Origin: a bacterium
GTDB lineage: Bacteria > Patescibacteriota > Minisyncoccia > Phycocordibacterales > UBA9973
Length of the DNA: 40,650 bases
Direction of reading: 5' to 3'
Assembly: GCA_037140115.1 (NCBI GenBank)
Contig: JBAXFB010000001.1
Span: 1-40,650, forward strand
Part shown: positions 1 to 40,650 of the stretch, piece after piece
Layout of the letters: each line of letters starts with the position of its first letter
Position numbering within the stretch: the stretch's first letter is position 1
Made by a program: the position numbers and the translations under genes
The notes under the pieces: model-generated
The model's input: only the letters and a program-made list of their open reading frames with translations
The model's database searches: none
What the model was told of the DNA's origin: nothing

Positions 1-160
1 TGAATACGTTCTCAAGTCTTGTACTCACCGCCCGTCAAGTCAAGGGAGCCGGGAATACCCGAAGTATCCACATAAGTGGGTCCTAAGGTAAGCTCGGTGA
101 CAGGGACTAAGTCGTAACAAGGCACGGGTAGCGGAAGCTGCTCGTGGAATAATTCAATTT
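1..160 (+). rRNA. rrs: 16S rRNA, 3'-terminal ~160 nt (partial, runs off the left edge)
   Basis: Matches universal 16S 3' motifs: TGAATACGTTC...CTTGTAC.CACCGCCCGTCA (helix 44 region) and AAGTCGTAACAAGG followed by a helix-45-like hairpin CACGGGTAGCGGAAGCTGCTCGTG. The exact 3' end is estimated by alignment from memory to the E. coli tail. Confidence 0.9.
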
Positions 161-377
161 GAAAACTGTCCCGGCATTAATTTATTAATGTTGAAGATTT
201 ATCGAGAGATTTATCTTGATCTCGCCCCGCGAGATTGGACTAATTGAGTCGGTATTGTATGCCTCAATTGAGCATACAATAGTTTGAAAGAACTTAAAAC
301 TTTATGACGATCTGCAAAGACAGATACCAAAAAGCTTTCAAGAACGAAACAAAACAAAGGACAGCAGAAAACAAAAA

Positions 378-406
378 ACACCTAGTGGAAACACTGGGTG
401 TTTTTT
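378..406 (+). terminator. Rho-independent terminator-like hairpin downstream of the 16S trailer
   Basis: ACACCTAGTG-gaaa-CACTGGGTGT stem-loop followed by TTTTTT. Confidence 0.6.
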
Positions 407-422
407 GTTATAATCTCAACAA

Positions 423-938
423 ATGAAACTAAATTATTTTAAATTAGCAGTAAGTATTTTAGCGGTATGGTATTGTTTTTATTACCTTCGCACGATGGAT
501 GACTGGCATTTTATCAGCAGTGTGAATTTAATAATTCACGAGGCAGGGCATTGGATATTTTTTATTTTCGGAGATTTTTTATACATTGCCGGTGGGAGCC
601 TTATGCAACTAATTATGCCTTCATTATTTATTGTATATTTTTTCGGAACTGAGCAGAAATATTCCGGGTCATTGATGTTTTACTGGTTGGCAATTAATTT
701 TTTTAGCGTTGCTCAGTATGCCGGAGACTCGATAGTAATGCAGCTTCCGCTTCTAGGAGGAGACGGCGCTATCCACGACTGGAATCAATTACTTACAACG
801 ATGGGAATTTTAAAAGACACCAAGATAGTTGCTGATATTATATATACTCTCGGGATATTATCAATTATCGCCGGATTATATTTTTCGTTTCAAGCATTTT
901 TGTATTCCAAGCGTTTGGCAGATAGAATAATTTTATGA
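423..938 (+). CDS. Small polytopic membrane protein with HExxH motif (putative membrane zinc peptidase-like)
   Basis: 171-aa ORF, several hydrophobic helices, motif IIHEAGHW. TATAAT at 408-413 lies just upstream of the ATG. Confidence 0.6.
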   Translation: MKLNYFKLAVSILAVWYCFYYLRTMDDWHFISSVNLIIHEAGHWIFFIFGDFLYIAGGSLMQLIMPSLFIVYFFGTEQKYSGSLMFYWLAINFFSVAQYAGDSIVMQLPLLGGDGAIHDWNQLLTTMGILKDTKIVADIIYTLGILSIIAGLYFSFQAFLYSKRLADRIIL

Positions 939-965
939 ATAAAGAAATAGTGTTATAATTCAGCA

Positions 966-1829
966 ATGCCGGAAACAAAGATTAATACAAAAAAAAGACT
1001 AGGAATATTACGTGGTGGGGCAGGAGATCATCATTCCTCTTCTGTCAAAAAAGGCGGAGAGATTCTTTTACATATTCATGAACATTTGAGTGAAAAATAT
1101 AAACCAGTAGATATTTTGGTTGACCGTGATCACATTTGGCATTTAGGTGGATTGCCGATTAGTCCGAGCGAGCTGATGACTAAGGTGGATTTGGTTTGGA
1201 ATACTGCACATAGTAGTTTTTCAAATATTTTAGACAGTCTTTCTGTGCCAAACATAGGAGCTGGTGCTTTTTTTTCAAACATTGATGCCAGTAGGGAGGC
1301 GCTAAGAAAGCACATAGCACAGATTGGTCTGTCTATGCCAAGACGTATAGTTTCCCCCAAAAATGCACGAGATGTCTTTGAAAAGTTTGGTGCGCCATGG
1401 ATTGTAAAAAATTCAAATGAAATAAAGTTAGTAAAAACTTTCGACGAACTTGTAGAAGCAGTAAACAATGTAGAAAATGTAACAGTTGAAGAATTTATCG
1501 CAGGCAAGGTGGCATCTACACATTCTGTAGCAAAATTTCGAGGAGAAGATGTGTATGTTTTTCCAATCGGCAATCACTTTACAAATCTTACATCTGAGGA
1601 TAAGCAAAAAATCACAGCCCATACTAAAGATTTACATAAGCATTTAGGTGCGAAGCATTATTTGCGTGCTGATTTTGTATTAACATCAAAAGGTAAATTG
1701 TATTTGTTAAATATCGAATCCATACCAAATTTGAAAACCGGTTCACATTTTTCTCAAGTTTGTGAATCTGTGGGTGCGAAAATGCATGAGCTGGTGGAGC
1801 ATATGTTCGAGCGCACGCTTGTGTTATAA
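966..1829 (+). CDS. ddl: D-alanine--D-alanine ligase family ATP-grasp enzyme (short form)
   Basis: N-terminus KKRLGILRGGAGDHHSSSVKKG is like Ddl N-domains. ATP-grasp-like C-terminal half (ADFVLTSKGKLYLLNIESIPNL). Confidence 0.65.
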   Translation: MPETKINTKKRLGILRGGAGDHHSSSVKKGGEILLHIHEHLSEKYKPVDILVDRDHIWHLGGLPISPSELMTKVDLVWNTAHSSFSNILDSLSVPNIGAGAFFSNIDASREALRKHIAQIGLSMPRRIVSPKNARDVFEKFGAPWIVKNSNEIKLVKTFDELVEAVNNVENVTVEEFIAGKVASTHSVAKFRGEDVYVFPIGNHFTNLTSEDKQKITAHTKDLHKHLGAKHYLRADFVLTSKGKLYLLNIESIPNLKTGSHFSQVCESVGAKMHELVEHMFERTLVL

Positions 1830-1846
1830 TTCTATTTCATAAAAAC

Positions 1847-3604
1847 ATGAAAATATTCTATACATATTTAAAGAAATATTGGAAGCTTTGCGCGCTTACG
1901 CTTGCGTTGGCATCCATAAACCAAATTTTTTCATTGTTGGATCCTTACATATTTCGTCATGTTATAGATCAATACGCTACCAAACCAGAACTTTACACTC
2001 AGGCTGAATTTTTTAGTGGTGTGGGAGTACTTTTGCTTGCTATTGTCGGAGTAGCCTTTGTTTCTAGAACAGCCAAGAATTTTCAAGATTATTTTTTGAA
2101 TGGTATTACCCAAAGAGTTGGGGCTGATATATATAGTAATGGTATAGCACATGCTCTCTCTCTTCCATATAGTGTTTTTGAAGACGAAAGAAGTGGGGAG
2201 ACTTTGGGTAAATTGCAAAAGGTTCGCCAAGATACAGAAAAGCTTGTTGCCGCATTGGTCAATGTAATCTTTGTATCTTTTGTCGGTTTTATTTTTGTTG
2301 CTATATATGCACTCAGTATATATTGGGGGATTGCACTAGCTTTCTTTGGTACGATTCCAATTATTGCTGGCATGAGTATGCTTTTGTCAAAAAAGATAAA
2401 AAATATTCAGACCACTATAGTGGCCGAGACAGCAGCCCTTGCTGGGTCGACTACCGAGTCTCTTCGCAACATTGAGTTGGTCAAGAGTCTAGGTCTTTCA
2501 AGTCAGGAGATGGGTCGTCTTAATACTACAACTCAAAAAATATTAAAGCTTGAATTAAAAAAACTGAGATATCTTCGCAGTTTAAGTTTTGTGCAGGGTA
2601 CGGTCATAAACTTTGTGCGTACGGCAATTTTATTCTTTCTGTTATATCTTATTTTCAATGGGACCATTTCTTTTGGAGAATTCTTCTCTCTGTTTGTTTA
2701 TTCTTTCTTTGTGTTTGGACCTCTTCAAGAAGTGGGCAACGTTGTTGGTATCTACCGTGAGGCAGAAGCATCCTTGGCTAATTTTGAAAAATTGATGCAT
2801 CTGTCACCGGAGGCGAAAGCAGCCAATCCAGCACATATTGGCTTGGTAAATAAAATAGCTTTCGAAAATGTTTCTTTTAAGTATAATTCAGGCACTGATA
2901 ATGCGCTCGAAGCTATATCATATGAAGCAAAAAAGGGTAAAACTATAGCTTTCGTCGGTCCGTCTGGTTCTGGGAAGACTTCACTTGTAAAACTTTTGGT
3001 TGGGCTTTATACGCCAACTAAAGGTAAAGTATTGTACAACGATGTGTCTTTTGAAGATATAAATAAAGAAGAGGTTCGTTCACAGATAGGATTTGTGACT
3101 CAAGATACACAACTTTTTGCTGGTACAATTCGTGAGAATTTGCTTTTCGTGAGGCCTTTAGCTACAGATGTAGAATGTCTAGATGCTTTAAATAAAGCAC
3201 AATGCCAAAACCTGCTTGCTAGGGGTGGCAAAGGCTTAGATACTGTAATAGGAGAAGGTGGAGTGAAAGTTTCAGGTGGTGAAAAGCAAAGACTTTCTAT
3301 TGCACGTGCGTTATTACGTATACCAAAAATTCTTATATTCGATGAAGCTACATCATCCTTAGATAGTTTAACGGAAGAGGAAATTTCTAAAACTATACGT
3401 GATATTTCAACATCTGATTCCCATATAACCATTTTAATTGCGCATCGTTTATCTACTGTAATGCATGCAGACACCATTTATGTTTTGGAAAAGGGTAAAA
3501 TTGTAGAACATGGAACTCATACAGATTTAATTTCTGCAAAAGGATTATATTATGCTATGTGGCGTCAACAGATAGGAGAGAGGGTAGAAATTAATCGAAA
3601 ATAA
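1847..3604 (+). CDS. ABC transporter, fused permease/ATP-binding (MsbA/exporter type)
   Basis: N-terminal six-TM-like domain. Walker A GPSGSGKTS, ABC signature VSGGEKQRLSIARAL, Walker B ILIFDEATSSLD. Confidence 0.92.
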   Translation: MKIFYTYLKKYWKLCALTLALASINQIFSLLDPYIFRHVIDQYATKPELYTQAEFFSGVGVLLLAIVGVAFVSRTAKNFQDYFLNGITQRVGADIYSNGIAHALSLPYSVFEDERSGETLGKLQKVRQDTEKLVAALVNVIFVSFVGFIFVAIYALSIYWGIALAFFGTIPIIAGMSMLLSKKIKNIQTTIVAETAALAGSTTESLRNIELVKSLGLSSQEMGRLNTTTQKILKLELKKLRYLRSLSFVQGTVINFVRTAILFFLLYLIFNGTISFGEFFSLFVYSFFVFGPLQEVGNVVGIYREAEASLANFEKLMHLSPEAKAANPAHIGLVNKIAFENVSFKYNSGTDNALEAISYEAKKGKTIAFVGPSGSGKTSLVKLLVGLYTPTKGKVLYNDVSFEDINKEEVRSQIGFVTQDTQLFAGTIRENLLFVRPLATDVECLDALNKAQCQNLLARGGKGLDTVIGEGGVKVSGGEKQRLSIARALLRIPKILIFDEATSSLDSLTEEEISKTIRDISTSDSHITILIAHRLSTVMHADTIYVLEKGKIVEHGTHTDLISAKGLYYAMWRQQIGERVEINRK

Positions 3605-3605
3605 T

Positions 3606-4376
3606 ATGAGAGAGCCTGTAATTTGTTTCGGTCAACAACCAAATGGATTTTTCCCAAAGGGTTTTTTCTATGCCAAAGTGGAAACAGCGCGCAAATTGCA
3701 AAAAAAGATTGGCGGAAAAATTGTTTTTTTCTATCATGACTCGGATGCAGACTATCGCGAGACCATTACCATATTTGTGGATCCGAAGACGGGAGAAGAA
3801 GTCCGTCTCAACTTCAACACAAAAAATAAAATACAAAAAAAGTATTCTCCATTATATATCAAAAAGATTTTATCTGAATGGCAAGATGAGATTGTACGCA
3901 AATTGCCTAGATTTATGGATGAAAAATTAATTAATATTTTTAAACAGGCACAAGGTTTGACGGTGGCAGATTTTTGTTTAGATATGTATAAAAGACTAGG
4001 TCTGTTGGATGGTATAGAGGTGATGCGTTCTTCTGACCCTGGTTTTCGTATGAAAGCAGATGATCTTAAGGAATTTTTTGCCGATGTGCCTTACCAAAAT
4101 GAAATAGTTCGTGCGGAAATGTTTAATGGAAAACTCAGACTTCATGAGGGTGGTGGTAAGTATTTTGATATAGAAAGTCCTGCGGTCATAGAGAAATACC
4201 AAAAGAATCCAGCTCGAGATGAACGTTTTGCTTGGATGCAGTCAGTAATTCATGCTACACATTATGTTGCCGGTGTGGGTGAGAATGGGTATCTTAAAAA
4301 AGACAATTTTCCGGATGTGATTTTTGTGGAAAGAGATGCAATCGAAAAGTCTGAGTATGCTTATATTCCAGATTAA
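3606..4376 (+). CDS. Hypothetical protein, possible short BshC-like (bacillithiol cysteine-adding enzyme N-domain-like)
   Basis: 256-aa ORF directly upstream of the bshB/bshA homologs. Motifs CFGQQPNGFFPKGFFYAK and FFYHDSDADYRE recall BshC motifs (GGQQAGLLTGPLYTIHK, FWVAGEDHD) as I remember them. It is much shorter than canonical BshC (~540 aa). Confidence 0.4.
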   Translation: MREPVICFGQQPNGFFPKGFFYAKVETARKLQKKIGGKIVFFYHDSDADYRETITIFVDPKTGEEVRLNFNTKNKIQKKYSPLYIKKILSEWQDEIVRKLPRFMDEKLINIFKQAQGLTVADFCLDMYKRLGLLDGIEVMRSSDPGFRMKADDLKEFFADVPYQNEIVRAEMFNGKLRLHEGGGKYFDIESPAVIEKYQKNPARDERFAWMQSVIHATHYVAGVGENGYLKKDNFPDVIFVERDAIEKSEYAYIPD

Positions 4377-4404
4377 TAATTAATAGTGTATTATATTAGC
4401 ATCT

Positions 4405-5097
4405 ATGAAAAAAATACTTGTATTTGGCGCTCATCCGGACGATATAGAATTTGGCTGTGGCGGGCTTTTAATAAAAGAGAAACAAGAAGGAGCCGAGATT
4501 AAATTAGTGGTGTGTTCTTTTGGTGAGGCTGGTACTAATGGCACCAAAGAAATTCGCAGAAAAGAAGCAGAGGCTGCAGCTCTTTTCCTCGGCGCAGAGA
4601 TAGAGTTTTTAGATTTGGGAGGGGACTGCCACATACAATACAACCCAGAGACTTCCTTTACTCTTGCTTCGGTAATAAGAAATTTTCAACCAAATATTGT
4701 GCTCTCGACATCTCTTGCCGAAAATCAGCATCCAGACCATCTCGCTTTGGCGCAGTCGGTTAGGGCTGCGTGCAGGCTTGCTCGATACGGAGGCCTCAAG
4801 GAATTGAGTGCAAATAAATTTCATGTTATAGATGCGCTTTATTATTATCCGTCTAGCGCTGAATTTTATAAGAATCCAGATATTATAGTGGACGTCTCTC
4901 ATGTATATCCGAAGTGGAAAGAATTAATGTCTTTTCATGAAAGCCAAATGCAAACAAGAAGTTATATCAATATGGTTGAGAGTAGGGCTAAATATCTTGG
5001 GGTGTCGGTTGGTGTCGACTATGCTATTGGTCTTTGGGTCAACGATTCCGTAAGAGTTGACAGTCTTTTTAGTCTTGGTTCCTCTCGAAAATATTAA
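4405..5097 (+). CDS. bshB: PIG-L/LmbE family N-acetylglucosaminyl deacetylase (BshB-like)
   Basis: N-terminal ILVFGAHPDDIEFGCGG motif typical of the LmbE/PIG-L family. Adjacent to the BshA homolog. Confidence 0.75.
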   Translation: MKKILVFGAHPDDIEFGCGGLLIKEKQEGAEIKLVVCSFGEAGTNGTKEIRRKEAEAAALFLGAEIEFLDLGGDCHIQYNPETSFTLASVIRNFQPNIVLSTSLAENQHPDHLALAQSVRAACRLARYGGLKELSANKFHVIDALYYYPSSAEFYKNPDIIVDVSHVYPKWKELMSFHESQMQTRSYINMVESRAKYLGVSVGVDYAIGLWVNDSVRVDSLFSLGSSRKY

Positions 5098-6135
5098 ATG
5101 TCAGAAGATAAAATACTAAAAATAGGCATTGTGTGTTATCCGTCAGTCGGAGGTTCTGGTGTCGTGGCTACGAGTCTGGGTATTGAACTCGCGAAGCTTG
5201 GGCATCAGGTGCACTTCATTAGTTATGATCCACCTTTCAAGTTGGATACTGAGCAGAAAAATGTATTTTTCCATAAAGTTGAAATGACTGGATATTCTTT
5301 GTTTAAGTATCCGGACTATACACTACCTCTTGCAGTAAAGATTGTAGATGTTTCAAAAGAGTACAAACTTGATCTGGTGCACGTGCATTATGCCGTGCCT
5401 CATGCTACTGCTGCACTTCTAGCAAAAGAAATCGCTAAGGAAGAAAAACTGCATTTTCCAAATGTGATAACTACTCTTCATGGTACAGACATTACACTTC
5501 TTGCTAGAGATAAGACGATAATGCCAGTGATCAAATATTCCATAGAAAGTTCTTGCGGAGTGACTGCGGTCTCAGAAAGTCTAAAGAAAGATACTGAAAA
5601 ATTACTCAAAACTACAAGAGATATTCAGGTGATTCACAATTTCTACGACCCAAAAGAAATCACTAAAAGCTCCAGTGCTATACGTAAAATTCTAGGGGTG
5701 GCAGAAAGTGATTTTCTTGTGATCCACCTTTCAAATTTACGTCCCGTAAAGAGGATTCCAGATTTGTTGGAAATAATGCACACAGTGAAAAGTAATCCGA
5801 GAATAAAGTTGTTGATTTTATCTGGGGGTGATTTTTCTCCATACGAAAAAATTGTAAAAGAGTATGGCATAGAAGATAGAATTATAGTAAAAAGTGGTGT
5901 TACAGATATTGAAAATTATATCAATGCGTCTGATATCGGGCTGTATACTTCAGAAGAAGAAAGTTTTGGGATGGGAATATTGGAGACTATGTCTTACGGC
6001 AAGCCAGTATTGGCTACGAATGTGGGTGGGGTGGCAGAATTTATGAGAGATGGCAAGACTGGATTTTTGTTTCCTGTGGGGGCAGTCGAGAAATTCGCCG
6101 AGAAATTATTCAACTTTCTGTGGATCTTGACCTAG
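5098..6135 (+). CDS. bshA: GT4 glycosyltransferase, N-acetyl-alpha-D-glucosaminyl L-malate synthase BshA-like (reading frame breaks near 6103)
   Basis: KIGIVCYPSVGGSGVVATSLGIELAKLGHQVHFIS, TTLHGTDIT and EESFGMGILETMSYGKPVLATNVGG closely follow B. subtilis BshA as I recall it. The ORF ends prematurely, and the C-terminus continues in another frame. Confidence 0.85.
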   Translation: MSEDKILKIGIVCYPSVGGSGVVATSLGIELAKLGHQVHFISYDPPFKLDTEQKNVFFHKVEMTGYSLFKYPDYTLPLAVKIVDVSKEYKLDLVHVHYAVPHATAALLAKEIAKEEKLHFPNVITTLHGTDITLLARDKTIMPVIKYSIESSCGVTAVSESLKKDTEKLLKTTRDIQVIHNFYDPKEITKSSSAIRKILGVAESDFLVIHLSNLRPVKRIPDLLEIMHTVKSNPRIKLLILSGGDFSPYEKIVKEYGIEDRIIVKSGVTDIENYINASDIGLYTSEEESFGMGILETMSYGKPVLATNVGGVAEFMRDGKTGFLFPVGAVEKFAEKLFNFLWILT

Positions 6136-6248
6136 CAAACAAATTAGGGAAAGAAGCAGAGAGTACAGTCATTCATAATTTTTCAAGCAATCAAATGGTG
6201 GAGGAATATATTTCTTACTATAGAAAAGTTTTAAGTATAAAGAAATGA
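6104..6248 (+). pseudogene. bshA: Out-of-frame C-terminal continuation of bshA (…IIQLSVDLDLANKLGKEAESTVIHNFSSNQMVEEYISYYRKVLSIKK*)
   Basis: Reading from about 6104 in the frame shifted by one base gives a typical GT4/BshA C-terminal helix ending at TGA 6246-6248. One extra A in the run at 6103-6105 would restore a ~383-aa protein. Confidence 0.7.
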
Positions 6249-6332
6249 TAGGTACCTTAACTTGCTAAGTCGAAGATGCGTCAAATCGTGGAGCATATTT
6301 TAAAAGAGGCTTCTGTATGATACAATAAAGAT

Positions 6333-6737
6333 ATGAAAAACAGAGTTGTGCATTTTGAAATACAAGTAGACAATCCAGAACGCGCAATGAAATTCTATGG
6401 CGACGTTTTTGGCTGGGAATGGAAAGATTGGAGTTCGGTAACTGGCTCTCCATATTGGGGTATTATGACAGCGCCCATGGATAGCAAAGAGCCTGGGATA
6501 AACGGCGGACTTTTGAAACGTCCATGTCCAGCGCCAAAAGTGGGACAAGGCACCAATGCTTTCGTTTGCACTATCCAAGTGGATAACTTTGATGAAGTGG
6601 CTAAGAAAATCACGGATGCAGGTGGAGTGGTTGCAATGCCAAAAATGGCTTTGGCCGGCATGGCCTGGCAGGGATATTTTCTCGACACCGAAGGCAATAC
6701 CTTTGGTCTTCACCAGTTAGATAAAAACGCAAAATAA
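6333..6737 (+). CDS. VOC (glyoxalase/bleomycin-resistance/dioxygenase) family protein
   Basis: VVHFEIQVDNPERAMKFYGDVFGWEW N-terminus and the C-terminal GYFLDTEGNTFGLHQ are typical of VOC-fold proteins. Confidence 0.8.
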   Translation: MKNRVVHFEIQVDNPERAMKFYGDVFGWEWKDWSSVTGSPYWGIMTAPMDSKEPGINGGLLKRPCPAPKVGQGTNAFVCTIQVDNFDEVAKKITDAGGVVAMPKMALAGMAWQGYFLDTEGNTFGLHQLDKNAK

Positions 6738-7028
6738 ATGTTCAAAGAATACATTGCATATTTGAAAGATAATCCACAAGGTCTATGGTTCAAACGCAAA
6801 CTCTACGGCTGGGGTTGGACGCCAGCGCGCTGGCAGGGGTGGGTAGTTCTTTTGGCCTACGTGGTAGGTCTCGTAAAAATTTTTATAATTGTTGATGCAG
6901 GCTCACATTCGGGGAGTGACACCATGATCAGCATGGCCTTGCCATTTCTTCTTTTCACGGCGCTTTTGTTTTTTGTTTGTTACAAAAAAGGCGAATCACC
7001 TCGCTGGCAGTGGGGTTGGAAGAAGTAG
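6738..7028 (+). CDS. Small membrane protein, unknown function
   Basis: 96-aa ORF abutting the previous stop (TAAATG). Two hydrophobic helices. Confidence 0.55.
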   Translation: MFKEYIAYLKDNPQGLWFKRKLYGWGWTPARWQGWVVLLAYVVGLVKIFIIVDAGSHSGSDTMISMALPFLLFTALLFFVCYKKGESPRWQWGWKK

Positions 7029-7062
7029 TATAATAGTATTTAATTAAATTGTTTTTATCTGT

Positions 7063-7117
7063 AGCGGGTGGTCGCACTCACATATGCACTTATGTTGGAG
7101 TTTCGCCATCACCCGCT
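7063..7117 (+). ncRNA. Candidate small structured RNA element (GC-rich stem AGCGGGTG...CACCCGCT with inner hairpin)
   Basis: An 8-bp outer stem encloses CATA-tgcact-TATG. Preceded by TATAAT at 7029-7034 and followed by a strong terminator at 7138-7178. No family recognised. Confidence 0.25.
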
Positions 7118-7137
7118 TCAAATGAAAATAATAAAAT

Positions 7138-7178
7138 AAAAAATCCAAAACAAAATTTTGTTTTGGATTTTTTATTTT
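7138..7178 (+). terminator. Rho-independent terminator (perfect palindrome ATCCAAAACAAAA/TTTTGTTTTGGAT plus T-run)
   Basis: 13-bp self-complementary arms at 7143-7168, flanked by an A-run and a T-run. Confidence 0.7.
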
Positions 7179-7352
7179 TAAGAGTTATCCCCAGTTTTAC
7201 AAAAAATACATTGTGTTGTGTTCTTATATACGCGATAATTAAGATGTTTCCGAAGCAATAAATATTTTGGTCGTTTTATTGCACACCCTCGGCCGTAAGC
7301 CTATGGGCGAGGCTCACATTAGTAAGTTAATCTCGTGTAAGAGCAAAATCAT

Positions 7353-7433
7353 ATGGCAGCAAAAAAGAAAAAGAGAGTAGCAAAGAAGACAGCGAAAAAG
7401 GCAAAGAAGAAGACTACAAAGAAACGAAAATAG
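7353..7433 (+). CDS. 26-aa lysine-rich small protein MAAKKKKRVAKKTAKKAKKKTTKKRK
   Basis: ATG 7353, TAG 7431-7433. Its own terminator lies 20 nt downstream. Below the size cutoff of the ORF track. Confidence 0.45.
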   Translation: MAAKKKKRVAKKTAKKAKKKTTKKRK

Positions 7434-7450
7434 TCTTTTCTGTTTTTTGA

Positions 7451-7486
7451 AAAACTCCCCAAAATACGGGGAGTTTTTTATTTTTT
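7451..7486 (+). terminator. Rho-independent terminator
   Basis: CTCCCC-aaaatac-GGGGAG followed by TTTTTTATTTTTT. Confidence 0.75.
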
Positions 7487-7502
7487 GTGCTAGTATATAT
7501 CA

Positions 7503-10022
7503 ATGTCTATATTTGGAACAATATTTGGTGATGAGAGCTCAAAATTCCTTGGAAGCATTAAGGGAACCGTTGAAAAAATCAATGCTCTAGAAGCTGATGT
7601 TTCAAAGTTCACAGATGCGGACTTTCCAAAGAAAACCCTTGAATTTAAAGATAGATTAACAAAAGGTGAGTCTTTGGACGATATTTTGCCAGAGGCTTTT
7701 GCGTTGGTGCGTGAAGCTTCCAAAAGAAATTTAAACGAAAGGCATTACGATGTCCAGCTCATCGGAGGTATTGCTCTACATAAAGGTAAAATCGCAGAGA
7801 TGCGTACAGGTGAAGGTAAGACTTTAGTGGCAGTGCTTGCTGCTTATTTAAATGCTTTGAGTAGAGAGGGTGTGCATATCATTACAGTGAATGATTATTT
7901 GTCTCGTATTGGTGCTGTGCTGATGGGGCAAGTTTATAATTTTTTAGGCTTGTCAGTGGGAGTTATAAATTCAAATAATGTTTCGTATCTTTATGACTCT
8001 ACCCATAAAGAAGAAGACAAAGAGCGTGATGCAGTCGGTGAATTTAAAGTTGTGTATGATTTTTTAAAACCAACTAGCCGTAAAGAGGCCTATGCTGCAG
8101 ACATTACTTATGGTACAAATCATGAATATGGTTTTGATTATTTGCGCGACAATTTAGCAACGACAGTAAGTGGTTTGGTCCAACGTGCACCAAACTATGC
8201 GATAGTCGACGAAGTAGACTCTATTCTGATAGATGAAGCCAGAACTCCACTTATTATTTCTTCTGCTGCAGGCGACTCTGAAGATTTTTATACAAAGTTT
8301 TATCAAATCGCCAAGCAGATGAAGCGCGACACTGACTATGAAGTTGATGAGAAGTTACGAGCGATTACTTTAACCGATGCAGGCATTAACAAAGCTGAAC
8401 AGCTTTTGGGGGTTGAAAATATTTACACAGAAAAGGGTATCAAGTATGTTCACCATCTAGAGACTGCAGTAAAAGCTCAAGCAATATTTCTGAAAGACAA
8501 AGACTACGTTGTAAAAGATGGTGAAGTTGTTATAGTGGACCCTTCTACTGGTCGTTTACAACCAGGACGACGTTGGTCAGAGGGAATTCATCAGGCGATC
8601 GAAGCAAAGGAAGGAGTCAAAATAGAAAAAGAAACTCGTTCTAGTGGTTCTATAACTTTTCAGAACTATTTTAGATTTTATAAAAAGTTGGGTGGCATGA
8701 CGGGTACGGCACAGACTTCTGCAGAAGAGTTTTTGAAAGTTTACGGCCTGGATGTGATAGTCATTCCAACGCATCGACCGATAGTACGTATGGACCACAA
8801 TGATTTAATCTTTCAAACCGAAAAAGGGAAGTTTCAAGCGATTGCTAAAAAAATAAAAGAATTAAACGCTAAAGAACAGCCGGTCTTGATAGGTACTATA
8901 TCAATTGAGAAAAATGAACTCTTGTCTGTTTATTTAAAGCAAGAAGGTGTACAGCATGTTATTTTGAACGCTAAAAATCACGAGAAGGAAGGAGAGATCA
9001 TAGCGCAAGCAGGTAAAAGAGGGGCAGTTACTATCGCTACAAACATGGCAGGCCGTGGAATCGACATCAAGCTTGGGGGGAATCCACACACACAAGAGGA
9101 TTATGAATTCGTGAAAAACATCGGCGGACTTTTTGTGTTAGGCACAGAAAGGCATGAAGCTCGTCGCATCGACAACCAGCTTCGTGGACGTTCGGGTAGA
9201 CAAGGAGATCCAGGTGATACTCAGTTTTATGTTTCGCTTGAAGATGACCTCATGCGTGTGTTCGGTTCAGATAAAATAAAAACCATGATGGGACGTTTTG
9301 GCATACCGGAAGATCAGCCGATTGAAAACCGTTTCATTGGTAGAACTCTTGAAGGTGCGCAAGCCAAGATCGAAGGATTTCATTTTGATGCTCGTAAAAA
9401 TACTCTTGAGTACGACGACGTTATGAATCATCAGCGTAAAATTATTTACGAACGAAGACAGAAGATGCTAAAGGCTGATAAGGCTGGCATTGAAGCATTG
9501 ATCGAGGACCTTAAGGCGGAACATGAAGGTTTTGACAAAATAGTTGAGGAAAAAAAGAAGAAATTAGGCGAGGCAGAATTTTTCGAAGTTGTGCGTCGTA
9601 TTGCTTTGTACACCACTGACACTCTATGGATGGAACATTTAGAGGTGATGGATTATCTTCGCTCTTCTGTAAACCTGCGTGCTTATGGTCAACGTGAGCC
9701 GATTGTGGAATACAAAAAAGATGGTCTGATGATGTTTAAGCAAATGGAGGAAAGCTTTAAAGAACAAGTTTTTGCTTTGGTTGGCACAATTTCTGAGCCG
9801 GCTAGAACAGAAGAAAATAATATTTCTCAAACTTTAGTCACAAGTCATACTGAACCAAGTGAACTTGGAGGTCCAAAAGACTTGAATGCTGGAGGTGAAG
9901 ACATTGGAAGAAATGACCCATGTCCTTGTGGAGCAATCAACCCAGAAACTGGCGAAGTCTACAAATGGAAAAAGTGCGGAATGATCAACGCTCCACAGCA
10001 TAGGAAGGCGCTTGTAAATTAA
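7503..10022 (+). CDS. secA: Preprotein translocase ATPase SecA
   Basis: 839 aa. MRTGEGKTL Walker A, DEVDSILIDEARTPLIIS, TNMAGRGIDIKLGG, RIDNQLRGRSGRQGDPG. C-terminal Cys-rich tail CPCG...KKCG. Confidence 0.97.
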   Translation: MSIFGTIFGDESSKFLGSIKGTVEKINALEADVSKFTDADFPKKTLEFKDRLTKGESLDDILPEAFALVREASKRNLNERHYDVQLIGGIALHKGKIAEMRTGEGKTLVAVLAAYLNALSREGVHIITVNDYLSRIGAVLMGQVYNFLGLSVGVINSNNVSYLYDSTHKEEDKERDAVGEFKVVYDFLKPTSRKEAYAADITYGTNHEYGFDYLRDNLATTVSGLVQRAPNYAIVDEVDSILIDEARTPLIISSAAGDSEDFYTKFYQIAKQMKRDTDYEVDEKLRAITLTDAGINKAEQLLGVENIYTEKGIKYVHHLETAVKAQAIFLKDKDYVVKDGEVVIVDPSTGRLQPGRRWSEGIHQAIEAKEGVKIEKETRSSGSITFQNYFRFYKKLGGMTGTAQTSAEEFLKVYGLDVIVIPTHRPIVRMDHNDLIFQTEKGKFQAIAKKIKELNAKEQPVLIGTISIEKNELLSVYLKQEGVQHVILNAKNHEKEGEIIAQAGKRGAVTIATNMAGRGIDIKLGGNPHTQEDYEFVKNIGGLFVLGTERHEARRIDNQLRGRSGRQGDPGDTQFYVSLEDDLMRVFGSDKIKTMMGRFGIPEDQPIENRFIGRTLEGAQAKIEGFHFDARKNTLEYDDVMNHQRKIIYERRQKMLKADKAGIEALIEDLKAEHEGFDKIVEEKKKKLGEAEFFEVVRRIALYTTDTLWMEHLEVMDYLRSSVNLRAYGQREPIVEYKKDGLMMFKQMEESFKEQVFALVGTISEPARTEENNISQTLVTSHTEPSELGGPKDLNAGGEDIGRNDPCPCGAINPETGEVYKWKKCGMINAPQHRKALVN

Positions 10023-10053
10023 AATGAATGAACAGAGTTAGTGAAAATTTTTT

Positions 10054-10599
10054 ATGGAAAATAAGGTGGGACAACTAGAGCAATTAGGTAAGTTAGTGCA
10101 ACCATCTCTAGAATATAAAGCTAGTTTTATTGAAGCTATGCGAGAGTTTCAAGCAGAGGGCAAGAAATTAAATATTGATATAGAAGATTTAGAAAATAAT
10201 TTCAATGAGTTCTTGGAAAAAATTGTTAAGGATGATGATCTGCCAGACGATCAAATACCTCAAACGGTACTTTGGCTTGTGGATAGAAATGAATTTATTG
10301 GTAGAGTTTCTGTAAGGCAACAACTAAATGAGCGACTCTTAAAAGAAGGTGGAAATATAGGATATGAAATACGACCTTCAAAAAGAAAATTCGGATATGG
10401 AAGTAAAATTTTAGAATTAGGGTTGCCTATTGCAAAAGGTCTTGGCATACATAAAGTTCTTTTAACTTGCGACGATGACAATGTTGGTTCAGTTAGAATT
10501 ATCGAAAAGAATGGAGGAGTTTTGGATAGAGAAAACCCAAAAATTATTTCCCCGGACAGTGGTAAAAATGTTCGTAGATATTGGATTGAAGTTAAATAA
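10054..10599 (+). CDS. GNAT family N-acetyltransferase
   Basis: IGYEIRPSKRKFGYGSKILELGL and NVGSVRIIEKNGGVL match the GNAT acetyl-CoA-binding core. Confidence 0.75.
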   Translation: MENKVGQLEQLGKLVQPSLEYKASFIEAMREFQAEGKKLNIDIEDLENNFNEFLEKIVKDDDLPDDQIPQTVLWLVDRNEFIGRVSVRQQLNERLLKEGGNIGYEIRPSKRKFGYGSKILELGLPIAKGLGIHKVLLTCDDDNVGSVRIIEKNGGVLDRENPKIISPDSGKNVRRYWIEVK

Positions 10600-10620
10600 T
10601 CTAGTGCTCTTGCTTTTAAT

Positions 10621-10640
10621 TTGTACATTTTGTACAATAT
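10621..10640 (+). promoter_or_regulatory. Tandem TTGTACA boxes (TTGTACAttTTGTACAatat), likely promoter/operator of the TA operon
   Basis: Two copies of TTGTACA (containing the palindrome TGTACA) 2 nt apart, ending in a TACAAT-like -10 element 4-9 nt before ATG 10645. Confidence 0.45.
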
Positions 10641-10644
10641 ACCC

Positions 10645-10893
10645 ATGAACAACATAAAAACACTTTCGACCACAAAATTACGTGAGAATATAAGCGATTT
10701 TATAGATATTGTAGCTACCAGTGGCAGGTCTATTGTACTTGGACGTAGAAACGTTCCAGAAGCGGTTCTCATACCGTTCCCCAATCTTTGGAATGGCAAA
10801 CTATCAGAAATAACAAATATCAATGCATATTCCAAAAGTTTTGATTTTCTTGCTGACGAGCCTGAAATTTACTCAATTAAAGATATAAAATAA
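10645..10893 (+). CDS. Type II antitoxin, Phd/YefM family
   Basis: MNNIKTLSTTKLRENISDFIDIVATSGRSIVLGRRNVPEAVLIPF fits the Phd/YefM N-domain. The track ORF starts at TTG 10621, but ATG 10645 is more plausible. Confidence 0.75.
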   Translation: MNNIKTLSTTKLRENISDFIDIVATSGRSIVLGRRNVPEAVLIPFPNLWNGKLSEITNINAYSKSFDFLADEPEIYSIKDIK

Positions 10894-10895
10894 AT

Positions 10896-11237
10896 ATGCA
10901 TAAGGCTGGTGATATAATTCTAACTCCTTTTCCCTTCACAGATCTTTCAGGAAACAAAGTTCGTCCAGCTTTAGTGCTTGGTGCCCAGAGTGGGGGCGAT
11001 GATGTTACAGTTTGTTTTATTTCATCAAATGTTTCTCAAAAAGTTCACAAGCTTGATGTTTTGGTTGATTCAACGGAAAAAAGTTTTCAAAAGACGGGTC
11101 TTAAGTTGCAATCAATAATTAAGATCACAAAAATCGCTACCCTAGATAAGGCCGTAGTTTTGGGTAAAATTGGCGTTTTGGATGCTGTAAACAGGAAGAA
11201 GGTAAAAGAAGTTTTAGGAATTTATTTTGGGATTTAA
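10896..11237 (+). CDS. Type II toxin, PemK/MazF family endoribonuclease
   Basis: GDIILTPFPFTDLSGNKVRPALVL is the PemK/MazF signature. Starts 2 nt after the antitoxin stop. Confidence 0.8.
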   Translation: MHKAGDIILTPFPFTDLSGNKVRPALVLGAQSGGDDVTVCFISSNVSQKVHKLDVLVDSTEKSFQKTGLKLQSIIKITKIATLDKAVVLGKIGVLDAVNRKKVKEVLGIYFGI

Positions 11238-11285
11238 TTTATCCACACTCAGTACAACAAATACTTGTGTTACAATTAGTAAACT

Positions 11286-12023
11286 ATGCTTCAGTCTTAT
11301 TATGTTCTTAACAATAATAATATTTTGTTAGACAACAAAGGCAAGAGGTATCATTTAAAGATACGTGATTTGCCTATAGAAGATAAGCCTCGTGAGAAAC
11401 TTTTAAAACACGGAGTTGGAGCTTTAACTTTGTCAGAATTGTTGGCCGTGGTTTTAAATACTGGCACAAAGAAAGAAGGAGTTTTGGAAATGTCTCTCCG
11501 CGTCATAAAAGATTACGGAGAGGGTGGCATAATGAGCCAAAAAAATCCTACAGCTTTGTCGAAAGACCTTGATATACCTATTGGAAAATCTCTTCAAATT
11601 GTAGCCTCTGCTGAGCTTGGTCGCAGGTTTTTTGAGAAGAATACAGCGTCACTGCCCACGATTCGAACTGCGAGTGAAGTGTATGAATATGTAAAAGATA
11701 TGCATAGTTTATCAAAAGAACACTTACGCGGTATTTATCTAAATGCTCACTACAAAGTAATTCATAATGAAATTATTTCGATTGGCACTGTGGATGCAAA
11801 CATTATCCATCCACGTGAAGTTTTCAAGCCAGCAGTTGAACATTGTGCTGTGGCCTTGATCCTTGTGCACAACCATCCATCTGGAGTAACTAGTCCAAGT
11901 GAAGCTGATTTGTCGATAACATCTCAGCTTGTTGCGGCCGGCAAATTGCTCGGGGTAGATCTGATCGATCATGTTATTGTTACTAAAGATTCATTTGCAA
12001 GTGTGCCCGTGCTTTACCATTAA
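11286..12023 (+). CDS. radC: RadC-like JAB domain protein (UPF0758)
   Basis: C-terminal JAMM-like motif LILVHNHPSGVTSPSEADLSIT. N-terminal helix-hairpin-helix-like LSELLAVVLNTGTK. Confidence 0.85.
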   Translation: MLQSYYVLNNNNILLDNKGKRYHLKIRDLPIEDKPREKLLKHGVGALTLSELLAVVLNTGTKKEGVLEMSLRVIKDYGEGGIMSQKNPTALSKDLDIPIGKSLQIVASAELGRRFFEKNTASLPTIRTASEVYEYVKDMHSLSKEHLRGIYLNAHYKVIHNEIISIGTVDANIIHPREVFKPAVEHCAVALILVHNHPSGVTSPSEADLSITSQLVAAGKLLGVDLIDHVIVTKDSFASVPVLYH

Positions 12024-12048
12024 TAATTTATAAAATATTATAAAAATT

Positions 12049-12372
12049 ATGAATAGTTATCAAGATCAGTTATATTCAATAAGTTCACCTAAGTTTTGGC
12101 TTGTGAATGACAGGCCCGACAGTGCAAAGTATTTGACAGCAGAAGATAACAAGGCCCACATGAAAAGTTTGTTGTTCCACGTTTCTAAAGGGGATTATCT
12201 TTCTACTTTGTCTACCGTGCTGAGATTCTTTGAAGAATCTATAAAAAATAAAGAAATAACTCCCGAAATGACAGACCTTGAACTGAAAACTATCAAAATA
12301 GCCATGAGTGACCTTTTGTATTTAAATGACAACTATGATTTAGTGCTTAAGAAAGAGAATAAGCAGAAATAA
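12049..12372 (+). CDS. Hypothetical protein
   Basis: 107-aa ORF fills the gap between radC and murE. No motif recognised. Confidence 0.5.
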   Translation: MNSYQDQLYSISSPKFWLVNDRPDSAKYLTAEDNKAHMKSLLFHVSKGDYLSTLSTVLRFFEESIKNKEITPEMTDLELKTIKIAMSDLLYLNDNYDLVLKKENKQK

Positions 12373-12379
12373 GTGATTA

Positions 12380-13651
12380 ATGATGAAAAAGTTTAATTAT
12401 AAAAATTTTAAACGACGGCTTATAAATAACCTTTTAGGTTTTCACTTTTTTCGCGATCCTTACAAGAAATTAAAAATTATTGCAGTCACGGGCACAAATG
12501 GCAAGACGACGACAGCCACGCTTCTATATAAAATTGCCACAGAGCTGGGATATAAAACAGCATTGATAAGTACTGTGGAAAACATTATTGGCTCGCGGGA
12601 TAATATAATTCCGCATAGTGCAAAAGGTCCAGGTACGACTCCTGACCTGACTTATTTAAATAAGCTTTTAAAAGCCGCTGTTAAGTACGGTTGTGAGTAT
12701 GTTTTTATGGAAGCGACATCGATTGCCTCGGATCAAGACAGATTTGCGGGTATAAATTTTGCTGGTGGAATTTTTACAAACCTGACTCACGATCATTTGG
12801 ATTATCACAAAACTTTTGAGAATTATTTCGGTGCCAAAAAAAGATTTTTCCAAAAACTAGGTAAGCATGCTTTTGCTCTCACGAATGCTGATGATGAATA
12901 TGGACTAAAGATGCTGGAGGGGATACATGCGCACTCATTTTCTTACGGTTTTAATCAAAATTTTGATAAAGTACTTTTCCATGGAGAAATTAAAAAATCC
13001 AGTTTTGATGGTTTAGATCTTTCTTTTAACAAGATTGATTTGAGCACCAAACTTCTCGGTAAATTTAATGCATACAATCTCCTTGCTGTTTGGAGTGCGT
13101 GTTCTTTACTTGGTTTTGATATGGATAGAGTTAATAAAATAATAGAAAACATAGAGCCACCGCGTGGCAGGTTCCAACACTTTACTTCGAAAAGTGGCGT
13201 ACTTTCTATTGTTGATTATGCTCATACGCCAGATGCTCTCGAAAAAATCCTAACAGCAATAAAAGAAGTTGCGGAAGTCGGACTTCCGCAAAAGGGTAGA
13301 ATAATTTCTGTTTTTGGTTGCGGTGGGGATCGTGATCCGCTCAAACGTCCAGTCATGGGGCTTGTGGGTGCAAATCTTTCTGATATTGCAATTTTTACTT
13401 CAGACAATCCGCGAAGTGAAGATCCAGATAAAATTCTGCATCAAATGACAGAAAAATTATCACCAGAAGAAATTAAAAAAGTGAAAACAATTCCAGACAG
13501 ACGTGAGGCAATCATCGAAGCTGTAAAGTTGGCCCAAAAAGGGGATGTTATACTAGTGGCAGGTAAAGGCCACGAAGATTATCAAGAAATAAATGGAGTC
13601 AAGAACCATTTTGATGATATGGAGGAATTGAAAAAACTTTACTTAGAATGA
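12380..13651 (+). CDS. murE: UDP-N-acetylmuramoyl-tripeptide synthetase MurE (short N-terminus)
   Basis: IIAVTGTNGKTTTA P-loop, NLTHDHLDYH, VDYAHTPDAL, GCGGDRD, SDNPRSEDP are typical of MurE. Confidence 0.85.
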   Translation: MMKKFNYKNFKRRLINNLLGFHFFRDPYKKLKIIAVTGTNGKTTTATLLYKIATELGYKTALISTVENIIGSRDNIIPHSAKGPGTTPDLTYLNKLLKAAVKYGCEYVFMEATSIASDQDRFAGINFAGGIFTNLTHDHLDYHKTFENYFGAKKRFFQKLGKHAFALTNADDEYGLKMLEGIHAHSFSYGFNQNFDKVLFHGEIKKSSFDGLDLSFNKIDLSTKLLGKFNAYNLLAVWSACSLLGFDMDRVNKIIENIEPPRGRFQHFTSKSGVLSIVDYAHTPDALEKILTAIKEVAEVGLPQKGRIISVFGCGGDRDPLKRPVMGLVGANLSDIAIFTSDNPRSEDPDKILHQMTEKLSPEEIKKVKTIPDRREAIIEAVKLAQKGDVILVAGKGHEDYQEINGVKNHFDDMEELKKLYLE

Positions 13652-15012
13652 TTCTACTAAATCACATGTCTAATTTTAAACAAATTTTCAAAGATAAAAA
13701 GATAACTGTCATAGGCTTGGGCTTGCTTGGGCGAGCCTCCGGCGATACCGCTTTTTTCGCTGAATATGGTGCGGATTTGATCGTTACAGATTTAAAAACT
13801 AGTGAACAGCTGAAAGATTCTTTGAAAAAGTTAGAAAAATATAAAAATATAAAATATGTTTTAGGTGAACACAGACTGGAGGATTTTAGAGGGAGAGATT
13901 TTATTTTAAAGACGGCAGGGGTCCCAATCGATTCTTTATATATACAAGAAGCGGAGAAAAATAATATTCCGGTAGAAATGAGCGCGGAGCTTTTAGTTAG
14001 ACATTCTGGTTTGCCAACTGTGGCGGTGACCGGTACACGAGGCAAATCCACAGTTACACATTTAATTTCACACATTTTAAAGTCTGCAAATAAAAAAATA
14101 ATTTTAGGTGGAAACGTACGAGGTGTTTCAAATTTGCAGTTGCTAAAAGAAGTACAAGGCAAAGATTTTTTAGTATTGGAGCTCGATTCGTGGCAGCTTC
14201 AAGGTTTTGGGGCTAAAAAAATTTCTCCAAATGTCTCTGTTTTTACGACCTTTTTTCCTGATCATATGAATTACTATAAAGGTAGTATGGAGAAATATTT
14301 TGCAGATAAAGCAAATATTTTCAAATTTCAACATAAAAAAGATCTATTGGTGGTCGGGTCACAGGCAATGCCTTTTGTTTCAGAGTGGGGTGGGGAAATA
14401 AAAAGCGAAGTTGTAACCCCAGAAGGTGTGTTGCCAGAGGGGTGGAAATTTAATTTACCAGGTGCTCATAATGAATACAATGCCATGCTGGCGGTAGAAG
14501 TGGCTAGGCATTTAGGCATTCCAGATGAAAAGATTAAAAAAGCTCTTAATGATTTCGAGTCTCTTTCAGGTCGTCTGCAGTTCTTGCGAGAAGTTAATGG
14601 AATAAAAATATATAACGATAATAGCTCGACTACTCCAGATGCGACTATTGCAGCGTTGAAAGCCGTTGGGGATATCACAGAACGTAAAGTGATTCTTGTT
14701 TTCGGTGGTGATAATAAATTTTTATATATGTCGGCGCTTATTTCTGAAATTCCAAAATTTTGCTCGAAAGTTATTTTATTTAAAGAACGAGGTACAGACC
14801 TTATTCGAGACAAGGTGTTTGAACTTAACAAGAAAGGTGTGGAGGTTTACGAAGAAGAAGGTTTGGAAAATACTATTAAACGAGCTTTTCAAGTTGCAAA
14901 AAGCGGTGAGACTATTTTATATAGTCCAGCATTTTCGTCTTTTGGAAAATATTTTACTAATGAATATGATAGGGGAGATCAATTCGTAAAAATCGTAGAA
15001 AGTTTAAAGTAG
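13648..15012 (+). CDS. murD: UDP-N-acetylmuramoylalanine--D-glutamate ligase MurD
   Basis: N-terminal Rossmann-like VIGLGLLG, VTGTRGKSTVT P-loop, Mur ligase C-domain. ATGA overlap with murE. Confidence 0.85.
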   Translation: MILLNHMSNFKQIFKDKKITVIGLGLLGRASGDTAFFAEYGADLIVTDLKTSEQLKDSLKKLEKYKNIKYVLGEHRLEDFRGRDFILKTAGVPIDSLYIQEAEKNNIPVEMSAELLVRHSGLPTVAVTGTRGKSTVTHLISHILKSANKKIILGGNVRGVSNLQLLKEVQGKDFLVLELDSWQLQGFGAKKISPNVSVFTTFFPDHMNYYKGSMEKYFADKANIFKFQHKKDLLVVGSQAMPFVSEWGGEIKSEVVTPEGVLPEGWKFNLPGAHNEYNAMLAVEVARHLGIPDEKIKKALNDFESLSGRLQFLREVNGIKIYNDNSSTTPDATIAALKAVGDITERKVILVFGGDNKFLYMSALISEIPKFCSKVILFKERGTDLIRDKVFELNKKGVEVYEEEGLENTIKRAFQVAKSGETILYSPAFSSFGKYFTNEYDRGDQFVKIVESLK

Positions 15013-15792
15013 TTGTGCTTCTACAGACCCGCCAAACCATTTTTTAACCAGACGATCCATATTTTGAGTTTTGTCGGTCACCAGAAGTTTAACTTCGCCG
15101 TTCTTTGATAAATTTTTTGATATTTCTGGGTGTCGAGATAAGTATTCTTTTAATTTTCCTGGGACTATTTCGTCTTGGGAGATAAGTTTTACATTACTTG
15201 GGATATTTTTTTTAATTTCTTCTTTCATGATCGGGTAGTGCGTACAACCTAGAATGAGAGCATCGATATTGTTTTCAATCAAAGGTTTTAGGTATTCCAA
15301 AATAAATGGTTCTGCCTTAGAATTTTCTCCTTCTTCTATTAGCGGCACGAGCATCGGTGCCGCATTTTGGAAAACTTTCACTTTATCATTAAGTTTGATT
15401 ATTTCTTTCGGGAAAGTATTTGATGCCACTGTTCCGATGGTGGCCAGGACGCCAACCCTTTCATATTTGGAAGCCACTTCGGCCGCAGGTATAAGCACAC
15501 CGAGTATTTTTCGGTCTCCGAAATTTTCTGGTAAGTATTTTTGTTGTATTTCTCGTAGAGCTTGGGCAGAAGCTGTGTTGCAGGCAACAATCACAATAGC
15601 ACAATCTTCTTTACGAAAAAGATAGTCTATAGCTTCACGTGTAAACTGTAGGACTAAGTCGTGCGACTTGTTGCCGTAGGGTAGTCTTTTTGTGTCTCCA
15701 TAATATACATAATCATACTCTGGCATGGCTTCACGTATTGCTTTAGCAATGATGAGTCCTCCTAGCCCTGAATCGAAAATTCCAATCTTCAT
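15004..15792 (-). CDS. murI: Glutamate racemase MurI
   Basis: IGIFDSGLGGL, VVACNTAS, LGCTHYP catalytic motifs. Confidence 0.92.
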   Translation of the reverse strand: MKIGIFDSGLGGLIIAKAIREAMPEYDYVYYGDTKRLPYGNKSHDLVLQFTREAIDYLFRKEDCAIVIVACNTASAQALREIQQKYLPENFGDRKILGVLIPAAEVASKYERVGVLATIGTVASNTFPKEIIKLNDKVKVFQNAAPMLVPLIEEGENSKAEPFILEYLKPLIENNIDALILGCTHYPIMKEEIKKNIPSNVKLISQDEIVPGKLKEYLSRHPEISKNLSKNGEVKLLVTDKTQNMDRLVKKWFGGSVEAQLL

Positions 15793-15847
15793 TTCTGCAT
15801 CTTAACATAATTCGAGCATTCGTGGTATATTAAGTTTTAATCAGATT

Positions 15848-17155
15848 ATGGACATAGATTTATCTAAAATTAAAAAAGTTTTCTTTGTTGGTGTTGGCGG
15901 TATAGGTATTTCAGCCATAGCGCAGATGCTATTTTTGTCTGGTAAGGAAGTTTCTGGTTCTGATATGTCTGAAAGTGTAGTTACAAGAAGCTTAGAAGAT
16001 CTTGGTGTAAGAGTGACTATCGGGCAGGATTTCTCGCTGATACCTAAAGACGCTGATTTGATCGTCTATACCACTGCGATTCCTCACTACGATCCAAAGC
16101 TTTTTGAATTGATTTCATCTTCAGGTATTCCATCTAAAAGTTATCCACAAATGCTTGGAATTGTAACAGCAGACAAGTTTACCATTGCAGTTTCCGGTAC
16201 ACATGGCAAAACTACAACTACAGCCATGATCGCAAAGGTGCTTATTGAGGCCAAGATGGATCCATCTGTAATTGTGGGGTCATTATTAAAGGAATATAAA
16301 TCAAATTTGGTTTCTGGAAAAAGTAAATTTTTCGTTGTTGAGGCTTGTGAATATGAAAGGTCTTTTTTAAATATAAATCCTAAAATCTTAGTAATAACCA
16401 ACATTGAAGAAGATCATTTAGATTATTACAAAGACATGGCTGATATTCAGCGTGCTTTTAGTGAACTTATTGCCCAAACTGGCGATGTTGTAGTTTGCAA
16501 TGGAGAAGATAAAAACGTGAAAAATCTAGTAGCTGGATATAAAGGTAAAATAGTAGATTACTCTAAATATTTAGATAAAGTTCCCAAGCTTTCAGTGCCG
16601 GGCGTTCACAATAGAATGAACGCCGCCGCCGCTATGTCAGTTGCTAGCCTATTGAGTGTCAAAGAAGACATTTCACAAAAGGCATTGGCTGAATTTTCTG
16701 GTACATGGCGCCGGCTTGAAAAAAGAGGTGAAACCAAAGAGGGGGCCATTGTTTATGATGACTACGCGCATCACCCGACAGAGATAAAAGCTAGTTTGCA
16801 GGCACTTCGTGAGTTGTACCCAAAAGATAAAAATAAAATTACTGTTTTGTTTCAACCTCATCTATACAGTCGCACAAAAGCTTTATTTAATGAATTTGTA
16901 AAAAGCTTTCAAGATGCTGATAGGGTTCTTTTGCTTCCTATATATTTTGCCCGTGAGCTTAAGGATGAAAGTATTTCAAGTGAAAAATTAGCTCAAGCTG
17001 TCAGCCTGATAGGTCAAGAATCTATGGCGTACCCTGACTTCAAGTCTGCAGAAGTGGGTGTTTTGTCACTAAAGTTGGGATCAAAAGATGTTTTGGTTAC
17101 CATGGGTGCAGGAGAAGCTTTCAAGGTTACTGATGAGCTTTTTAAGTTTTCCTAA
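15848..17155 (+). CDS. murC: UDP-N-acetylmuramate--L-alanine ligase MurC
   Basis: FVGVGGIGISAIAQ, VSGTHGKTTTTAM, DDYAHHPTEI. Confidence 0.9.
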   Translation: MDIDLSKIKKVFFVGVGGIGISAIAQMLFLSGKEVSGSDMSESVVTRSLEDLGVRVTIGQDFSLIPKDADLIVYTTAIPHYDPKLFELISSSGIPSKSYPQMLGIVTADKFTIAVSGTHGKTTTTAMIAKVLIEAKMDPSVIVGSLLKEYKSNLVSGKSKFFVVEACEYERSFLNINPKILVITNIEEDHLDYYKDMADIQRAFSELIAQTGDVVVCNGEDKNVKNLVAGYKGKIVDYSKYLDKVPKLSVPGVHNRMNAAAAMSVASLLSVKEDISQKALAEFSGTWRRLEKRGETKEGAIVYDDYAHHPTEIKASLQALRELYPKDKNKITVLFQPHLYSRTKALFNEFVKSFQDADRVLLLPIYFARELKDESISSEKLAQAVSLIGQESMAYPDFKSAEVGVLSLKLGSKDVLVTMGAGEAFKVTDELFKFS

Positions 17156-17277
17156 AAGCAAAGGGGAACTTTTTATTACCCCATTTTTAAGCTATCTTGT
17201 CAAACAGTTATTATCGAAAAACCCTTATTTTACAAGGCTTTTTTGGCTTGACATATCAAAAAATCATTGTCTAACTA

Positions 17278-17306
17278 TTGACTTTTAAACCAAAGTATGC
17301 TAGTAT
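17278..17306 (+). promoter_or_regulatory. Near-consensus sigma70-type promoter (TTGACT-17 nt-TAGTAT)
   Basis: TTGACT at 17278-17283, a 17-nt spacer, TAGTAT at 17301-17306. Confidence 0.5.
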
Positions 17307-17314
17307 ATAGGCAT

Positions 17315-17357
17315 GTCCTTAGTAATAGGCGTAAAGCTTATTAAATAAGGACTTTTT
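17315..17357 (+). terminator. Terminator-like long hairpin plus T-run inside the leader of the 17376 gene (attenuator or short sRNA)
   Basis: GTCCTTAGTAATAGGC-gtaaa-GCTTATTAAATAAGGAC followed by TTTTT. Starts about 8 nt after the predicted -10 and ends 19 nt before the ATG. Confidence 0.4.
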
Positions 17358-17375
17358 AATTTCTGCCACAAAACT

Positions 17376-18032
17376 ATGAAAAATAAAACATTGATAAGAT
17401 TTGTAGAGTCGTTCATTCTTTTACCTGCTTTGACTATGTCAGGAGCACCTGTAGGAACTACTATGGGTCCGATATCTCAAGCAGTAATGAATATGGTTAA
17501 TACTCAACCTGCTTTGTCTTTGTCTAAGGTAGGGGCTCCAGCTTCTGATGCTTTAGCTCTTAACGAGACTATCCAAAAGAACCTCGAATTGCAAAAAGTT
17601 AAAGCCGATGCAGTTGATGCATATTTCAATAAATACGATATGCCATTAGAAGGTACTGGCATGAAGATGGTTACCGAATCTGAAAAGAATGGTCTTGATT
17701 GGAGATTGCTTCCAGCTATTTCTGTACGAGAATCTACTGGTGGAAAACATGATTGTGGTAAGACTTCTTTCAACCCATTCGGTTGGGGTTCATGTAGAAT
17801 TGGTTTTAAATCAAATAATGATGCGATCGAGACAGTTGCCCGTCATTTGAGTGGTAATGATAAAGGCACAGAAACATACTATAAAAACAAAACTACCTTA
17901 CAGATCCTGCATGCTTACAATCCACCTTCAGTGGTTCGAGACTATGCTGAACAAGTCATGTCTATCATGAATGACATAGAAGGTATGAAAATTACTCCAG
18001 CTACTCCAGAAACAGCAAACAAGACTGCTTAA
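17376..18032 (+). CDS. Secreted protein, possible cell-wall hydrolase-like
   Basis: N-terminal hydrophobic signal-like segment. LLPAISVRESTGGKH...NPFGWG loosely resembles muramidase/transglycosylase active-site regions. Weak call. Confidence 0.4.
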   Translation: MKNKTLIRFVESFILLPALTMSGAPVGTTMGPISQAVMNMVNTQPALSLSKVGAPASDALALNETIQKNLELQKVKADAVDAYFNKYDMPLEGTGMKMVTESEKNGLDWRLLPAISVRESTGGKHDCGKTSFNPFGWGSCRIGFKSNNDAIETVARHLSGNDKGTETYYKNKTTLQILHAYNPPSVVRDYAEQVMSIMNDIEGMKITPATPETANKTA

Positions 18033-18053
18033 ATAATAAATACTTAACTAATT

Positions 18054-18083
18054 AAAAAATCCCCGAGCGATCGGGGATTTTTA
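18054..18083. terminator. Bidirectional terminator hairpin between convergent genes
   Basis: AAAAAATCCCCGA-gcga-TCGGGGATTTTT. Confidence 0.7.
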
Positions 18084-18091
18084 GTTTCATA

Positions 18092-18463
18092 TTAAGATTT
18101 AATTTCCCATTTGATACCTTTCTCTGAAAAATGATCGGTAATTTTTCTTAAAACTTTATCTTTTTCCTCGTTAGTTAATATTTCTTCTTTGTCGTTCCAT
18201 CTTAAGGCGTCGGTGCGGTAAATTCTTCTATCCAAAATTCCACCTTGCATCATTTCAGTTCCTATTGTAACAAACCGGCCATTTTCATAATATCGATAAG
18301 AATCCCGACCTTGTATTATTATAAGTGGTTTTATAAAACTTTGACTTAGTCTTTGCTCTTGTTTTCTGGCGTTCAAATAATGAAAAAACTTATTGATCGG
18401 GGAACGACATATATACAGGATAAGGATAAAGAAAATAAGAATAAAAAATATAGTGTTCTCCAT
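18092..18463 (-). CDS. Hypothetical N-terminally membrane-anchored protein
   Basis: 123-aa ORF with an N-terminal hydrophobic helix (TIFFILIFFILILYI). Confidence 0.5.
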   Translation of the reverse strand: MENTIFFILIFFILILYICRSPINKFFHYLNARKQEQRLSQSFIKPLIIIQGRDSYRYYENGRFVTIGTEMMQGGILDRRIYRTDALRWNDKEEILTNEEKDKVLRKITDHFSEKGIKWEIKS

Positions 18464-18532
18464 GGCATTAATTTATTATTAGTTTATTGTACCCTAAATT
18501 AACATCTTTAATCAAACTCTCAATCTAAATAG

Positions 18533-18564
18533 CAAAAAGTGGTCAACCTGGCAGGTTGACCACT
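18533..18564 (-). terminator. Rho-independent terminator downstream of rpsA
   Basis: GTGGTCAACCT-ggc-AGGTTGACCAC. On the minus strand it is followed by TTTTT. Confidence 0.75.
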
Positions 18565-18593
18565 TTCCGATAAGGTTTAATCTTATTCTAATT

Positions 18594-19712
18594 TTACTCT
18601 AGATGTATCAAAGTCATCTTCTGATCCTTTGGTTCGAAGAGGGTGATTTGGAAATTGTAGTTCTTTCCAAGTTCTAGTTTCTCTCTTAGTTTTGCCTCTG
18701 TTGGAAAAGTTGAGTTGTGGACTAGTCCTGCTACGCCTTCCTTGATAGAGATCAGAGCACCATGTTTGTTGTATTTGATAACAACCCCCTTGATGATGTC
18801 TCCTTTTCTTAGTTTACCTTCGAATTCTTTCCAAGGATTTTCCTTTAGAGCCTTTACTGAAAGGGAACTCTTGCCATCTTTGATCTCGATAACTTTAGCG
18901 CGGATTTTGTCGCCAACCTTGAACATAGTTCGAGGATTGTCTACAAGACCCCAATCAAGTTCAGAGATGTGTACTAAGCCTTCTAGTCCGTCTTCTAGTT
19001 TTACGAAAACCCCGAAGTCTACAAGTCCAGCTACTGTACAATCTAGATCGTCGCCAACATTGTATTTACTTAGGATTTCCTTTTTCTCTTCTGGGTTGTT
19101 GTCCTTTTCAGAGAAGATCAATTTGCCTTCTTTTGGAAGGGTAGAGATGATCATCACAGAAATCTTTTGGCCGACGAGTTTCTTGAGCTCTTTTAATATC
19201 TTATCTTTATCAGAATCTAGAACGCGAGGGTAGTGGTCGGCTTTAAGTTGAGATGCAGGTAGGAAACCTTGGATACCTTGCCATTCCAAAATAAGTCCAC
19301 CTTTGTTTGCATCTTTGATTTCTAGGCTCATCACTGTCTTTTCCTTGATAGCTTTTTCAGCTTCGTTCCAAGTCAGCGCTTGCTTCGCTTCCTTTAGGGA
19401 AAGCTCGGTGTAGCCATCTGAGTTTTCTGTTTCGACAACCTTTGCCTTAATAATATCGCCTGGACGAATCTTCTTGATGATGTCCTTTGCGTTGATGAAT
19501 TCGCGACCATAAATGATACCTGTGCCAAATGGCGCCAAGTCTACATAAACAGATGATTTTTTGACGTTGATAACTGCTCCTTCTACTAATGTATCAACTT
19601 CAGGCTTGTTGACACTGCGAGATACGATCATGCCTAAAACTGAAGTGTCTTCGACTGGGGCTACTACTGGTTCTTTTTTCATATAATGTTTTAAAATTAA
19701 AAAATCCGCCAT
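18594..19712 (-). CDS. rpsA: 30S ribosomal protein S1 (four S1 domains)
   Basis: Repeated S1/OB-domain motifs (GxVxxVxxxGxFVxL-type: GLVDFGVFVKLEDGLEGLVHISEL and others). The true start may be the internal ATG at 19682 (MKKEPVV...), because codons 1-10 overlap a hairpin plus T-run. Confidence 0.85.
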   Translation of the reverse strand: MADFLILKHYMKKEPVVAPVEDTSVLGMIVSRSVNKPEVDTLVEGAVINVKKSSVYVDLAPFGTGIIYGREFINAKDIIKKIRPGDIIKAKVVETENSDGYTELSLKEAKQALTWNEAEKAIKEKTVMSLEIKDANKGGLILEWQGIQGFLPASQLKADHYPRVLDSDKDKILKELKKLVGQKISVMIISTLPKEGKLIFSEKDNNPEEKKEILSKYNVGDDLDCTVAGLVDFGVFVKLEDGLEGLVHISELDWGLVDNPRTMFKVGDKIRAKVIEIKDGKSSLSVKALKENPWKEFEGKLRKGDIIKGVVIKYNKHGALISIKEGVAGLVHNSTFPTEAKLREKLELGKNYNFQITLFEPKDQKMTLIHLE

Positions 19713-19838
19713 AAGCGGATTAAGGTCTAGGTTCTAAAGAGGTACATACACTCAATAGGGTTACCCTAAATCCTGCTAATAATCAAAACTAATATTGTCA
19801 GTCTAGCAAAAAAGAGTCTAAATAGCAATCTAGAGCTC

Positions 19839-19865
19839 CCCACTTGGCGGTTTAACCGCCAAGTG
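19839..19865. repeat. REP-like palindrome copy 1 (ccCACTTGGCGGTTtAACCGCCAAGTG)
   Basis: 25-nt perfect palindrome with 12-nt arms, 13 nt upstream of the Y1 transposase ATG. Confidence 0.85.
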
Positions 19866-19878
19866 CTAAAATAAACTC

Positions 19879-20397
19879 ATGAGAAGAGTGCCACTTGCAA
19901 CTGGGGAAATTTACCACATCTTTAATAGAGGAGTCGACAAGAGAAAAATTTTTTCTGATCAAAAAGACCTGGATAGATTTTTTGAAAGTATTTTAGAGTT
20001 CAATAACATCGAGCCAATTGGAAGTTTGTTTGAAAAGAGTTTCCAGAAAGACAAAATTAAAAAGCCTCTCGTGGAATTTGTAGCATATAATATTTTGCCG
20101 AACCATTTTCATTTCGTTTTGAAACAAGTTTCTGAAAACGGCATCAGTGAATTCATGAAGCGCCTCTTGGGAGGTTATACGTGGTATTTCAATCATAGGC
20201 AAAAGAGATCTGGCTCCTTATTTCAAGGAACTTTTAAAAGCAAGCATATAGATTCCAACGAATATCTTTTACATGTGAGCGTCTACGTAAATTTGAACGA
20301 CAAAATCCCACTTGGCGGTTTAACCGCCAAGTTGAACAAATCGAGCTGGAATGAGTATGTAAATCCGGATTTAGTTAATAATTATGAACGAATATGA
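19879..20397 (+). CDS. IS200/IS605-type Y1 (HUH) transposase-like protein, REP-associated tyrosine transposase (RAYT/COG1943-like), interrupted by an in-frame TGA
   Basis: YHIFNRGVDKRKIF, HUH motif LPNHFHFVL, GSLFQGTFKSKHIDSNEYLLHVSVYVNLN with catalytic-Tyr context. Homolog-like sequence continues in the same frame after TGA 20395-20397 up to TAG 20515-20517. Confidence 0.8.
   Translation: MRRVPLATGEIYHIFNRGVDKRKIFSDQKDLDRFFESILEFNNIEPIGSLFEKSFQKDKIKKPLVEFVAYNILPNHFHFVLKQVSENGISEFMKRLLGGYTWYFNHRQKRSGSLFQGTFKSKHIDSNEYLLHVSVYVNLNDKIPLGGLTAKLNKSSWNEYVNPDLVNNYERI
20307..20333. repeat. REP-like palindrome copy 2, inside the transposase CDS (encodes PLGGLTAK)
   Basis: ccCACTTGGCGGTTTAACCGCCAAGTt, 24 of 25 nt identical to copy 1. 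Confidence 0.85.
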
Positions 20398-20517
20398 TAT
20401 GGCAAAGATATCATCCTCGATCAGTTTGACTCAACTGAAGACTATAAAAAATTTGCTTTTTCTTCTTTGGAAGACATACGGCTCAATAAAGAAAGTTATA
20501 AAGAGCTGGAAGAATAG
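20398..20517 (+). other. In-frame post-TGA continuation of the RAYT-like ORF (YGKDIILDQFDSTEDYKKFAFSSLEDIRLNKESYKELEE*)
   Basis: Same reading frame as 19879-20397. Resembles the usual C-terminal tail of this protein family. Confidence 0.6.
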
Positions 20518-20543
20518 CCACTTGGCGGTTTAACCGCCAAGTA
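20517..20543. repeat. REP-like palindrome copy 3
   Basis: gcCACTTGGCGGTTTAACCGCCAAGTa, immediately after TAG 20515-20517. Confidence 0.85.
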
Positions 20544-20592
20544 GGGGAATGCGGCAGTGATTTTATTTATTTTTTCTGCTATAATATACGGA

Positions 20593-21237
20593 ATGATAAT
20601 CACATATTTCGGTAAACAATTTTTTAAGGTACAACAGGGAGAAATGGTTCTTTCGTTTAATCCTGTGAGTAAGGGTTCAAAGACTGGCATAAACGCTCAT
20701 TTTGGTGCCGACATAGCTCTTGTCACCACAAATCATCCAGACTTCAATGGCATAGATCAGCTTGCTCATGGTGAACGTGTGCCTTTCGCTGTGACAGGCC
20801 CGGGGGATTACGAAGTAAAAGAAATTTTCATCAAAGGAGTTTTGTCTGATGCATTAATTGGAGATAAGAAATTCATAAATACAATTTATTCTCTTACTGT
20901 AGATAATATAAATATAGTTTTTCTCGGGGCTCTTTCGAGTGCAGATTTACCTAAAGAGGCGATAGAGGCAGTGGGCAGTCCAGATATTCTTTTTGTGCCT
21001 GTGGGAGGCCTGTCTGCGCAGGCAGGAAATGGAGTGCTTGATGCAAAAGGTGCTAGCAAGCTCGCTGCTGCTCTTGAGCCTAAATTAATTATTCCGATGG
21101 ATTATGACCCTGCATCACTTAAAGCTTTTCTAAAAGAGTCTGGTGAGGAAAAGGCAGAAGTAGTCGACAAATTGACACTGAAGGCAAAAGATTTAGAAGG
21201 TAAAGAAGGAGAAGTAATCGTATTAAAAAGTCTATAA
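20593..21237 (+). CDS. MBL-fold metal-dependent hydrolase-like protein (UPF0173-like, degenerate metal motif)
   Basis: MIITYFGKQFFKVQ...ALVTTNHPDFNG...ILFVPVGG...LIIPMDY follows the short MBL-fold pattern. TATAAT at 20580-20585 favours ATG 20593 over the track start at 20557. Confidence 0.6.
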   Translation: MIITYFGKQFFKVQQGEMVLSFNPVSKGSKTGINAHFGADIALVTTNHPDFNGIDQLAHGERVPFAVTGPGDYEVKEIFIKGVLSDALIGDKKFINTIYSLTVDNINIVFLGALSSADLPKEAIEAVGSPDILFVPVGGLSAQAGNGVLDAKGASKLAAALEPKLIIPMDYDPASLKAFLKESGEEKAEVVDKLTLKAKDLEGKEGEVIVLKSL

Positions 21238-21241
21238 AAAT

Positions 21242-21517
21242 ATGAAAAAGATTATTCACCATTTAAGAAGTAAGCCAGAACATATTCGAAGACACATTTT
21301 GCATGTGCTCACTGTCGTCGCTGGATTTATTTTGTTGTCTATCTGGTTTTTTTCTTTGAGTGTTCATTTCAGTGATCCTGATACACAGGTAAAACTAGCA
21401 CATGATGTAAAGCCATTTTCAGCGTTGAAAGACAATTTAGTGGGTGGCTATCAGAGTTTATCCGCACCAAACGCAAGCACCGAATCTGATTTAAAAGCTC
21501 AAGTAGATAATCTGTAA
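21242..21517 (+). CDS. Small membrane-anchored hypothetical protein
   Basis: 91-aa ORF with one TM helix (VLTVVAGFILLSIWFFSL). Confidence 0.5.
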   Translation: MKKIIHHLRSKPEHIRRHILHVLTVVAGFILLSIWFFSLSVHFSDPDTQVKLAHDVKPFSALKDNLVGGYQSLSAPNASTESDLKAQVDNL

Positions 21518-21541
21518 AATTCCCGCCAAAGGCGGACAAGT

Positions 21542-24013
21542 ATGAAAAAAAAACAAGAAGAATCAAATAAAGAAGTTGCAATCACAGATAAAATTTTGCC
21601 AGTGGATGTTGTGACTGAGATGAAAGAGTCGTATTTGGCGTATGCCATGTCTGTTATCACTTCACGTGCGCTTCCGGACGTGCGTGACGGACTAAAACCT
21701 GTGCATAGAAGAATTTTGTATGCCATGCATGAGATGGGTCTTACGGCTTCTGCTCGTTTTCGTAAATCTGCTGCAGTAGTGGGAGATGTGCTCGGAAAAT
21801 ATCATCCTCATGGAGACGTCGCGGTGTATGATTCTATGGTGGGAATGGCGCAAGAATTCTCTTATCGTTATCCTTTTATTTTAGGACAAGGAAACTTCGG
21901 TTCGATTGATGGCGACAATGCAGCCGCAATGCGTTATACCGAAGCAAAGATGTCCAAGATCTCTGGTGAGCTTTTGCGAGATCTTGAAAAAGAAACTGTT
22001 GATTTTCGTCCAAACTATGACCAGACTCGTAAAGAGCCAATTGTGTTTCCATCATCTGTGCCTGCGCTTCTTTTAAACGGAACCCTTGGTATCGCTGTTG
22101 GTATGGCGACAAACATTCCTCCGCACAACTTGGCAGAAGTTTTGGATGCGACAAAGCATTTGATAGAAAATGAAGATGCGACCACTGAAGACCTGATGCA
22201 ATTCATTAAAGGTCCAGATTTCCCGACTGGTGGTATTGCTTATGGCCATAAAGATATGTTGCATGCCTACTCAGGCGGACGTGGTGGAGTAGTCACCAGA
22301 GGTGAGGCAGAGATCGTGGAACAAAAGGATGGCAACTTTTCTATCATCATTACTTCGATTCCTTTTCGTGTGAACAAATCAAACTTGATCATGGCTATCG
22401 CTGAGCTTGTACAAGAAAAGAAGCTTGAAGGCATAAAGGGTTTGCGTGATGAATCTGCGAAAGATATTCGTATAGTGATTGATTTGAAGTCTAGCGCTCA
22501 TCCAGAAAAAGTTTTAAATTATATTTACAAAAACACTCAACTTGAATCAAATTTCAACTTCAACATTGTGGCATTGGTGGATGGTGTGCCGCAGACTTTA
22601 TCGCTCAAGTCTATCCTTGAGCAATTCGTGCTTCACAGGAGGGAAGTTGTAAAGAGACGCACCGCTTATGATCTCAGGCGAGCAGAAGAACGAGAACACA
22701 TCTTGCTTGGTTTGAAAAAAGCGCTCGATAAGATAGACCGTGTTATCACTATCATCCGTTCTTCAAAGAATTCTCAAATCGCGAAAGTAAACTTAATGAA
22801 AGAGTTTAAGTTTTCTGATTTACAGGCGACAGCTATCTTGGAAATGAAGTTGGCAAAGCTTGCGGGGCTTGAACGCAAGGCCGTCGAAGATGAATTAGCA
22901 GAAAAGCAGAAATTTATTGCAGAAATGAAAGAGATTTTGGCAAGCCCAAAGAAGGTCTTAAAAATTATTGTAGATGAATTGGTAGAAATCCGTACAAAAT
23001 ATGCTGACGAGCGACGCACAAAGATAGTAAAAGGTGGCGTTAAGGAGATTTCTGACGAAGACTTGGTGCCAGAAAAGGAAACTATGCTAGTACTCACTGC
23101 TGGTGGTTATGTAAAGTGTACTGATCCATCAGAATATCATGCACAAAAGCGCGGAGGTGTGGGTGTCATAGACCTAGAAACCAAAGAAGAAGACTTTGTG
23201 ACTATGCTCGTCTCTGGTTCTACACACAGCAATCTCTTGTTCTTTACCAACCTAGGTAAAGTTTACCAAATGAAAATGTACGATATTCCAGAAGGCCGCA
23301 GAGCTACTCGTGGTAAATCTATCATGAACTTCCTTTCTCTGGGTGGGGAAGAAAAAGTTAATTCTATTTTAGCAATGCCCAAGGAGGACAAGAATATAGA
23401 TAAATCTCCGGCCTCCTTAATGCTTGTGACCAAAAATGGTACAGCGAAAAAAATGTCTTCTGAGAGTTTCAAGGATGTGCGTCGCAGTGGCATCATCGCT
23501 ATTCGTTTAGACAAAGACGATCAGCTCATTTCTGCGTTGGTCACAGAAAAGGGTGATGAAGTTATGATCGCGACTGGTGACGGACAGTCCATACGCTTCA
23601 AAGAATCTGATATCAGAGAGATGGGCAGGACTGCTGGTGGAGTGCGTGGAATAAAATTAGATAAAGACGATGCTGTCATAGGCGTGGACGTTGTGAAAAA
23701 GGGTAGCGAGAAGGGTGCGTTTTTGACGATGAGTGCAAATGGTTTTGGAAAAAAGACTGATCTTAAAGAATATAAAGTTCAAAATCGTGGTGGTTCAGGT
23801 ATCAAGACTGCAAAAGTTACTCCAAAAACAGGTCAGCTTATCGTGGCAAAAGTTTTGACTGGCGAAGAAGCGGAATTAATCGCAATGTCTAAAAAAGGCC
23901 AAGTCATTCGGACAGCTTTGAAAGATATTTCTTCTCTTGGACGTCAGACACAAGGTGTCACCATCATGCGACTTCGCGGTGGGGATGGAATCGCATCGTT
24001 GGCATGTATTTAA
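21542..24013 (+). CDS. gyrA: DNA gyrase subunit A
   Basis: [28 protein letters not shown], active-site AAMRYTE, C-terminal beta-pinwheel repeats. Confidence 0.97.
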
Positions 24014-24015
24014 TT

Positions 24016-24105
24016 CTCCTCTTGAGGAGTACTCCGACCTAGGTCGGAGGGAGGTGGACGAATTTATCCACCCCGTCTCGCAAGCGAGCCACCCCTCAAG
24101 AGGGG
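24016..24105. repeat. 90-nt GC-rich multi-hairpin intergenic element
   Basis: Five consecutive hairpins: CTCCTCttGAGGAG, CTCCGACCtaGGTCGGAG, GGTGGAcgaatttaTCCACC, CTCGCaaGCGAG, CCCCTCaaGAGGGG. The terminal hairpins are inverted-repeat-like. GC-rich in an AT-rich background. Confidence 0.7.
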
Positions 24106-24125
24106 AATATGTTACAATTAACCTC

Positions 24126-24641
24126 ATGTTCACAGATCCATTAAAAAATATAAAATCTTTAGGACTTCGGGAGACGGATATTGTGGCAGATTTGGGAGCC
24201 GGAACTGGCTTCTATTCTGTGGCAGCTGGACATATTGTGTCTAAAGGTAAAGTCTATGCAGTTGAGATAAATAAGGATTATTTAGCTACAATAAAACAAA
24301 AAGTCAGGGACGCGCATGTCAGTAATGTGGAAATAATTTGGGGCGATATAGAGAAAAAAGGTGGCACATCACTGCGAGATGGCATTATTGATGTTGCTAT
24401 TGCTTCAAACGTTCTTTTTCAAGTTCAAGATAAAGATAAATTTATTCAAGAGATATTTCGCATATTAAAAAAAGGTGGCAAAGTGCTGCTGATAGATTGG
24501 ACTGAGACTTCGCTAATGGCAGGGCAAAGCATCGTCTCAAAGAAAAATGCTTTGGCCTTATTTGAGAAGCATGGTTTTGTTTTGGATGTAGAAGTTAATG
24601 CAGGTTTGCATCATTATGGTATGATATTAATTAAGAAATGA
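24126..24641 (+). CDS. Class I SAM-dependent methyltransferase
   Basis: Motif I VADLGAGTGFYS and post-I/II motifs. The track ORF start (23937) overlaps gyrA and the GC-rich repeat, so ATG 24126 is preferred. Confidence 0.8.
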   Translation: MFTDPLKNIKSLGLRETDIVADLGAGTGFYSVAAGHIVSKGKVYAVEINKDYLATIKQKVRDAHVSNVEIIWGDIEKKGGTSLRDGIIDVAIASNVLFQVQDKDKFIQEIFRILKKGGKVLLIDWTETSLMAGQSIVSKKNALALFEKHGFVLDVEVNAGLHHYGMILIKK

Positions 24642-25936
24642 AAAAATTTCAAATTATAGTCATAGTCATTTTTATAGTTTTGGCCATTTTTGGAGTTTTG
24701 GTATTTTCTGGTACCATCCCAATAGGTAAGAATAGTAGTAGCACTCCTGGTGCCTTGGGTAACGTAGTTTTGTGGGGTTTTGTAAAATCTTCGGTTCTTT
24801 CTACTCCCATTGATGCATTTAATGCTGCGAATACTTCTTTTGTATTAAAGTATGTAGAAAAGTCTCCAGATACTTTTGATCACGACTTGCTTGAGGCTTT
24901 AGCTGATGGCAATGGTCCGGACCTTATCCTTGTGCCTGAAAATCTTGCATTTCATTATTCTGCTAGGATTTTCCCGATACCTTATGAAAGCTACCCACTT
25001 GCATCATATCAGAGCAATTTTGCTAGTGCCGGGAACGTCTTTGCAACTTCAAAAGGTATTTTAGCTTTTCCACTTTCTATAGATCCTTTGATGATGTATT
25101 TTAATCGAAGCACTCTTGATGCTAACGGTATTGTTTATCCTCCGGCATCTTGGGATGATCTAGTAAGCATTACACCGACTCTGACCAAAAAAGATGATGC
25201 TAATAAAATAACTAAAAGCGCAGTTGGCCTTGGTCATTTTGTAAATGTTGATAACGCTAAAGCCATTTTGTCTACACTTTTGATGCAAGCGGGTAGTCCT
25301 CTTGTGTCAGAACAAAACGGAGGAGTTTTTAAATCAAAATTTGATACATCAAACCCAGACTTAAGTTCGTCAGATATTTTAAATTTCTACACAAGCTTTA
25401 CTGATCCAAACAAAGCTGTTTATACTTGGAATCGCTCTTTGCCTGGTAGTGGCAATTTTTTCTCTTCTGAGAATTCGGCATTTTATTTTGGTTTTGCAAG
25501 TGAGCTTTCGAGTTTGATCAACAGAAATCCGAACCAAAATTTTGGTGTGGCTGCTGTACCTCAGATCAAGAATGCAAGTTCAAAATCAACCTACTCTCAC
25601 GTGTTTGGTGTGGCACTCCTTTCTTCATCGCGTAATTCCAATACTGCTTTTACTGCAGCTAGTTTGCTTGCAAGTGGTGACTTTGCTGCCCAGTTCGCTA
25701 ACGCCACAGGCACCGTGCCTGCTCGTAGAGATTTATTAAATACCAAAAAAACAGATGCATTTTCAAATATTTTCTACACTTCAGCTTTATTTGCCAAAAG
25801 TTGGTTGGACCCGGCATCTTCTGGTACGGACAAAATATTTAGTGGCATGATCGAAGGGGCGATTTCAAATAGTGTAACCTCAGCATCTGCTTTAAGTGAC
25901 GCAAGCAGCAAGCTCGACTTTCTTTTATTACGATAA
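24638..25936 (+). CDS. Membrane-anchored extracellular solute-binding-protein-like protein
   Basis: N-terminal TM anchor followed by a ~400-aa domain resembling family-1 (sugar-type) ABC substrate-binding proteins. No cognate permease or ATPase is adjacent. Confidence 0.55.
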   Translation: MKKFQIIVIVIFIVLAIFGVLVFSGTIPIGKNSSSTPGALGNVVLWGFVKSSVLSTPIDAFNAANTSFVLKYVEKSPDTFDHDLLEALADGNGPDLILVPENLAFHYSARIFPIPYESYPLASYQSNFASAGNVFATSKGILAFPLSIDPLMMYFNRSTLDANGIVYPPASWDDLVSITPTLTKKDDANKITKSAVGLGHFVNVDNAKAILSTLLMQAGSPLVSEQNGGVFKSKFDTSNPDLSSSDILNFYTSFTDPNKAVYTWNRSLPGSGNFFSSENSAFYFGFASELSSLINRNPNQNFGVAAVPQIKNASSKSTYSHVFGVALLSSSRNSNTAFTAASLLASGDFAAQFANATGTVPARRDLLNTKKTDAFSNIFYTSALFAKSWLDPASSGTDKIFSGMIEGAISNSVTSASALSDASSKLDFLLLR

Positions 25937-25946
25937 TATTTTTTAT

Positions 25947-26387
25947 ATGAAACTCCCAAAAACAATCTTTGTATCCATTGCAATATTTTCCATTCTTGTT
26001 GTGCCAGCCTTATCCTTGGCGGAGACAACAGTAGATACAGATATTCCAGATGTGGTCGTGGGTGGCAGCTTGGTACCTTGTGGGCATCCAAATCCTAATC
26101 AGAATAATGAAATAACTAATCCATGCAGTTTTAAAGATGCTATAACTATGATAAATACCATTACCAACTTCATTCTTTACAAAATGGCTATTCCAATTTG
26201 TGCCATAATGTTTGCTTATTCTGGATTTTTGATGGTTAGCTCTGGTGGCAGTTCAGAGTCCTTAGGAAGAGCAAAAAAGATTTTTACGAGTACTGTTATG
26301 GGGCTTGCTTTTGTCGCAGGTGCATGGCTTATAGTGAAGACAGTTATCACCACCCTTGGTTATGATGCTACTTGGATTGGGTTTTAA
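25947..26387 (+). CDS. Small secreted two-TM protein, VirB2/TrbC-like pilin paralog 1
   Basis: Signal peptide (ALSLAE), Cys pair (PCGHP...NPCSF), then two hydrophobic helices separated by SSGGSSESLGRAKK. Confidence 0.55.
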   Translation: MKLPKTIFVSIAIFSILVVPALSLAETTVDTDIPDVVVGGSLVPCGHPNPNQNNEITNPCSFKDAITMINTITNFILYKMAIPICAIMFAYSGFLMVSSGGSSESLGRAKKIFTSTVMGLAFVAGAWLIVKTVITTLGYDATWIGF

Positions 26388-26391
26388 TTAT

Positions 26392-26790
26392 ATGTATAAT
26401 ACACTTATGAGTTTTACAAAGAGAAGTTGCTATGGTTTGTTTGTTATATTATCTCTTTTTATTGTGCCTGGAATAATTTATGCCCAAGGGGATGTTCCAG
26501 CTCCGTGTCTTCCTGCTGCTGGCAGGATTTGCAATCCGCTAGGAAATACCAACACAATCCCAGCTTTTATAAAAATTATTCTTGAAGGTGCACTCAAGGT
26601 GGGTATCCCTATCATCGCCCTTGCTGTAATTTATTGTGGCTTTCTCTTTGTTGCAGCACAGGGTAACCCTGAAAAATTAGGTAAGGCAAAAGATGCGTTG
26701 CTTTATACATTAATAGGGGCTGGAATCCTTTTGGGTTCCTTAGCCATTGCAGAACTCATTTCTGCGACCATAAAAAGTGTAACTTCTTAA
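26392..26790 (+). CDS. VirB2/TrbC-like pilin paralog 2
   Basis: Signal peptide (IIYAQG), Cys pair (PCLPAAGRIC), two TM helices separated by AAQGNPEKLGKAKD. The start could be 26392 or 26407. Confidence 0.55.
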   Translation: MYNTLMSFTKRSCYGLFVILSLFIVPGIIYAQGDVPAPCLPAAGRICNPLGNTNTIPAFIKIILEGALKVGIPIIALAVIYCGFLFVAAQGNPEKLGKAKDALLYTLIGAGILLGSLAIAELISATIKSVTS

Positions 26791-26794
26791 TAAT

Positions 26795-27214
26795 ATGAAA
26801 AAAATATTTAAATATCTTTATTTTTTATTACTAGTATTGTTTTATCCAAGCCTTTCACTGGCAACTAACTTAACGCCTGCAGGAGATACTTGTGAGCTTG
26901 GGACTACCGGGGTGACTTTTAGCTTACTCGTAAAATTTTTTATATGTAACATAAATACAGCCATAATACCTTTAATTTTCGTTCTTGCGTTCCTTATGTT
27001 CGTCTGGGGTGTAGTGAAATTCACCTTGAACAGTAGCGAAGAAATAAAAAAGGAAGAGGGGAGACAATTTATGCTTTGGGGTGTTGTAGGGTTAACAGTT
27101 ATGGTGTGCGTATGGGGGCTTGTTGGTATACTAGCCAACACCTTTCATGTTAACGTAAGGGTTATTCCACAGGTGCAGACTCCGGCTACAACAACACCTC
27201 CTACCACTCCTTAA
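26795..27214 (+). CDS. VirB2/TrbC-like pilin paralog 3
   Basis: Signal peptide (SLSLAT), two Cys, two TM helices with linker NSSEEIKKEEGRQ and motif MLWGVVGLTVMVCVWGLVGILANTF. Confidence 0.55.
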   Translation: MKKIFKYLYFLLLVLFYPSLSLATNLTPAGDTCELGTTGVTFSLLVKFFICNINTAIIPLIFVLAFLMFVWGVVKFTLNSSEEIKKEEGRQFMLWGVVGLTVMVCVWGLVGILANTFHVNVRVIPQVQTPATTTPPTTP

Positions 27215-27327
27215 GTTAATCCCCAGTTGCTTTTGCTTTTAAATATCCTTGTAGTATAATTATCAGTATTATTATTTAAGGTCGTTTTAATTATTAGAAA
27301 TTATTAATAACGTTTCTAGAAAATTAT

Positions 27328-27777
27328 ATGAAAAAGAAATTAGGTGTTTTATTTATGGTTTTTGGTTTGTTGATTAGTGTTGCAGCTCCTATGGCAGCAT
27401 TTGCTGTTACTACTCCTGCTGGTACTGGTACTGGTAATGGTTCTTGTTCTATTACAACTACCGATATAACTGGTGGTGCGTTGAATGGTGGTACAGACTG
27501 GGATTTAAGAGCGGTGATCTGTAGAATAGAAGGTATATTGAGTTCACTGGTTCCTCTTTTGATGATCTTTGGATTTCTTTACTTCATTTGGGGAGTTATC
27601 TCTTATGTTATCGCTGGTGATGAAGAAGCTAAGACAGCAGGTAGAGACAGAATCATCTACGGAGTTATTGGATTCACAGCTATCGTTACACTTTGGGGAT
27701 TGGTAGCAATCTTGGCAAACACATTCAACATAAACAAAGCAGTCACTGTGACTCTTCCAGTCATTACCAGTCATTAA
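27328..27777 (+). CDS. VirB2/TrbC-like pilin paralog 4
   Basis: Signal peptide (MAAFAV), two Cys, linker AGDEEAKTAGRDR, motif IIYGVIGFTAIVTLWGLVAILANTF (nearly the same tail as paralog 3). Confidence 0.55.
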   Translation: MKKKLGVLFMVFGLLISVAAPMAAFAVTTPAGTGTGNGSCSITTTDITGGALNGGTDWDLRAVICRIEGILSSLVPLLMIFGFLYFIWGVISYVIAGDEEAKTAGRDRIIYGVIGFTAIVTLWGLVAILANTFNINKAVTVTLPVITSH

Positions 27778-27816
27778 CAGTGTACAATGAAACTAAGATT
27801 CTTAAATATTGATTAA

Positions 27817-28140
27817 ATGGAATTTTTTTCTACAAAGGTAGCCTATGCAAGTATAGATACTTTTCTTGGAAAAGTTGAAACCCAGATCGTCAACCCTATC
27901 ATCGTCTTACTTTTTGCTCTAGCGTTAATGTACTTTCTTTATGGAGTTTTTGAATTCATAATGAACAGTGCTAACGACGAAAAGAAGACCACTGGTAAGG
28001 AACATATGCTTTGGGGGGTTATAGGTTTGACTATCATGCTTGGGGTTTGGTTTATTCTAGGAGTCGTATTGGATACATTCAATATTCCTAGAAACCAGAT
28101 TGATCCTGAGCATGGCAAGGTCAACTTACCTGTAAAGTAG
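27817..28140 (+). CDS. VirB2/TrbC-like pilin paralog 5 (no Cys pair)
   Basis: Two TM helices with linker NSANDEKKTTGKEH and motif MLWGVIGLTIMLGVWFILGVVLDTF. Confidence 0.5.
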   Translation: MEFFSTKVAYASIDTFLGKVETQIVNPIIVLLFALALMYFLYGVFEFIMNSANDEKKTTGKEHMLWGVIGLTIMLGVWFILGVVLDTFNIPRNQIDPEHGKVNLPVK

Positions 28141-28164
28141 CAAAAGTTATTGAAATAGAAAATA

Positions 28165-28194
28165 AAAGACCCTAGCTTTGGCTAGGGTCTTTTA
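28165..28194. terminator. Bidirectional terminator
   Basis: AAAAGACCCTAGC-tttg-GCTAGGGTCTTTT between convergent genes. Confidence 0.8.
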
Positions 28195-28197
28195 TTT

Positions 28198-28644
28198 TTA
28201 ACTATGCTTTAGGGGAGATGAATGATATTTGTCTTCTGCACCATAAGCCTTTCTGACTAGGACCACGATGGCTAAGATAAGTATCGCTAAGATCAACCAT
28301 TGGATTAAGCCTGAAGGCAAGAAGCTGTTTGAGCCAAAGATCGCTGCAGCTCCAAGGTTTGTACCAGCGTTATTATTGTAAGTAGGTTCTACTGGGACTG
28401 ATTTCGCATCAGTGTTGGAAATAATGTTTGGAATAAATGTTGCTGGTGCAGAAGGCGCAATGTCAGGTGTTGTGGCCATACTTATACCTCCACTTGATAT
28501 AGAAGTAGCAGGGCCAGCACAGTTAGCTGCTAATACACTGTTCAAAGGAGTGAAAAGTAAGCCAGAAGCCATAATTAATAACATTCCCAAGTTCAAAACT
28601 ATTGATTTGTTATTTGTATTACTCATATAAAGATAGTATAGCAT
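28198..28644 (-). CDS. Secreted low-complexity protein with C-terminal TM anchor
   Basis: N-terminal signal-like helix, Ala/Ser/Pro/Asn-rich middle region, C-terminal helix LIQWLILAILILAIVVLV followed by basic residues. Confidence 0.55.
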   Translation of the reverse strand: MLYYLYMSNTNNKSIVLNLGMLLIMASGLLFTPLNSVLAANCAGPATSISSGGISMATTPDIAPSAPATFIPNIISNTDAKSVPVEPTYNNNAGTNLGAAAIFGSNSFLPSGLIQWLILAILILAIVVLVRKAYGAEDKYHSSPLKHS

Positions 28645-28716
28645 ATATGAGTCTCATTGTCAAGTGTAAAAATAAGCCACATTTTATAGCCTATTTTAGG
28701 CTAATTTGATGTTGTG

Positions 28717-28798
28717 TGGGCAAGGGGGGACTCGAACCCCCAAGTCTTGCGACATTAGTTCCTAAGACTAACGCGTATACCAATTCCGCCACTTGCCC
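28717..28798 (-). tRNA. tRNA-Leu (anticodon UAG), type II with long variable arm
   Basis: The reverse complement folds as GGGCAAG/CTTGCCC acceptor, anticodon loop CTTAGGA, variable arm TGTCGCAAGACTT, T-arm GGGGG-TTCGAGT-CCCCC. Confidence 0.93.
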
Positions 28799-28893
28799 AA
28801 TAAGAATTATTTCTTACCTGAACAAGCATAGCATATTTTCTAAAAAAATCACTCTTATTTGTAGGATGTACCACATTTAGATGTTATACTTTT

Positions 28894-30012
28894 TTGGTGA
28901 AAAATTTTCTCAGGAATTTCCCCATAGAGATGTACGTCCTTTTGTTTCCTTCTATTCTTTTTTTATTAGTGGTGAGTGTATACCTGACTTTTCAAGGTTC
29001 CACTTTTATTGAAGATTTTTTTCATGGATATTTCCTATATCAGCTTTTTGCTATAGATGTCATCTTGCCTGTGGTTACACTCGTACTAGCGTCCAACCTT
29101 GTTGAGATTTCAATCATGTTAAGTAAAGGTGTCGAACGTTCTTTGATTTTTAGATTTTTACGAAGCGCCTTTTTTCTTCTAAGTGTTTTTTCTATTAGTC
29201 TTGTGTCTTTATCTGTTGGGGTTCAGTTTGTTTTTATGAAGGCTGATCCTGTTCGTGTCGCCACAATGTCTGTTATGTTTACCCATTGGGATCACGTACT
29301 CTTTGGAGCATATCCTTGGATTTCTTGGCACTCGTTCTTTACTGGCCCTTGCCTGCAACAGTTTATATATTTTTCTTATTCAAGTCTTGTGTCCGTTCTC
29401 ATTATTGTTTTAGTAGTTTCATTCCTACACAAAACACATATCTTGAGAAAGTTAGTGCTATCTTTTTGTTTAGTTACTTTTTTAGGTATGCCATTTTGGA
29501 TTGCTCTACCATCTTTATCTCCAGACCTAATGTATCGAGTAAATATTTTGGGTGTTTCTGTGCAATCTGATGTGAAAGAATCTCTTGAAGGTACTAGTTT
29601 TTCTAAAATTACTGAGGACACATTGGATACTCTTGAAAAATTTTGGTCTGACCCCAAAAAGGAGTCTTTGCCTGTAACTTCTTTTCCATCCATGCATGCA
29701 GCTTGGGGTGTTATTGTTACAGTTGTGGGTATAGAGCTTTGGGCACCATCTGCTTTTTTTCTGATCCCTTGGCTCTTGGCTGAGTTAGTTGCCACAGTGC
29801 TTACGTTGGAACATTATGCTGTGGATACGATCTTCGGGGCACTCTTAGGCTTACTTGCTTTGTGTGTTGCATCGCGTCTACTTTCTTTTGATAAAAAAAG
29901 ATTTGTCGATAAGTGGGACTTGTTCCTTTCAATAGGTCAAATCCAGACAGATTTAGAAAAGGCAGTAGATTGGCTAAAAGCGAAAATAAAATACGCTTTA
30001 AAGCTAACTTAG
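28894..30012 (+). CDS. PAP2-superfamily membrane protein (phosphatase/phosphotransferase-like)
   Basis: Polytopic. SFPSMHAAW and LEHYAVD match PAP2 C2/C3 motifs (SxH, HxxxD). The track start is TTG 28894. ATG 28930 is an alternative. Confidence 0.65.
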   Translation: MVKNFLRNFPIEMYVLLFPSILFLLVVSVYLTFQGSTFIEDFFHGYFLYQLFAIDVILPVVTLVLASNLVEISIMLSKGVERSLIFRFLRSAFFLLSVFSISLVSLSVGVQFVFMKADPVRVATMSVMFTHWDHVLFGAYPWISWHSFFTGPCLQQFIYFSYSSLVSVLIIVLVVSFLHKTHILRKLVLSFCLVTFLGMPFWIALPSLSPDLMYRVNILGVSVQSDVKESLEGTSFSKITEDTLDTLEKFWSDPKKESLPVTSFPSMHAAWGVIVTVVGIELWAPSAFFLIPWLLAELVATVLTLEHYAVDTIFGALLGLLALCVASRLLSFDKKRFVDKWDLFLSIGQIQTDLEKAVDWLKAKIKYALKLT

Positions 30013-30072
30013 TCATTGTGCCCCTAATAGTATCAAATTGGAACCTAATTATCAACCAAATAAAGGGTTTTT

Positions 30073-30663
30073 CTATGTCTTAACCTTTTTAAATTTTCTC
30101 AAAAAGACTATTTCTCCTATTATTATGAATTTCGTTAATAGAACTGAGGCAGGATATATCCAGTTAACTAGAGAGTAGCTACCCATAGAAAAAATAGATA
30201 GAGAATGTTTTACTGCATCCACATACATTGAACCCAATGACTCACTGTGTGGTGCATGCCAAGTTTTTCGCATAGTTGGAAAGAACGCTATTAAATCAAT
30301 AAGTGTTGCAAGTATAACTGACCATAATACACTATCAACTAAAAGCCAAGGTAGAATTGCCACTAAAGAAAAAACTAAACATATTTTATCAAACCTCGTA
30401 ATATCTTTTGTGCCGTATCCACCCCTTAAAGAAAGAATTAATGTGAAAATAGTTACAATTGCTGCGACTCCTGTTGCCCACGATCCTGGACCTCCACCAG
30501 AGACCCATTGTCCAAAGAAAGCTATTGTAGTGACAATGGCCCAGATAAGCCAAGTGTATGTATGAGGTTTTGTATTACCCCGAAAAATATCTTTAATGTA
30601 TAGAAAGGAACTGAAAAGGGCAAGAAGTGCTGCAATTGCTCCAAGGATTATTTTTATGTCCAT
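30073..30663 (-). CDS. Polytopic membrane protein, unknown function
   Basis: 196-aa ORF with about 6 hydrophobic helices. Flanked by a 16/17-nt direct repeat. Confidence 0.55.
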   Translation of the reverse strand: MDIKIILGAIAALLALFSSFLYIKDIFRGNTKPHTYTWLIWAIVTTIAFFGQWVSGGGPGSWATGVAAIVTIFTLILSLRGGYGTKDITRFDKICLVFSLVAILPWLLVDSVLWSVILATLIDLIAFFPTMRKTWHAPHSESLGSMYVDAVKHSLSIFSMGSYSLVNWIYPASVLLTKFIIIGEIVFLRKFKKVKT

Positions 30664-30738
30664 TTCAGAATTGTATCAAATTTGGAACCAAAAGACTCAA
30701 GGTAGCAACAAAAAGCATAATTTGCTATACTTATTTCT

Positions 30739-32049
30739 ATGATAAAGTCGGTAAGCATAAAAAACTTCAGAAGTATAGAAAACCAGAAGGTTGAACTTAC
30801 GCCTATAGTTTTTATTTATGGTAATAATGCGGCTGGTAAGTCGTCTTTATTCTATTCTTTTAATATTCTTAGAAACATAGTATCTAACCCAAACCAGCCG
30901 ATAGATAGTTTTTTTAGTTTAGGTTTTGCAAACCTTGGTAGTTTTAAAAAGGTTGTAACCAAACATGATGAAACAAAGACAATCACAATTTCTATAGATG
31001 GTTTGGTGGGTAAGGTAAATTTTACATATGGAGTCAAAATCAATCCAAAAAGGAGTGAATTTTTCTTGCATCTAGATAAACCTTATTCTTTAGAATTTTC
31101 TTTGCCAGTTACTTTTCCTTATCCACTTAACTTGAATGTTGAAAATCCTGTTACTTTTGATGATGTAGAATATAAAATAAACTGGAATGGAGTAACTGCG
31201 CAAGTAAGTTCAACAATTGCGACTCCCACCGACAGTTCAAATAAAAAGATAAGAGAGATTACTTTTTTATTGAACAAAATTGCAGAACTTATTCGTTCCG
31301 TTGATTTGGTTTCTGTTAGAAGAGGTTTTTTTGAACCCCAATATGGAGCTGTCAACATTACTCAATTTCCCATAAAAGAAGAAGAAGTTGCTTCAGTTCT
31401 GGCTGTGGATGAAAATCTTGATCATCAAGTTAATTCTTACTTAGAACAAATGATAGGGCGTCAATTTAGAGCTAAACCCAAATTAGGTACTTCTCTTGCT
31501 GAATTAACTACTATTGACCCAGAAGCAAAAATAAATTCCGATGTAGTTAATGATGGTTTTGGAGTTAACCAATTGGTATTCGTTTTAGCAAAGATGTTAA
31601 ATAAAAGTATACATACTGTATGCCTAGAAGAACCAGAATCTAACTTACACCCAGGGGCAGTTAGAAAACTTCCACAATCATTTATTGAAATAGCAAAAAA
31701 AGAAAATAAGCAATTAATTATTACAACCCACAGCGAGGCCTTAATTATTGCAATGCTTTCTGCTGTGGCAAAAGGTGAGGTTGCAAAAGAAGATGTGAGT
31801 TTTTACTTAACGCTAAGACAATCTGATACTGGTATTACATCTTTTGAAAAACAAGAAGTTTCAGAAGAAGGAGAAATACCAGGTGGTCTTAAAAGTTTTA
31901 TGGCTGGAGAACTTGAGGACATAAAAGGATTTTTTAAATCAAAACGAGGTAAGAAAAATGTAGAAAAAATGGTAGATGATAATACTCAAATTGCACATCA
32001 AGATTCAACAGAGAATCAAAATACAATTGAAAAACCATTGGAGCAATAA
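30739..32049 (+). CDS. ABC/AAA15-AAA21-type ATPase (OLD/Gabija GajA/PARIS AriA/Septu PtuA-like ATPase architecture)
   Basis: N-terminus SIKNFRSI plus Walker A GNNAAGKSS. C-terminal NDGFGVNQL (signature-like), Walker B VCLEEPESNLHP, H-loop ITTHS. TATACT at 30726-30731 lies 7 nt before the ATG. Confidence 0.8.
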   Translation: MIKSVSIKNFRSIENQKVELTPIVFIYGNNAAGKSSLFYSFNILRNIVSNPNQPIDSFFSLGFANLGSFKKVVTKHDETKTITISIDGLVGKVNFTYGVKINPKRSEFFLHLDKPYSLEFSLPVTFPYPLNLNVENPVTFDDVEYKINWNGVTAQVSSTIATPTDSSNKKIREITFLLNKIAELIRSVDLVSVRRGFFEPQYGAVNITQFPIKEEEVASVLAVDENLDHQVNSYLEQMIGRQFRAKPKLGTSLAELTTIDPEAKINSDVVNDGFGVNQLVFVLAKMLNKSIHTVCLEEPESNLHPGAVRKLPQSFIEIAKKENKQLIITTHSEALIIAMLSAVAKGEVAKEDVSFYLTLRQSDTGITSFEKQEVSEEGEIPGGLKSFMAGELEDIKGFFKSKRGKKNVEKMVDDNTQIAHQDSTENQNTIEKPLEQ

Positions 32050-32057
32050 ACATTTTT

Positions 32058-32558
32058 ATGTCAGTTCCTATTATTGTAGATGAATGGCTATTTGAAGACT
32101 TAGCTGGTAAAAATGGTGCAGATAAACAAAGCCAAGCTGTACAATTTTTGTATAAGCTTGAAGAAATTTGTGATCGAATTGTTGTTTTAGAGGGAAGTCC
32201 TTTTGAGAAAAAAATGCATGATCTTATGGGGAGCACAAATGATTCTTGTCGTTTTAGAGCAGCTAGAAGTGTTTTCATTGAACTTATAAGTAGCAACTCC
32301 TTGAAGAAGTGTTTTATTGCCAAGGAAGACATAAGTGCTTTGCCTGATGATGTTATAAAACTTATTCACAAAATAAATCCTTCCTCAACAAAAGACCACT
32401 ACTTATTCCAAGCCCACCAAAAACTAAAACATAAAGATTGTTTTATCTTAACTAGCGATGGTCGCTGGGAAAATGAAAAATTAAAGAAAAAAGGTTTTCG
32501 GATTGTAATGAAAGATTCTTTTATTACTCAATATTTGGAACGTGAGATTTCTAATTAG
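32058..32558 (+). CDS. Hypothetical 166-aa partner protein, PIN-like acidic-residue pattern (possible nuclease effector)
   Basis: Starts 9 nt after the ATPase stop. PIIVDEWLFEDL (N-terminal Asp), LEEICD, KDHYLFQAH, FILTSDGRW give a D...E...D...D spacing like PIN-fold domains. Assignment is by eye only. Confidence 0.4.
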   Translation: MSVPIIVDEWLFEDLAGKNGADKQSQAVQFLYKLEEICDRIVVLEGSPFEKKMHDLMGSTNDSCRFRAARSVFIELISSNSLKKCFIAKEDISALPDDVIKLIHKINPSSTKDHYLFQAHQKLKHKDCFILTSDGRWENEKLKKKGFRIVMKDSFITQYLEREISN

Positions 32559-32703
32559 GTTCTTTGATTTTTGCAAAAGTTAAAAACAGTCTAGCATACG
32601 AGTCAAGATATTCATTGGCAGTTTCTTTAGATATGTCTAAGTTGTGTTCTTCTTTAAAGTTTTTAATGAGTTCTTCTATCAGTTTGTCGCTATACTGGTG
32701 CAT
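32551..32703 (-). CDS. Small ORF a, 50 aa: MHQYSDKLIEELIKNFKEEHNLDISKETANEYLDSYARLFLTFAKIKEPN
   Basis: Not in the ORF track (under 60 aa). 24 of 49 ungapped identities with the adjacent small ORF b. Its stop overlaps the convergent 32058-32558 stop in the palindrome CTAATTAG. Confidence 0.55.
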   Translation of the reverse strand: MHQYSDKLIEELIKNFKEEHNLDISKETANEYLDSYARLFLTFAKIKEPN

Positions 32704-32709
32704 AAAAAT

Positions 32710-32859
32710 TTATTTTTCTTTAGATTCAGCAAATACAGCAAACATTCCTCCTAGGGAGTCTAAATATTCAACAGCAGTTTCTTCATTGACATGATGATTA
32801 TATCTTTTAGTAAAATAGATAATTATTCTTTGTATAAGTTTGTCGCTATATTTATGCAT
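32710..32859 (-). CDS. Small ORF b, 49 aa: MHKYSDKLIQRIIIYFTKRYNHHVNEETAVEYLDSLGGMFAVFAESKEK
   Basis: Not in the ORF track. The ATG overlaps the DUF2726 gene stop (ATGCATAA), which suggests translational coupling. Paralog of ORF a. Confidence 0.55.
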   Translation of the reverse strand: MHKYSDKLIQRIIIYFTKRYNHHVNEETAVEYLDSLGGMFAVFAESKEK

Positions 32860-33328
32860 GAAGTTTTTCTTTTATTCTAGTTATTGATTGAGCAAAATCA
32901 GTTCCAACTTTAACCGTCTCAAAAGGTAGTCCTGCATCCTCAAAAATTTGCTTTTTTATAGAATCTTTTTGTTCTTGTCTTGGACTATTATGATAACCAC
33001 CATTCACTTCTATGGCGACCACAGGCTTAAAATAATAATCACAAATTAAAAAGTCTATATGTTTCGGTAAAACACTATTTCTCATGTGATAGTAGCCTCT
33101 ACCGCTTTTAGTTTCTATGATGTCAGCGATACGCATCTTTGGAAAAATATGATAGCCCTGAGGTAATTGTTTTTGTAGTTCAAAGAAGAAAGCAGATTCA
33201 GTGCTATTCATTACGCTTGATCGCTTTTTGTAAATGCTATCTTTCCTTGCGTCAGTTCTGGGTTGTTTCAAATACGGTACTAGAAAAACAGCAAGCAATA
33301 CAACTACAATAAAAAATATTATTACCAT
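32852..33328 (-). CDS. Membrane-anchored DUF2726-like (restriction-endonuclease-fold) protein
   Basis: N-terminal TM helix, then STESAFFFELQKQLPQGYHIFPKMRIADII...HIDFLICD...VVAIEVNGGYH...RQEQKDSIKKQIFEDAGLPF. This matches the DUF2726 pattern (D...E.x nuclease core) as I recall it. Confidence 0.7.
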   Translation of the reverse strand: MVIIFFIVVVLLAVFLVPYLKQPRTDARKDSIYKKRSSVMNSTESAFFFELQKQLPQGYHIFPKMRIADIIETKSGRGYYHMRNSVLPKHIDFLICDYYFKPVVAIEVNGGYHNSPRQEQKDSIKKQIFEDAGLPFETVKVGTDFAQSITRIKEKLHA

Positions 33329-33353
33329 AATTAATTTTGTTAAAAAATAATTA

Positions 33354-33480
33354 TGATGGGCTAGAAAACAAAAAGCCCATCACGGGTAGAGACTTGCGTC
33401 TCTCGTATAAGTTTCCCTATACGGCCTATCAAGCGACCCCATGACGGGTTCTTTACTCTTGATAGGACTTTTAGCCATGC
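33354..33480. ncRNA. GC-rich structured intergenic segment (candidate ncRNA or leader; strand unresolved)
   Basis: Hairpins GATGGGCT-11 nt-AGCCCATC, GAGAC-ttgc-GTCTC, CCTATCAAG-24 nt-CTTGATAGG. Direct repeat CCCATCACGGGT / CCCATGACGGGT. Sits in a 230-bp divergent intergenic region. Confidence 0.3.
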
Positions 33481-33558
33481 CATTTCTGGTTTAGACTACT
33501 TATTAAGTTATGTTGAGAATTATAGCTTTTTGGCTCTAAAATTGCTAGATTTAAAATT

Positions 33559-34359
33559 ATGGATAAGTTTATAGATGTTATTAAATCTCATTATGAAATG
33601 GCTCTCAAAAGTGGCACAGGACTCCCTTTCTATAGTGATGTTAATCACTATCTTTTTTACATAATCAAAACTCCCAAACTCTACGCTATTATCACAGACG
33701 AATATGCAAAATTAAAAAATGAATTAAAGGAAATTAAAGAGAATCCTTTTTTATCGTCTTCGGCAGAAGAAGACATTTTAGACCAAACAAAAAAAATTTC
33801 ACTATATACAGATTATATAGTCTTATATAAAGCAATCTATCTTCCTTTTCAAGCGAACGACAACGAATCCATTCTCAGCGAAGAAAATTCAAAAGCCCTT
33901 TTCTATCTAGGTGGCATTGAAAAGGTTCCTGAAAAAGAACGCTCATTTTGGCAAGATTCATTCGCCTCACACTTTGAAAGAAATAAAAAACATTTTACTA
34001 ATTTACATTTTAAACTGTTAGAGATTTTGGAAACAAAAAATAAGGAATTAGTTGTAAAAAATAAAGATTTTGATTTTGATGTTAATACTGGTCAATTTAG
34101 ATATTTTAAAACAAAGGGCACTTTTTCTCCTAAAAAGAAAGAATTTAAATTCTTAAAAACACTTTATTTTAAAAATAGCCACCAAGCTACTTACGCAGAG
34201 CTATCTGATGTTGATCAAGCTTCCAGAAACGACAAAATTAAATTAACTGAGACTGTTAGAAATGTAAAAACCAAACTAGGTATTCTTTCAAAGACTAAAC
34301 ACAAAAATAAAGATATTATAAAAACCGTTTCAGGATATGGTTATGAATTAGATATCTAG
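33559..34359 (+). CDS. Hypothetical protein with C-terminal OmpR/CadC-type winged-helix DNA-binding domain
   Basis: The C-terminus KKEFKFLKTLYF...ATYAEL...LTETVRNVKTKLGI...IIKTVSGYGYELDI fits the trans_reg_C pattern (EF..L, V...V..LR.KL, I.TV.G.GY.L). No receiver domain. Confidence 0.55.
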   Translation: MDKFIDVIKSHYEMALKSGTGLPFYSDVNHYLFYIIKTPKLYAIITDEYAKLKNELKEIKENPFLSSSAEEDILDQTKKISLYTDYIVLYKAIYLPFQANDNESILSEENSKALFYLGGIEKVPEKERSFWQDSFASHFERNKKHFTNLHFKLLEILETKNKELVVKNKDFDFDVNTGQFRYFKTKGTFSPKKKEFKFLKTLYFKNSHQATYAELSDVDQASRNDKIKLTETVRNVKTKLGILSKTKHKNKDIIKTVSGYGYELDI

Positions 34360-34404
34360 CACCAGAAAATTCCCATAATTTTTCGTACTAACCAATAGTC
34401 ATTT

Positions 34405-34428
34405 CCTCTACTATGATAGAGGTTTTTT
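34405..34428 (+). terminator. Rho-independent terminator
   Basis: CCTCTA-ctatga-TAGAGG followed by TTTTTT. Confidence 0.7.
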
Positions 34429-34449
34429 GTTATGGGTCGATCTGGTGCA

Positions 34450-34503
34450 ACGCCCGCCCACCGCTTTAGCGGGGCGGGCGTGGGACGAGCGAAGCGAAGT
34501 CCC
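34450..34503 (+). promoter_or_regulatory. Two strong GC hairpins upstream of the Rep gene (candidate double-strand origin/nick-site region)
   Basis: ACGCCCGCC(ca)CCGC-ttta-GCGGGGCGGGCGT (13 bp, nearly all G:C) and GGGAC-gagcgaagcgaa-GTCCC with a tandem GCGAA in the loop. Lies 50 nt upstream of ATG 34553. Confidence 0.4.
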
Positions 34504-34552
34504 GACTTGCTTTCTCACTAACTTAATAAGATAAGAGAAAAATATTATTTTT

Positions 34553-35323
34553 ATGGGTTACAGCAAAACTATTATTAGTGGAAATAATTTAGAAAGAACT
34601 GACTATGAAAAAGACGTCATCAGTTTGGGAAGAAGCACAGGAAACAGGAAGACTACTCCTGCAACTGAGAATATGGGAACTAGCGGAAAAGATACACTTT
34701 CGGAAAGGGACAGTGCCACAACATTGGGGAAGCGACGAGACAACGCACAACGCTCTAGTGTGGCTTTCCGAAGGATCGTTGCATCTAACCTCGGAGGACT
34801 TACACGCCCTCTACTGGTTACTCTTACCTACCGAGATAATTTCACAGACCTTAAAGGAAGCTATAAGCATTTCTCATCTTTTATCCAATCTCTACGCTAT
34901 AAATTCGGAAAAGATTTTAAATACATCAGTGTCCCAGAATTTCAAAAGCGTGGAGCAGTTCATTTTCACGCTCTCTTCTGGGGGTTACCCGAGGGAATAT
35001 TTTTACAAGAACGGAAAACTAGAACACTTGCCGAACTTTGGGCAAGGGGTTTTGTTTATTTAAAAGAAACTGACGGCAATGAAAAATTATCTTTTTATTT
35101 ATCAAAATATATGGCAAAAGCATTCATAGACCCAAGACTAAAAAATCAGAAATGCTATGTTGCTTCTCGTAACATTCAAAGACCAACAGTTATTGTCGGT
35201 GCTTCTCCTCTTTGGGTTATTCTTGAGGATTATGGAATTACTGACGAGCCATTAATTGATAGAGAATATCCGACAAAATATTTAGGCAAAGGTCGGTATA
35301 GGTTATTTAAAATTCCAAAATGA
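34553..35323 (+). CDS. HUH-superfamily rolling-circle replication initiator (two-tyrosine type, phiX174 gpA / Microviridae VP4-like motifs)
   Basis: Motif 1 LVTLTY, motif 2 (HUH) GAVHFHALFWG, motif 3 YLSKYMAK (Y-x-x-K-Y-x-x-K, two catalytic Tyr spaced as in phiX174 gpA YVAKYVNK). Confidence 0.75.
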   Translation: MGYSKTIISGNNLERTDYEKDVISLGRSTGNRKTTPATENMGTSGKDTLSERDSATTLGKRRDNAQRSSVAFRRIVASNLGGLTRPLLVTLTYRDNFTDLKGSYKHFSSFIQSLRYKFGKDFKYISVPEFQKRGAVHFHALFWGLPEGIFLQERKTRTLAELWARGFVYLKETDGNEKLSFYLSKYMAKAFIDPRLKNQKCYVASRNIQRPTVIVGASPLWVILEDYGITDEPLIDREYPTKYLGKGRYRLFKIPK

Positions 35324-35505
35324 TCAGCCTTGAAGACCTAAAAAGAATAGAGCCTAAACTTCAAGGGAAGTCTGACGAGGAATTAACAAAAATCCGTAAT
35401 TTATTATATGGTTTAGGTCAATTAACTTTGGAAACATATTTAGAAAGAAAAAGTGGTTCCAAATTTCCCGTTGGGGTATATGGACTTAATAATGAGGATA
35501 TGTAA
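35320..35505 (+). CDS. Hypothetical 61-aa protein
   Basis: ATGA overlap with the Rep stop. No motif recognised. Confidence 0.4.
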   Translation: MISLEDLKRIEPKLQGKSDEELTKIRNLLYGLGQLTLETYLERKSGSKFPVGVYGLNNEDM

Positions 35506-35509
35506 AAGT

Positions 35510-37057
35510 ATGGATATGCAAGAAAACAAAAATGCAATAATCTATGTCCGTGTGTCTTCTAGTGAACAAGTAGACGGCACAAGCTTAGAATCTCAAGAAA
35601 GATTTTGCAAAGAATACGCTCAAAAAGAAAACTTAAATATTCTTTCAATTTTCATTGAAAAAGGTGAATCGGCTAAAACTGCTGACCGCACGGAATTTAT
35701 AAAAGCCATTAGTTTTTGCTCCGATAAGAAAAACAAAGTTAGCTATTTTATTGTTGCTAAAATTGATCGTTTTTCTAGGAACCAAACCGACTATGCTATA
35801 GTCAAACAAAAACTACAAAAGTATGGAACGGAAATCAGATCAGTCTCGGAAAAAATTGACGATACGCCATCGGGTAAGTTGATGGAAGTTATGCTCTCTG
35901 GCTTTGCTGAATTTGATAACAACATCAGAACTGAAAGAAGTGTTAATGGTATGAAAGAACGCTTAAAACAGGGCGTATGGGTCTGGCAAGCTCCTCTAGG
36001 CTACTATCGGACTGAAAAGGGTGGAAATATCACTCCTGACCCTAAAACCGCTCCGTTTATAAAAATGGTGTTTGAAGAATATGCTAAGGGAACTTACACT
36101 TTTGAATCTTTAGCTAGGTTCTTAAAAGAAAAAGGTTTTGTTTCTCGCTATGGTAGAACTGTAATTTCCCAGACGATAGAAAAAATAATCAAGAATCCAA
36201 TTTACTGCGGAATAATTAAAGTTTGGGATAATGAAAGCAAAGGAACTTTTAAACCGATTATCAGTGAGAATCTTTTTTACCTTTGCCAAAAAGACGGCAG
36301 AAGGGATAGGGGTAAATTACACTTCGTAAAGAACCCCGATTTTCCACTTAGGAATTTAGCCACTTGCCAATTTTGTGGCGATCCTTTAACTGGTAGTCAT
36401 TCAACAGGGCGTAAAGGCAAACGCTATCCATATTACCACCACCATAAAGTTAATTGTGATTATGCAAAGTCTATTCCTAAAGAAAATTTTGAGCAGATAT
36501 TTGTTGAATATTTGAATGAAATAAATCCTAGTATTGAATATGAAAAAGCTTTCAAAGCTATCGTTATTGATATTTGGAAAAATAACTGTAAGGGTTTTAA
36601 CAATCAGAACGAGGCTCTTAGAAAAGAAATTAAAGAACTGGAAAATAGTAAGCAACATATTTTTGATTTACACCAAAGTGGTGTTTATGACGACACTGAT
36701 TTCACTACTCAGAAAAATATTGTCTGTAAAAAGATTGCTCAAAAAGAAAGTTTAATTCACGACAAAAGAATCCAAGAATTTAATATGGAAGAAGCCTTAG
36801 AATTTTGTTTTGATACAGTTCGCCATAGTGCAAGGTCTTGGGTTGAATACGAGAAAGAACCTGAGAAAAGAATCCGATTCCAAAATTTTATATTTGAGGA
36901 AAATCTGCCTTATGCTGAAAACAAATTTGGAACCGCAAAGTTAACGCCTATTTACAGCGTATATCAACAATACTTAGTGAATCCATCTAACTTGGTGCGT
37001 CCAGCAGGGATCGAACCTGCGACCTTATCCTTAAGAGGGATCTGCTCTACCAGCTGA
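35510..37057 (+). CDS. Large serine recombinase (integrase)
   Basis: AIIYVRVSSSEQ (catalytic Ser), IVAKIDRFSRN, recombinase domain, zinc-ribbon-like CQFCGDPLTGSHS...YYHH, coiled-coil C-terminus. The start is chosen after the stop of the 61-aa ORF (the track start 35453 overlaps it). The last ~21 codons are antisense to tRNA-Lys. Confidence 0.85.
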   Translation: MDMQENKNAIIYVRVSSSEQVDGTSLESQERFCKEYAQKENLNILSIFIEKGESAKTADRTEFIKAISFCSDKKNKVSYFIVAKIDRFSRNQTDYAIVKQKLQKYGTEIRSVSEKIDDTPSGKLMEVMLSGFAEFDNNIRTERSVNGMKERLKQGVWVWQAPLGYYRTEKGGNITPDPKTAPFIKMVFEEYAKGTYTFESLARFLKEKGFVSRYGRTVISQTIEKIIKNPIYCGIIKVWDNESKGTFKPIISENLFYLCQKDGRRDRGKLHFVKNPDFPLRNLATCQFCGDPLTGSHSTGRKGKRYPYYHHHKVNCDYAKSIPKENFEQIFVEYLNEINPSIEYEKAFKAIVIDIWKNNCKGFNNQNEALRKEIKELENSKQHIFDLHQSGVYDDTDFTTQKNIVCKKIAQKESLIHDKRIQEFNMEEALEFCFDTVRHSARSWVEYEKEPEKRIRFQNFIFEENLPYAENKFGTAKLTPIYSVYQQYLVNPSNLVRPAGIEPATLSLRGICSTS

Positions 37058-37068
37058 GCTATGGACGC
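36993..37068 (-). tRNA. tRNA-Lys (anticodon CUU), CCA encoded
   Basis: Reverse complement GCGTCCA-TA-GCTC-AGCTGGTA-GAGC-A-GATCC-CTCTTAA-GGATA-AGGTC-GCAGG-TTCGATC-CCTGC-TGGACGC-A-CCA. Confidence 0.93.
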
Positions 37069-37083
37069 GTGTATTAAGTTGTG

Positions 37084-37167
37084 TGCCCGAGGTGGGAATC
37101 GAACCCACATGACCTTGCGGTCGGGAAATTTTAAGTCTCCTGCGGCTACCAATTACGCCACTCGGGC
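37084..37167 (-). tRNA. tRNA-Leu (anticodon UAA), type II
   Basis: Reverse complement GCCCGAG...anticodon loop CTTAAAA...variable arm CGACCGCAAGGTCAT...GTGGG-TTCGATT-CCCAC-CTCGGGC-A. Confidence 0.93.
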
Positions 37168-37194
37168 ATTTCTACCCAAAACCATTCTACCATT

Positions 37195-37220
37195 AAAAAA
37201 TCAAAAATGTTTGATTTTTT
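37195..37220. terminator. AT-rich palindromic hairpin between tRNA-Cys and tRNA-Leu
   Basis: AAAAAATCAAA-aatg-TTTGATTTTTT. Confidence 0.35.
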
Positions 37221-37221
37221 G

Positions 37222-37293
37222 AGGCCTGGGGCGGAATCGAACCGCCGTATATTCCTTTTGCAGAGGAATGCCTTACCACTTGGCTACCAGGCC
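37222..37293 (-). tRNA. tRNA-Cys (anticodon GCA)
   Basis: Reverse complement GGCCTGG-TA-GCC-AAGTGGTAA-GGC-A-TTCCT-CTGCAAA-AGGAA-TATAC-GGCGG-TTCGATT-CCGCC-CCAGGCC-T. Confidence 0.93.
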
Positions 37294-37323
37294 GAATACA
37301 TGTAAACACAGTTTTCCATCAAA

Positions 37324-37360
37324 CTCCCCCTTGATAAGGGGGAGAATCAAAGAGGGGGTC
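37324..37360. repeat. GC-rich hairpin element (CTCCCCCTT-gat-AAGGGGGAG ... GAGGGGGTC), same family as the in-frame elements; may double as the rbfA terminator
   Basis: 9-bp G/C-rich stem 26 nt downstream of the rbfA stop. Core architecture (CTCC..CTT-nnn-AAG..GGAG then a G-rich tail) is shared with 38323-38412 and 40250-40308. Confidence 0.55.
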
Positions 37361-37369
37361 TTATACATC

Positions 37370-37702
37370 CTACTTTTTGAAAAGCAATTCGTCAATTTTC
37401 TGTCTGTGCTTTTCACCCAAATCTATCTCGATGTCAATGAAGGGGATGTTTTTTGTGGTCATGTTTTTCTTTAGGAATTCTCGCAGTTCGGGCCTTTTTC
37501 TTTTGGCAAATTCTAACGCAGTCTTTTCTTTGTTGTCTGGCAACACTGTGATATACACTGTCGCACGTTTGAGGTCGGGAGAGCAGTCTGCAGAAGTCAC
37601 AGTGATGAGAGAGGTCTTGTTGTTTTCTCGCCCTAAGAATTGTGCTGTTAATTCCTTTATGTAGTTTGATACTTTTGCTGTTCGCGGATTTTCGTTGGAC
37701 AT
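37370..37702 (-). CDS. rbfA: Ribosome-binding factor A
   Basis: 110 aa immediately downstream of infB (classical infB-rbfA order). ITVTSADCSPDLKRATVYITVL fits the RbfA KH-like core. Confidence 0.8.
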   Translation of the reverse strand: MSNENPRTAKVSNYIKELTAQFLGRENNKTSLITVTSADCSPDLKRATVYITVLPDNKEKTALEFAKRKRPELREFLKKNMTTKNIPFIDIEIDLGEKHRQKIDELLFKK

Positions 37703-37703
37703 A

Positions 37704-39263
37704 TTATTTTTGGGCTATTGAGAATAATTCAATGACGTCGCCTGAAGCAACTTCGATCTTGGATTCGATCATCATGCCGAACTCTAGACCTTCTTCGACT
37801 ATGCTAGTTTTTACCTTACCTTTTTCAAGATTCACTATTTTGCCACGACCTATCTCGAAATCTCGGCGCATGATCTTCACATTGCCGTTAAGAAGCATTT
37901 GACCTTCGATAACTTTACCACCGATAATCTGGCGTTCCTTTGTGCGGCTGAAAGCACGGATGATCTTGGCACGGCCAGTCGTCTCCACTGTCTCGACTCT
38001 TGGTCGTCTTTTCTCCATTTCTTCTTCGAGCCATTCGGTCATTTTATAAATTACATTGAATGAAGAAATCGTGATTCCTTGATTTTCAGCAACTTCGATG
38101 GCACTCTTGTCGGCTTTGACGTTGAATCCGATGACGATGACGCTCTCACTATTCGCGAGATTCTTGATGTCAGACAGAGTGATGGGTCCGACACCTTTGC
38201 TGATAATCTTAAACACGGCACTTTCGCTATTTACACCCTTGCATTTGATTTTAGATATTTCTTTTTCGATAGCTTCGAGTGATCCCGCGACGTCAGCCTT
38301 TATTAGTATTGGGATTATTTTTTTACCACCCCCAGCCCCCTCCTTCACAAGGAGGGGAGTAAATTTATCTCCTCCTGTTTTAGGAGGAGTGCCCAAGGGG
38401 CGAGGTGGTAAATTTTCAGCATATTCCAAGGCCTCTTTTTTATTTTTGAAACTTTTAAAAGGAGCGCCGACTTGTGGCATCTTGTCGAATCCACAAAGTC
38501 GTACAGGAGAAGAAGGGCGGGCGCTATCGATCATGGCTCCTTTGAAGTCTTGAATCATACGAGTCGATACTATCGCATCTTCCACTACCACAGTCATACC
38601 TTTGGTCATTACTCCATTTTTTATGATCAGTGTCGCTTGGATTCCACGTTTTGAATCCAAGTCAGCTTCGATCACAAAGCCTGAAGCGCCTTCTTCTGTA
38701 CTTTCGGTAAAACTTTCCATTTCAGCTAAAATTAGAATTAAAGATAGCAAATTGTCTACGCCAGTTCCGACTTTTGCGGAGATTTCTGCAAAGGGGATTT
38801 TGCCTCCATAATTTTCTAAATAAATTTCTTTTTCTGCTAATTCTTGTTTGGTTTTTTCTACGTTGGCGTTTGGTTTGTCGATTTTGTTGATGGCGACGAT
38901 CACAGGGAGCTTCGCTTCGACGATAGTCTTCCAAGCTTCTATCGTTTGTTGTTTGACGCCATCTTCTGCTGATACGACGAGAATGGCAATGTCTGCTATG
39001 TTTGCTCCTCGCTCACGCATTTTAGAAAAAGCTTCATGTCCAGGAGTGTCTAGGAAAGTGATCTTGCAATCTTTACCTGCATCATCTTTATGTACAACTT
39101 CGTAGGCGGAGATGTTTTGGGTAATGCCTCCAGCTTCATTGTCAGTAATGTTTGTCTTTCTGATGTAGTCGAGCAAGGTAGACTTACCATGGTCAATATG
39201 CCCCATCACTACGACGACGGGTGAACGCGGAACAATATTTTGTTTTTTATTTTTTTCACTCAT
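37704..39263 (-). CDS. infB: Translation initiation factor IF-2 (short form lacking the N-terminal extension)
   Basis: G-domain VVVMGHIDHGKSTLLD, DTPGHEAF, NKID. C1/C2 domains ILIKADVAGSLEAI. Contains a 30-codon GC-rich insert. Confidence 0.95.
   Translation of the reverse strand: MSEKNKKQNIVPRSPVVVVMGHIDHGKSTLLDYIRKTNITDNEAGGITQNISAYEVVHKDDAGKDCKITFLDTPGHEAFSKMRERGANIADIAILVVSAEDGVKQQTIEAWKTIVEAKLPVIVAINKIDKPNANVEKTKQELAEKEIYLENYGGKIPFAEISAKVGTGVDNLLSLILILAEMESFTESTEEGASGFVIEADLDSKRGIQATLIIKNGVMTKGMTVVVEDAIVSTRMIQDFKGAMIDSARPSSPVRLCGFDKMPQVGAPFKSFKNKKEALEYAENLPPRPLGTPPKTGGDKFTPLLVKEGAGGGKKIIPILIKADVAGSLEAIEKEISKIKCKGVNSESAVFKIISKGVGPITLSDIKNLANSESVIVIGFNVKADKSAIEVAENQGITISSFNVIYKMTEWLEEEMEKRRPRVETVETTGRAKIIRAFSRTKERQIIGGKVIEGQMLLNGNVKIMRRDFEIGRGKIVNLEKGKVKTSIVEEGLEFGMMIESKIEVASGDVIELFSIAQK
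38323..38412. repeat. ~90-nt GC-rich palindromic element with 8-9 bp terminal inverted repeats, inserted in frame in infB
   Basis: TTACCACC...GGTGGTAA termini. Inner hairpins CCCCTCCTT-cac-AAGGAGGGG and CTCCTCCT-gtttt-AGGAGGAG. Central AAATTTATC. Encodes LPPRPLGTPPKTGGDKFTPLLVKEGAGGGK on the minus strand. Confidence 0.75.
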
Positions 39264-39722
39264 TTATTTTAATTCAATTTTCTGGAGGACATTCTCTTCT
39301 TCTTCAGAAAGTTCATACTCAGATTTATTCCCTTTGATTGGTTTAGCAAAGACGCTCATGCGTTCTCGTGAATATAAACTTGAAAGCACAACTCCGTCGC
39401 CTTCTTCGTTGAGTAGTCCAATCGCAAAACTTTGATTGCTACCTTGATCAGGGAATGGGTTGAAGCGTATGGTTTCAAGTCCACGAATACTTTTTTTGAC
39501 TTTTGCATTAATGATTGCAATGTCTTTTTGCATTTCATCTCTGGTCTTTCTTAAACTAGAGATGTTGTTTTCCAAGATGCAGATTGTTTCTTCTAAGTCG
39601 TTTGCTTTTTTACCTAGGAAAAATCTTTTGAGACGTCTGTTGGTAACCAATATCCAAATAATCATCGCAAGTAGTACGACGCCAACTAAAACAAAAAAAG
39701 CTATTTCGAGCTTTATATTCAT
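39264..39722 (-). CDS. DUF4446 family membrane-anchored protein
   Basis: N-terminal TM helix, coiled region, and IRFNPFPDQGSNQSFAIGLLNEEGDGVVLSSLYSRERMSVFAKPI...YELSEEE match the DUF4446 pattern as I recall it. Confidence 0.7.
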   Translation of the reverse strand: MNIKLEIAFFVLVGVVLLAMIIWILVTNRRLKRFFLGKKANDLEETICILENNISSLRKTRDEMQKDIAIINAKVKKSIRGLETIRFNPFPDQGSNQSFAIGLLNEEGDGVVLSSLYSRERMSVFAKPIKGNKSEYELSEEEENVLQKIELK

Positions 39723-39746
39723 ACCGTTTCAATATATACTATTTTT

Positions 39747-40650
39747 ATGCCCAAATCAAATGAAAATTCTGGAAAGAAAGGCCGAAAAATATATATGGAT
39801 TATGCATCTAGCGCTATTTCTTCTGTTGCGAACCCTGGAGCCATCCATGAACTTGGCGTCAAAGAGAAAAATAAGCTAGAAGTCGCTCGCAAGACAGTGG
39901 CTACGATATTACACGCTCATGCAAATGAGATAGTCTTCACCTCTGGGGCCACTGAAAGTAATAATTTGGCGATTTTGGGCTTGGTTCGTAATTTTAAAAA
40001 TCCGCACATTGTAACTACAAATATAGAACACGCGTCTGTGCTTGAAGTTTTTAAATATTTAGAAAACACCAAGCAAGCTGAAGTGACATATGTACCTGTC
40101 GAAGCAAGCGGGATTGTTGATGTAAATAAAATTAAAAAAGCATTAAAGCAAAATACTGTGCTGGTGTCAGTGATGTATGCCAATAATGAGATAGGTACCG
40201 TGCAGCCCATCAGGGAAATTGCCAAAGAGATTCGGCATTTTAGAAAGACACACCTCACCCGCCTTCGACACCCTCTCCTTAACAAGGAGAGGGTTGGGGA
40301 GAGGTTCCCTTTTTTTCATACAGACGCAACTCAAGCGGTAAATTATTTACCTATCAAGGTGGAAGTGCTTGGTGTAGACATGATGTCTTTTAATGCAGCG
40401 AAAATCTATGGACCGAAAGGTGTTGGCGTTTTGTATCTGAAAAAAAAAACGTCACTTGTGCCGATCATGTTTGGCGGAAATCAAGAATTTGGTTTACGCC
40501 CAGGTACAGAGAGTGTGGCGTTGGCTATCGGGCTCGCCAAAGCTCTCGAGCAGGTGGAAAAAATAAAAGAGAAAGAAGTGGTGAGATTAACCAAACTTAG
40601 AGATTATTTCATAAATAAAATTACTAAAAACTCTGCGATCGCAGAAAAAT
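39747..40650 (+). CDS. Cysteine desulfurase (NifS/IscS/class V aminotransferase family), partial, runs off the right edge
   Basis: Hand translation: MPKSNENSGKKGRKIYMDYASS...FTSGATESNNLAILG...TTNIEHASV...SVMYANNEIGTVQPI...FFHTDATQA...SFNAAKIYGPKGVGVLY...GGNQEFGLRPGTES. Absent from the ORF track, probably because there is no stop inside the window. An alternative start is ATG 39795. Confidence 0.85.
   Translation, partial: MPKSNENSGKKGRKIYMDYASSAISSVANPGAIHELGVKEKNKLEVARKTVATILHAHANEIVFTSGATESNNLAILGLVRNFKNPHIVTTNIEHASVLEVFKYLENTKQAEVTYVPVEASGIVDVNKIKKALKQNTVLVSVMYANNEIGTVQPIREIAKEIRHFRKTHLTRLRHPLLNKERVGERFPFFHTDATQAVNYLPIKVEVLGVDMMSFNAAKIYGPKGVGVLYLKKKTSLVPIMFGGNQEFGLRPGTESVALAIGLAKALEQVEKIKEKEVVRLTKLRDYFINKITKNSAIAEK
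40250..40308. repeat. ~57-60-nt GC-rich hairpin element in frame in the cysteine desulfurase gene
   Basis: CCCTCTCCTT-aac-AAGGAGAGGG core (40271-40293) flanked by ACCTCACCC / GGGGAGAGGT. Encodes THLTRLRHPLLNKERVGERF just before the conserved FHTDA motif. Confidence 0.7.

Follow-up and report, generated by a model that had tools for sequence, protein, structure and literature searches.

Concerted evolution of a 23-nt palindrome in and around a RAYT-like transposase gene of Patescibacteria

Introduction

What keeps the copies of a short palindrome alike when they lie on both sides of a transposase gene and also, in frame, within its coding sequence? The question is raised by one locus in a 40,650-nucleotide stretch of DNA from a patescibacterium; "the window" below means that whole stretch. 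It touches on a wider problem, since the spread and uniformity of REP sequences and the function of RAYT proteins are still open questions after four decades. The subfamily described here is a compact test bed for them, with tiny genomes, a handful of copies, a sharply bounded 23-nt unit, and copies that can be traced from species to species at orthologous positions, some of them within the gene for the enzyme. The window locus is itself a degenerate example, yet it led to a family-wide pattern that would surprise specialists.

Results

Three palindrome copies at the window locus

Three copies of the palindrome, all on the + strand, lie at 19841-19865, 20309-20333 and 20519-20543 of the window, and the number expected by chance is none (0 matches in 100 shuffles). 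An earlier note, made from the letters alone, had called all three perfect 25-nt palindromes; the three copies are there, but only copy 1 is a perfect 25-mer with 12-nt arms, its last base being G where copies 2 and 3 have T and A, respectively. Common to all three is a 23-mer made of two 11-nt arms around a single centre base, lying at 19842-19864, 20310-20332 and 20520-20542 and with a C before it in each case. The copies are listed here by site.

19841..19865, no strand assigned: upstream (U) copy, perfect 25-mer with 23-nt core 19842-19864; position occupied in most homologous loci
20310..20332, no strand assigned: internal in-frame copy (site I2); codons 20308-20331 read PLGGLTAK
20518..20544, no strand assigned: downstream (D) copy, 23-nt core 20520-20542; D is present in most loci

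The ATG at 19879 follows copy 1 after a gap of 13 nt, and copy 2 encodes PLGGLTAK in frame after the YVNLN motif (residues 144-151, 8 residues past the catalytic Tyr136), both as the note had it. Copy 3 had been placed immediately after the TAG of an extended ORF. Its core indeed begins 2 nt past that TAG (20515-20517), and in close relatives the extended D stem takes in the TAG itself; the TAG closes the ORF, however, only if an in-frame TGA at 20395-20397 is read through. Folding of the mRNA around 20309-20333, suggested as a check, gives a strong predicted hairpin, and each of the window copies folds as RNA at -17 to -23 kcal/mol (z-scores -2.9 to -4.3). Folds of this strength favor an explanation at the RNA level, in which the hairpins control how stable the transposase message is, how fast it is translated or how RNase cleaves it, and selection acts on RNA structure; in E. 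coli, REPs downstream of genes are known to influence mRNA decay (10.64898/2026.03.23.713779).

The gene between the flanking copies

The gene and its neighbours are as follows.

19879..20397, + strand: first part of the Y1/HUH transposase ORF, 172 codons, up to the in-frame TGA at 20395-20397 (Pfam match, fold match)
20395..20397, + strand: TGA at codon 173, Cys in homologs (invariant in 74 sequences)
20398..20517, + strand: same frame continued for 39 codons plus TAG, carrying the C-terminal helix that the family conserves (186-211 in the model); 32 of these 39 residues are identical in P0002
18594..19712, - strand: divergent S1-domain gene, left syntenic neighbour (the same neighbour in at least 12 related contigs)
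20557..24013, + strand: MBL-fold gene, 91-codon ORF and gyrA, right syntenic neighbours (order recurs in relatives)

The gene product scores 30.4 bits against the Pfam Y1_Tnp model (PF01797; cutoff 23), and its HUH motif (H76 and H78, at 20104-20112) and catalytic Tyr136 (20284-20286) are invariant among 74 aligned homologs. The AlphaFold (AF2) model of the product has a pLDDT of 82, and its best solved fold match is 4er8_A, the E. coli RAYT on a REP hairpin (E 2.7e-6, probability 1.00), followed by the TnpA proteins of IS608 and ISDra2; a sequence-profile search of the PDB with the gene product gave no match, and these relatives are found by fold search only. The earlier description of a RAYT-like Y1 transposase agrees with these results. 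On the NCBIfam RAYT equivalog model (NF047646) the gene reaches 28.5 bits against a cutoff of 80, and because it lies so far below this curated model we call it RAYT-like by sequence, rather than a certified RAYT member.

Homologs of 204-215 residues number in the thousands. The order S1 gene, transposase gene, MBL-fold gene, 91-codon ORF, gyrA is found in at least 12 contigs, with protein identity of 69-88%, and each ortholog is present in one copy per genome, the paralogs in the window's own genome being 37-47% identical. Judged by these comparisons, the window gene is vertically inherited and single-copy, not a multiplying insertion sequence. The 705-bp unit does resemble an autonomous IS200-like element whose left-end and right-end hairpins would be copies 1 and 3: it has the Y1 fold, a size (about 700 bp) and layout like those of IS200, with a single Y1 gene between two hairpins, and the IS200/IS605 transposase structures are its next-best fold matches. 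We consider this identity highly unlikely. An element of that kind is hard to reconcile with a gene that keeps its place on the chromosome in 12 or more related contigs and with the single copy of each ortholog beside paralogs of such low identity; left and right IS ends would differ, whereas the end hairpins here are identical and symmetric; the best fold match is a RAYT and not an IS transposase; and, in contrast to IS200, IS608 and ISDra2, the locus has no evident guide or cleavage tetranucleotides and no tnpB.

Three further, divergent Y1 paralogs lie elsewhere in the window's genome (C2:30142-30902, C32:8027-8464 and C3:16567-17211). The first has a 21-nt hairpin of its own at -53 and +686, with a third copy on contig C34 (C34:5081); no hairpins were detected at the C32 and C3 paralogs. 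In relatives of the genus, whose genomes are of about 0.6 Mb, the number of Y1 paralogs is 1-12 per genome.

An in-frame TGA at codon 173

Among 161 complete loci the window locus alone has a premature stop; the other 160 are intact, and every close relative has Cys at codon 173. The 39 codons past the TGA are conserved as well as the rest of the gene, so the break must be very recent or an error, that is, either a very recent mutation or an assembly or sequencing error. An alternative genetic code or selenocysteine at this codon was considered and rejected: TGA is a normal stop in the window, where it ends 5 of 25 long open frames and where frames of up to 842 codons run without an internal TGA; no tRNA-Sec was found in the genome; and the relatives have Cys.

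Four fixed sites across the family

We collected 80 loci from species genomes and 80 from metagenomes and scanned the gene and flanks of each for hairpins. A palindrome occupies at least one of four fixed places in 151 of 163 homologous Patescibacteria loci, against a background of 10 of 644 control windows from the same loci. Site U lies about 40 nt before the ATG, I1 near codon 59 and I2 near codon 148 (both in frame, I2 being the site of the window's internal copy), and D directly after the stop. U and D are both present at 121 of the 163 loci, and the commonest patterns, with the empty loci, are these.

U-I2-D (the window's type): 44 of 163 loci
U-I1-I2-D: 37 of 163 loci
U-I1-D: 21 of 163 loci
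U-D: 19 of 163 loci
no palindrome at any site: 12 of 163 loci

A single reading frame is kept by 55 of 65 non-redundant copies at I1 and by 74 of 75 at I2, and the position and frame of the sites are constant across proteins that are 43-80% identical. Comparison of these sequences indicates that the in-frame site is ancient and shared throughout the family, its position and frame being fixed. What had been taken for an unusual local oddity is thus a feature of the family, with an I2 palindrome in 80 of 140 distinct proteins. Alignment of homologs also disposes of the suggestion that the PLGGLTAK segment is an insertion, because the site is family-wide and loop lengths at I2 with and without a palindrome overlap.

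In most loci the foot of the palindrome is conserved as ACTTGG...CCAAGT, and its 11-nt apex varies. In the RAYTs studied so far cleavage is guided by a GTAG or CGTC head, which these palindromes lack; only a few distant loci start with GTAGG. A shared 5' CC context had been pointed out for the three window copies, of which the C is common to all three 23-mers. Family-wide, an asymmetric head motif beside the palindrome is unsupported, since the flanking bases depend on the site and just extend the palindrome.

I1 lies just before the HUH strand and I2 just after the helix of the catalytic Tyr. In the model of the window protein the pLDDT falls below 50 at residues 146-149 only; in that of a second member, which has both sites, the stretch below 50 is residues 152-160 and coincides exactly with I2, and the values around I1 are 57-64. 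The in-frame sites are thus poorly modelled and are probably flexible loops. Low-confidence loops at both internal sites, and an I2 loop of similar length with or without the palindrome, are what neutral passengers might be expected to occupy. Such copies would have been placed by insertion near the enzyme's gene and into two tolerant loops, and would be kept alike, without any enzyme, by replication template switching or short-tract recombination between nearby hairpins. Decayed palindromes in some intact orthologs point in the same direction (in the syntenic orthologs L004, L105 and L116 the gene is intact and only the palindromes have decayed, so the hairpins are not essential for retention of the gene), as do the in-frame REPs known from unrelated genes of other phyla, which are thought to be neutral (PMC3733652). 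We nevertheless regard neutrality as unlikely: position and frame are held constant across proteins as divergent as those above, and palindrome density in the gene is about 100-fold above the genome average.

A promoter-like site on the upstream copy

A consensus scan of the window sequence found the following site.

19844..19872, + strand: promoter-like site on the U copy (9 of 12 matches, TG present)

Its -35 hexamer (19844-19849) lies within the left arm of U and is followed by a 17-nt spacer; the right arm ends in the TG of the extended -10 (19864-19865); and the -10 hexamer (19867-19872) starts 2 nt past the palindrome, with the ATG another 6 nt further on. This arrangement suggests that the U copy supplies the -35, the spacer and the TG of the gene's own promoter. 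An ATG only 6 nt past the -10 implies that the mRNA would be leaderless, in which case the U copy lies outside the transcript, a difficulty for any role of the hairpins in the message. Across the family the motif G-n-TAnnnT follows U in 64 of 113 non-redundant loci, D in 2 of 108 and the internal copies in 0 of 141, and the commonest gap between the U palindrome and the ATG is 14-15 nt. A U copy that forms part of the predicted promoter in most loci also fits poorly with palindromes that are neutral passengers.

Copies within a locus evolve together

The mean distance between 23-mers is 1.85 of 23 nt within a locus and 8.4 between loci, and 71% of within-locus pairs differ by at most 1 nt. Among the syntenic orthologs of the window's clade each apex variant is common to the coding and the non-coding copies, and the peptide shifts with the palindrome (Leu to Phe, Thr to Ala, Leu to Trp); since the gene is syntenic in this clade, these changes of the palindrome occurred in place. 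Loci L112 and L113 show a compensated pair of changes, and L106 and L107 a one-sided change, the same mismatch being present in all three copies; the latter means that spread between copies is faster than repair within a hairpin.

For mismatches, the within-locus to between-locus ratio never exceeds 0.12 over positions 3-21; it rises to 0.2-0.4 in the two outermost positions of each side (1-2 and 22-23) and to about 1.0 beyond them, and the sequence flanking the 23-mer is not conserved within a locus. The homogenised tract ends sharply at the edges of the palindrome, and the unit acted on is 19-23 nt. A shared homology of 23 nt only is difficult to accommodate if neutral recombination between nearby hairpins is the cause.

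All three window copies have T as the centre base, which gives them the same nominal orientation, as the earlier note had remarked from their context. The agreement has no family-wide meaning, since orientation between copies is about 50:50 for every site pair across loci (U against D, for example, is the same in 40, inverted in 36 and symmetric in 2). Nor was there an excess of G:T over A:C among stem mismatches (21 G:T vs 38 A:C). Within the window's clade the flank copies flip the centre base freely; the coding copy never flips, because the flipped form would create a stop codon. Random orientation, the lack of a G:U bias and the restraint on the coding copy together point to homogenisation as a DNA-level process rather than RNA or peptide selection. 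Selection on mRNA hairpins would in addition leave the identity between copies and the shared-mismatch variants unexplained, and with loop orientation random and G:U-compatible mismatches in no excess we find it quite improbable as the cause.

Conservation of the peptide at the protein level, or chance, might have produced an internal copy with no link to the flank copies, and the motif L-G-x-x-x-x-K is indeed widely conserved. But changes in the coding copy are matched in the non-coding flank copies, the peptide varies exactly as the palindrome does, and the number expected by chance is 0; the co-change of flank and coding copies and the identity within loci refute this origin, to which we attach practically no credence. 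The encoded peptide is a passenger of the DNA sequence. It had been foreseen that homologs might encode the same peptide without the palindrome; instead, homologs carry the palindrome, and the two change together.

Protein distance, with the two loops masked, correlates with the distance between flank palindromes (rho 0.54; exceeded in 0 of 500 permutations, a significance that is inflated by relatedness).

Some loci (L227, L006, L010 and L210) hold two palindrome variants, each at two of the four sites: at L227 (364-1092) U matches I1 and I2 matches D, and at L010 U matches I2 and I1 matches D. Genome G058 has two dispersed families, which match the two variants at its gene.

Dispersed copies in relatives

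A genome-wide count, the obvious check for a REP population, gave a divided answer. In the window's own genome (623 kb, 80% complete) the only copies are the 3 at the locus, an outcome that the earlier note had named as pointing to a local duplication. Even so, relatives have the palindrome family dispersed: in each of ten further genomes that contain a family member, 5-20 copies of that genome's own variant were counted (control pattern 0), some of them as adjacent inverted doublets. Within the window's genus there are 0-4 copies outside the gene, and blastn found in the window's genome no orthologs of the dispersed copies of G001, the nearest genome compared. With a nonsense codon in the gene and no dispersed copies, the REP/RAYT system of the window's genome looks dead or dying. 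In the two genomes compared for it (G051 and G055), both of which keep more distant paralogs, an association between loss of the palindrome family and loss of the closest ortholog is suggestive at most.

Relatives carry in-frame copies in pheT, mnmA, topA, dnaX, uvrB, miaA, gatB, a GT2 gene and a PGA_cap gene, and these housekeeping-gene palindromes are found in all three frames, as would hardly be expected of hairpins selected for a role in the transposase mRNA. The pheT site has a palindrome in 6 of 8 related genomes, in four different variants, and orthologous mnmA and GT2 sites and one further site likewise carry genome-specific variants; at each of these the variant is that of the genome's own RAYT gene. 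Genome-specific variants at orthologous sites appear to be new, and they show turnover in place. Template switching or recombination confined to nearby hairpins is also hard to square with homogeneity that takes in housekeeping-gene copies, copies on other contigs and copies separated by hundreds of kilobases.

Two dispersed copies of G001 and the D copy of its gene share about 30 nt of flank (L224:744, L225:705 and L226:1777), with an extended -10-like motif pointing into the palindrome, so that the repeated unit there is longer than the palindrome. Doublets or partial duplicates are translated in topA, uvrB and gatB of other Patescibacteria (L183, L187 and L195), where they add at least 16 residues.

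Discussion

We hold, with slightly more confidence than doubt, that the locus belongs to a large subfamily of RAYT-like Y1 transposases specific to Patescibacteria and was inactivated recently, that the gene forms a "REPtron" with its palindromes, that the 23-mer is the cognate REP hairpin, and that the enzyme drives rewriting of the copies in place and regulates its own gene. Of the causes first offered for the internal copy, gene conversion and a regulatory hairpin fit this explanation, the homogenisation being conversion-like and a regulatory role being supported; self-targeting in the sense of a one-off insertion does not, the site being ancient and family-wide.

The enzyme's part is argued by analogy. 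Studied RAYTs from E. coli and Marinomonas cut single-stranded DNA at CT or CA, 5' or 3' of REPs, and transfer strands (PMC8266576), and in the palindromes described here the CA and CT of the conserved foot fall exactly where homogenisation begins. We infer that the Y1 enzyme may perform the homogenisation. It would cut single-stranded hairpins at the CA/CT dinucleotides of the foot, and the strands would be rejoined between copies so that the apex is overwritten in place; with either strand open to such exchange, copies would stay in place and in frame while their orientation became random. Extrusion of the hairpin at the U copy, or binding of the enzyme there, could shut the promoter and so limit the enzyme's own production. 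A promoter-embedded hairpin of this kind offers a simple, testable model for self-limitation of a domesticated transposase.

We also put forward, tentatively and with more doubt than belief, a bolder version, in which the domesticated Y1 enzyme would maintain a genome-wide set of 23-nt hairpin cassettes by cutting the foot and swapping the apex, and would so rewrite short in-frame stretches in housekeeping genes as well as in its own ORF and promoter, position and frame staying as they are. The enzyme would then be self-referential, with its recognition site built into both its coding sequence and its on/off switch, and it would be a natural site-specific exchanger of single-strand cassettes. 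If the enzyme does rewrite the copies, the subfamily would give the first direct handle on REP homogenisation; an enzyme derived from a mobile element would be shown to edit, continually, short stretches of coding sequence in essential genes of the candidate phyla radiation; and a minimal programmable activity for single-strand DNA exchange would be suggested.

The likeness to REPtrons as known (RAYT/TnpA_REP, e.g. E. coli YafM, PDB 4ER8, with REP/BIME) extends to a Y1/HUH enzyme with its best fold match there, a single vertically inherited gene between copies of its own GC-rich palindrome, palindromes scattered in relatives' genomes, at times as inverted doublets, co-divergence of enzyme and palindrome, and several gene/palindrome pairs in some genomes. 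The differences are that here the palindrome is also found in frame at one or two fixed sites in the enzyme's own ORF; that the upstream copy appears to be part of the promoter; that the palindrome is a perfect and symmetric 23-mer whose foot is ACTTGG and which has neither a GTAG nor a CGTC head; that copy numbers are very low (0-20); that the hosts are Patescibacteria with genomes of 0.6-1.3 Mb; and that the gene falls below the NCBIfam RAYT cutoff. Orientation is variable here, whereas flanking REPs are always inverted, as Nunvar 2010 reportedly holds.

Palindromic repeats in frame have precedents. Intragenic REPs are found in repair, replication and tRNA-synthetase genes (Di Nocera et al. 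2013, PMC3733652), and the same work describes REP termini that supply stop codons and, in one case, different REPs at about the same recB site in two Xanthomonas species. Such REPs and the Rickettsia palindromic elements (RPE-1/4/6) share with the present family their place inside housekeeping genes, although in the window's genome the family is confined to the RAYT gene and the housekeeping copies are those of relatives. The present family differs from both in that the transposase gene itself is included, the units are of 23 nt only, and orthologous sites in at least 4 genes carry genome-specific variants. Mitochondrial genes of Nematomorpha contain perfect inverted repeats in frame with both arms translated (PMC6649704); these are much longer and organellar, and they have no associated transposase and no family of identical copies. 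In our literature search we met no account of a RAYT ORF with REPs inside it, of a RAYT promoter built from a REP, or of the present subfamily in Patescibacteria.

The same genome also contains further GC-rich palindrome families of low copy number, with 2-4 copies each, at 13273-13287 and 18543-18559 of the window and on contigs C28, C49, C55, C15, C2, C9 and C58. One member of these lies just 3' of the S1 gene, and no cognate gene was identified for any of the families. The leader of the S1-domain gene contains a terminator-like hairpin with a T run (19703-19721, - strand), about 20 nt ahead of the likely true start of that gene (MKKEP...), and this hairpin could be an attenuator or regulatory hairpin.

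Follow-up and report, generated by a model that had tools for sequence, protein, structure and literature searches.

Tandem arrays of VirB2-like pilin genes in Patescibacteria have already been published (Wang 2023, PMC10633639; Quinonero-Coronel 2025, PMC12102498). In S. epibionticum ML1 the array comprises six PF18895 genes, SEML1_0014-0019, each scored essential (PMC10633639), and a survey has catalogued 441 Patescibacteria arrays, which are most abundant in Microgenomatia and Saccharimonadia (PMC12102498). According to the survey's definition, an array has 2-11 genes matching PF18895 or PF04956 with i-E < 0.001 over >50% of the model, the genes being in tandem or one gene apart and the genome having VirB4; identity within arrays is 25% on average and 54% at maximum (PMC12102498).

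The array described here lies in a window of 40,650 nt (the whole stretch of DNA analysed) from an 80%-complete Candidatus Nomurabacteria (Paceibacteria) MAG. Because such arrays are already published for the phylum, it is an ordinary instance of this kind. It has five consecutive matching genes with pairwise local identity of 19-46%, and a VirB4-like ATPase is encoded on another contig, C6. Other features shared with the published arrays are PF18895 membership, tandem arrangement of five to six genes for proteins of ~100-190 aa, low within-array identity, and a monoderm-type VirB4, PrgI and TrsD near dnaA with no relaxase cluster. In contrast to the published arrays, however, the present one is detached from virB4 (on a different contig here, by hundreds of kb in relatives) and lies within a block of gyrA, methyltransferase, MalE-like protein and pilins; moreover, it occurs in Paceibacteria, whereas the survey peaks in Microgenomatia and Saccharimonadia. 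This block is mentioned in neither PMC10633639 nor PMC12102498, and the placement of the array behind an orphan sugar-binding surface protein is, as read from gene order, its less-known detail.

The five tandem genes occupy positions 25947-28140 of the + strand:
25947-26387, + strand: pilin paralog 1 (P1, P0001), 146 aa; predicted signal peptide, Cys45/Cys60, two-helix hairpin; PF18895, TrbC
26407-26790, + strand: pilin paralog 2 (P2, P0002), 127 aa; predicted signal peptide, Cys34/Cys42, hairpin; PF18895, TrbC
26795-27214, + strand: pilin paralog 3 (P3, P0003), 139 aa; predicted signal peptide, Cys33/Cys51, hairpin, Pro/Thr-rich tail; PF18895
27328-27777, + strand: pilin paralog 4 (P4, P0004), 149 aa; predicted signal peptide, Cys40/Cys65, hairpin; PF18895
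27817-28140, + strand: pilin paralog 5 (P5, P0005), 107 aa; hairpin only, with neither signal peptide nor Cys; PF18895, NF045849

The ORF positions thus agree with the preliminary description, which had listed five consecutive ORFs of 107-149 aa at these coordinates. For P2 an alternative TTG start at 26356 would give 144 aa; the ATG was taken as the start because orthologs align from it. Signal peptides and cleavage sites were called by a simple hydropathy/pattern script rather than SignalP. According to this script, P1-P4 carry an N-terminal hydrophobic segment with an AXA-type site (SLA↓ET after residue 25, IYA↓QG after 26, SLA↓TN after 23, and AFA↓VT after 26, respectively), followed by two hydrophobic helices, and the Cys pairs of these four proteins (45/60, 34/42, 33/51, and 40/65) fall in the mature N-terminal part, as had been described. 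The preliminary description had assigned a signal peptide to every paralog, which holds for P1-P4 and fails for P5. Orthologs of P5 are likewise hairpins with neither signal peptide nor Cys, and among those listed they have ~94-136 aa, mostly 104-118. As for P3, it is a short form, most of its orthologs having 190-276 aa with an additional N-terminal region. The loop between the helices is short and charged with a conserved E-x-K...G-R/K pattern; the loops quoted earlier (SEEIKKEEGRQ, GDEEAKTAGRDR, and NDEKKTTGKEH) are all found in the translations, and so are the near-identical tails of P3 and P4 (WGLVGILANTF and WGLVAILANTF). The AF2 model of P4 has helices at 2-26, 60-95, and 99-132 (pLDDT 73.5). 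The N-terminal regions, predicted to face outward, are the most divergent part among the paralogs.

In the Pfam profile search all five proteins match PF18895 (T4SS_pilin; 71-position model, gathering score 26.6 bits) with E-values from 7e-6 to 2e-8, and the matches extend from model positions 3-12 to 69-71. The highest scores belong to P3 (34.9 bits), P4 and P5 (both 33.7), followed by P1 and P2 (both 26.5, i.e. 0.1 bits under the cut-off, E 7e-6); in the six-frame genome search all five are above the cut-off. Matches to TrbC/VirB2 (PF04956) are weak: P1 has 21.7 bits (E 2e-4) and P2 20.8 bits (E 5e-4), no paralog reaches the gathering score of 27.9 bits, and P3-P5 have no match at E <= 10. 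Regarding NF045849 (cut-off 40 bits), P5 is barely above with 40.5 over nearly the whole 80-position model, followed by P4 (27.5), P2 (27.1), and P3 (20.3), while P1 has no match. Since one Pfam family matches all five genes and the array is found again in ~73 of 80 related genomes, the five-gene pattern is not a chance one. Thus, according to the profile matches, the five genes are relatives of T4SS (conjugation-type) pilins, which supports the earlier VirB2/TrbC-type call; PF18895 also turns out to be the CPR-enriched T4SS-pilin family mentioned there. Type IV pilins, with a class III signal peptide (G↓F/M-x-x-x-E) and a single helix, were considered and ruled out, as the N-termini are Sec-type with AXA sites and two further helices follow; none of the five paralogs matches a T4P pilin Pfam family.

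Structure-based searches are less informative. Foldseek with the pilin model reports nothing in PDB at E <= 0.001, the archaeal conjugation pilus 8dfu being at rank 6 with a non-significant E of 1.4, and a profile of the pilin alignment gives only chance membrane-helix matches among PDB sequences. The fold search cannot place the pilins because the hairpin fold is too simple. A complex prediction for four copies of mature P0004 scored under the mark and, run without controls, counts neither for nor against binding.

In comparison with TrbC/VirB2 pilins (PF04956; T-pilus, RP4, and F-type), P1-P4 have the same signal peptide, two helices, and charged loop, whereas P5 shares the hairpin but, unusually for a secreted pilin, lacks the signal peptide. 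Unlike these pilins of diderm T4SS, the present proteins score under the PF04956 cut-off or are unmatched (P3-P5), come from a monoderm host, have a Cys pair in the mature N-terminus, and are not encoded beside VirB3/VirB4; furthermore, five distinct paralogs take the place of a single major pilin, and no pilus has been observed. P5 also has a borderline profile match to the Mbov_0395 / ICE_MMCAP2_0565 protein (NF045849) of Mycoplasma ICEs, likewise a small two-helix protein with no signal peptide, in a lineage that is wall-less or monoderm and has a T4SS of MPF-FATA type. In contrast to that single ICE gene, however, the genes here are chromosomal and form an array, and P1-P4 stay under the NF045849 cut-off.

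VirB4, VirB6, and VirD4 are absent from the window, as had been stated; the only AAA_10 match there (weak, 1847-3604) was rejected as a T4SS ATPase, as it belongs to an ABC exporter. The earlier proposal was to search the rest of the genome for these three. A T4SS core lies on contig C6 beside dnaA, comprising PrgI/VirB3, a TrsD-like gene, VirB4 (P-loop_TraG, 83 bits), and a 400-aa pilin-domain protein, and a C-terminal T4CP fragment lies at a contig end; no VirB6 was found, with neither PF04610 (TrbL/VirB6) nor PF03135 (CagE_TrbE_VirB) matching in the 80%-complete genome. PF18895 matches at exactly six places in the genome; the sixth is the 400-aa protein in the cluster of PrgI, a 212-aa gene, and VirB4 near yidC, rnpA, dnaA, and dnaN. 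Such a PrgI/VirB4 cluster near dnaA is the arrangement described for Paceibacteria (PMC12102498). VirB4 is 87-91% identical in four relatives and therefore under strong constraint. The array is on contig C1, and on the long contigs of relatives it is 400-590 kb from PrgI/VirB4. Type IV pilus ATPases are separately present in the genome. Hence profile similarity, AXA-type sites in four of the five proteins (pattern script), and assembly genes (PrgI, VirB4, the T4CP fragment, and T4P ATPases) were all found, and the preliminary description had named their absence as counting against pilins.

Pilin arrays are present in 40 of 41 relatives. The best match of the last gene is P5 in 66 of 73 loci, and that of the penultimate gene is P4, also in 66 of 73. 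The tree contains five position groups, with a starred split (98) between P1 and P2 on one side and P3, P4, and P5 on the other, and the P5 clade is likewise starred; all five groups hold across the genus in fixed order, and those of P1, P2, and P5 hold across families. According to the tree, lineage-specific duplications of the middle copies took place in the order's other families. Ortholog identity of the pilins is 42-58% (the highest median, 58%, belongs to P5), and the methyltransferase and binding protein beside them have similar values; the pilins are therefore not hypervariable. Thus, the five paralogs are, as judged from tree and gene order, old position-specific ortholog groups and not a variable repertoire.

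The number of copies might alternatively reflect a repertoire for surface variation or host range, in which interchangeable major pilins are used alternately. This kind of use was proposed for Bartonella and Anaplasma VirB2 paralogs. The preliminary description also suggested that multiplicity could reflect surface variation, and the low identity among the paralogs, the strong differences between their outward-facing N-terminal regions, and the lineage-specific duplication of middle copies point in the same direction; the published survey raises the variation idea as well (PMC12102498). The surface-variation idea does not fit, however, because the orthologs of each paralog form a conserved group tied to one position; these groups keep a fixed order within the genus, and those of P1, P2, and P5 hold also across families. 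In addition, the pilins diverge no faster than neighbouring genes and no sign of recent duplication was seen in the window, while the six S. epibionticum counterparts are individually essential, which argues against redundancy. We consider a repertoire very improbable.

The best explanation, to which we assign a probability of roughly 70%, is that the five proteins are T4SS pilin-type subunits and form non-redundant parts of one structure assembled by the VirB4/PrgI/TrsD-like machinery. P1-P4 would use the Sec pathway for export, be processed by signal peptidase I behind the AXA-type site, and remain in the membrane as a helical hairpin; the charged loop would then lie on one side, and the C-terminal tail and the N-terminal region with its Cys bridge would be outside. 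P5 would be inserted with no signal peptide. The machinery encoded on C6 would then extract the subunits and build from them a pilus, or a short conduit across the cell wall, that makes contact with the host cell. What has been observed directly is the family to which the proteins belong, their topology, how old the paralogs are and the fixed order in which they stand, and that the genome encodes a T4SS core at another site; from there we infer pilus formation. Most likely, the paralogs are non-redundant parts of one structure (major plus minor or base subunits) rather than interchangeable variants, because they form their own ortholog groups in fixed order and the six S. epibionticum counterparts are individually essential.

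Several observations sit less easily with this explanation. To date, Paceibacteria pilins have not been observed as filaments, and their polymerisation is a prediction; the array does not adjoin virB4, and VirB6 (TrbL) and PF03135 have no match in the genome; TrbC/VirB2 scores are under the Pfam cut-off, with P3-P5 unmatched; and P5 has no signal peptide.

The proteins might also be T4SS parts with no extended pilus, forming only a stalk or channel lining in the membrane or across the cell wall, as VirB2 is also part of the translocation channel. P5 fits such a role, having no signal peptide and matching the Mycoplasma ICE "pilin-like" protein, which is not known to form a pilus. A layered structure would also be consistent with five to six distinct subunits, and monoderm MPF-FATA systems are normally devoid of pili (PMC12102498). 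Nothing opposes a pilus-free structure directly, and the best explanation partly coincides with it; the regions with the Cys bridge and the Pro/Thr tails, however, look surface-exposed, and overall we regard a pilus-free structure as rather doubtful.

Upstream of the array, two genes complete the block that follows gyrA:
24126..24641, + strand: class I SAM-dependent methyltransferase, 171 aa from M64 of a long ORF; Pfam Methyltransf_31/11/25, E 2e-18
24638..25936, + strand: MalE-like (family 1) sugar-binding protein, membrane-anchored, 432 aa; assigned by profile, AF2, and Foldseek

The methyltransferase gene is the first of the block, and its stop codon overlaps with the start of the gene that follows. 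Its orthologs (~171 aa) follow gyrA in 76/80 genus loci, in 14/15 other families of the order, and in 30/30 class loci; the binding-protein gene is directly upstream of the first pilin gene in 73/80, 15/15, and 30/30 loci, respectively, with gaps of a few bases. The order gyrA, methyltransferase, MalE-like binding protein, pilins is thus, in the loci compared, kept across the class. The SBP_bac_1 fold of the 432-aa protein is supported by its profile against PDB (E 1.6e-12 for SmoF 7nbz and 1.5e-11 for 1eu8), the AF2 model (pLDDT 90.3), Foldseek (4qsd/4rjz/2zyo, E 2e-22 to 2e-20, TM up to 0.78), and homologs carrying PF01547/PF13416. It shares the two-lobed fold and profile similarity with MalE-type binding proteins of ABC importers (SBP_bac_1; Atu4361 4qsd, T. 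litoralis TMBP 1eu8). Unlike those, however, it is anchored by an N-terminal helix, pilin genes follow it, and no MalFG-type permease (PF00528) was found in this genome or in 41 genus genomes, 33 of them of high quality, with the positive control found in 14/14 reference genomes. No ABC ATPase is linked to the block. The earlier remark that the array follows a methyltransferase and an orphan solute-binding-like protein is therefore accurate. The orphan sugar-binding protein, presumably co-transcribed, probably acts as a functional partner of the pilins. A literature search for a link between the two found nothing.

The constant order and short gaps, the lack of a detected permease in the genus, and the distance from virB4 might also mean that the hairpins and the sugar-binding protein form a surface or membrane machine of their own, independent of VirB4, e.g. 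a complex for glycan recognition or uptake, with the 2-TM proteins taking the place of the permease or forming a channel. We consider this unlikely. The same Pfam family occurs inside the essential S. epibionticum T4SS cluster, where there is no binding protein, a sixth pilin-domain gene lies beside virB4 in the present genome, and class genomes with no detected binding protein still carry pilin arrays. Furthermore, fusions of binding protein and pilin are absent from ~130 loci and from the best 120 homologs, and no ABC ATPase accompanies the genes. A 557-aa homolog was rejected as a fusion, being a binding protein with an insertion and no pilin domain. In the single relative with no pilin matches the binding-protein gene is cut at a contig end, which makes the co-loss comparison uninformative.

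Two regulatory features accompany the array:
27215..27327, + strand: internal intergenic region; promoter-like TTGCTT-16 nt-TATAAT, then motif ATTATTATTTAAGGTCG
28158..28199, no strand assigned: bidirectional intrinsic terminator hairpin with a 19-bp stem, closing the array and a convergent 148-aa gene

The gap before the penultimate pilin gene has a median of 118 nt, in comparison with 10-18 nt before the others. TATAAT ends at about 27260, and the motif spans 27268-27284; of 63 orthologous regions, 54 have GGTCG in an A/T-rich context. The -10-like-plus-GGTCG pattern has 16 matches in the genome, and, on reading them, the one before P4 is the only match upstream of a gene in an AT-rich promoter context. 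Pilins 4-5 appear to have their own promoter; no Rfam family matches the internal intergenic region. As for the terminator, the hairpin has -28.1 kcal/mol and a z of -8.6, none of 200 shuffles folds as well, and T-runs are present on both sides. Both features were found by sequence reading, folding, and comparison: a consensus promoter/terminator scan reported no more sites than in shuffles and missed both.

With its kind already published, the array as such adds little; two results are useful to the field. One is that ancient, ordered, individually conserved paralogs favour a multi-subunit structure over the variation model of the literature, in agreement with the S. epibionticum essentiality. 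The other is that, throughout the class, the constant neighbour preceding the array is an orphan sugar-binding protein and not virB4. It is conceivable, as a tentative suggestion, that the orphan MalE-like protein and the five pilin-like proteins form one conserved Paceibacteria surface organelle, in which the binding protein recognises a host-surface or host-derived sugar; it may then be a targeting or sensing part of the T4SS pilus, or an uptake front end that replaces the ABC permease. In the one species tested, epibiotic growth requires the Patescibacteria T4SS, and such an organelle, if real, would be the first handle on what this system recognises. As a soluble, foldable protein (pLDDT 90) that is easy to assay, the binding protein would offer a practical route to a ligand connected with the machine.

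The preliminary description reported five consecutive pilin-like genes (P1–P5, numbered in gene order), and these are confirmed as open reading frames. The source assembly, G000, is 80% complete and comprises 622,745 bp in 64 contigs, the window being its entire 40,650-bp contig C1. According to GyrA, the organism belongs to Candidatus Nomurabacteria (Paceibacteria), with 81–93% identity to 80 public genomes. The relevant features of the window are listed below.

19879–20397: 172-aa ORF, weak IS200-like Y1 transposase match
24126–24641, + strand: SAM-dependent methyltransferase gene
24638–25936, + strand: gene for the 432-aa solute-binding protein
25947–28140, + strand: P1–P5, consecutive, of 146, 127, 139, 149, and 107 aa
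27215–27327: intergenic region inside the array, TTGCTT-16 nt-TATAAT with a perfect −10 box, then ATTATTATTTAAGGTCG downstream
28198–28644, − strand: convergent 148-aa protein, with N-terminal hydrophobic segment, Ala/Ser/Pro-rich middle, and C-terminal membrane helix
28717–28798, − strand: tRNA gene, just beyond the convergent 148-aa gene
30739–32558: 436-aa AAA_15/AAA_21 ATPase gene, then a 166-aa gene without Pfam match, GC lower (0.32–0.34)

According to a hydropathy script, P1–P4 start with a hydrophobic signal segment that ends in an AXA-type site (last residue 25, 26, 23, and 26, respectively), followed by a mature region with two cysteines and two hydrophobic helices with a short charged loop between them. 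The shared plan proposed earlier holds for these four; P5, however, has the two helices alone, with neither signal peptide nor cysteine. The quoted charged loops and the near-identical tails of P3 and P4 are found in the sequences, and identity between pairs is 19–46%. P3 here is a short form, since most orthologs have about 100–130 additional N-terminal residues. In relatives, the third position often encodes 190–276 aa, and the first position in some (L023, L027, L094, L097, and others) 300–590 aa with a large N-terminal extension ahead of the hairpin. In such long forms, pilin hairpins thus anchor larger surface domains.

All five proteins match Pfam family PF18895 (T4SS_pilin), P3–P5 with 33.7–34.9 bits and P1 and P2 with 26.5, just under the gathering score of 26.6 bits. 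The TrbC/VirB2 profile gives weak, sub-cut-off matches for P1 and P2, which together with PF18895 supports the suggested VirB2/TrbC-like or T4SS-pilin assignment, and P5 just attains the cut-off of NF045849 (NCBIfam, Mycoplasma ICE pilin-like protein). The AlphaFold2 model of P4 (49 aligned sequences, pLDDT 73.5) has a signal helix and a helix-loop-helix hairpin (60–95, 99–132); the pilin fold search and PDB profile search do not discriminate, the fold being too simple. As for type IV pilus pilins, G000 has three type IV pilus ATPases; P1–P5 are not such pilins because their N-termini are Sec-type rather than prepilin-type.

Searched in six frames, G000 has six PF18895 places, five in the array and one on contig C6. 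The reported lack of T4SS machinery is correct for the vicinity of the array, but the genome does encode such machinery on C6 (L010), in an origin-proximal arrangement described for Paceibacteria.

C6 1780–8407: T4SS core beside dnaA, in the gene order below
C6 1780–2205: PrgI/VirB3-like gene (PF12666, 30 bits)
C6 2322–2960: 212-aa gene, TrsD position, by its place in the cluster
C6 2965–4806: VirB4-like ATPase, 613 aa (P-loop_TraG 83 bits, AAA_10)
C6, after the VirB4-like ATPase gene: 331-aa secreted protein
C6 5863–7065: 400-aa protein, three Cys-containing repeats, pilin hairpin in the C-terminal half
C6, after the 400-aa pilin-hairpin gene: 441-aa protein, then jag, yidC, rnpA, dnaA, dnaN
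C12 2–631: T4CP C-terminal fragment, 5'-cut, at the start of the contig (TraG-D_C 28 bits, over the Pfam cut-off)
C27 9220–9879: 219-aa ORF near the contig end, TraG-D_C-type coupling-protein match under the Pfam cut-off

Profile searches of this incomplete genome give no match for PF03135 or TrbL/VirB6. The virB4 genes of four relatives are 87–91% identical, and the long contigs of these relatives place virB4 400–590 kb away from the array. Relatives also carry big pilin-domain ORFs (about 320–540 aa), comparable to the 400-aa one on C6, outside the tandem array.

Of 41 relatives, 40 have PF18895 matches, usually 5–8 per genome, and an array of 5–6 pilin genes lies 2–5 kb downstream of gyrA in about 73 of the 80 gyrA-anchored genus loci, with orthologs of the methyltransferase (76/80) and the 432-aa protein (73/80) upstream. 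P5 is the best match of the final array gene in 66 of 73 loci and P4 that of the gene before it, also in 66 of 73; best matches of earlier genes likewise follow position. Rows also group by position (20 label changes vs a shuffled mean of 64) in a maximum-likelihood tree built from 104 hairpins by a quick method, in which nearly half of the inner branches are unresolved. The tree has a deep starred split (98) of {P1,P2} vs {P3,P4,P5}, and its only starred position clade is the P5 group. Rows representing the order's other families join the P1, P2, and P5 groups, and middle copies show separate duplications in some families. Median ortholog identity is about equal for pilins (42–58%), methyltransferase (44–68%), and binding protein (42–64%), all well under gyrA. 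Judged from these comparisons, the five-pilin set is old and stable rather than a fast-varying repertoire, which speaks against the earlier idea that its multiplicity could reflect surface variation.

Spacing within the array is 5–40 nt, save for a 113-nt gap ahead of P4. The gap before the penultimate pilin is conserved, with a median of 118 nt vs 10–18 nt before other genes. GGTCG in its A/T-rich motif context (ATTATTA..AAGGTCG) is found in 54 of 63 orthologous regions vs about 0.05 expected per region, and the motif in promoter context occurs once in G000. The conserved region could be a leader or operator. In several relatives (L031, L048, L051, L073, and L075) the pilin-4 leader contains one or two short GC-rich hairpins absent from the window, for example CCGCC-loop-GGCGG and CAGCC-loop-GGCTG. 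The array ends with a bidirectional terminator hairpin (19-bp stem, z −8.6).

The convergent 148-aa protein matches no Pfam family. Some 50 residues at its C-terminal end are conserved in 54 of 80 relatives, whose versions are usually 170–300 aa and 1.5–3 kb farther from the array. The ATPase and 166-aa genes may be a defence-type pair, and are not found in relatives' loci.

The 432-aa protein encoded directly upstream of P1 belongs to the MalE-like family-1 sugar-binding proteins and has an N-terminal helix as anchor, according to profile search (SmoF, E 1.6e-12; T. litoralis trehalose/maltose-binding protein, E 1.5e-11), its AF2 model (pLDDT 90.3; Foldseek E 2e-22 to 2e-20), and PF01547/PF13416 in its homologs. 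No MalFG-type permease (PF00528) is detected in G000 or in 41 genus genomes, the control being positive in 14/14. In each of 15 other families of the order, the sequence gyrA, binding protein, pilins is retained (methyltransferase detected in 14), and all 30 class-level loci keep the complete series with the methyltransferase after gyrA. Across the class, the binding-protein gene is near-universal and single-copy (140/151 genomes). Pilin arrays are also present in genomes without a detected binding protein, and a search for binding-protein–pilin fusions found none in about 130 loci or in the top 120 homologs, so it is only synteny that links the two. The methyltransferase gene, retained in the block class-wide, overlaps the binding-protein gene by ATGA and is thereby translationally coupled to it; modification of surface proteins by this small enzyme is conceivable.

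Arrays of this kind are already known in Patescibacteria. In S. epibionticum, the essential T4SS locus includes a series of predicted pilins, with SEML1_0014-0019 tabulated as six PF18895 genes, every one scored essential (Wang et al. 2023, PMC10633639). Quinonero-Coronel et al. (2025, PMC12102498) report 441 arrays from 383 assemblies, each with 2–11 VirB2-like genes; identity averages 25%. They suggest host-range versatility, and a 2025 review restates these findings and the host-range idea. Neither these two papers nor the review mention the binding protein or gyrA. With a probability of roughly 70%, P1–P5 are non-redundant pilin-family subunits of a Patescibacteria T4SS. We infer that they would form a pilus and that the binding protein would have a role with them. 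The array is an ordinary case of its kind, and its orphan sugar-binding partner is a useful lead.

Follow-up and report, generated by a model that had tools for sequence, protein, structure and literature searches.

A two-gene locus for an ABC ATPase and a PIN-like protein in an uncultured bacterium, a candidate divergent relative of HEC-03 and the Menshen core

Introduction

HEC-03 (Hma-embedded candidate 03; Payne et al. 2024) pairs an ABC ATPase with a VapC-like PIN protein; the representative tested protects E. coli from phages, requires both genes to do so, and is toxic when induced (10.1101/2024.01.29.577857). Menshen consists of NsnA-NsnB-NsnC (Millman et al. 2022) and has been dissected in PMC12065111. 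NsnC opens with a PIN-like domain, predicted to dock onto the DUF3696 tail of NsnB, and has a nuclease or toxin domain at its C-terminus; NsnB is an ATPase with GxG where SGG is usual. The PIN-like domains themselves (inPIN) lack catalytic residues and are thought to be inactive (PMC12065111). In the Menshen models, as in Septu and PARIS, a single effector is held by a dimer of the ABC ATPase (PMC12065111), and pairs of an OLD-ABC protein with a PIN-endoRNase have been catalogued computationally (PMC12839542).

Here we analyze an ATPase gene followed by a small gene in a stretch of 40,650 nucleotides, referred to at its full length as the window. A preliminary description had held that an AAA15-type ATPase with a minimal PIN-like partner is not a named system, a statement contradicted by HEC-03, Menshen NsnB/NsnC and the pairs of PMC12839542. 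We conclude that the two genes probably form an operon that stands on its own, moves horizontally and belongs to the 'ABC ATPase plus nuclease' class of defence systems.

Results

Genomic Context of the Pair

Both open reading frames were found as first described, with products of 436 aa and 166 aa (Table 1). They are co-oriented in a cassette of ~1.8 kb, and the spacer between them, reported earlier as 9 nt, measured 8 nt (TAA at 32047-32049, ATG at 32058). A divergently oriented membrane-protein gene without a Pfam match lies upstream of the ATPase gene, and a scan for promoters and terminators gave counts not above those of shuffled sequence. The host is an uncultured bacterium known from a metagenome-assembled genome only.

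The surroundings are in agreement with the accessory, mobile region between tRNA genes that had been proposed. They include a tRNA-Leu at 28716-28798, a tRNA cluster at 36993-37293, a DUF2726 gene at 32852-33328 (Pfam, 5e-24), a Rep protein gene among the island genes (Pfam scan) and a large serine recombinase, and G+C is low (0.31-0.35) over 30-37 kb of the window. The recombinase and the abutting tRNA-Lys are likely the integrase and the attachment site of an element carrying the pair, the left boundary of which was not found. Att-type direct repeats that would bound the integrated element were sought in the window and none was found, as expected for a recombinase of the serine type; it is thus the low G+C and the parallel with a viral contig (L084, below) that suggest a position of the pair inside the recombinase element. 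The DUF2726 gene and a 266-aa neighbour were each considered as a third component and rejected, neither of them being kept at any other locus.

Table 1. Features of the two-gene locus and its context in the window.
Feature	Position	Strand	Remarks
ABC ATPase gene, OLD/SMC-type, AAA_15/AAA_21	30739..32049	+	436 aa ORF
Walker A / P-loop GNNAAGKSS, residues 28-36	30820..30846	+	G28, G33, K34, S35 invariant in 55 homologues
ABC signature-like motif NDGFGVNQ, residues 271-278	31549..31572	+	GxG variant of SGG
Walker B and D-loop region VCLEEPESNLHP, residues 294-305	31618..31653	+	E-E replaces the usual D-E
H-loop TTHS, residues 329-332	31723..31734	+	H331, S332 invariant, T330 at least 90% conserved in 55 homologues
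C-terminal tail, residues ~345-402, beta-hairpin and helix	31771..31944	+	Probable divergent DUF3696-like module; secondary structure from AF2 model
PIN-like protein gene, putative nuclease effector	32058..32558	+	166 aa ORF
PIN motif I equivalent D8-E9-W10	32079..32087	+	Directly after strand beta-1
PIN motif III equivalent D113-x-Y115	32394..32402	+	N-terminus of helix (residues 114-126)
PIN motif IV equivalent T132-S133-D134	32451..32459	+	After strand beta-4 (129-132); canonical T-x-D
Large serine recombinase	35453-37057	+	Pfam Resolvase, Recombinase, Zn_ribbon_recom
tRNA-Lys	36993-37068	-	Abuts serine recombinase; context feature 35453..37068

The ATPase

HMM searches of the kind suggested in the preliminary description matched the ATPase to AAA_15 (71.7 bits, 1e-19; cut-off 32.1) and AAA_21 (63.8 bits, 4e-17; cut-off 27) of Pfam (PF13175/PF13304), and yielded neither a Pfam PIN match nor a PADLOC match for the 166-aa protein. 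Every ATPase motif quoted earlier is present and is invariant, or nearly so, in 55 homologues. Within the signature-like motif, N271, G273 and G275 are invariant and D272, F274, N277 and Q278 are conserved in at least 90% of these sequences, and residues E297, E298, P299, E300, L303, H304 and P305 of the Walker B and D-loop region are invariant.

The AF2 model of the ATPase (pLDDT 90.2) has an ABC/SMC-head fold, and its top Foldseek matches were the OLD nuclease 6p74, Rad50, SMC heads, PtuA and GajA (E = 2e-12 to 1e-9). The best PADLOC match was NsnB (111 bits, residues 1-381), with AbiLi, AriA and the HEC-03 ATPase model next in order. Pfam, PADLOC and Foldseek agree on the earlier assignment to the OLD/AAA_15-type ATPases of the Gabija/PARIS/Septu kind. 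With its motifs intact, the first protein is predicted to be a catalytically intact OLD/SMC-type ABC ATPase. It carries no coiled-coil insertion and has no Mre11-type partner.

In a neighbour-joining tree the ATPase groups with the NsnB, HEC-03 and c2 clades (the last being cousin ATPases with PIN-like partners), apart from Gabija-like and DUF3226-linked outgroups; its own clade is monophyletic and separate from both NsnB and HEC-03 (100% bootstrap). Pfam did not detect DUF3696 in the window ATPase, yet hhalign aligned the family profile with a DUF3696-bearing ATPase (L031) through the DUF3696 region (99.8%, E = 5e-28). The sequence comparisons indicate that the ATPase shares a super-clade with Menshen NsnB and the HEC-03 ATPase and that its tail is a divergent DUF3696-like module. 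By analogy with the AF3 models of NsnB-NsnC (PMC12065111), this tail may be the docking site for the PIN protein.

Conservation of the Pair Across Genomes

We examined 21 loci, reached from either gene, with the ATPase alignment used for the genome scan. The order of ATPase and then PIN gene was kept in 21/21 loci from many phyla of bacteria and archaea, bearing out the synteny on which the preliminary description depended, and the two genes were separated by ~12 nt or less, or overlapped. A third conserved gene was sought across the loci and none was found. A single copy was clearly decayed (L014), with frameshifts in both genes.

The flanking genes differ at every locus and the distribution is patchy, resembling horizontal transfer. 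Defence genes or mobile elements are frequent neighbours; at L001 these are AbiE and IS elements, at L003 Gabija-like genes, at L009 a type IIG R-M enzyme with an SNF2/PLD helicase, and at L113 and L114 relaxase and type IV coupling proteins. On the IMG/VR viral contig (L084) the pair is accompanied by type I R-M genes, a serine recombinase and a tRNA-Lys, and the order of cargo, pair, recombinase and tRNA-Lys is the same as in the window. About half of the informative loci sit among housekeeping genes and not defence genes. No match was found for the ATPase in PLSDB plasmids or GenBank phages, or for the small protein in PLSDB, and IMG/VR gave one close match.

Frequent proximity to serine recombinases, relaxases, coupling proteins and IS elements would also suit a toxin-antitoxin-like addiction module, with the PIN protein as a VapC-like toxin and the ATPase as its antitoxin or chaperone, which would mainly stabilise the carrier element. 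PIN proteins are the classic VapC toxins, HEC-03 is toxic upon induction, and the Pfam label of AAA_21 is 'putative AbiEii toxin, Type IV TA system'. We nevertheless consider such a module unlikely, as an arrangement with a large ATPase of 436 aa first and the PIN second is unlike VapB-VapC, and for many copies the neighbours are chromosomal housekeeping genes, without any mobile element close by. Since one module may serve both addiction and abortive-infection defence, this alternative overlaps with the defence operon that we favour.

The PIN-like Protein

The 166-aa protein had no match in Pfam, NCBIfam or PADLOC, and its family is covered by no existing profile in these three collections. 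Its AF2 model (pLDDT 84.2, pTM 0.78) displays an alternating beta-alpha topology, and the top Foldseek matches in the PDB were VapC, PAE2754, the Rrp44 PIN, HARP and FitB. The best 20 PDB matches were all PIN proteins or PIN-containing chains, at weak scores (E = 2e-3 to 2e-2, TM 0.37-0.55). In BFVD the top named match was a PIN domain-containing protein at rank 2, and a PIN_53EXO protein stood at rank 5. The AF2 model and its Foldseek matches, weak as they are, indicate a three-layer, Rossmann-like alpha/beta/alpha PIN fold.

No Pfam PIN profile was over threshold for the window protein. Among 138 relatives (21-66% identity to it), PIN_9 was seen in 12 and PIN_3 in 7 (19/138), all of them sub-threshold with a best E of 0.0075, and a PDB sequence-profile search with the small-protein alignment returned a single spurious match (E = 0.16). 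An indirect link to PIN proteins was provided by the c2 partners, which hhalign relates to the small-protein family with a probability of 97.7% and one of which matches PF01850 weakly. Cousin ATPases carry PIN partners in the same position in the c2 group, in HEC-03-type loci, where the PINs contain 'VIDTNV...CDTDW', and at L024, whose partner scores 41.5 bits as a genuine Pfam PIN; hhalign of the small-protein family against this last partner, a single sequence, was not significant. The family comprises at least 356 clusters at 50% identity of standalone ~150-aa proteins in bacteria and archaea.

Residue conservation was computed on the same 138 relatives. At position 8, 93 members have D and 45 have N; at position 9, 131 have E and 6 have D (99% acidic), and W10 is kept in 137/138; this D8-E9-W10 motif aligns with the LDENV motif of the cousin PIN-like proteins. 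D113 is present in 138/138 and Y115 in 134/138 members, T or S occupies position 132 in 137/138, D134 is found in 137/138, and D39 is conserved at 91%. In the 8-member subfamily of the window protein, D8, E50, D113 and D134 (a D-E-D-D set) are all invariant. Across the family, E50 is E in 19% and acidic (D/E) in 28%, and the same helix holds an invariant K52. The active site is therefore atypical, since the motif-I Asp is often Asn, E50 is confined to the subfamily and K52 is invariant. Three of the small-protein motifs named in the preliminary description (IIVDEW, KDHYLF and ILTSDGRW) are conserved among the relatives, whereas LEE is not, E35/E36 being variable; the PIN-like fold and the conserved acidic residues it anticipated were recovered by AF2, Foldseek and the alignment. 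The model and the alignment indicate that the 166-aa product is a PIN-fold protein of minimal size, retaining the acidic residues presumed to bind metal, with a putative role as a nuclease.

Atypical motifs also bear on a second alternative, slightly less probable than the addiction module, in which the small protein would be a dead PIN-like adaptor and the pair either a sensor or scaffold for an effector elsewhere, or a remnant of Menshen without NsnA and the NsnC nuclease domain. In favour of this, NsnB heads the PADLOC matches, the N-terminal PIN-like domains of NsnC bind the ATPase tail without catalytic residues, a third of the members have Asn for the motif-I Asp, and conservation of the canonical Glu does not extend across the family. 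Yet conservation of E9, D113, T132 and D134 reaches 99% or more across the 138 sequences, as would suit an active site and in contrast to the inPINs, and the many clusters of standalone proteins likewise speak against a dead adaptor. [quoted passage not shown] The ATPase clade, moreover, is monophyletic and apart from NsnB, and the only clearly decayed copy, L014, has both genes frameshifted.

Discussion

The strict pairing, the defence and mobile-element neighbours and the HEC-03 precedent favour a defence operon. A housekeeping role in DNA repair or RNA processing, with a Rad50/SMC-like ATPase, a FEN/PIN-type nuclease and no part in conflict, is very improbable. In its favour, Rad50 and SMC heads are also among the matches to the ATPase model, enzymes of the FEN type and PRORP/HARP have PIN-like folds, and several loci have housekeeping genes on their flanks. 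Against it, the pair is patchily distributed over unrelated bacterial and archaeal phyla as if by horizontal transfer, has different flanks at each locus, lies in a low-G+C segment adjoining an integrase, occurs once on an IMG/VR viral contig, lacks the coiled-coil insertion and Mre11-type partner, and has only defence ATPases as its nearest characterised relatives.

For the favoured defence operon, we infer a defence role, a complex of the two proteins, a trigger and an RNA target by analogy with HEC-03, the Menshen models, PARIS and Septu. The ATPase would oligomerise, and its C-terminal tails would keep the PIN protein inactive. A phage-derived cue might then alter ATP binding or hydrolysis, whereupon the PIN nuclease would be set free or activated. 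Its substrate would be RNA, with tRNA, rRNA or mRNA the likeliest targets by comparison with VapC-type PINs, and the cleavage would stop the infection or the cell.

A broader reading, which we offer tentatively and as a whole, is that a DUF3696-tailed ABC ATPase with a PIN protein could be an ancient core module of wide distribution, of which the window family, the c2 and archaeal pairs, HEC-03 and Menshen would be branches. The window family would be the minimal one, in which one PIN both docks and acts as the nuclease, and might be a defence system in its own right, absent from current catalogues, whose trigger and RNA target are its own. If so, the 'inactive PIN' of Menshen would be a leftover docking domain to which toxins were fused later on, and the window family offers a testable account of that origin. 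The family is frequent in uncultured groups, Patescibacteria and archaea among them, from which few defence systems are known. Should the pair be active, it would represent a widespread branch of ABC ATPase-nuclease defence that is missed by PADLOC v2, Pfam and NCBIfam at the PIN component, and a very small model for the control of a PIN nuclease by a DUF3696-tailed ABC ATPase.

Comparison with Known Systems

PARIS, Septu and Gabija share with the window an OLD-type ABC ATPase (AAA_15/AAA_21) and a nuclease effector, the latter being putative here. The PtuA and GajA structures match the window ATPase model (E about 1e-10 to 1e-11), and the PADLOC models of AriA, GajA and PtuA are weak matches. 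The effectors differ, namely TOPRIM/DUF4435 in AriB, HNH in PtuB and a fused TOPRIM with a UvrD helicase in Gabija, as compared with a PIN fold in the window; nuclease domains of the AriB, PtuB and GajA/GajB types are absent from both proteins and from the adjacent genes. VapC toxins and related archaeal PIN proteins are the closest solved structures to the small protein. However, VapBC has a small VapB antitoxin gene upstream, where the window and all 21 loci have an ATPase gene instead (436 aa in the window), and the window PIN motifs (D/N-E-W, invariant K52) are atypical for VapC, with no Pfam PIN over threshold.

As to Menshen, the window ATPase shares with NsnB, as the latter is described, the GxG signature variant and an Arg at the Q-loop Gln position, and its match to the NsnB model is near full length, although its score of 111 bits compares with 190-220 bits for NsnB-type ATPases, and Walker B reads E-E in the window and E-N in NsnB. 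DUF3696 escapes Pfam in the window tail, yet profile comparison aligns the two. In place of NsnC, for which PADLOC gave no match, the window family has a PIN-only partner of ~150-166 aa without a C-terminal effector domain, and it conserves the acidic residues that are missing in the inPINs.

The architecture of HEC-03 is the same as that of the window: two genes, for an OLD-type ABC ATPase and a small standalone PIN protein (~160-180 aa in HEC-03), with the PIN gene directly after the ATPase gene in the HEC-03-type loci examined. The HEC-03-type ATPase is homologous to the window family over its full length, C-terminal tail included (hhalign 99.8%, E = 5e-28), but bears a DUF3696 that Pfam recognizes. 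Against the PADLOC models of HEC-03 (PDLC04147 and PDLC04148, the latter for the ATPase), the window ATPase scored 78 bits on PDLC04148 in two partial stretches, compared to 280-305 bits at full length for HEC-03-type ATPases, and the window PIN gave no match to the PIN model (PADLOC, E 0.1 or better). HEC-03-type PINs and the window PIN family were not significantly related by hhalign (E = 0.16), motif I is D-T-N in the former and D/N-E-W in the latter, and the HEC-03-type loci examined also have an RNA ligase gene that is absent from the window.

A match to a named system, which the preliminary description had weighed against its own proposal, is therefore partial: the architecture is that of HEC-03, and the member-level profile comparisons place the pair in neither HEC-03 nor Menshen, which makes it a branch, so far undescribed, of a design already known. 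The pair appears from these comparisons to be an unannotated, divergent relative of the HEC-03 design and of the Menshen NsnB/NsnC core, and hence not a new kind of system. Nor would it add a mechanistic category, as nuclease effectors governed by an ATPase sensor or regulator are well established, and the combination of an ATPase with a PIN protein has been validated by experiment for HEC-03.

Gene Pair and Genomic Setting

Two co-oriented ORFs, encoding an ABC ATPase and a PIN-like protein, were present where the preliminary description had placed them; the spacer is 8 nt (stop TAA 32047-32049, ATG 32058), and a scan between the two genes found no terminator-like sites. The proposed island between tRNA genes was recovered, as were its DUF2726 neighbor and integrated element (Rep protein, large serine recombinase). 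G+C falls to 0.31-0.35 over 30-37 kb of the window, and the remainder of the contig is chromosomal (SecA, Mur ligases, S1, GyrA, IF-2).

Features of the window and of the comparison loci (L-numbers, other genomes)
Feature	Position	Strand	Remark
ABC ATPase gene	30739-32049	+	436 aa ORF
PIN-like protein gene	32058-32558	+	166 aa ORF
Predicted small membrane-protein genes (four)	26795-28644	three +, one -	107-149 aa
tRNA-Leu	28716-28798		
50-aa ORF	32551-32703	-	convergent to PIN gene; 8-nt overlap with its 3' end
Repeat, first copy	32655-32720		first ~66 nt of 50-aa ORF region
Repeat, second copy	32811-32876		71% identity, 156 nt downstream; overlaps 3' end of DUF2726 gene
266-aa protein gene	33559-34359	+	integrated element
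Replication initiator gene	34553-35323	+	integrated element
Large serine recombinase ORF with adjoining tRNA-Lys	35453-37068		into/abutting antisense tRNA-Lys
Three tRNAs	36993-37293		
Serine recombinase	L084:6113-7960		into/abutting antisense tRNA-Lys
Serine recombinase	L001:507-1511		into/abutting antisense tRNA-Ile
AAA_15 ATPase (360 aa), DUF3226 protein (3e-30)	L007:4126-5816		directly upstream of ATPase-PIN pair
Split ATPase and PIN-like genes	L014:6001-7657		frameshifts, two ORFs each
Third gene, HEC-03-type locus	L031:6982-7677		RNA_ligase (PF09414, 5e-34)
Third gene, HEC-03-type locus	L027:6955-7734		
Third gene, HEC-03-type locus	L032:3020-3742		
Third gene, HEC-03-type locus	L043:6941-7657		

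The replication initiator is REP_ORF2-G2P/RepSA-like and of rolling-circle type (7e-21), while the only match of the 266-aa protein was a weak C-terminal one to a winged-helix family (Trans_reg_C). The candidate 50-aa ORF gave a weak CENP-X match and no other family match. Just upstream of tRNA-Leu, the four small predicted membrane proteins have similar hydrophobic cores and may be pilin-like or TrbC-like paralogues.

ATPase

Assignment of the first protein as an ABC/AAA15-type ATPase was borne out by Pfam (AAA_15, 71.7 bits; AAA_21, 63.8 bits; both above threshold). Every motif quoted for it was present, and an alignment of 55 homologues revealed these as invariant or nearly so: Walker A (G28...G33-K34-S35), a signature-like motif (N271-D-G273-F-G275), the Walker B region (E297-E298-P299-E300...H304-P305), and the H-loop His, H331. 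The structural model (pLDDT 90.2) best matched the OLD nuclease ATPase domain, Rad50/SMC heads, PtuA (Septu, retron systems), and GajA.

Among defense profiles, the best match was NsnB, the ATPase of the Menshen system NsnA-NsnB-NsnC (111 bits, residues 1-381), followed by AbiLi, AriA, and the ATPase model of HEC-03, a two-gene anti-phage system. More distant genome-derived ATPases reached 190-220 bits with the NsnB profile or 280-305 bits with the HEC-03 ATPase model; these proteins carry Pfam DUF3696. Pfam did not detect this domain in the window ATPase; profile comparison with a DUF3696-bearing ATPase gave a full-length alignment that included the tail (probability 99.8%, E = 5e-28). In a bootstrapped neighbor-joining tree, which does not settle the deep branching order, the window family was monophyletic (100% bootstrap), NsnB and HEC-03 types formed one clade (90%), and a cousin Dehalococcoidia group, c2, another (89%); the three lay together, far from Gabija-like and DUF3226-linked outgroups.

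PIN-Like Protein

The 166-aa protein had no match in Pfam, PADLOC v2, or NCBIfam, and its family is invisible to current libraries. Word-indexed search returned 8 relatives, and an exhaustive profile search returned at least 356 clusters (50% identity) at E ≤1e-3, 207 of them at E ≤1e-10; the best 150 listed were almost entirely standalone proteins of 140-180 aa. Pfam on 138 family members yielded only two recurring matches, PIN_9 (12) and PIN_3 (7), all sub-threshold.

The AlphaFold2 model (pLDDT 84.2, pTM 0.78) alternates strands and helices. Foldseek against the PDB disclosed PIN proteins or PIN-containing chains in all of the top 20, including VapC toxins, PAE2754 (1V8O), the Rrp44 exosome PIN, a Thermus domain, and archaeal PINs, with HARP RNase P and FitB lower in the list; probabilities were 0.87-1.0, with modest E-values (2e-3 to 2e-2) and TM-scores of 0.37-0.55. 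PIN-domain proteins were again among the top named matches in a viral structure library.

Conserved positions in the 138 relatives (21-66% identical to the window protein) fall mostly where PIN domains carry their active-site residues. After strand 1, position 8 is D in 93 and N in 45, E9 is 99% acidic, and W10 is 99% conserved; D39 (91%) precedes strand 2, K52 (100%) lies in the following helix, D113 (100%) starts a helix as D-x-Y-L, and T/S132-x-D134 (99%) follows strand 4. The suggested PIN-like fold with conserved acidic residues is supported; E50, the canonical second acidic residue, is invariant in the window's own subfamily only. We take the protein to be a divergent member of the PIN fold, with an atypical but probably functional active site.

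Linkage Across Genomes

At all family-level ATPase loci (>200 bits: window, L001-L015, and viral contig L084), the next gene downstream was PIN-like and either overlapped the ATPase gene or began within about 12 nt of it. Conversely, four loci (L113-L116) reached from the small protein, with members down to ~30% identical, all had an AAA_15 ATPase directly upstream, so the pairing was kept in 21/21 loci. The loci derive from Chloroflexota, Spirochaetota, Ignavibacteriae, Nitrospirae, Acidobacteria, and Bacteroidota; further lineages appear in the source names of ATPase homologues, namely Patescibacteria, Saccharimonadales, Armatimonadota, Bathyarchaeota, and Nitrososphaerales. When all flanking ORFs were clustered, no third gene proved to be conserved. 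Cousin ATPase clades have a PIN-fold gene in the equivalent position: the partner in L024 is a clear Pfam PIN match at 41.5 bits, c2 partners are homologous to the 166-aa family (profile comparison, probability 97.7%, E = 1.5e-12), and HEC-03-type loci have PINs with 'VIDTNV...DRK...CDTDW' motifs. The copy in the complete genome of the cultured organism Paraflavitalea speifideaquila (L014, NZ_CP135920.1) is pseudogenised.

Neighborhoods varied. The window pair lies with DUF2726, Rep, a serine recombinase, and tRNA-Lys, and L084 (IMG/VR contig) has HsdS, HsdM, the pair, a serine recombinase, and tRNA-Lys, ordered as in the window. Other loci contained a serine recombinase, relaxase, and type IV coupling proteins (L113, L114), AbiEi/AbiEii and IS elements (L001), a Gabija-like OLD-TOPRIM with UvrD (L003), a type IIG R-M enzyme and SNF2/PLD helicase (L009), a second AAA_15 + DUF3226 pair (L007), or housekeeping genes (L004, L005/L006, L008, L012). 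Two different ABC ATPase pairs are therefore in tandem in L007. The recombinase-tRNA arrangement in three loci points to a class of serine-recombinase integrative elements that target tRNA genes. Identity between the recombinases of the window and L084 is only 24%, measured over their N-terminal domains.

Proposed Mechanism

The analysis established that the two genes form an obligate operon, that the ABC ATPase is intact and has a DUF3696-like tail, and that acidic residues are conserved in its PIN-fold partner. We consider it more likely than not that the PIN nuclease is sequestered by an ATPase oligomer, which senses infection and then activates or releases the nuclease to cleave RNA. This proposal rests by analogy on three precedents: AF3 models of Menshen, in which a pair of NsnB DUF3696 tails clasps the PIN-like domain of NsnC (PMC12065111); Septu and PARIS, where one nuclease is held by an ABC ATPase dimer and controlled via conformational change or release (PMC12065111); and HEC-03, in which an ABC ATPase is paired with a VapC-like PIN; both genes are required for its protection of E. 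coli against phages, and its induction is toxic (bioRxiv 10.1101/2024.01.29.577857).

The pair can be pictured as a mobile two-gene cassette, often but not always integrative/conjugative-element cargo or in defense islands. In place of the proposed mechanism, it might, less probably, be a TA-like addiction module serving its carrier element. It might also be an inactive adaptor or Menshen remnant; inactive PIN domains without catalytic residues are reported for NsnC (PMC12065111), whereas the 166-aa protein keeps its acidic residues. A housekeeping repair or processing pair is the last alternative.

Comparison with Known Systems

The structural reading of the pair was good, but the suggestion that no named system has this kind of pairing does not hold: HEC-03 is a validated ATPase-plus-PIN pair, a relationship between NsnB and a PIN-like domain has been described in Menshen (PMC12065111), and a 2026 survey lists OLD-ABC with PIN-endoRNases as a pairing (PMC12839542).

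In four unrelated genomes, the PIN gene of a HEC-03-type locus is immediately followed by a third gene, which is conserved among them. The HEC-03 paper presents the system as one of two genes and makes no mention of a ligase (bioRxiv 10.1101/2024.01.29.577857); the nuclease and RNA-ligase pairing hints at a damage-and-repair logic. In that paper HEC-03A is the ATPase and HEC-03B the PIN, whereas in PADLOC-DB v2 the 'HEC-03B' model (458 positions) matches ATPases and the 'HEC-03A' model (159 positions) matches PIN proteins; the component names of PDLC04147/PDLC04148 are swapped.

The minimal active-PIN pair may represent the ancestral core that gave rise to the Menshen docking 'inPIN'; the Menshen paper mentions neither HEC-03 nor two-gene relatives and draws no link from an active-PIN pair to inPIN (PMC12065111). 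The window pair fails both HEC-03 profiles, with its ATPase in a separate clade, and differs from Menshen in having neither NsnA nor an effector domain and in retaining the acidic residues of its putative active site. It is a variant of a known design that falls outside both HEC-03 and Menshen at member level.

Follow-up and report, generated by a model that had tools for sequence, protein, structure and literature searches.

Our results demonstrate that the two small ORFs downstream of the DUF2726 gene in the window (the whole 40,650-nt stretch of DNA analyzed here), designated sORF-A and sORF-B, are real, conserved, paralogous genes, and that they belong to a large family linked to a recombinase/replication initiator (Rep) backbone, with DUF2726 only as a facultative neighbor. 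We consider it moderately probable that the sORFs are backbone cofactor genes of an integrative element of the Patescibacteria (CPR) and that a LOOT RNA and the DUF2726 gene form a cargo cassette inserted in front of them. According to this model, sORF-A and sORF-B would be paralogs within a large unannotated family of ~45-aa acidic two-helix hairpins, and the family would be a backbone gene of elements of ~5 to 9 kb integrated beside tRNA genes in these bacteria. The backbone would comprise a winged-helix protein (the 266-aa protein here), one or two sORFs, a replication initiator (mostly of the rolling-circle type), sometimes an extra ORF of 55 to 67 aa, and a large serine recombinase gene whose 3' end overlaps the target tRNA gene. 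The LOOT-DUF2726 cassette would have entered between the backbone promoter and the start codon of sORF-A, and insertion at this point would leave DUF2726 cotranscribed with and translationally coupled to the sORFs. The features of the window are listed in Table 1.

TABLE 1 Features of the putative integrated element and its cargo in the window
Feature	Position	Strand	Remarks
62-nt conserved segment	30010..30071		88.7% identity to L010 6887-6948; far edge of the variable (element) region
Convergent cargo: AAA_15/AAA_21 ATPase (30739-32049) and 166-aa partner (32058-32558)	30739..32558	+	Profile matches for the ATPase
sORF-B	32551-32703	-	50 aa; of the two paralogs, nearer to the family mainstream
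sORF-A	32710-32859	-	49 aa; predicted two-helix hairpin; start overlaps the DUF2726 stop
DUF2726 gene	32852-33328	-	158 aa; predicted membrane-anchored protein with a PD-(D/E)XK-type nuclease fold; cargo gene
10-bp hairpin, GTGATGGGCT...AGCCCATCAT	33353..33383	-	Between LOOT and the DUF2726 start codon; RNAalifold consensus
LOOT RNA (Rfam RF03000)	33388..33497	-	5' leader of the DUF2726 transcription unit
Promoter-like site of the 266-aa gene	33513-33542	+	10/12 consensus positions matched
Promoter-like TAGCAA-N17-TATAAT	33519..33547	-	Predicted driver of LOOT-DUF2726-sORF-A-sORF-B, read from sequence
266-aa backbone protein	33559..34359	+	C-terminal domain probably a DNA-binding winged helix; Trans_reg_C match weak (E = 0.022)
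Two G+C-rich hairpins upstream of Rep	34451..34503	+	CGCCCGCCCACCGC-TTTA-GCGGGGCGGGCG and GGGAC...GTCCC
Rolling-circle (HUH-type) replication initiator Rep	34553..35323	+	PF23343 (E = 7e-21); phrog_3419, "rolling circle DNA replication initiation" (E = 3e-28)
Conserved 61-aa ORF lying between the Rep and recombinase genes	35320..35505	+	Translation; region 89% identical to L010 at the nucleotide level
Large serine recombinase	35453..37057	+	Resolvase (E = 7e-32), Recombinase (E = 7.5e-15), Zn_ribbon_recom (E = 1.9e-6)
tRNA-Lys(CTT)	36993..37068	-	tRNA match; junction of the integrated element

A first-pass annotation of this DNA had proposed a 49-aa ORF starting from an ATG at the very end of the DUF2726 gene and a 50-aa ORF beginning 6 nt after its stop codon. 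Both were recovered, in the same reading frame and separated by 6 nt, and the start of sORF-A, overlapping the DUF2726 stop codon, is the ATG in ATGCATAA (32859-32852, minus strand). The similarity claimed for the two peptides was also confirmed (24/48 identities, BLASTP E = 6e-16). DUF2726 and the sORFs are adjacent and cooriented, and the start-stop overlap (ATGnnTAA or longer) is kept in the window and in four other loci (L001, L004, L016, and L018), a conserved geometry that agrees with the translational coupling suggested earlier; a TAA overlap of the same kind also joins an sORF to an unrelated OGFr_N gene. At the other end, CTAATTAG (32551-32558) contains two stop codons, so that the ends of sORF-B and of the convergent 166-aa ORF share 8 nt, as had been described.

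The sense frames of both sORFs are under purifying selection: among comparisons with an estimable dS, dN/dS was 0.04 to 0.15 at dS >0.5 and 0.38 in the closest pair. The antisense frames contain 3 to 14 stop codons in each ortholog, and the plus-strand ORF at 32564-32794 is a shadow of the two genes, as supposed. The alternative that the two ORFs are chance or decaying frames, or leader peptides without a protein function, could draw on their very short length, on the lack of a visible Shine-Dalgarno sequence, and on the omission of sORF-A from the NCBI annotation (sORF-B is WCI76_00200 there; sORF-A appears only in Logan/ENA gene calls). It is effectively refuted by the dN/dS values, by the separate conservation of A orthologs and B orthologs across loci, by the 675 clusters of the family, and by the confident AF2 model of the two-helix hairpin (pLDDT of 92.5).

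Homologs of the peptides elsewhere, on which the reality of the genes had been said to depend, are abundant. A word-indexed search recovered 66 family proteins, and an exhaustive profile search recovered 675 clusters (50% identity) at E ≤ 1e-3 and 205 at E ≤ 1e-10, with lengths of 45 to 132 aa among the matches listed. The taxonomic range is apparently confined to the Patescibacteria, and searches of IMG/VR and PLSDB found no relatives. The family core is acidic (median pI of 4.6); the mild acidity noted earlier for both peptides applies to sORF-B (pI of 5.2), with sORF-A being about neutral (pI of 6.8). The peptides gave no significant match to Pfam, PHROGs, NCBIfam, PADLOC, or PDB sequence profiles, and a Foldseek search of the hairpin against the PDB returned only hits with E > 1. 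The best matches of the peptides, the N-terminal domain of the PolD small subunit (E = 0.097) and CENP-X (E = 0.086), were insignificant. A ribbon-helix-helix identity was likewise rejected, with an hhalign probability of 0.1 against an approximate CopG sequence, no ribbon-helix-helix match in Pfam, and the low pI of the core.

The DUF2726 assignment passed the profile search, with the ORF covering positions 2 to 121 of the 126 in Pfam PF10881 (E = 5.3e-24, 84.8 bits versus a cutoff of 24.7). The membrane helix and restriction-endonuclease fold attributed to its product were also upheld. Residues 2 to 20 form a hydrophobic N-terminal helix (maximum 19-residue Kyte-Doolittle average of 3.2), which AF2 places at the same residues, and in Foldseek searches the AF2 model (pLDDT of 86) matched TnsA best (probability of 1.00, E = 2e-3), then VRR_NUC, DrdV, and FAN1, as well as MunI. 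The predicted alpha/beta core is of the restriction-endonuclease type, and its acidic and His residues are conserved: E44, D69, D92, E107, and H113 do not vary among 64 homologs. The protein may act in the cytoplasm as a nuclease tethered to the membrane, to the benefit of the host or the element, for example against incoming DNA.

The genes on the other side of the overlapping promoters point to an integrated element. The 266-aa protein has homologs in L009, L022, and L027, and the L009 homolog clears the Trans_reg_C cutoff (35.3 bits, E = 1.2e-8). The recombinase probably starts at or near 35480-35516, and the 3' end of its gene overlaps the tRNA-Lys gene in antisense, an overlap found at an equal relative position in six other loci (L006, L009, L010, L015, L022, and L024). 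Recombinases of the family-bearing elements share only ~30% identity. The 61-aa ORF resembles, in translations compared by eye, the matching small ORFs of L020 (67 aa) and L027 (55 aa), which are 60% identical to each other. The closest comparison is L010, which shares its flanks with the window as well as the recombinase (93% identity in amino acids) and a lone counterpart of sORF-A (82% in amino acids, 89.8% in nucleotides); the Reps share just 28%. L010 contains no DUF2726, LOOT, or sORF-B and carries a different cargo, a TdeIII restriction-modification system and an S24 peptidase. The hairpin segment upstream of Rep is 88% identical in L010 although the Reps differ so strongly, and other loci have an analogous hairpin of a different sequence upstream of Rep; it is possibly an origin or a regulatory element. 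The two loci diverge right after the shared 62-nt segment, and the element is predicted to span about 30072-37057, with the left boundary (~30071) coming from this one comparison with L010. When a direct att repeat matching the tRNA-Lys region was sought, only chance matches of 9 to 12 nt came up.

The genomic context of the family was sampled at ~20 loci out of the 675 clusters. Among the 15 loci with sufficient flanking sequence, 12 have a large serine recombinase beside the family member, usually together with a rolling-circle Rep and a winged-helix protein and beside a tRNA gene. The recombinase lies within ~4 kb of the sORF in the window and in L006, L007, L009, L010, L012, L015, L018 (truncated), L020, L022 (two elements), L024, and L027; L025 has only a Rep near the sORF, and L008 and L016 have neither. 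The co-occurrence extends over two deep recombinase clades and outlasts changes in the Rep type, which may be PF23343, Phage_CRI, or an unrelated protein of 145 to 159 aa.

In contrast, DUF2726 accompanies the sORF in only 5 of the 20 loci and is absent from ~15, so that the linkage between the peptides and DUF2726 holds in the former and fails in the latter. The co-occurrence is facultative both ways. DUF2726 homologs in L028 (75% identity) and L030 (45%) have no sORF in any frame, and tandem sORF pairs occur without DUF2726 in L005 and L027. The locus L005 also illustrates the insertion geometry: it has the -35/-10 block in common with the window, and the ATG of its peptide pair lies ~9 nt past the -10 box, with no DUF2726 in between.

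These distributions bear on the arrangement proposed in the first-pass annotation, a dedicated toxin/immunity or effector/regulator pair. In its fullest form, DUF2726 would be a toxic or defensive membrane-tethered nuclease bound and restrained by the acidic sORF proteins (as immunity protein, antitoxin, or regulator), and lone sORFs would be orphan immunity genes. The conserved start-stop overlap, the basic DUF2726 protein (pI of 9.5) facing an acidic family core, the intact sORF beside a truncated DUF2726 gene in L018, and the sORF located after a PIN_12 nuclease gene in L006 would all fit. We nevertheless regard this pairing as quite unlikely, given that DUF2726 is a minority neighbor and lacks the sORF in L028 and L030, that many sORFs precede Rep or the 145- to 159-aa protein instead, that the TAA overlap also occurs with OGFr_N, and that the ETAxEYLDS motif is invariant whatever gene lies upstream. 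Since an overlapping sORF is found 3' of DUF2726 at three levels of DUF2726 divergence (47 to 89% identity), there may be some functional tie between the two.

The annotation had further suggested that the nuclease module and a convergent PIN-like gene are physically interlocked and might be parts of one larger system. The 166-aa ORF resembles PIN proteins only at the level of motifs seen by eye (IIVDEW and ILTSD); Pfam, NCBIfam, PADLOC, PHROGs, and PDB sequences gave no PIN match and only marginal, unrelated ones. The ATPase/166-aa module is absent from L010, L001, L004, L005, and L027, and its position is taken by other genes, including other defense genes, with a different neighbor in every relative; a single system is not supported. 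As far as these comparisons indicate, the pair is separate, variable cargo. We also considered homology with the ATPase/DUF4276-like pair beside DUF2726-sORF in L016, and nothing was found at E ≤ 0.01; the likeness in layout is therefore analogous, not orthologous.

The leader of the DUF2726 transcription unit is a full-length match to LOOT (cmscan score of 80.8 bits versus a gathering threshold of 46.4), with compensatory changes in 18 of 43 base pairs across four loci. The LOOT RNA directly upstream and the mobile-element context were absent from the first-pass account. In four independent elements, LOOT lies 47 to 60 nt upstream of a cargo gene, which may be DUF2726, a PD-(D/E)XK-like gene, or a DUF4352 gene. 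The -35/-10 block of the minus-strand promoter is conserved in L004 and L005, and the promoter-like sites of the two strands overlap face to face. The 10-bp hairpin after LOOT is kept in three of the four loci, with an A-U to G-C compensatory change in L004, and its U tail is not conserved. A 3-bp hairpin with a U run directly after LOOT was considered as a terminator and was too weak. LOOT (RF03000) is a metagenome-derived RNA placed by Rfam in the class of sRNA genes (PMC7779021, PMC5737381). Its location behind a TATAAT box and 47 to 60 nt from the cargo gene suggests a cis-acting leader, not a free-standing sRNA, and LOOT would then regulate the cargo gene in cis.

What the sORF protein does within the backbone can be addressed from the same comparisons. 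We infer that it acts as a cofactor that binds a protein partner and serves to maintain the element. As its most likely role, we tentatively put forward control of recombinase directionality or excision, and the protein is encoded on the same element as the recombinase in the 12 of 15 informative loci. A role restricted to the recombinase is awkward because the sORF is intact in L016 and L008, which have no recombinase, and in L018, where the recombinase is truncated; moreover, the 61-aa ORF, located just 5' of the recombinase gene, qualifies equally well as a candidate directionality factor. Ranked next, as a more doubtful proposal, the protein would modulate the winged-helix regulator, or Rep, at a divergent promoter switch. 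With the 266-aa family assigned to the winged-helix proteins, the sORF need not have a DNA-binding role of its own.

The sORF might instead be a small regulator of Rep expression that controls replication or copy number, like copG-repB of rolling-circle plasmids. It lies immediately upstream of, or overlaps, the initiator gene in eight loci (L007, L009, L012, L013, L015, L022, L023, and L025), a G+C-rich hairpin separates sORF and Rep, and the window has overlapping promoters from which the sORF unit runs one way and the 266-aa gene, with Rep downstream, the other. The family, however, is acidic and without a ribbon-helix-helix signal, its motif is invariant while the Rep type varies, and the winged-helix protein already provides a DNA-binding regulator; we consider such a function unlikely. 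Conservation of the motif despite ~30% recombinase identity and differing Reps suggests that the partner is conserved as well and not specific to the element, and this raises the possibility that the element deploys the small acidic protein against host immunity or a conserved protein of the host. The acidity of the family and the retention of the sORF where the recombinase is lost (L016 and L008) would agree with this anti-defense or host-targeting function. The argument is wholly indirect, with no similarity to PADLOC, PHROGs, or PDB entries, and we judge this function very unlikely.

Our preferred explanation, backbone sORFs behind an inserted cargo cassette, gives a function-relevant context to three orphans: the 675-cluster family, LOOT (hitherto just a metagenomic motif), and a compact CPR recombinase/Rep type of element, in bacteria whose mobile elements are poorly charted. 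It also carries a caution, as cargo insertion can yield a conserved overlapping layout of nuclease and small ORFs without a dedicated two-component system. More speculatively, and with considerable doubt on our part, the sORF could represent a new, widespread class of cofactors steering serine-recombinase excision/integration or a lysogeny-like switch of undescribed elements of the Patescibacteria, with LOOT as a cis-acting leader (riboswitch-like or related to processing) that heads exchangeable cargo cassettes. If the sORF turns out to encode a directionality factor or a switch protein, genome engineering would gain useful recombinase-cofactor pairs, and LOOT, if it does regulate the gene behind it, would represent a new class of cis-regulatory RNA.

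Integrative (mobilizable/replicative) elements with a large serine recombinase and a rolling-circle Rep include IME-type islands and integrated plasmids. The window element resembles these in its Resolvase-Recombinase-Zn-ribbon recombinase, rolling-circle Rep, tRNA insertion, variable defense-rich cargo, and small size; genes for a relaxase, a coupling protein, or a capsid were not found in it. It differs from the known elements in its occurrence in the Patescibacteria, in the unannotated, often duplicated 45-aa hairpin protein of its backbone, in the LOOT-headed cargo of some of these elements, and in having no relative found in IMG/VR or PLSDB. Directionality factors of serine integrases have been described as proteins of diverse structure that bind to DBD2 and the coiled coil (bioRxiv 10.1101/2024.06.11.598349, 10.1101/2025.01.03.631226). 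Like such factors (SPbeta SprB and others), which have no conserved family or fixed position, the sORF product is small and element encoded; unlike them, it persists after loss of the recombinase and has a rival ORF beside the recombinase. Type II toxin-antitoxin and polymorphic toxin-immunity modules share the nuclease-fold gene followed by overlapping, tandemly duplicated small acidic ORFs, whereas here the small protein is most consistently tied to the recombinase/Rep backbone and co-occurs with the nuclease only facultatively in both directions. The copG-repB modules are similar in encoding a ~45-aa protein directly upstream of rep, as in many of our loci, but the family protein is acidic, lacks a ribbon-helix-helix signal, and is independent of the Rep type. 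Finally, compared with the Rfam description of LOOT, the RNA found here is a full-length, covariation-supported match above the gathering threshold, and it has a defined context, inside recombinase/Rep elements and upstream of cargo genes.

On the minus strand, the gene for a DUF2726 nuclease-like protein runs into two tandem paralogous ORFs of about 50 codons, sORF-A and sORF-B, which are identical at 24 of 48 ungapped positions (BLASTP E=6e-16). All of the minus-strand features reported by the first-pass annotation (the DUF2726 gene, the overlap, the two paralogs, and the stop palindrome) are present, and the plus-strand ORF that it regarded as a shadow is indeed one, as 3 to 14 stops break the antisense frames in every ortholog. 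It had both small ORFs missing from the ORF track; in the NCBI annotation, sORF-A is absent and sORF-B is present (WCI76_00200).

Features of the window and of relative loci (L numbers); coordinates without a locus refer to the window
Feature	Coordinates	Strand	Remarks
16S rRNA gene, 3' end	1-159	+	bacterial; at window edge
PAP2-family membrane protein gene	28894-30012	+	between tRNA-Leu and 62-nt segment
62-nt segment	30010-30071		common to window and L010
sORF-B	32551-32703	-	50 aa; begins 6 nt past sORF-A stop
Palindrome CTAATTAG	32551-32558		holds stop codons of sORF-B and convergent 166-aa ORF
Shadow ORF	32564-32794	+	
sORF-A	32710-32859	-	49 aa; start is ATG inside ATGCATAA
ATGCATAA	32859-32852	-	3' end of DUF2726 ORF
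DUF2726 ORF	32852-33328	-	158 aa
10-bp hairpin	33353-33383		between LOOT and DUF2726 start codon
LOOT RNA (RF03000)	33388-33497	-	cmscan full-length, 80.8 bits; gathering score, 46.4
Promoter-like sites	33513-33547	+ and -	face to face, near-complete overlap
Terminator-like hairpin and T-run	34405-34422	+	behind 266-aa gene
Two G+C-rich hairpins	34451-34503	+	just upstream of Rep; AT-rich surroundings
Rep	34553-35323	+	rolling-circle replication initiator
61-aa ORF	35320-35505	+	unannotated; overlaps Rep stop; between Rep and recombinase
Large serine recombinase	35453-37057	+	
tRNA-Lys	36993-37068		
LOOT, L004	351-461		
LOOT, L007	9640-9758	-	
LOOT, L023 (L023/24)	2300-2409	-	
sORF members, L022	8001-8213; 11963-12154		one ahead of each tandem recombinase element
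Degenerate second sORF, L006	8527-8721	-	upstream of Rep

Both sORFs are coding genes of the expressed type and belong to a large family; purifying dN/dS and the many relatives bear out the earlier view that the peptides are real. The dN/dS against the window sORFs is 0.04 to 0.15 in comparisons with estimable dS (>0.5) and 0.38 for the closest pair, in which substitutions are few. A single-sequence search with sORF-B retrieved only three relatives besides itself, all from loci that also hold an sORF-A-type ORF and two of the three with a DUF2726 gene upstream. The duplication predates these loci, as orthologs of the A type and of the B type form separate alignments. An eight-sequence profile retrieved 66 small proteins, and an HMM search run exhaustively over 1.84 billion cluster representatives yielded 675 clusters at E<=1e-3, of which 205 reach E<=1e-10. 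Among the matches listed, lengths range from 45 to 132 aa, the longer members being upstream mis-starts or read-through into a downstream G+C-rich hairpin; source names, where given, are Paceibacterota, Nomurabacteria, Taylorbacteria, and Saccharibacteria. The acidic core (median pI, 4.6) has the motif YSxxLIxxxIxxFxxxxxLxISxETAxEYLDSLxGLFxxF, with A29, Y32, and L33 invariant, and an AlphaFold2 model from 66 sequences is a helical hairpin (helices 6-20 and 26-45; pLDDT 92.5). The family has no significant neighbor in Pfam, PHROGs, NCBIfam, PADLOC, PDB sequences, or Foldseek.

The sORFs are backbone genes of recombinase/Rep elements. Among about 20 independent sORF loci, 15 have enough flank for context scoring, and a large serine recombinase lies within about 4 kb of the sORF in 12 of these (the window, L006, L007, L009, L010, L012, L015, L018 [truncated], L020, L022 [two tandem elements], L024, and L027); L025 has Rep only, and L008 and L016 have neither. 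Two layouts recur. One is co-directional, with a roughly 280-aa protein followed by the sORF, an initiator, the recombinase, and a tRNA. The other is divergent, with recombinase and Rep on one strand (plus the roughly 280-aa protein in the window and L027), optional cargo and then one or two sORFs on the opposite strand, and convergent defense-like genes beyond. The initiator is of the PF23343 type in most loci, Phage_CRI in L007 and L012, and replaced by an unrelated 145- to 159-aa protein in L013, L015, and L022, and the sORF motif is unchanged across them. The roughly 280-aa protein, of 266 aa in the window, has a winged-helix Trans_reg_C domain (E=1.2e-8 in L009; weak in the window). In many loci a tRNA gene lies antisense to the recombinase 3' end. 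In the window, the final 60 nt or so of the recombinase ORF are tRNA-Lys in antisense, and the same overlap is seen in L006, L009, L010, L015, L022, and L024; the recombinase gene thus appears to harbor the attachment site in its own 3' end. AIPR, DUF559, and Mrr defense genes adjoin the tandem elements of L022. The intact sORF copy of L006 follows a PIN_12 gene, on the opposite strand from the degenerate copy.

A dedicated linkage of DUF2726 with the sORFs is not borne out. The two adjoin in only five independent loci of about 20 (the window, L001-3, L004, L016/17, and L018/19, the last a C-terminal fragment); L005 and L027 have a tandem sORF pair without DUF2726, and no sORF-family member in any reading frame stands beside the DUF2726 homologs of L028 (75% identity) and L030 (45%). 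The first-pass comparison of a nuclease-like protein and its two small neighbors with toxin/immunity or effector/regulator arrangements is therefore not supported; the first-pass interpretation as a whole is partly supported, and the sequence observation itself is confirmed. That the sORFs are immunity proteins to DUF2726 keeps a modest probability because the overlap of the two genes is retained at three levels of divergence. The ATGnnTAA overlap itself arises because the upstream reading frame ends within sORF codons 2-3, and the same overlap is found in L020 with an unrelated OGFr_N gene upstream.

LOOT-DUF2726 is an inserted cassette. The promoter block TAGCAA-N17-TATAwT is common to the window and L005. 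About 9 nt separate its -10 box from the sORF ATG in L005; the window and L004 carry the LOOT leader and DUF2726 between the two. LOOT, a structured RNA missed by the first-pass annotation and listed in Rfam as a metagenome-based sRNA (PMC7779021), lies 60 nt ahead of the DUF2726 start codon. It occurs in four recombinase/Rep elements that are independent of one another. A TATAAT box precedes it by about 20 nt in every case, and 47 to 60 nt beyond it a cargo gene starts on the same strand: DUF2726 (window and L004), a DUF4352 membrane protein (L007), or a PD-(D/E)XK-like 159-aa protein (L023). Across these loci, 18 of 43 LOOT pairs have compensatory changes. This genomic context suggests that LOOT is a cis-acting leader of cargo genes. 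Beyond the end of the Rfam model comes a conserved tail, ACCyGTGrTGGGCTTTTTG, which is also able to base-pair with CCCrUCA at the apex of the long hairpin of LOOT.

L010 is the most informative comparison. It shares with the window the tRNA-Leu flank, the 62-nt segment, sORF-A (89.8% nt), the G+C-rich hairpins (88%, despite a Rep identity of only 28%), and the 61-aa ORF, recombinase, and tRNA-Lys (89% nt, 93% aa). It is without LOOT, DUF2726, and sORF-B, and where the window has an ATPase pair it carries a TdeIII restriction enzyme, a methyltransferase, and an S24 peptidase. This comparison puts the variable region at about 30072-37057, which we infer to be the extent of the element. L010, in other respects collinear, has no PAP2 gene; this difference is an insertion or deletion of its own.

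The convergent genes had been proposed to form one larger system with the sORF/DUF2726 genes. This proposal is not supported, as the neighbor is replaced by a SacI-like enzyme (L001), TdeIII (L010), an 811-aa protein (L027), or a DUF4276-like/ATPase pair with no sequence relation to that of the window (L016); the 8-nt stop overlap thus reflects tight cargo packing and does not argue for a single system. In the window, the convergent pair comprises an ABC-type ATPase of 436 aa (AAA_15/AAA_21; best PADLOC models, NsnB, AbiLi, and AriA) and a 166-aa partner. The partner, for which "PIN-like" is a motif impression, has no profile match in Pfam, PADLOC, NCBIfam, PHROGs, or PDB sequences.

The DUF2726 assignment stands (PF10881, E=5.3e-24). 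A strongly hydrophobic helix (residues 2-20) is followed by the basic stretch KQPRTDARKDSIYKKR, from which the positive-inside rule predicts that the nuclease domain faces the cytoplasm. E44, D69, D92, E107, and H113 are invariant among 64 homologs, and the AF2 model (pLDDT 86; alpha/beta core) best matches TnsA, VRR_NUC, DrdV, FAN1, and MunI in the PDB. The protein is in no known defense system listed by PADLOC.

The overlapping promoter-like sites, with the 266-aa gene on one side and the LOOT unit on the other, form an arrangement resembling a genetic switch. Because a terminator-like hairpin follows the 266-aa gene, that gene and Rep may not form a single operon, and Rep may be driven by a promoter of its own. 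The G+C-rich hairpins upstream of Rep may be an origin or attenuator; other loci have an analogous hairpin of different sequence ahead of the initiator gene. Small ORFs match the 61-aa ORF in L010, L020 (67 aa), and L027 (55 aa), and a family search with it gave no match.

The best description of the locus is that of a compact CPR integrative element whose cargo is headed by LOOT and whose backbone includes a small protein not described before. Being acidic and carrying an invariant surface motif, the sORF hairpin would be likelier to bind protein than DNA, the more so because the elements in which it sits have a winged-helix protein of their own. Its most likely partners would be the recombinase, for control of directionality or excision, or a winged-helix/Rep switch acting at the overlapping promoters. 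Against a recombinase partner, the sORFs persist in L016 and L008, where the recombinase is lost, and the conserved 61-aa ORF immediately ahead of the recombinase gene competes with them as a candidate cofactor. Known directionality factors of serine integrases are small, mutually unrelated in sequence, and non-syntenic with the integrase gene (bioRxiv 10.1101/2024.06.11.598349; 10.1101/2025.01.03.631226), so that a role of the sORF as such a factor would be a permissible hypothesis.

Follow-up and report, generated by a model that had tools for sequence, protein, structure and literature searches.

The window, a 40,650-nucleotide stretch from the genome of a tiny, uncultured, Nomurabacteria-like member of the Patescibacteria (CPR), very probably carries between positions 30018 and 36997 (6.98 kb) an integrative rolling-circle element whose insertion point is the very 3' terminus of tRNA-Lys(ctt) and which belongs to a large rep/serine-recombinase family with Zot-encoding, inovirus-like circles as relatives. 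This family is large and apparently undescribed, and it combines a filamentous-phage-type Rep, a serine integrase, the LOOT RNA and defence-like cargo with an absence of virion genes. The original prediction of an integrated rolling-circle replicon, free of a capsid gene and carrying a large serine recombinase beside tRNA-Lys, is supported by the empty site of a relative, by defined attL and attR sites and by synteny in dozens of loci.

Comparison with genomes that lack the insertion, as the original prediction had proposed, revealed an empty site and allowed both ends to be defined. In a close relative (L098, RbfA 88% identical) tRNA-Lys(ctt) is separated from tRNA-Leu(tag) by 36 nt, and the two genes adjoin in L100-L102 as well; the corresponding distance in the window is 8.2 kb. 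The integration target, tRNA-Lys(ctt), lies at 36993–37068 on the minus strand, followed by tRNA-Leu(taa) and tRNA-Cys, and the attR crossover is positioned at its extreme 3' end, with GTG at 36995–36997. At the left end, an attL-type site is present at 30018–30045 on the plus strand and consists of GTG (the crossover region) and then the P' arm CCCCTAATAGTATCAAATTGGAACC. The window contains a single match to GTG-NYCCYA-N10-14-TTGGAACC, against 0 expected from 100 shuffles. Another 14 copies are spread over 8 loci; each of them precedes Rep on the plus strand, and all belong to loci whose recombinase shares 49% identity or more with the window enzyme. The site is of the same type as the mapped attL of L017 and L018. 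Moreover, the flank at 30004–30017 matches the empty-site sequence 3' of tRNA-Lys in L098, such that the left flank of attL and attR together tile that empty site. Because attL and attR have only about 4 nt (GTGC) in common, placement of the left end depends not on a long direct repeat but on the motif of the family and on agreement with the empty site. A further, incomplete copy of the P' arm (AATTGTATCAAATTTGGAACCAA) is located at 30669–30691 on the plus strand, where it forms a direct repeat (D16) with 30026–30048 (78% identical) that does not include the GTG-CCCCTA part.

The right-hand module of the original prediction was retained, but its extent proved too short, as the true span is twice that length. 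With the left end, which had been left undefined, placed at ~30018, the defence-like genes at 30.7–33.3 kb, whose status as cargo had been in doubt, are cargo, and the ATPase pair, the DUF2726 gene, two small conserved ORFs, the membrane protein and LOOT all fall inside the element. The tRNA-Lys genes of relatives end in ACAC or ACAA and have no CCA; the encoded CCA of the window tRNA-Lys comes from the element. The junction reads t|TGGTG in 19 of 19 loci of the window's recombinase clade, and in L017 a host-type tRNA is kept at attR while an element-type copy lies at attL. The relatives also lack a 1.2-kb PAP2 gene that separates tRNA-Leu(tag) from attL in the window, and the insertion model does not account for it.

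How does insertion at this site affect the integrase gene that reaches into it? The large serine recombinase (integrase) is encoded at 35510–37057 on the plus strand (alternative start 35453) and was recognized by Pfam (Resolvase 7e-32, Recombinase 7.5e-15, Zn_ribbon_recom 1.9e-6), by PHROG (PHROG 95, 1.5e-84) and by NCBIfam (CcrB and XisF similarity). Its last 21 codons (36995–37057) are antisense tRNA-Lys sequence. In-silico joining of the sequence left of attR to that right of attL keeps the frame and yields a different 20-aa tail, in which W-N is invariant in 12 of 12 reconstructions. Since attP lies inside the integrase ORF, integration swaps the last 20 codons. An attP inside the int gene is also found in Mx8 and in SSV1-type viruses, where integration alters the 3' end of the integrase ORF. 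However, the Mx8 and SSV1 enzymes are tyrosine integrases of dsDNA viruses, whereas the window element uses a large serine recombinase and its new tail is antisense tRNA sequence. This location of attP within the integrase ORF, with exchange of the tail, is a new finding.

Upstream of the recombinase, at 34553–35323 on the plus strand, lies the gene for a 256-aa rolling-circle replication initiator of the HUH type, whose two tyrosines are Y182 and Y186. The ORFs and the three HUH motifs (LLVTLTY, HFHALFW and YLSKYMAK) were found where the original prediction had placed them, and the protein matches Pfam PF23343 REP_ORF2-G2P (E=7e-21, 74.8 bits versus a cutoff of 27.8) and PHROG 3419, annotated as rolling circle DNA replication initiation (3e-28). 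An alignment of 30 sequences shows no variation at L88, T90, T92, H137, H139, K185, Y186 and K189 and at least 90% conservation at Y182, and Y-x-x-K-Y-x-x-K is present in 157 of 172 Rep homologues, down to 27% identity. The best BFVD structural matches of the AF2 model (pLDDT 80) are ORF2/G2P Reps (E=2e-14, TM 0.6); matches to PDB HUH domains are weak. The original prediction had likened this protein to phiX174 gpA and Microviridae VP4, but its nearest viral matches are instead the Reps of Zot-encoding circles, which are 41–53% identical to it. That the element is a Microviridae-like provirus or a derivative of one is very improbable: the two-tyrosine YxxKYxxK motif is present and microvirus initiators do match structurally (E about 1e-7, TM about 0.4), but neither the window nor any related locus encodes a major capsid protein, and the closest circular relatives encode Zot and not a microvirus capsid. 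The closest viral relatives of the Rep are Zot-encoding, inovirus-like circular contigs of gpII/ORF2 type, and microvirus Reps are more distant structural matches.

The sampled data contain 149 unique Rep loci, about 90 of which have the order Rep, serine recombinase and antisense tRNA; nearly all of these are labelled Patescibacteria. Within the clade with Rep identity of at least 45%, the recombinase is directly downstream in 70 of 93 loci, 40 of the 45 loci that extend far enough terminate at a tRNA on the minus strand, and 12 different tRNA species serve as targets when both clades are taken together. No near-identical second copy of the window element was found, and at 90% identity its protein cluster contains no other member. 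L017 and L018 have in common a 5129-bp element that is 99.8% identical, although their flanks are only 68–74% identical, and the left flank in L018 is a truncated older recombinase gene; judged from these sequences, a relative of the window element has recently been mobile.

Profile searches, including Pfam, found no capsid or morphogenesis genes in the window element, which for this reason cannot form virions alone, and Zot is absent from the window and from every close-clade recombinase-bearing locus. The search for free circles that the original prediction had suggested did recover circular contigs with a related Rep and Zot/pI (about 4.2–6.3 kb); 7 of 8 circular relatives encode Zot, but 0 of 8 encode the recombinase. 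Zot, recombinase and tRNA occur together in 4 distant loci. Among about 90 loci, the recombinase was never found on a circular contig or on one that contains attP, and excision is therefore a step that we infer. Could the element then be a decayed inovirus prophage, immobile after the loss of its structural and Zot genes? The four distant loci and the lack of a circular form would fit such a history. However, random loss would not give more than 70 loci of one compact Zot-less architecture with intact rep, int, origin box and att, the 5.1-kb Zot-less relative is nearly identical in two diverged genomes, and the window ORFs are all intact, which together make decay improbable. The preferred reading is instead of a lineage without morphogenesis genes whose relatives include the circular, inovirus-like genomes with Zot that occur in the same hosts.

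The region upstream of rep contains the features expected of an origin. An intrinsic-terminator-like hairpin with a T-run (34405–34430, plus strand) lies 3' of the gene for a 266-aa protein and is followed by a GC-rich hairpin at 34450–34481 (plus strand), a putative origin stem-loop that folds better than 200 of 200 shuffles (DNA fold z=-3.8), in keeping with the ori-like hairpin predicted there. Most related loci have a GC-rich hairpin of different sequence in the same place. A conserved box, GACTTGCTTTCTCACTAACTTAATAAGATA, at 34504–34533 (plus strand) is the putative double-strand origin, which Rep would recognize and nick. In 27 other loci a copy of this box with up to 9 mismatches in 30 precedes the rep start by 0–26 nt, and where Rep identity reaches 60% or more the copy mostly has 0–3 mismatches. 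The form GACTTG...CTAAC.TAAT is also found upstream of rep in the Zot-encoding L043, L085, L090 and L015, such that box and hairpin are common to the window element and Zot-encoding inovirus-like contigs.

This shared putative origin, together with the Rep identities, bears on a tentative hypothesis by analogy, which refines the main reading and does not exclude it: the element may be a satellite of CPR inoviruses that would excise and replicate with its own Rep and whose ssDNA would be packaged and exported by the Zot-type machinery of a co-resident filamentous phage. The precedents are RS1 and TLC of Vibrio cholerae, chromosomal elements with Rep and origin but without morphogenesis genes that are related to co-circulating filamentous phages, use CTX-type phages for packaging and export, and integrate via host XerCD at dif. 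By analogy the window element would resemble them in being integrated with a Rep and putative origin but no morphogenesis genes; it differs in having its own large serine recombinase and tRNA targets. The consistent absence of morphogenesis genes from more than 70 loci with intact rep and origin also favors a satellite, as do reports of inoviruses in CPR and of serine recombinases and tRNA att sites among inovirus integration features (Roux et al. 2019, PMC6813254); a packaging signal was not identified. The cryptic inoviruses of that catalogue have the same Rep superfamily as the window element, and because the catalogue was built by pI/Zot search (PMC6813254), Zot-less elements fall outside it by design.

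Among described filamentous phages, phiRSM1 and phiRSM3 (Ralstonia, Inoviridae) offer a close arrangement, in which the pII-type rolling-circle Rep precedes a serine recombinase and attP, adjoining the recombinase gene, corresponds to a tRNA 3' end in reverse orientation, with a core of 13 nt of tRNA-Ser (PMC3816273). The window element has the same order and the same reversed tRNA 3' end. However, the phiRSM enzyme is a small resolvase/invertase-type recombinase, whereas that of the window is large (Recombinase and Zn-ribbon domains); phiRSM has full structural and assembly modules, and its attP is next to the recombinase gene and not inside it. Patescibacteria hosts, the LOOT RNA and defence-like cargo further distinguish the window element.

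An alternative is that the HUH protein is mainly a relaxase that nicks the box as an oriT for transfer via host or helper type IV secretion or a pilus, with replication secondary, in the manner of the Rep-type relaxases of streptococcal IMEs or RepSA of pSAM2-type AICEs. Integrative mobilizable elements with RCR-type initiators have been described (PMC5704250), five T4SS_pilin genes are clustered 2–4 kb to the left in the host, and the Rep has weak partial matches to RepSA of pSAM2 (Pfam 3e-5, NCBIfam 0.0027). Even so, this seems unlikely: the RepSA-like matches are far below cutoffs, and the Rep is matched best by families of phage replication initiators. The pilin cluster is likewise conserved in element-free relatives and is therefore not part of the element, which encodes neither a coupling protein nor an FtsK-like translocase. 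Streptococcal models aside, AICEs such as pSAM2 (Streptomyces) are likewise small, tRNA-integrated and equipped with a rolling-circle initiator, and pSAM2 replicates after excision; its tyrosine integrase with Xis and its FtsK-like Tra have no equivalent in the window element.

For the integrative rolling-circle element favored here, we hypothesize that the serine recombinase would recombine attL (30018) with attR (36995) to release a circle, in which the integrase ORF would regain its conserved W-N tail in place of the tRNA-encoded one. Rep would then nick the conserved box beside the hairpin and drive rolling-circle replication, with Y182 and Y186 alternating, and the double-stranded form would re-integrate at a tRNA 3' end with the CCA supplied by the element.

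Around the origin, the family backbone comprises an optional LOOT on the opposite strand, the 50-aa-family and/or 266-aa protein, and the GC hairpin with its 30-nt box as putative origin; downstream follow the two-tyrosine HUH Rep (inovirus gpII/ORF2 type), sometimes a 61-aa ORF, and the large serine recombinase with attP in its 3' end. The 61-aa ORF (35320–35505, plus strand) lies between rep and the recombinase gene, a position that never varies among the loci in which it is conserved (12 from genomes and more than 20 from metagenomes), and is one candidate for a recombination directionality factor; it has no family match in Pfam or PHROG and no detectable relation to the 50-aa family. The latter is represented in the window by two tandem paralogues of a small helical protein (50 aa at 32551–32703 and 49 aa at 32710–32859, minus strand), is specific to these rep/recombinase elements and has members in 36 of 60 loci that carry the recombinase, mostly encoded on the plus strand immediately upstream of rep, with no Pfam or PDB match. 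The 266-aa protein (33559–34359, plus strand) is present where a winged-helix protein had been predicted, but the assignment is weak, since the possible C-terminal winged-helix DNA-binding domain (residues 192–264) matches Trans_reg_C below threshold (E=0.022). Its family is found in 13 loci about 1.2 kb upstream of rep (68% identity in L183); 2 of 12 members match Trans_reg_C (best 2.3e-4) and 1 matches HTH_Mga, and the AF2 model is unusable (pLDDT 40). The protein may be a regulator or an origin-binding accessory protein.

Variable, mostly defence-like cargo occupies the left side of the element. Just inside attL, between the full attL-type site and the partial copy, a 196-aa multi-pass membrane protein (30073–30663, minus strand) has no Pfam, PADLOC or NCBIfam match. 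A defence-like AAA ATPase of ABC/OLD type follows at 30739–32049 on the plus strand (Pfam AAA_15 1e-19, AAA_21 4e-17; PADLOC NsnB 2.5e-32, AbiLi and AriA), with a 166-aa partner ORF (32058–32558, plus strand) that has no match in Pfam, PHROG, PADLOC or NCBIfam. The DUF2726 protein, of a nuclease-like fold family (32852–33328, minus strand; Pfam 5e-24), has homologues at the same position in L002, L005, L051 and L183 (62% identical in L183). In the sister element, L183, the architecture is unchanged, but the Rep is swapped and the ATPase slot holds an unrelated AAA_21 ATPase with a 181-aa ORF as counterpart of the 166-aa ORF; the L018 cargo includes a His-Me nuclease and a DNA methylase.

The LOOT RNA (Rfam RF03000), a structured RNA of ~110 nt, is encoded at 33388–33497 on the minus strand (80.8 bits versus a gathering score of 46.4), oriented for transcription away from the rep operon. 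Its pairing is strand-specific, with 26 G-U pairs and 13 mismatches on the minus strand versus 5 and 34 on the other. LOOT lies antisense to and upstream of rep in 12 of the 60 recombinase-bearing loci that have upstream sequence, and also in L183. It is a recurrent part of these elements, which is a new finding, and may have a role in them. LOOT is an orphan structured RNA.

The Rep protein encoded at 34553–35323 on the forward strand (256 aa) carries the motifs LLVTLTY, HFHALFW and YLSKYMAK, and the original prediction that these are the three HUH motifs, the last with two tyrosines, was borne out by Pfam, PHROGs and comparison with homologues. Profile searches, which had been proposed as a check on this protein, returned the Pfam family PF23343 (REP_ORF2-G2P; 74.8 bits against a cutoff of 27.8, E = 7e-21) and PHROG 3419, annotated as ‘rolling circle DNA replication initiation’ (3e-28). 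A 30-sequence alignment of the family shows no variation at T90, T92, H137, H139, K185, Y186 or K189 and has Y182 in at least 90% of the sequences, and YxxKYxxK is retained by 157 of 172 homologues, with identity as low as 27%. A database search gave 375 Rep homologues, many on contigs of 3–6 kb and several in contigs of hundreds of kb, the latter labelled Nomura-, Pacei-, Campbell-, Taylor-, Zambryski- or Saccharibacteria. The best structural matches of the AF2 model (pLDDT 80) are predicted viral ORF2/G2P Reps (E = 2e-14, TM ~0.6), with microvirus initiators matching at ~1e-7; solved HUH domains match weakly (circovirus Rep 7kij, probability 0.98, E = 0.01), none with E below 0.001, and a search of PDB sequences with the Rep profile gave no match. 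Based on this conservation and on the profile and structural matches, the three-motif observation is robust, and the nearest kin of Rep are gpII/ORF2-type Reps, not microvirus VP4. The likeness first drawn to phiX174 gpA and Microviridae VP4 holds for the two-tyrosine motif, but the closer structural kin are the ORF2/G2P Reps. Distant Rep relatives (~30–35% identical) from the non-CPR groups Clostridia and Deferribacteres (loci L053, L054, L060 and L063–L065) have no serine recombinase; they are flanked by direct repeats of 32–59 nt that consist of the 3' part of tRNA-Ser or tRNA-Leu, as would be expected of elements with a tyrosine integrase.

Where would such a Rep act? Between the terminator of the gene for a 266-aa protein (34405–34430, +) and rep lies a GC hairpin (34450–34481, +) that folds at z = −3.8, in agreement with the ori-like hairpins described earlier, and beside it a conserved box, GACTTGCTTTCTCACTAACTTAATAAGATA (34504–34533, +). 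In 27 other loci the box stands 0–26 nt ahead of the start of rep, with no more than 9 mismatches in 30 positions (0–3 in most loci whose Rep is at least 60% identical). It is also present in L043, L085, L090 and L015, which encode Zot/pI, the filamentous-phage morphogenesis ATPase. The position of the hairpin upstream of rep is kept across loci, and its sequence is not. This layout fits a putative Rep recognition and nick site, and a gpII-type Rep with a candidate origin immediately upstream is the arrangement expected of Inoviridae and Tubulavirales. The TTAATA core of this candidate site resembles the nick region of Ff gpII. A reading of the box as a sigma-70 promoter was ruled out, in our judgement, by unsuitable hexamer spacing and by its position 0–26 nt from the ATG.

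The large serine recombinase gene runs on the forward strand from an ATG at 35510 (the start in the public gene call) to 37057. All three of its domains score above cutoffs (PF00239, 7e-32; PF07508, 7.5e-15; PF13408, 1.9e-6), and it matches the PHROG 95 integrase at 1.5e-84. Its ORF and those at 33559–34359 (266 aa), 34553–35323 (256 aa) and 35320–35505 (61 aa) are all present as first listed. The recombinase ORF overlaps the antisense of tRNA-Lys(ctt) (36993–37068, −) by 65 nt, and tRNA-Leu(taa) and tRNA-Cys follow, which confirms the placement of a large serine recombinase beside tRNA-Lys. Close relatives of the host were found via RbfA homologues. In the closest of these considered here, L098 (RbfA 88% identical), the order is RbfA, tRNA-Cys, an HNH gene, tRNA-Leu(taa), tRNA-Lys(ctt), 36 nt and tRNA-Leu(tag), and tRNA-Lys and tRNA-Leu(tag) are adjacent in L100–L102 as well. 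In the window these two genes (36993 and 28798) are 8.2 kb apart, and the 3' end of tRNA-Lys is an encoded ACCA, compared with ACAC or ACAA in the relatives. This comparison of gene order shows the element to be an insertion between tRNA-Lys and tRNA-Leu(tag).

The left end of this insertion had been left open. A repeat of the tRNA-Lys 3' end that could serve as attL was not significant by repeat search, by exact matches of at least 11 nt, by 13–20-mers with 2–3 mismatches or by local alignment against shuffles, and a tRNA-Glu-like remnant that could mark the left end is absent from the window. An inverted similarity to the right junction at 28864–28883 scored below shuffles and was dropped. 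The left end was found from an arm motif, TTGGAACC, revealed by the junctions of a related element in two Nomurabacteria MAGs (L017 and L018), which have 5129 bp in common at 99.8% identity (element plus tRNA-Glu) between flanks that are 68–74% identical or unrelated. The left junction in both reads host-GTGATCCTACGGGGA-GCGATTTGGAACC. The right junction of L017 has a tRNA of host type (GTGACCCCACGGAG) and the left junction retains the element-type copy; for this reason, the exchange is placed at the very 3' end of the tRNA, at about TTG|GTG, and the CCA of the target tRNA is supplied by the element. The DNA left of the junction in L018 belongs to an older recombinase gene, of which a truncated 3' part remains, and this indicates tandem accretion at the same tRNA.

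The extended motif GTG-NYCCYA-N(10–14)-TTGGAACC occurs in 14 copies in 8 loci, all upstream of rep, on the Rep strand and in loci with a recombinase that shares at least 49% identity with that of the window. A looser attL-type motif gave 1 match in 3 Mb of shuffled sequence, and the window has one copy of the attL-type motif, at 30018–30045, with 0 expected in 100 shuffles. Moreover, its 14-nt left flank (CTAACTTAGTCATT) matches the L098 sequence immediately 3' of tRNA-Lys (CTTACCTAGTCAGT), so that the left flank and attR tile the empty site with the junction at GTGC. The family motif and the empty site of L098 together place the left border at ~30018, and the proposed comparison with relatives lacking the insertion helped to define attL and attR. 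The element spans ~30018–36997 (6.98 kb), in agreement with a dip in G+C to 0.31–0.35 over 30–37 kb.

The only sequence common to attL and attR is GTGC, at 30018 and 36995, and the repeat searches found no direct repeat of at least 11 nt. In L017, likewise, the tRNA-like sequences that flank the core differ between the two ends. Such hybrid sites with a very short core are what large serine recombinases produce. Both GTGs, at attR (36995) and at attL (30018), are in frame with the recombinase. When attR-left is joined to attL-right, VPLIVSNWNLIINQIKGFSMS takes the place of VRPAGIEPATLSLRGICSTS, the tail encoded by the tRNA, and the recombinase of the predicted circular form ends ...NLVPLIVSNWNLIINQIKGFSMS. 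All 12 unique tail reconstructions, from eight loci, give an open extension of 17–31 codons with an invariant W-N and a loosely conserved helical pattern. The TGGAAC within the arm motif codes for this W-N, and therefore constraint at the DNA level and constraint at the protein level are not separable. Whichever acts, attP is predicted to lie inside the integrase ORF, such that integration would alter the integrase C-terminus. The same principle is known for Mx8 and SSV1, with tyrosine integrases.

What does the element carry between these ends? Clustering of ORFs across loci gave as backbone families Rep (60 loci), the recombinase (57 loci), a 50-aa helical protein (36 loci), the 266-aa protein (13 loci) and a 61-aa protein (12 loci). 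The 50-aa family is usually directly upstream of rep and is present in the window as two inverted tandem copies (32551–32859). It has no detectable relation to the 61-aa family (hhalign probability 0.9%), and neither has a Pfam or PDB match; the small ORFs of the element are hydrophilic, and the 61-aa and 50-aa proteins are candidate directionality factors. The 266-aa protein had been called a winged-helix protein: its ORF at 33559–34359 stands, but the label is weak, with a sub-threshold Trans_reg_C match (E = 0.022), nothing credible in a PDB profile search, a single homologue in a database search and an AF2 model built from 2 sequences with pLDDT 40, so that family and structure work did not firm it up.

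A sister element, L183, has the same order as the window (ATPase, partner, small ORF(−), DUF2726(−), LOOT RNA(−), 266-aa protein, Rep, small ORF, recombinase), with identities of 68% for the 266-aa protein, 64% for the recombinase and 62% for DUF2726, a domain that recurs in L002, L005, L051 and L183. The L183 ATPase is unrelated to that of the window at the same place, and the ATPase pair is accordingly read as occupying a cargo slot. The window ATPase resembles defence ATPases (PADLOC NsnB at 2.5e-32, AbiLi, AriA); these defence-like genes, whose status as cargo had not been settled, lie inside attL. The cargo of the L017/L018 element is a His-Me/EndoVII nuclease and an N6/N4 DNA methylase. 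The L183 Rep (11089–11913) is only 30% identical to the window Rep, whereas the elements are otherwise 64–75% similar, and the DNA match is broken exactly over the origin and rep. The rep/origin module can therefore be swapped, and it has been swapped between elements.

Arrays of complete attL-type sites are found upstream of rep in L122 (100, 2761, 3236 and 3687), L123 (124, 599 and 1050) and L127 (5008 and 5345), and the ~450-nt intervals each hold one small minus-strand ORF. In the window, the full copy (30018–30045) and a partial copy (30669–30691) bracket TM196, a gene for a 196-aa membrane protein (30073–30663). Such arrays may have arisen by cassette capture, or by tandem insertion with later deletion.

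The element also encodes a LOOT RNA (RF03000) at 33388–33497, opposite rep, with 80.8 bits against a gathering threshold of 46.4. LOOT is a metagenome-derived motif with strong covariation and no function given (PMC7779021), and in the literature searched it is mentioned only by Rfam and method papers. The Rfam model found 12 more copies (70–91 bits) in nine related loci. By profile search, LOOT lies antisense and 0.5–4.7 kb upstream of rep in 12 of the 60 recombinase-bearing loci with upstream sequence, and also in L183; in L003 and L038 it is inside repeat-delimited elements. It is absent from five host-only control loci (L098–L102) and from the Zot-encoding circles. The pairing is specific to one strand, with loops of GAAA, UUCG and GCAA; this fits an RNA rather than a single-stranded DNA origin. 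A scan of IMG/VR with a LOOT pattern gave 17 pattern matches, only 2 of them true LOOT and neither beside this Rep (L199, 4756–4866; L200, 681–800), so the LOOT–Rep link is not exclusive; L199 has a distant serine recombinase ~6 kb off. A perfect TATAAT (33519–33524, −) with only a weak −35 precedes the LOOT 5' end by 21 nt and shares one 60-nt divergent intergenic region with a promoter-like site of the 266-aa gene (33513–33542). In the Zambryskibacteria locus L044, three LOOT copies (1497–1617(−), 9473–9585(−) and 19131–19244(+)) and two serine recombinase genes within 20 kb suggest several elements or element remnants.

A further 176 loci with Rep relatives were fetched, 149 of them unique, and the 93 with a Rep at least 45% identical to that of the window were treated as a close clade. 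A large serine recombinase is immediately downstream of rep in 70 of these 93, and of the 45 whose sequence extends far enough, 40 end at a tRNA on the minus strand. Over both clades the flanking tRNAs are Gln (29), Glu (8), Leu (4), and Ile, Ser, Trp, Asp, Tyr, Arg, Val, Gly and Pro. None of the 70 recombinase-bearing loci is a circular contig, and the search for free circular contigs with the same Rep, proposed at the outset, gave 8 unique Rep relatives with terminal overlaps (4.2–7.6 kb), none with a recombinase. Seven of these eight encode a Zot/pI-type ATPase beside rep and are inovirus-like genomes. Searches of the window with Pfam, PHROGs and, by tblastn, seven Zot-like proteins of relatives found no Zot, and the recombinase-bearing close-clade loci have none either. 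The large proteins of the Zot-encoding circles have no homologue in the element, in which the small hydrophobic coat proteins and the adsorption protein of Inoviridae were not found. Neither the window nor any related locus examined encodes the Microviridae major capsid protein (F/VP1), consistent with the original claim of no capsid gene.

These observations identify the element as an integrative rolling-circle element related to filamentous phages. The Rep family and origin box that it shares with the Zot-encoding circles are indirect evidence that, like an RS1-type satellite, it may depend on a helper phage for packaging; excision, replication, nicking and transfer are activities that we infer. 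The closest described arrangement is that of phiRSM of Ralstonia, in which a pII Rep is followed by a serine recombinase and attP is the reverse-oriented 3' end of tRNA-Ser (PMC3816273). The layout of Rep, serine recombinase and tRNA is the same; phiRSM differs in being a complete phage and in having a small enzyme of the resolvase type. AICEs (pSAM2-like) have a tyrosine integrase with Xis, an FtsK-like Tra and RepSA; the element differs from them in the serine type of its recombinase and its lack of an FtsK-like gene, and its RepSA matches fall far below cutoffs (23.8 against 34 bits; 16.7 against 700 bits). Roux et al. 2019 described inoviruses in CPR, with serine recombinases among their integration genes, from a search by pI/Zot, to which Zot-less elements are for that reason invisible. 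A full-text search of literature on Patescibacteria with serine recombinase or rolling circle gave no description of this family.

A broader hypothesis, which we regard as rather unlikely as a whole, is that these elements are CPR-wide, virion-less derivatives of filamentous phages. They would borrow their transfer, exploiting either inoviruses that share their host or the host's own pilus and competence machinery; LOOT would be a functional RNA of the element, perhaps in priming complementary-strand synthesis or in copy-number or immunity control; the W-N tail, present only in the excised circle, would give a self-editing integrase a built-in directionality switch; and the arrays in L122, L123 and L127 and around TM196 would record integron-like capture of single-gene cassettes by the serine recombinase.

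The mobile elements of Patescibacteria are poorly charted, and in such tiny genomes every insertion counts. The present family of small integrative rolling-circle elements is defined with both ends and a testable prediction of attP and attB; it has ~90 loci in the sampled data, targets many different tRNA genes, carries defence-type cargo and gives LOOT a genomic home. It also ties Zot-less elements, of a kind that pI/Zot-based phage surveys miss, to inovirus-like circles found in the same hosts. For developers of genome-integration tools, the integrases may be of interest as compact large serine enzymes that have defined tRNA targets and whose tail is altered by integration.

Several observations concern the DNA around the element. 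A PAP2-family membrane protein gene (28894–30012) lies outside attL, between tRNA-Leu(tag) and the former tRNA-Lys 3' flank, where L098 and L100–L102 have 36–175 nt and no such segment. It is bracketed by CTTACCT (28813–28819) and CTAACTT (30004–30010), both of which resemble one stretch of the L098 spacer, and may be a separate insertion. The HNH endonuclease gene of L098 (10496–10978) lies between tRNA-Cys and tRNA-Leu(taa), where the window has none, so the same tRNA cluster hosts another small insertion. A cluster of five paralogous T4SS_pilin (PF18895) genes (26356–28000), beside a gene for a solute-binding protein, is conserved in all relatives, with L098, L101 and L102 having it in the corresponding region, and is host DNA outside the element. 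Positions 1–159 of the window are the 3' end of a bacterial 16S rRNA gene (Rfam, 120.5 bits).

Follow-up and report, generated by a model that had tools for sequence, protein, structure and literature searches.

The palindromic element carried by gmk in Rickettsia adds a peptide to the protein that is translated and tolerated. The BIMEs of enterobacteria are mosaics of REP palindromic units, extragenic by definition and associated with RAYT, and double-hairpin elements occur in fungal mitochondrial genomes. The Rickettsia palindromic elements (RPEs), described by Ogata et al. (2000) and reviewed in PMC2229807, are 105-146 bp in length. They are the best documented case of palindromic repeats invading essential genes in frame. 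BIMEs are mentioned in the same review (PMC2229807), and the MITEs that occur within bacterial genes, such as ERIC/RU-1 and the 107-bp form of Correia, usually display a TA target-site duplication and have identifiable parent IS families (PMC2229807, PMC2759123). The GC clusters of yeast mitochondria are mobile DNA (PMC4478555). Our literature search on CPR or Parcubacteria in combination with MITE or palindromic elements yielded nothing relevant.

The element described here, e1, is located inside the gene for translation initiation factor IF-2 in a stretch of 40,650 nucleotides, referred to as the window. We consider it probable that e1 is one copy of a dispersed, non-autonomous family of GC-rich palindromic repeats in the Nomurabacteria (Patescibacteria/CPR) that works in an RPE-like manner. 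The host gene and the parts of the element are the following:

37704..39263, minus strand: infB (IF-2, 519 aa), the host gene of e1
38322..38412, minus strand: e1, a composite palindromic element with the arrangement Y-X, in frame in infB
38365..38412, minus strand: half-unit Y of e1, matched by the Y profile at 38365-38413 (E = 5e-14), with terminal motif TTTACCACCTCGCC, small hairpin GCCC-CTT-GGGC and hairpin A, ACTCCTCCT-aaaac-AGGAGGAG
38359..38364, minus strand: AT-rich Y/X junction of e1, part of GATAAATTTACT
38322..38358, minus strand: half-unit X of e1, with hairpin B, CCCCTCCTT-gtg-AAGGAGGGG, and then the right terminal motif GCTGGGGGTGGTAAA

An earlier note on this DNA had described a GC-rich segment with a terminal inverted repeat, two perfect hairpins and a distinct centre, and all of these features were recovered. 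The terminal repeat pairs TTTACCACC (38322-38330) with GGTGGTAAA (38404-38412) over 9 nt with 100% complementarity. The first perfect hairpin, CCCCTCCTT-cac-AAGGAGGGG, spans 38337-38357, the second, CTCCTCCT-gtttt-AGGAGGAG, spans 38369-38389, and the centre reads AAATTTATC. With a G+C content of 54%, against 37.6% for the window, e1 belongs to the top 0.8% of 90-nt windows, an excess that is clear and not extreme. Its fold is palindromic: as RNA it forms a closing stem that encloses three inner hairpins, at -52 kcal/mol (z = -5.94), a stability that was not reached in 200 dinucleotide shuffles. Placed in frame before the C1 domain, as also claimed earlier, the 30 open codons 38411-38322 encode LPPRPLGTPPKTGGDKFTPLLVKEGAGGGK at approximately residues 285-314 of IF-2, and KIIPILIKADVAG adjoins directly after. 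Half-unit Y contributes the peptide LPPRPLGTPPKTGGD and half-unit X the peptide TPLLVKEGAGGGK. When the Y-X homologues of e1 from other genes were aligned and folded, the junction at 38359..38364 was found to be the counterpart of the variable filler between Y and X in other copies (alignment columns 57-75).

The Pfam domains of IF-2 are GTP_EFTU (16-177), EF-G_D2 (193-269) and IF-2 C1 (312-410), which places e1 between EF-G_D2 (domain II) and C1. Residues 290-312 are coil with pLDDT <50 in an AlphaFold2 model, and the e1 stretch is thus predicted to be disordered. Among IF-2 relatives, the linker that joins domain II to C1 is hypervariable, in its length as well as its sequence, and in most of them it is AT-rich and unstructured. 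This includes the nearest relative (L201; 88% amino acid and 80% nucleotide identity), which carries unrelated AT-rich DNA at the e1 site. Related IF-2 proteins have no homologous palindrome-free linker in common; relatives with a similar linker peptide also have the palindromes in their nucleotide sequence. The idea of a 30-codon insert holds with respect to the reading frame, which is kept, but e1 is not a clean addition: relatives without it have linkers of similar length, and e1 replaces such a linker instead of making the protein 30 residues longer.

The types of elements found at this site are scattered across the IF-2 tree, and IF-2 of the window groups with element-free relatives. Between the window and distant IF-2 genes, e1 is 74-89% identical, whereas the flanking coding DNA reaches just 66-71%. 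In other genomes, the same linker site holds e1-type elements, e2-type elements (see below), a 19-bp perfect hairpin (L004, L012, L011) and further hairpins (L005, L018). That several unrelated hairpins occur at one infB site could mean that it is the site rather than the element that is special. Within this naturally variable linker, e1 most likely ends up in the protein as a disordered tether that the host tolerates. We infer that the insert is both translated and neutral; the peptide TGGDKFTPLLVK would be expected if it is translated.

The family is built as a mosaic from two half-units, Y and X, of roughly 40-50 nt each. The Y half combines the terminal motif AATYACCNCCTCGC with a small hairpin and with hairpin A (CTCCYCCT/AGGRGGAG); in the X half, GGGGTGGTRATT follows hairpin B (CCCCTCCTT/AAGGAGGGG). 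Each half-unit can stand by itself, and the two can be joined as X-Y or as Y-X, with a variable filler at either type of junction: among the matches listed, the 100 distinct Y copies include 42 of the X-Y type, 41 with Y only and 17 of the Y-X type, a mosaic organization like that of REP/BIME. The two terminal motifs pair as a central hairpin in X-Y and as an outer stem in Y-X, the form found in infB, which is a circular permutation of X-Y. The X-Y copies themselves end in approximately 14 nt, TTCCTCCCCTCCTT and AAGGAGGAGAGGAA. The earlier proposal of a mobile repeat is to be modified in that e1 is a composite of two half-units rather than one unit. Many copies do occur outside infB.

The family is dispersed. 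Metagenome contigs with a match to the Y half numbered at least 120 in a single pattern scan. Of the 128 matches listed, about 95% are located outside infB; tblastn flagged six of the 128 as infB, at least one of which (L150) is really FtsK. Of the matches listed, 56 lie inside long ORFs, approximately 52 are intergenic and 17 are near ORF ends, and every one of the 56 intragenic copies is open in the frame of its host. In-frame copies thus occur in many genes. The hosts confirmed by Pfam are TopA, MnmA, UvrB, PheT, PurD, Tgt, the CCA enzyme, FtsK, GcpE/IspG and LigA, with two copies each in FtsK and UvrB, and the source names for four host proteins are Candidatus Nomurabacteria or Patescibacteria. 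Orthologues of FtsK vary in the presence or absence of the element at two sites. Profile matches to the elements have E-values of about 1e-14 to 1e-31.

Coding copies among the matches listed are in sense orientation in 46 cases and antisense in 10, mostly in the PPRPSGTPPQKGGE frame, and the intergenic copies listed are split 32 versus 20 between orientations. The peptide of the commonest frame is rich in Pro and Gly (PPRPSGTPPQKGGE, PLLxKEGVGGG) and contains no hydrophobic residues; intact ORFs also make use of other frames (TSPFGHSSSTRRR, HLALKG...) and of an antisense frame (SPPxxGGVPxGRGG). Inspection of the copies revealed no stop codon in any of the six frames, in keeping with the AT-rich composition of stop codons, and a length divisible by three therefore keeps the gene open. 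A search for protein homologues of the 44-aa composite peptide gave no candidate sharing words, and the 30-aa insert had 0 matches among protein representatives; both results are uninformative, probably because such queries are short and of low complexity, and do not speak for absence. Across the window and the infB loci of 80 species representatives (1.23 Mb), full Y units were found only in infB, and the copy number in this genome may therefore be low. GC-rich perfect hairpins as a class numbered 239 in 1.23 Mb of related DNA compared with 23 after block shuffling.

No second full copy of e1 was found in the 40-kb window, which does contain related units:

24010..24112, plus strand: intergenic element e2, with five GC hairpins, directly 3' of the gyrA stop codon
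37324..37344, minus strand: solitary unit of the hairpin-A type, CTCCCCCTTATCAAGGGGGAG, downstream of rbfA
40262..40310, plus strand: X-like nested hairpin, CCCTCTCCTT-aac-AAGGAGAGGG, with flanking arms of the GGGTGAGG / CCTCTCCCC type

The five GC hairpins and the GAATTTATC loop previously reported at 24016-24105 are indeed present in e2, which has a G+C content of 61% (top 0.06% of windows), a DNA fold with z = -5.5 and a terminal repeat of 18 nt with 89% complementarity. A blastn-short search of the window with e1 returned no other copy, and e1 and e2 have no detectable blastn similarity; their kinship, also suspected in the earlier note, surfaced through shared modules and profile searches. 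The two types of elements have the module CTCCGACCTAGGTCGGAG in common, the e2 profile matches reverse-complemented X-Y copies, and infB of L009 holds an e2 homologue. In its architecture, e2 is a variant of X-Y. The e2 family has copies 3' of gyrA in the window and, in L063, 3' of an unrelated gene, and the L009 copy is in frame in infB (nhmmer E 1e-26 to 1e-28). The X-like hairpin is in frame within a gene for a class-V aminotransferase, where the alignment with L201 has a 45-nt gap, and the hairpin after rbfA matches hairpin A of the L031 infB element in every base. None of e1, the aminotransferase element and the hairpin downstream of rbfA is present in the nearest relative, L201.

The resemblance to the RPEs is one of kind. 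Like the RPEs, these are short palindromic repeats bounded by terminal inverted repeats that are dispersed in a small AT-rich genome, both between genes and, in frame, in conserved housekeeping genes (here 56 intragenic and approximately 52 intergenic copies among the matches listed). Neither family has a known associated transposase, and the inserts of both appear to be tolerated. However, the host belongs to the Patescibacteria rather than to the Alphaproteobacteria, the half-units are about 40-50 nt and the composites about 90-110 nt compared with 105-146 bp, and a mosaic of several hairpins, present singly or in both circularly permuted orders, takes the place of one long stem-loop. The units are also G+C-rich, with polypyrimidine/polypurine arms. 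On the grounds of host, length and architecture, homology to the RPEs is judged absent, and with a host outside Rickettsia the family is classified as working like an RPE, without being counted among the RPEs.

The small GC-rich palindromic units in varied order and orientation, joined by variable short linkers, are reminiscent of BIMEs, but approximately half of the copies listed are inside intact ORFs and so not extragenic, and a weak test of about 2 Mb revealed no gene resembling RAYT or IS200. GC clusters and double-hairpin elements are likewise GC-rich hairpins in very AT-rich genomes, polymorphic between relatives and occasionally located within coding sequences without breaking the frame; these are unrelated sequences in eukaryotic organelles, whereas here many essential bacterial genes are hit. 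Finally, the family shares with MITEs a non-autonomous nature, ORFs able to form in-frame fusions with host genes and terminal inverted repeats (9 bp and perfect in e1, approximately 14 nt in X-Y copies, 18 nt with 89% complementarity in e2); neither a duplication (39 X-Y flanks) nor, in a weak tblastn test, a parent IS was found.

The reading of e1 as a mobile repeat of the MITE/REP type is largely supported, and it is the distribution of the copies that suggests mobility. No target-site duplication is visible in the flanks of the 39 X-Y copies, where the bases beyond the terminal motifs are unconserved, and a tblastn search of about 2 Mb with IS200 TnpA gave no match, which is a weak test. 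No clean empty site was found either, the element-free sites holding different AT-rich sequences of similar length. As possible remnants of elements, the AT-rich linkers gave no significant signal in infB (z = -1.25) or at FtsK site 2 (z = 1.2), and a marginal one at FtsK site 1 (z = 2.1, p = 0.04). The window also encodes a REP_ORF2-G2P Rep protein and a serine recombinase, and no att repeats were found around the nearby serine-recombinase element. Our proposal is that the family is selfish or neutral DNA, able to persist inside genes, whose copies spread or are exchanged as DNA. What moves them might be a transposase supplied in trans, recombination mediated by the hairpins, or gene conversion from one copy to another.

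Could the mRNA (or DNA) structure itself be selected in infB, as a translational pause between domain II and C1 to help folding, an RNase or stability element, or an attenuator, a role in which any stable hairpin would serve? Different strong hairpins fill the one linker site across species, the fold z-scores of e1 and e2 are very low, e1 is better conserved than the coding DNA around it, and the arms hold GGAGG-type (Shine-Dalgarno-like) runs. However, most relatives, including the nearest, have AT-rich and unstructured linkers, and the family recurs, in either orientation, in numerous other genes as well as between genes. Furthermore, the near absence of G-U pairs and covariation is expected of young DNA repeats and not of a conserved RNA. 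The hairpin B stems comprise 497 Watson-Crick pairs, 2 G-U and 1 A-C, and the 19 Y-X copies are nearly invariant, with an RNAalifold covariation term of -0.55 and 4 of 28 pairs compensated, unlike a structured RNA family. (The asymmetry of G-U versus A-C pairs between strands was discarded as a test of RNA selection; with 2 versus 1 pairs, the numbers are too few and the stems essentially perfect.) In the 19-bp hairpin of L004, L012 and L011 the arms do differ by fully compensated changes, but template switching within a palindrome can yield such changes without selection. We consider a selected structure unlikely. Marginally less likely still is a selected protein module, a useful Pro/Gly-rich flexible tether or interaction motif spread among proteins by recombination, the palindromes of which would be a by-product of symmetry between PP and GG codons. 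The strong bias in orientation and frame (46 versus 10 coding copies among the matches listed) and the recurrence of the peptide in many essential enzymes would agree with such a module, although purifying selection against less tolerable frames explains the bias equally well. About half of the copies listed are intergenic, other frames and the antisense frame are used in intact ORFs, and the palindromes are perfect at synonymous positions. In the Y-X alignment, it is the loops that vary while the stems are constant.

The segment might also be kept out of mature IF-2, either by removal from the mRNA or by ribosomal bypassing that uses the hairpins, of which the translational hop in gene 60 of phage T4 is an example. 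The compact and very stable fold, with a terminal stem that brings the ends together, would suit such an intervening sequence, but the 30 codons form an open frame, as do all 56 intragenic copies listed, and there are no stop codons, no pair of take-off and landing codons and no features of introns or inteins. Rfam at gathering thresholds gave no match at 38322-38412 or at 24010-24112. This explanation is very improbable, and an intein or intron was rejected, given the small size of e1, its open frame and the lack of an Rfam match. Still less credence is due to a chance feature of a low-complexity linker that is not a repeat. The linker is hypervariable in both length and sequence, but chance is refuted by the shuffles, by more than 100 homologous copies elsewhere and by the profile matches. 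An assembly artefact was dismissed as well, since the same elements recur in many independent assemblies.

A bolder form of the repeat hypothesis, which we regard as possible though doubtful, is that the Nomurabacteria, and perhaps other CPR, harbor undescribed and still-active modular cassettes of GC-rich hairpins that repeatedly enter or are exchanged at the same permissive sites of essential genes, among them the linker of infB, the gyrA 3' end and the two sites in ftsK. On this view, the permuted Y-X and X-Y orders, together with the modules shared in mixed form by e1 and e2, would point to an unusual mechanism. Candidates, as opposed to classical cut-and-paste transposition, are a recombinase directed by hairpins or cruciforms, a circular or tandem intermediate, and the replacement of cassettes through gene conversion. 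If this is true, AT-decayed cassettes would be a major source of lineage-specific linkers and insertions in the housekeeping proteins of CPR.

Returning to the dispersed repeat family that we favor, our findings place an RPE-like kind of element with a mosaic architecture in a new phylum. An unrelated and apparently undescribed family in CPR would indicate that in-frame invasion recurs in small, AT-rich, host-dependent genomes, and it offers a concrete source for many of the lineage-specific insertions and variable linkers of CPR proteins. The repeats affect gene calling, protein alignments and phylogenetic markers (IF-2, GyrA/B, UvrB), and they add spurious Pro/Gly-rich segments of low complexity to protein databases. 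With its modular, permuted units and reused sites, the family may also provide a tractable case for the study of how palindromes move without a recognisable transposase.

The GC-rich palindromic segment with terminal inverted repeats that the earlier note had placed in frame in infB, the gene for IF-2, was confirmed with a repeat finder and by its base composition, its fold and its reading as 30 codons. This element, e1, reads TTTACCACC CCCAG CCCCCTCCTTcacAAGGAGGGG AGTAAATTTAT CTCCTCCTgttttAGGAGGAG TGCCCAAGGGGCGA GGTGGTAAA on the plus strand at 38322-38412, and its codons (38411-38322) encode LPPRPLGTPPKTGGDKFTPLLVKEGAGGGK. It contains a perfect terminal inverted repeat of 9 nt and two hairpins, of 9 bp and 8 bp. 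With a G+C content of 54%, against 37.6% for the AT-rich window as a whole, e1 belongs to the top 0.8% of 90-nt windows. The sense RNA was predicted to fold at -52 kcal/mol (z = -5.9, equalled by 0 of 200 shuffles) into a closing stem that encloses one small hairpin, GCCC-CUU-GGGC, and two long ones. The host gene and the Pfam domains of its product are:

37704-39263, minus strand: infB, 519 aa
IF-2 residues 16-177: GTP_EFTU
IF-2 residues 193-269: EF-G_D2 (domain II)
IF-2 residues 312-410: IF-2 C1 domain

The insert corresponds to residues ~285-314. In an AlphaFold2 model with 57 homologues as input (mean pLDDT 76), residues 290-312 have a pLDDT below 50 and no secondary structure, and are located between helix 275-283 and strand 315-323. 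The source of the window was judged to belong to the Nomurabacteria/Paceibacterota in the candidate phyla radiation (CPR) from the names of IF-2 homologues and species-representative contigs.

The comparison of IF-2 orthologues proposed in the earlier note was based on 120 homologues of ~500-530 aa with 69-88% identity, and showed that the linker preceding KKIIPI is hypervariable. The motif LPPRPxGTPPxxGGE(xxTPLLxKEGxGGG)KK is patchily distributed among the relatives, in full or half form, and two further motifs, WKNLVVGVPLGTPTTKS and SPLEEYPxGGGG...ATPQEG, also recur. In a neighbour-joining tree from which the linker was left out, the linker element types are interspersed, and the IF-2 of the window clusters with element-free relatives. 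At the nucleotide level, in a comparison of 80 species-representative loci, the LPPRP-type linkers have the palindromes of the window, the SPLEEY-type linker of locus L009 is a homologue of e2, the intergenic element of the window, and the WKNLVV-type linker is one perfect 19-bp hairpin, in which arm differences between three loci are fully compensated. This hairpin, encoding the WKNLVVGVPLGTPTTKS peptide, occupies the same linker site, in frame, in:

L004: 10645-10686
L012: 2716-2757
L011: 10860-10901

No further copies of it were found in the window and the compared loci. Its ACTTGG/CCAAGT ends are shared with a 26-nt palindrome, CCCACTTGGCGGTTTAACCGCCAAGT, that has three copies in the window (19839-19864, 20307-20332 and 20517-20542). 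Across species the linker contains six kinds of hairpin element, and the majority of linkers consist of AT-rich sequence without structure. The closest relative, L201 (P0002; 88% amino acid and 80% nucleotide identity), has an unrelated AT-rich segment of 69 nt at the e1 site, versus 84 nt of element in the window, and its similarity to e1 is no better than that of shuffles (z = -1.25). It also shows a 45-nt gap opposite a hairpin element in the adjacent class-V aminotransferase gene (window ~40262-40310), and is without the solitary hairpin located 3' of rbfA in the window (37324-37344). A separate observation concerns L003, where two convergent infB-rbfA units on one contig, 10001-11545 (+) and 12302-13828 (-), encode infB products that are 79% identical, one with a Y-type element and the other with an AT-rich linker; the arrangement reflects either a true duplication or two strains merged into a chimeric contig during assembly.

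The element e1 is composed of two half-units in the order Y-X. The Y unit has the structure AATYACCNCCTCGC, a small hairpin and GCACTCCYCCT-n5-AGGRGGAG-AGGAA, which includes the stem of hairpin A, and the X unit has the structure TTCCT-CCCCTCCTT-n3/4-AAGGAGGGG-n-GGGGTGGTRATT, which includes hairpin B. Among the matches listed from a metagenome scan, 100 distinct copies comprise 42 X-Y, 41 Y alone (by our own criteria) and 17 Y-X. The filler is variable in length at both kinds of junction, and the X-Y consensus is 108 nt long. The motifs GGTGGTRATT...AATYACCACC form the central hairpin in X-Y and the outer stem in Y-X. As the latter order is the one found in infB, the copy in the window is a circularly permuted version of the commoner form.

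A second element of similar design, as described in the earlier note, is present at ~24010-24112 after the gyrA stop codon. It has five GC hairpins and a G+C content of 61%, and its DNA fold reaches a z-score of -5.5. Profile and BLAST searches over the 80 loci, together with the window, identified homologues of e2 (E = 1e-26 to 1e-28) in three contexts:

Window: after gyrA
L063: after an unrelated TIG-domain gene
L009: in frame in infB

The small hairpin of Y is replaceable by a larger module, CTCCGACCnnnGGTCGGAG, and this same 18-mer also occurs in the e2 of the window. Furthermore, the e2 profile matches X-Y copies in reverse complement, with the common order hairpin A, small hairpin, central GGTGG/CCACC hairpin, optional hairpin and hairpin B, and Y is joined to parts of e2 on some contigs (L106, L135). 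Because of the shared module, the profile matches and these joins, e1 and e2 are, judged from their sequences, members of one mosaic superfamily, and the suspected kinship between them holds.

There is no second full copy of e1 within the window. The copy count that had also been suggested was made by a pattern scan of metagenomes with the left half of e1, which matched at least 120 contigs, intergenically and in ORFs, and in both orientations. Six of the 128 matches listed were flagged in infB, at least one of which is actually in ftsK, and a few of the 128 are chance matches on high-GC contigs. On low-GC contigs, 56 of the matches listed are inside long open ORFs (46 sense and 10 antisense), ~52 are intergenic and a further 17 are near ORF ends. 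The host genes among these matches include, by Pfam, topA, mnmA, uvrB, pheT, purD, tgt, the CCA-adding enzyme gene, ftsK, ispG and ligA, with two copies each in ftsK and uvrB. The NCBI names of four exact host proteins are Candidatus Nomurabacteria or Patescibacteria, and the family therefore lives in the window's own lineage. Among the matches listed, long contigs carry ~0.55 extra copies per 10 kb after subtraction of the selecting copy, and some contigs have up to four copies in ~10 kb. In the species representatives, the region around infB has full Y units only within infB itself. In seven genomes the aminotransferase gene carries an X-like nested hairpin in frame (profile and BLAST, 80 loci), and the gyrB gene of L019 has a GC-rich double hairpin in frame (15981-16040), between Toprim and the C-terminal domain, that is homologous to the infB-linker hairpins of L018. 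Perfect hairpin pairs of the type TTCGGACGT-tgg/cca-ACGTCCGAA are also located within the class-V aminotransferase gene (L045: 8650-8692; L049: 6594-6635), at a position different from that of the X-like element; the gene was confirmed by Pfam in L045 and inferred from an ORF of similar size in L049.

We considered whether the family represents an old structured RNA or a DNA repeat. At the hairpin A stem position left free by the search pattern, the matches listed have T-A in 73 copies, C-G in 22 and no pair in 5, and the hairpin B stems contain 497 Watson-Crick pairs, 2 G-U, 1 A-C and 16 other mismatches. In a set of 19 Y-X copies from different genes the sequence is almost invariant, and RNAalifold predicted 28 pairs with a covariation term of just -0.55. 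The identity of e1 to its counterparts in distant infB genes is 74-89%, versus 66-71% for the flanking conserved coding DNA. Rfam gave no match to e1 or e2 at gathering thresholds. The stem, covariation and identity features are more in keeping with a DNA repeat that is young or homogenised than with a structured RNA of old origin. All six frames are stop-free in the copies inspected by eye, consistent with the AT-rich make-up of stop codons. Frames used in intact genes among the matches listed are PPRPSGTPPQKGGE, TSPFGHSSSTRRR, HLALKG... and antisense SPPxxGGVPxGRGG, and the Pro/Gly frame is in strong excess in coding versus intergenic copies, which is most simply explained by selection purging less tolerable insertions.

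The same sites are occupied repeatedly. Directly after the gyrA stop, the window has e2 (24010-24112) and metagenome contig L173 has a Y-X element (1026-1131), which shows that one site has been taken by different superfamily members, and ftsK orthologues differ in element presence at two sites. Site preference, selective filtering or replacement by recombination between copies are possible explanations. No clean empty site was seen at loci where the element is absent, no target-site duplication was visible in the flanks of 39 X-Y copies, and a search of ~2 Mb for an IS200-like transposase, which is a weak test, gave nothing.

Other features of the window include the 3' end of the 16S rRNA (1-159), followed by protein-coding ORFs and not by the 23S gene, and an apparent small element integrated at a tRNA gene (34553-37068), around which no att direct repeat was found:

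34553-35323: rolling-circle Rep gene (Pfam REP_ORF2-G2P)
35453-37057: large serine recombinase gene, after the Rep gene
36993-37068, minus strand: tRNA-Lys, overlapped by the 3' end of the recombinase gene

Just upstream of these genes is a LOOT RNA motif (RF03000; 33388-33497, minus strand) with an Rfam score of 80.8 bits (gathering score 46.4).

The closest functional analogue of the Nomurabacteria family is the Rickettsia palindromic elements (RPEs), which are palindromes of 105-146 bp with terminal inverted repeats, found between genes as well as in frame within 19 conserved protein genes, and tolerated in Gmk (PMC2229807). Membership of the RPEs was rejected, since the Nomurabacteria family occurs in a different phylum, has shorter units and folds as a multi-hairpin mosaic with permuted copies. 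The family also resembles the GC clusters and double-hairpin elements of fungal mitochondria. The BIME/REP mosaics are similar in their mosaic make-up but differ in being extragenic. We found no literature on such elements in the CPR or Parcubacteria, and a description may already exist. The reading of the infB insert as a mobile-like repeat was essentially right, with many copies elsewhere, both in frame and intergenic, and we infer that the family is mobile. Carried in frame by an essential gene, e1 is a mosaic palindromic repeat of the RPE-like type. As far as our literature search shows, it is a previously unrecorded variant in the CPR of a known, RPE-like kind of element, and it is one of many in-frame copies in the housekeeping genes of the Nomurabacteria.
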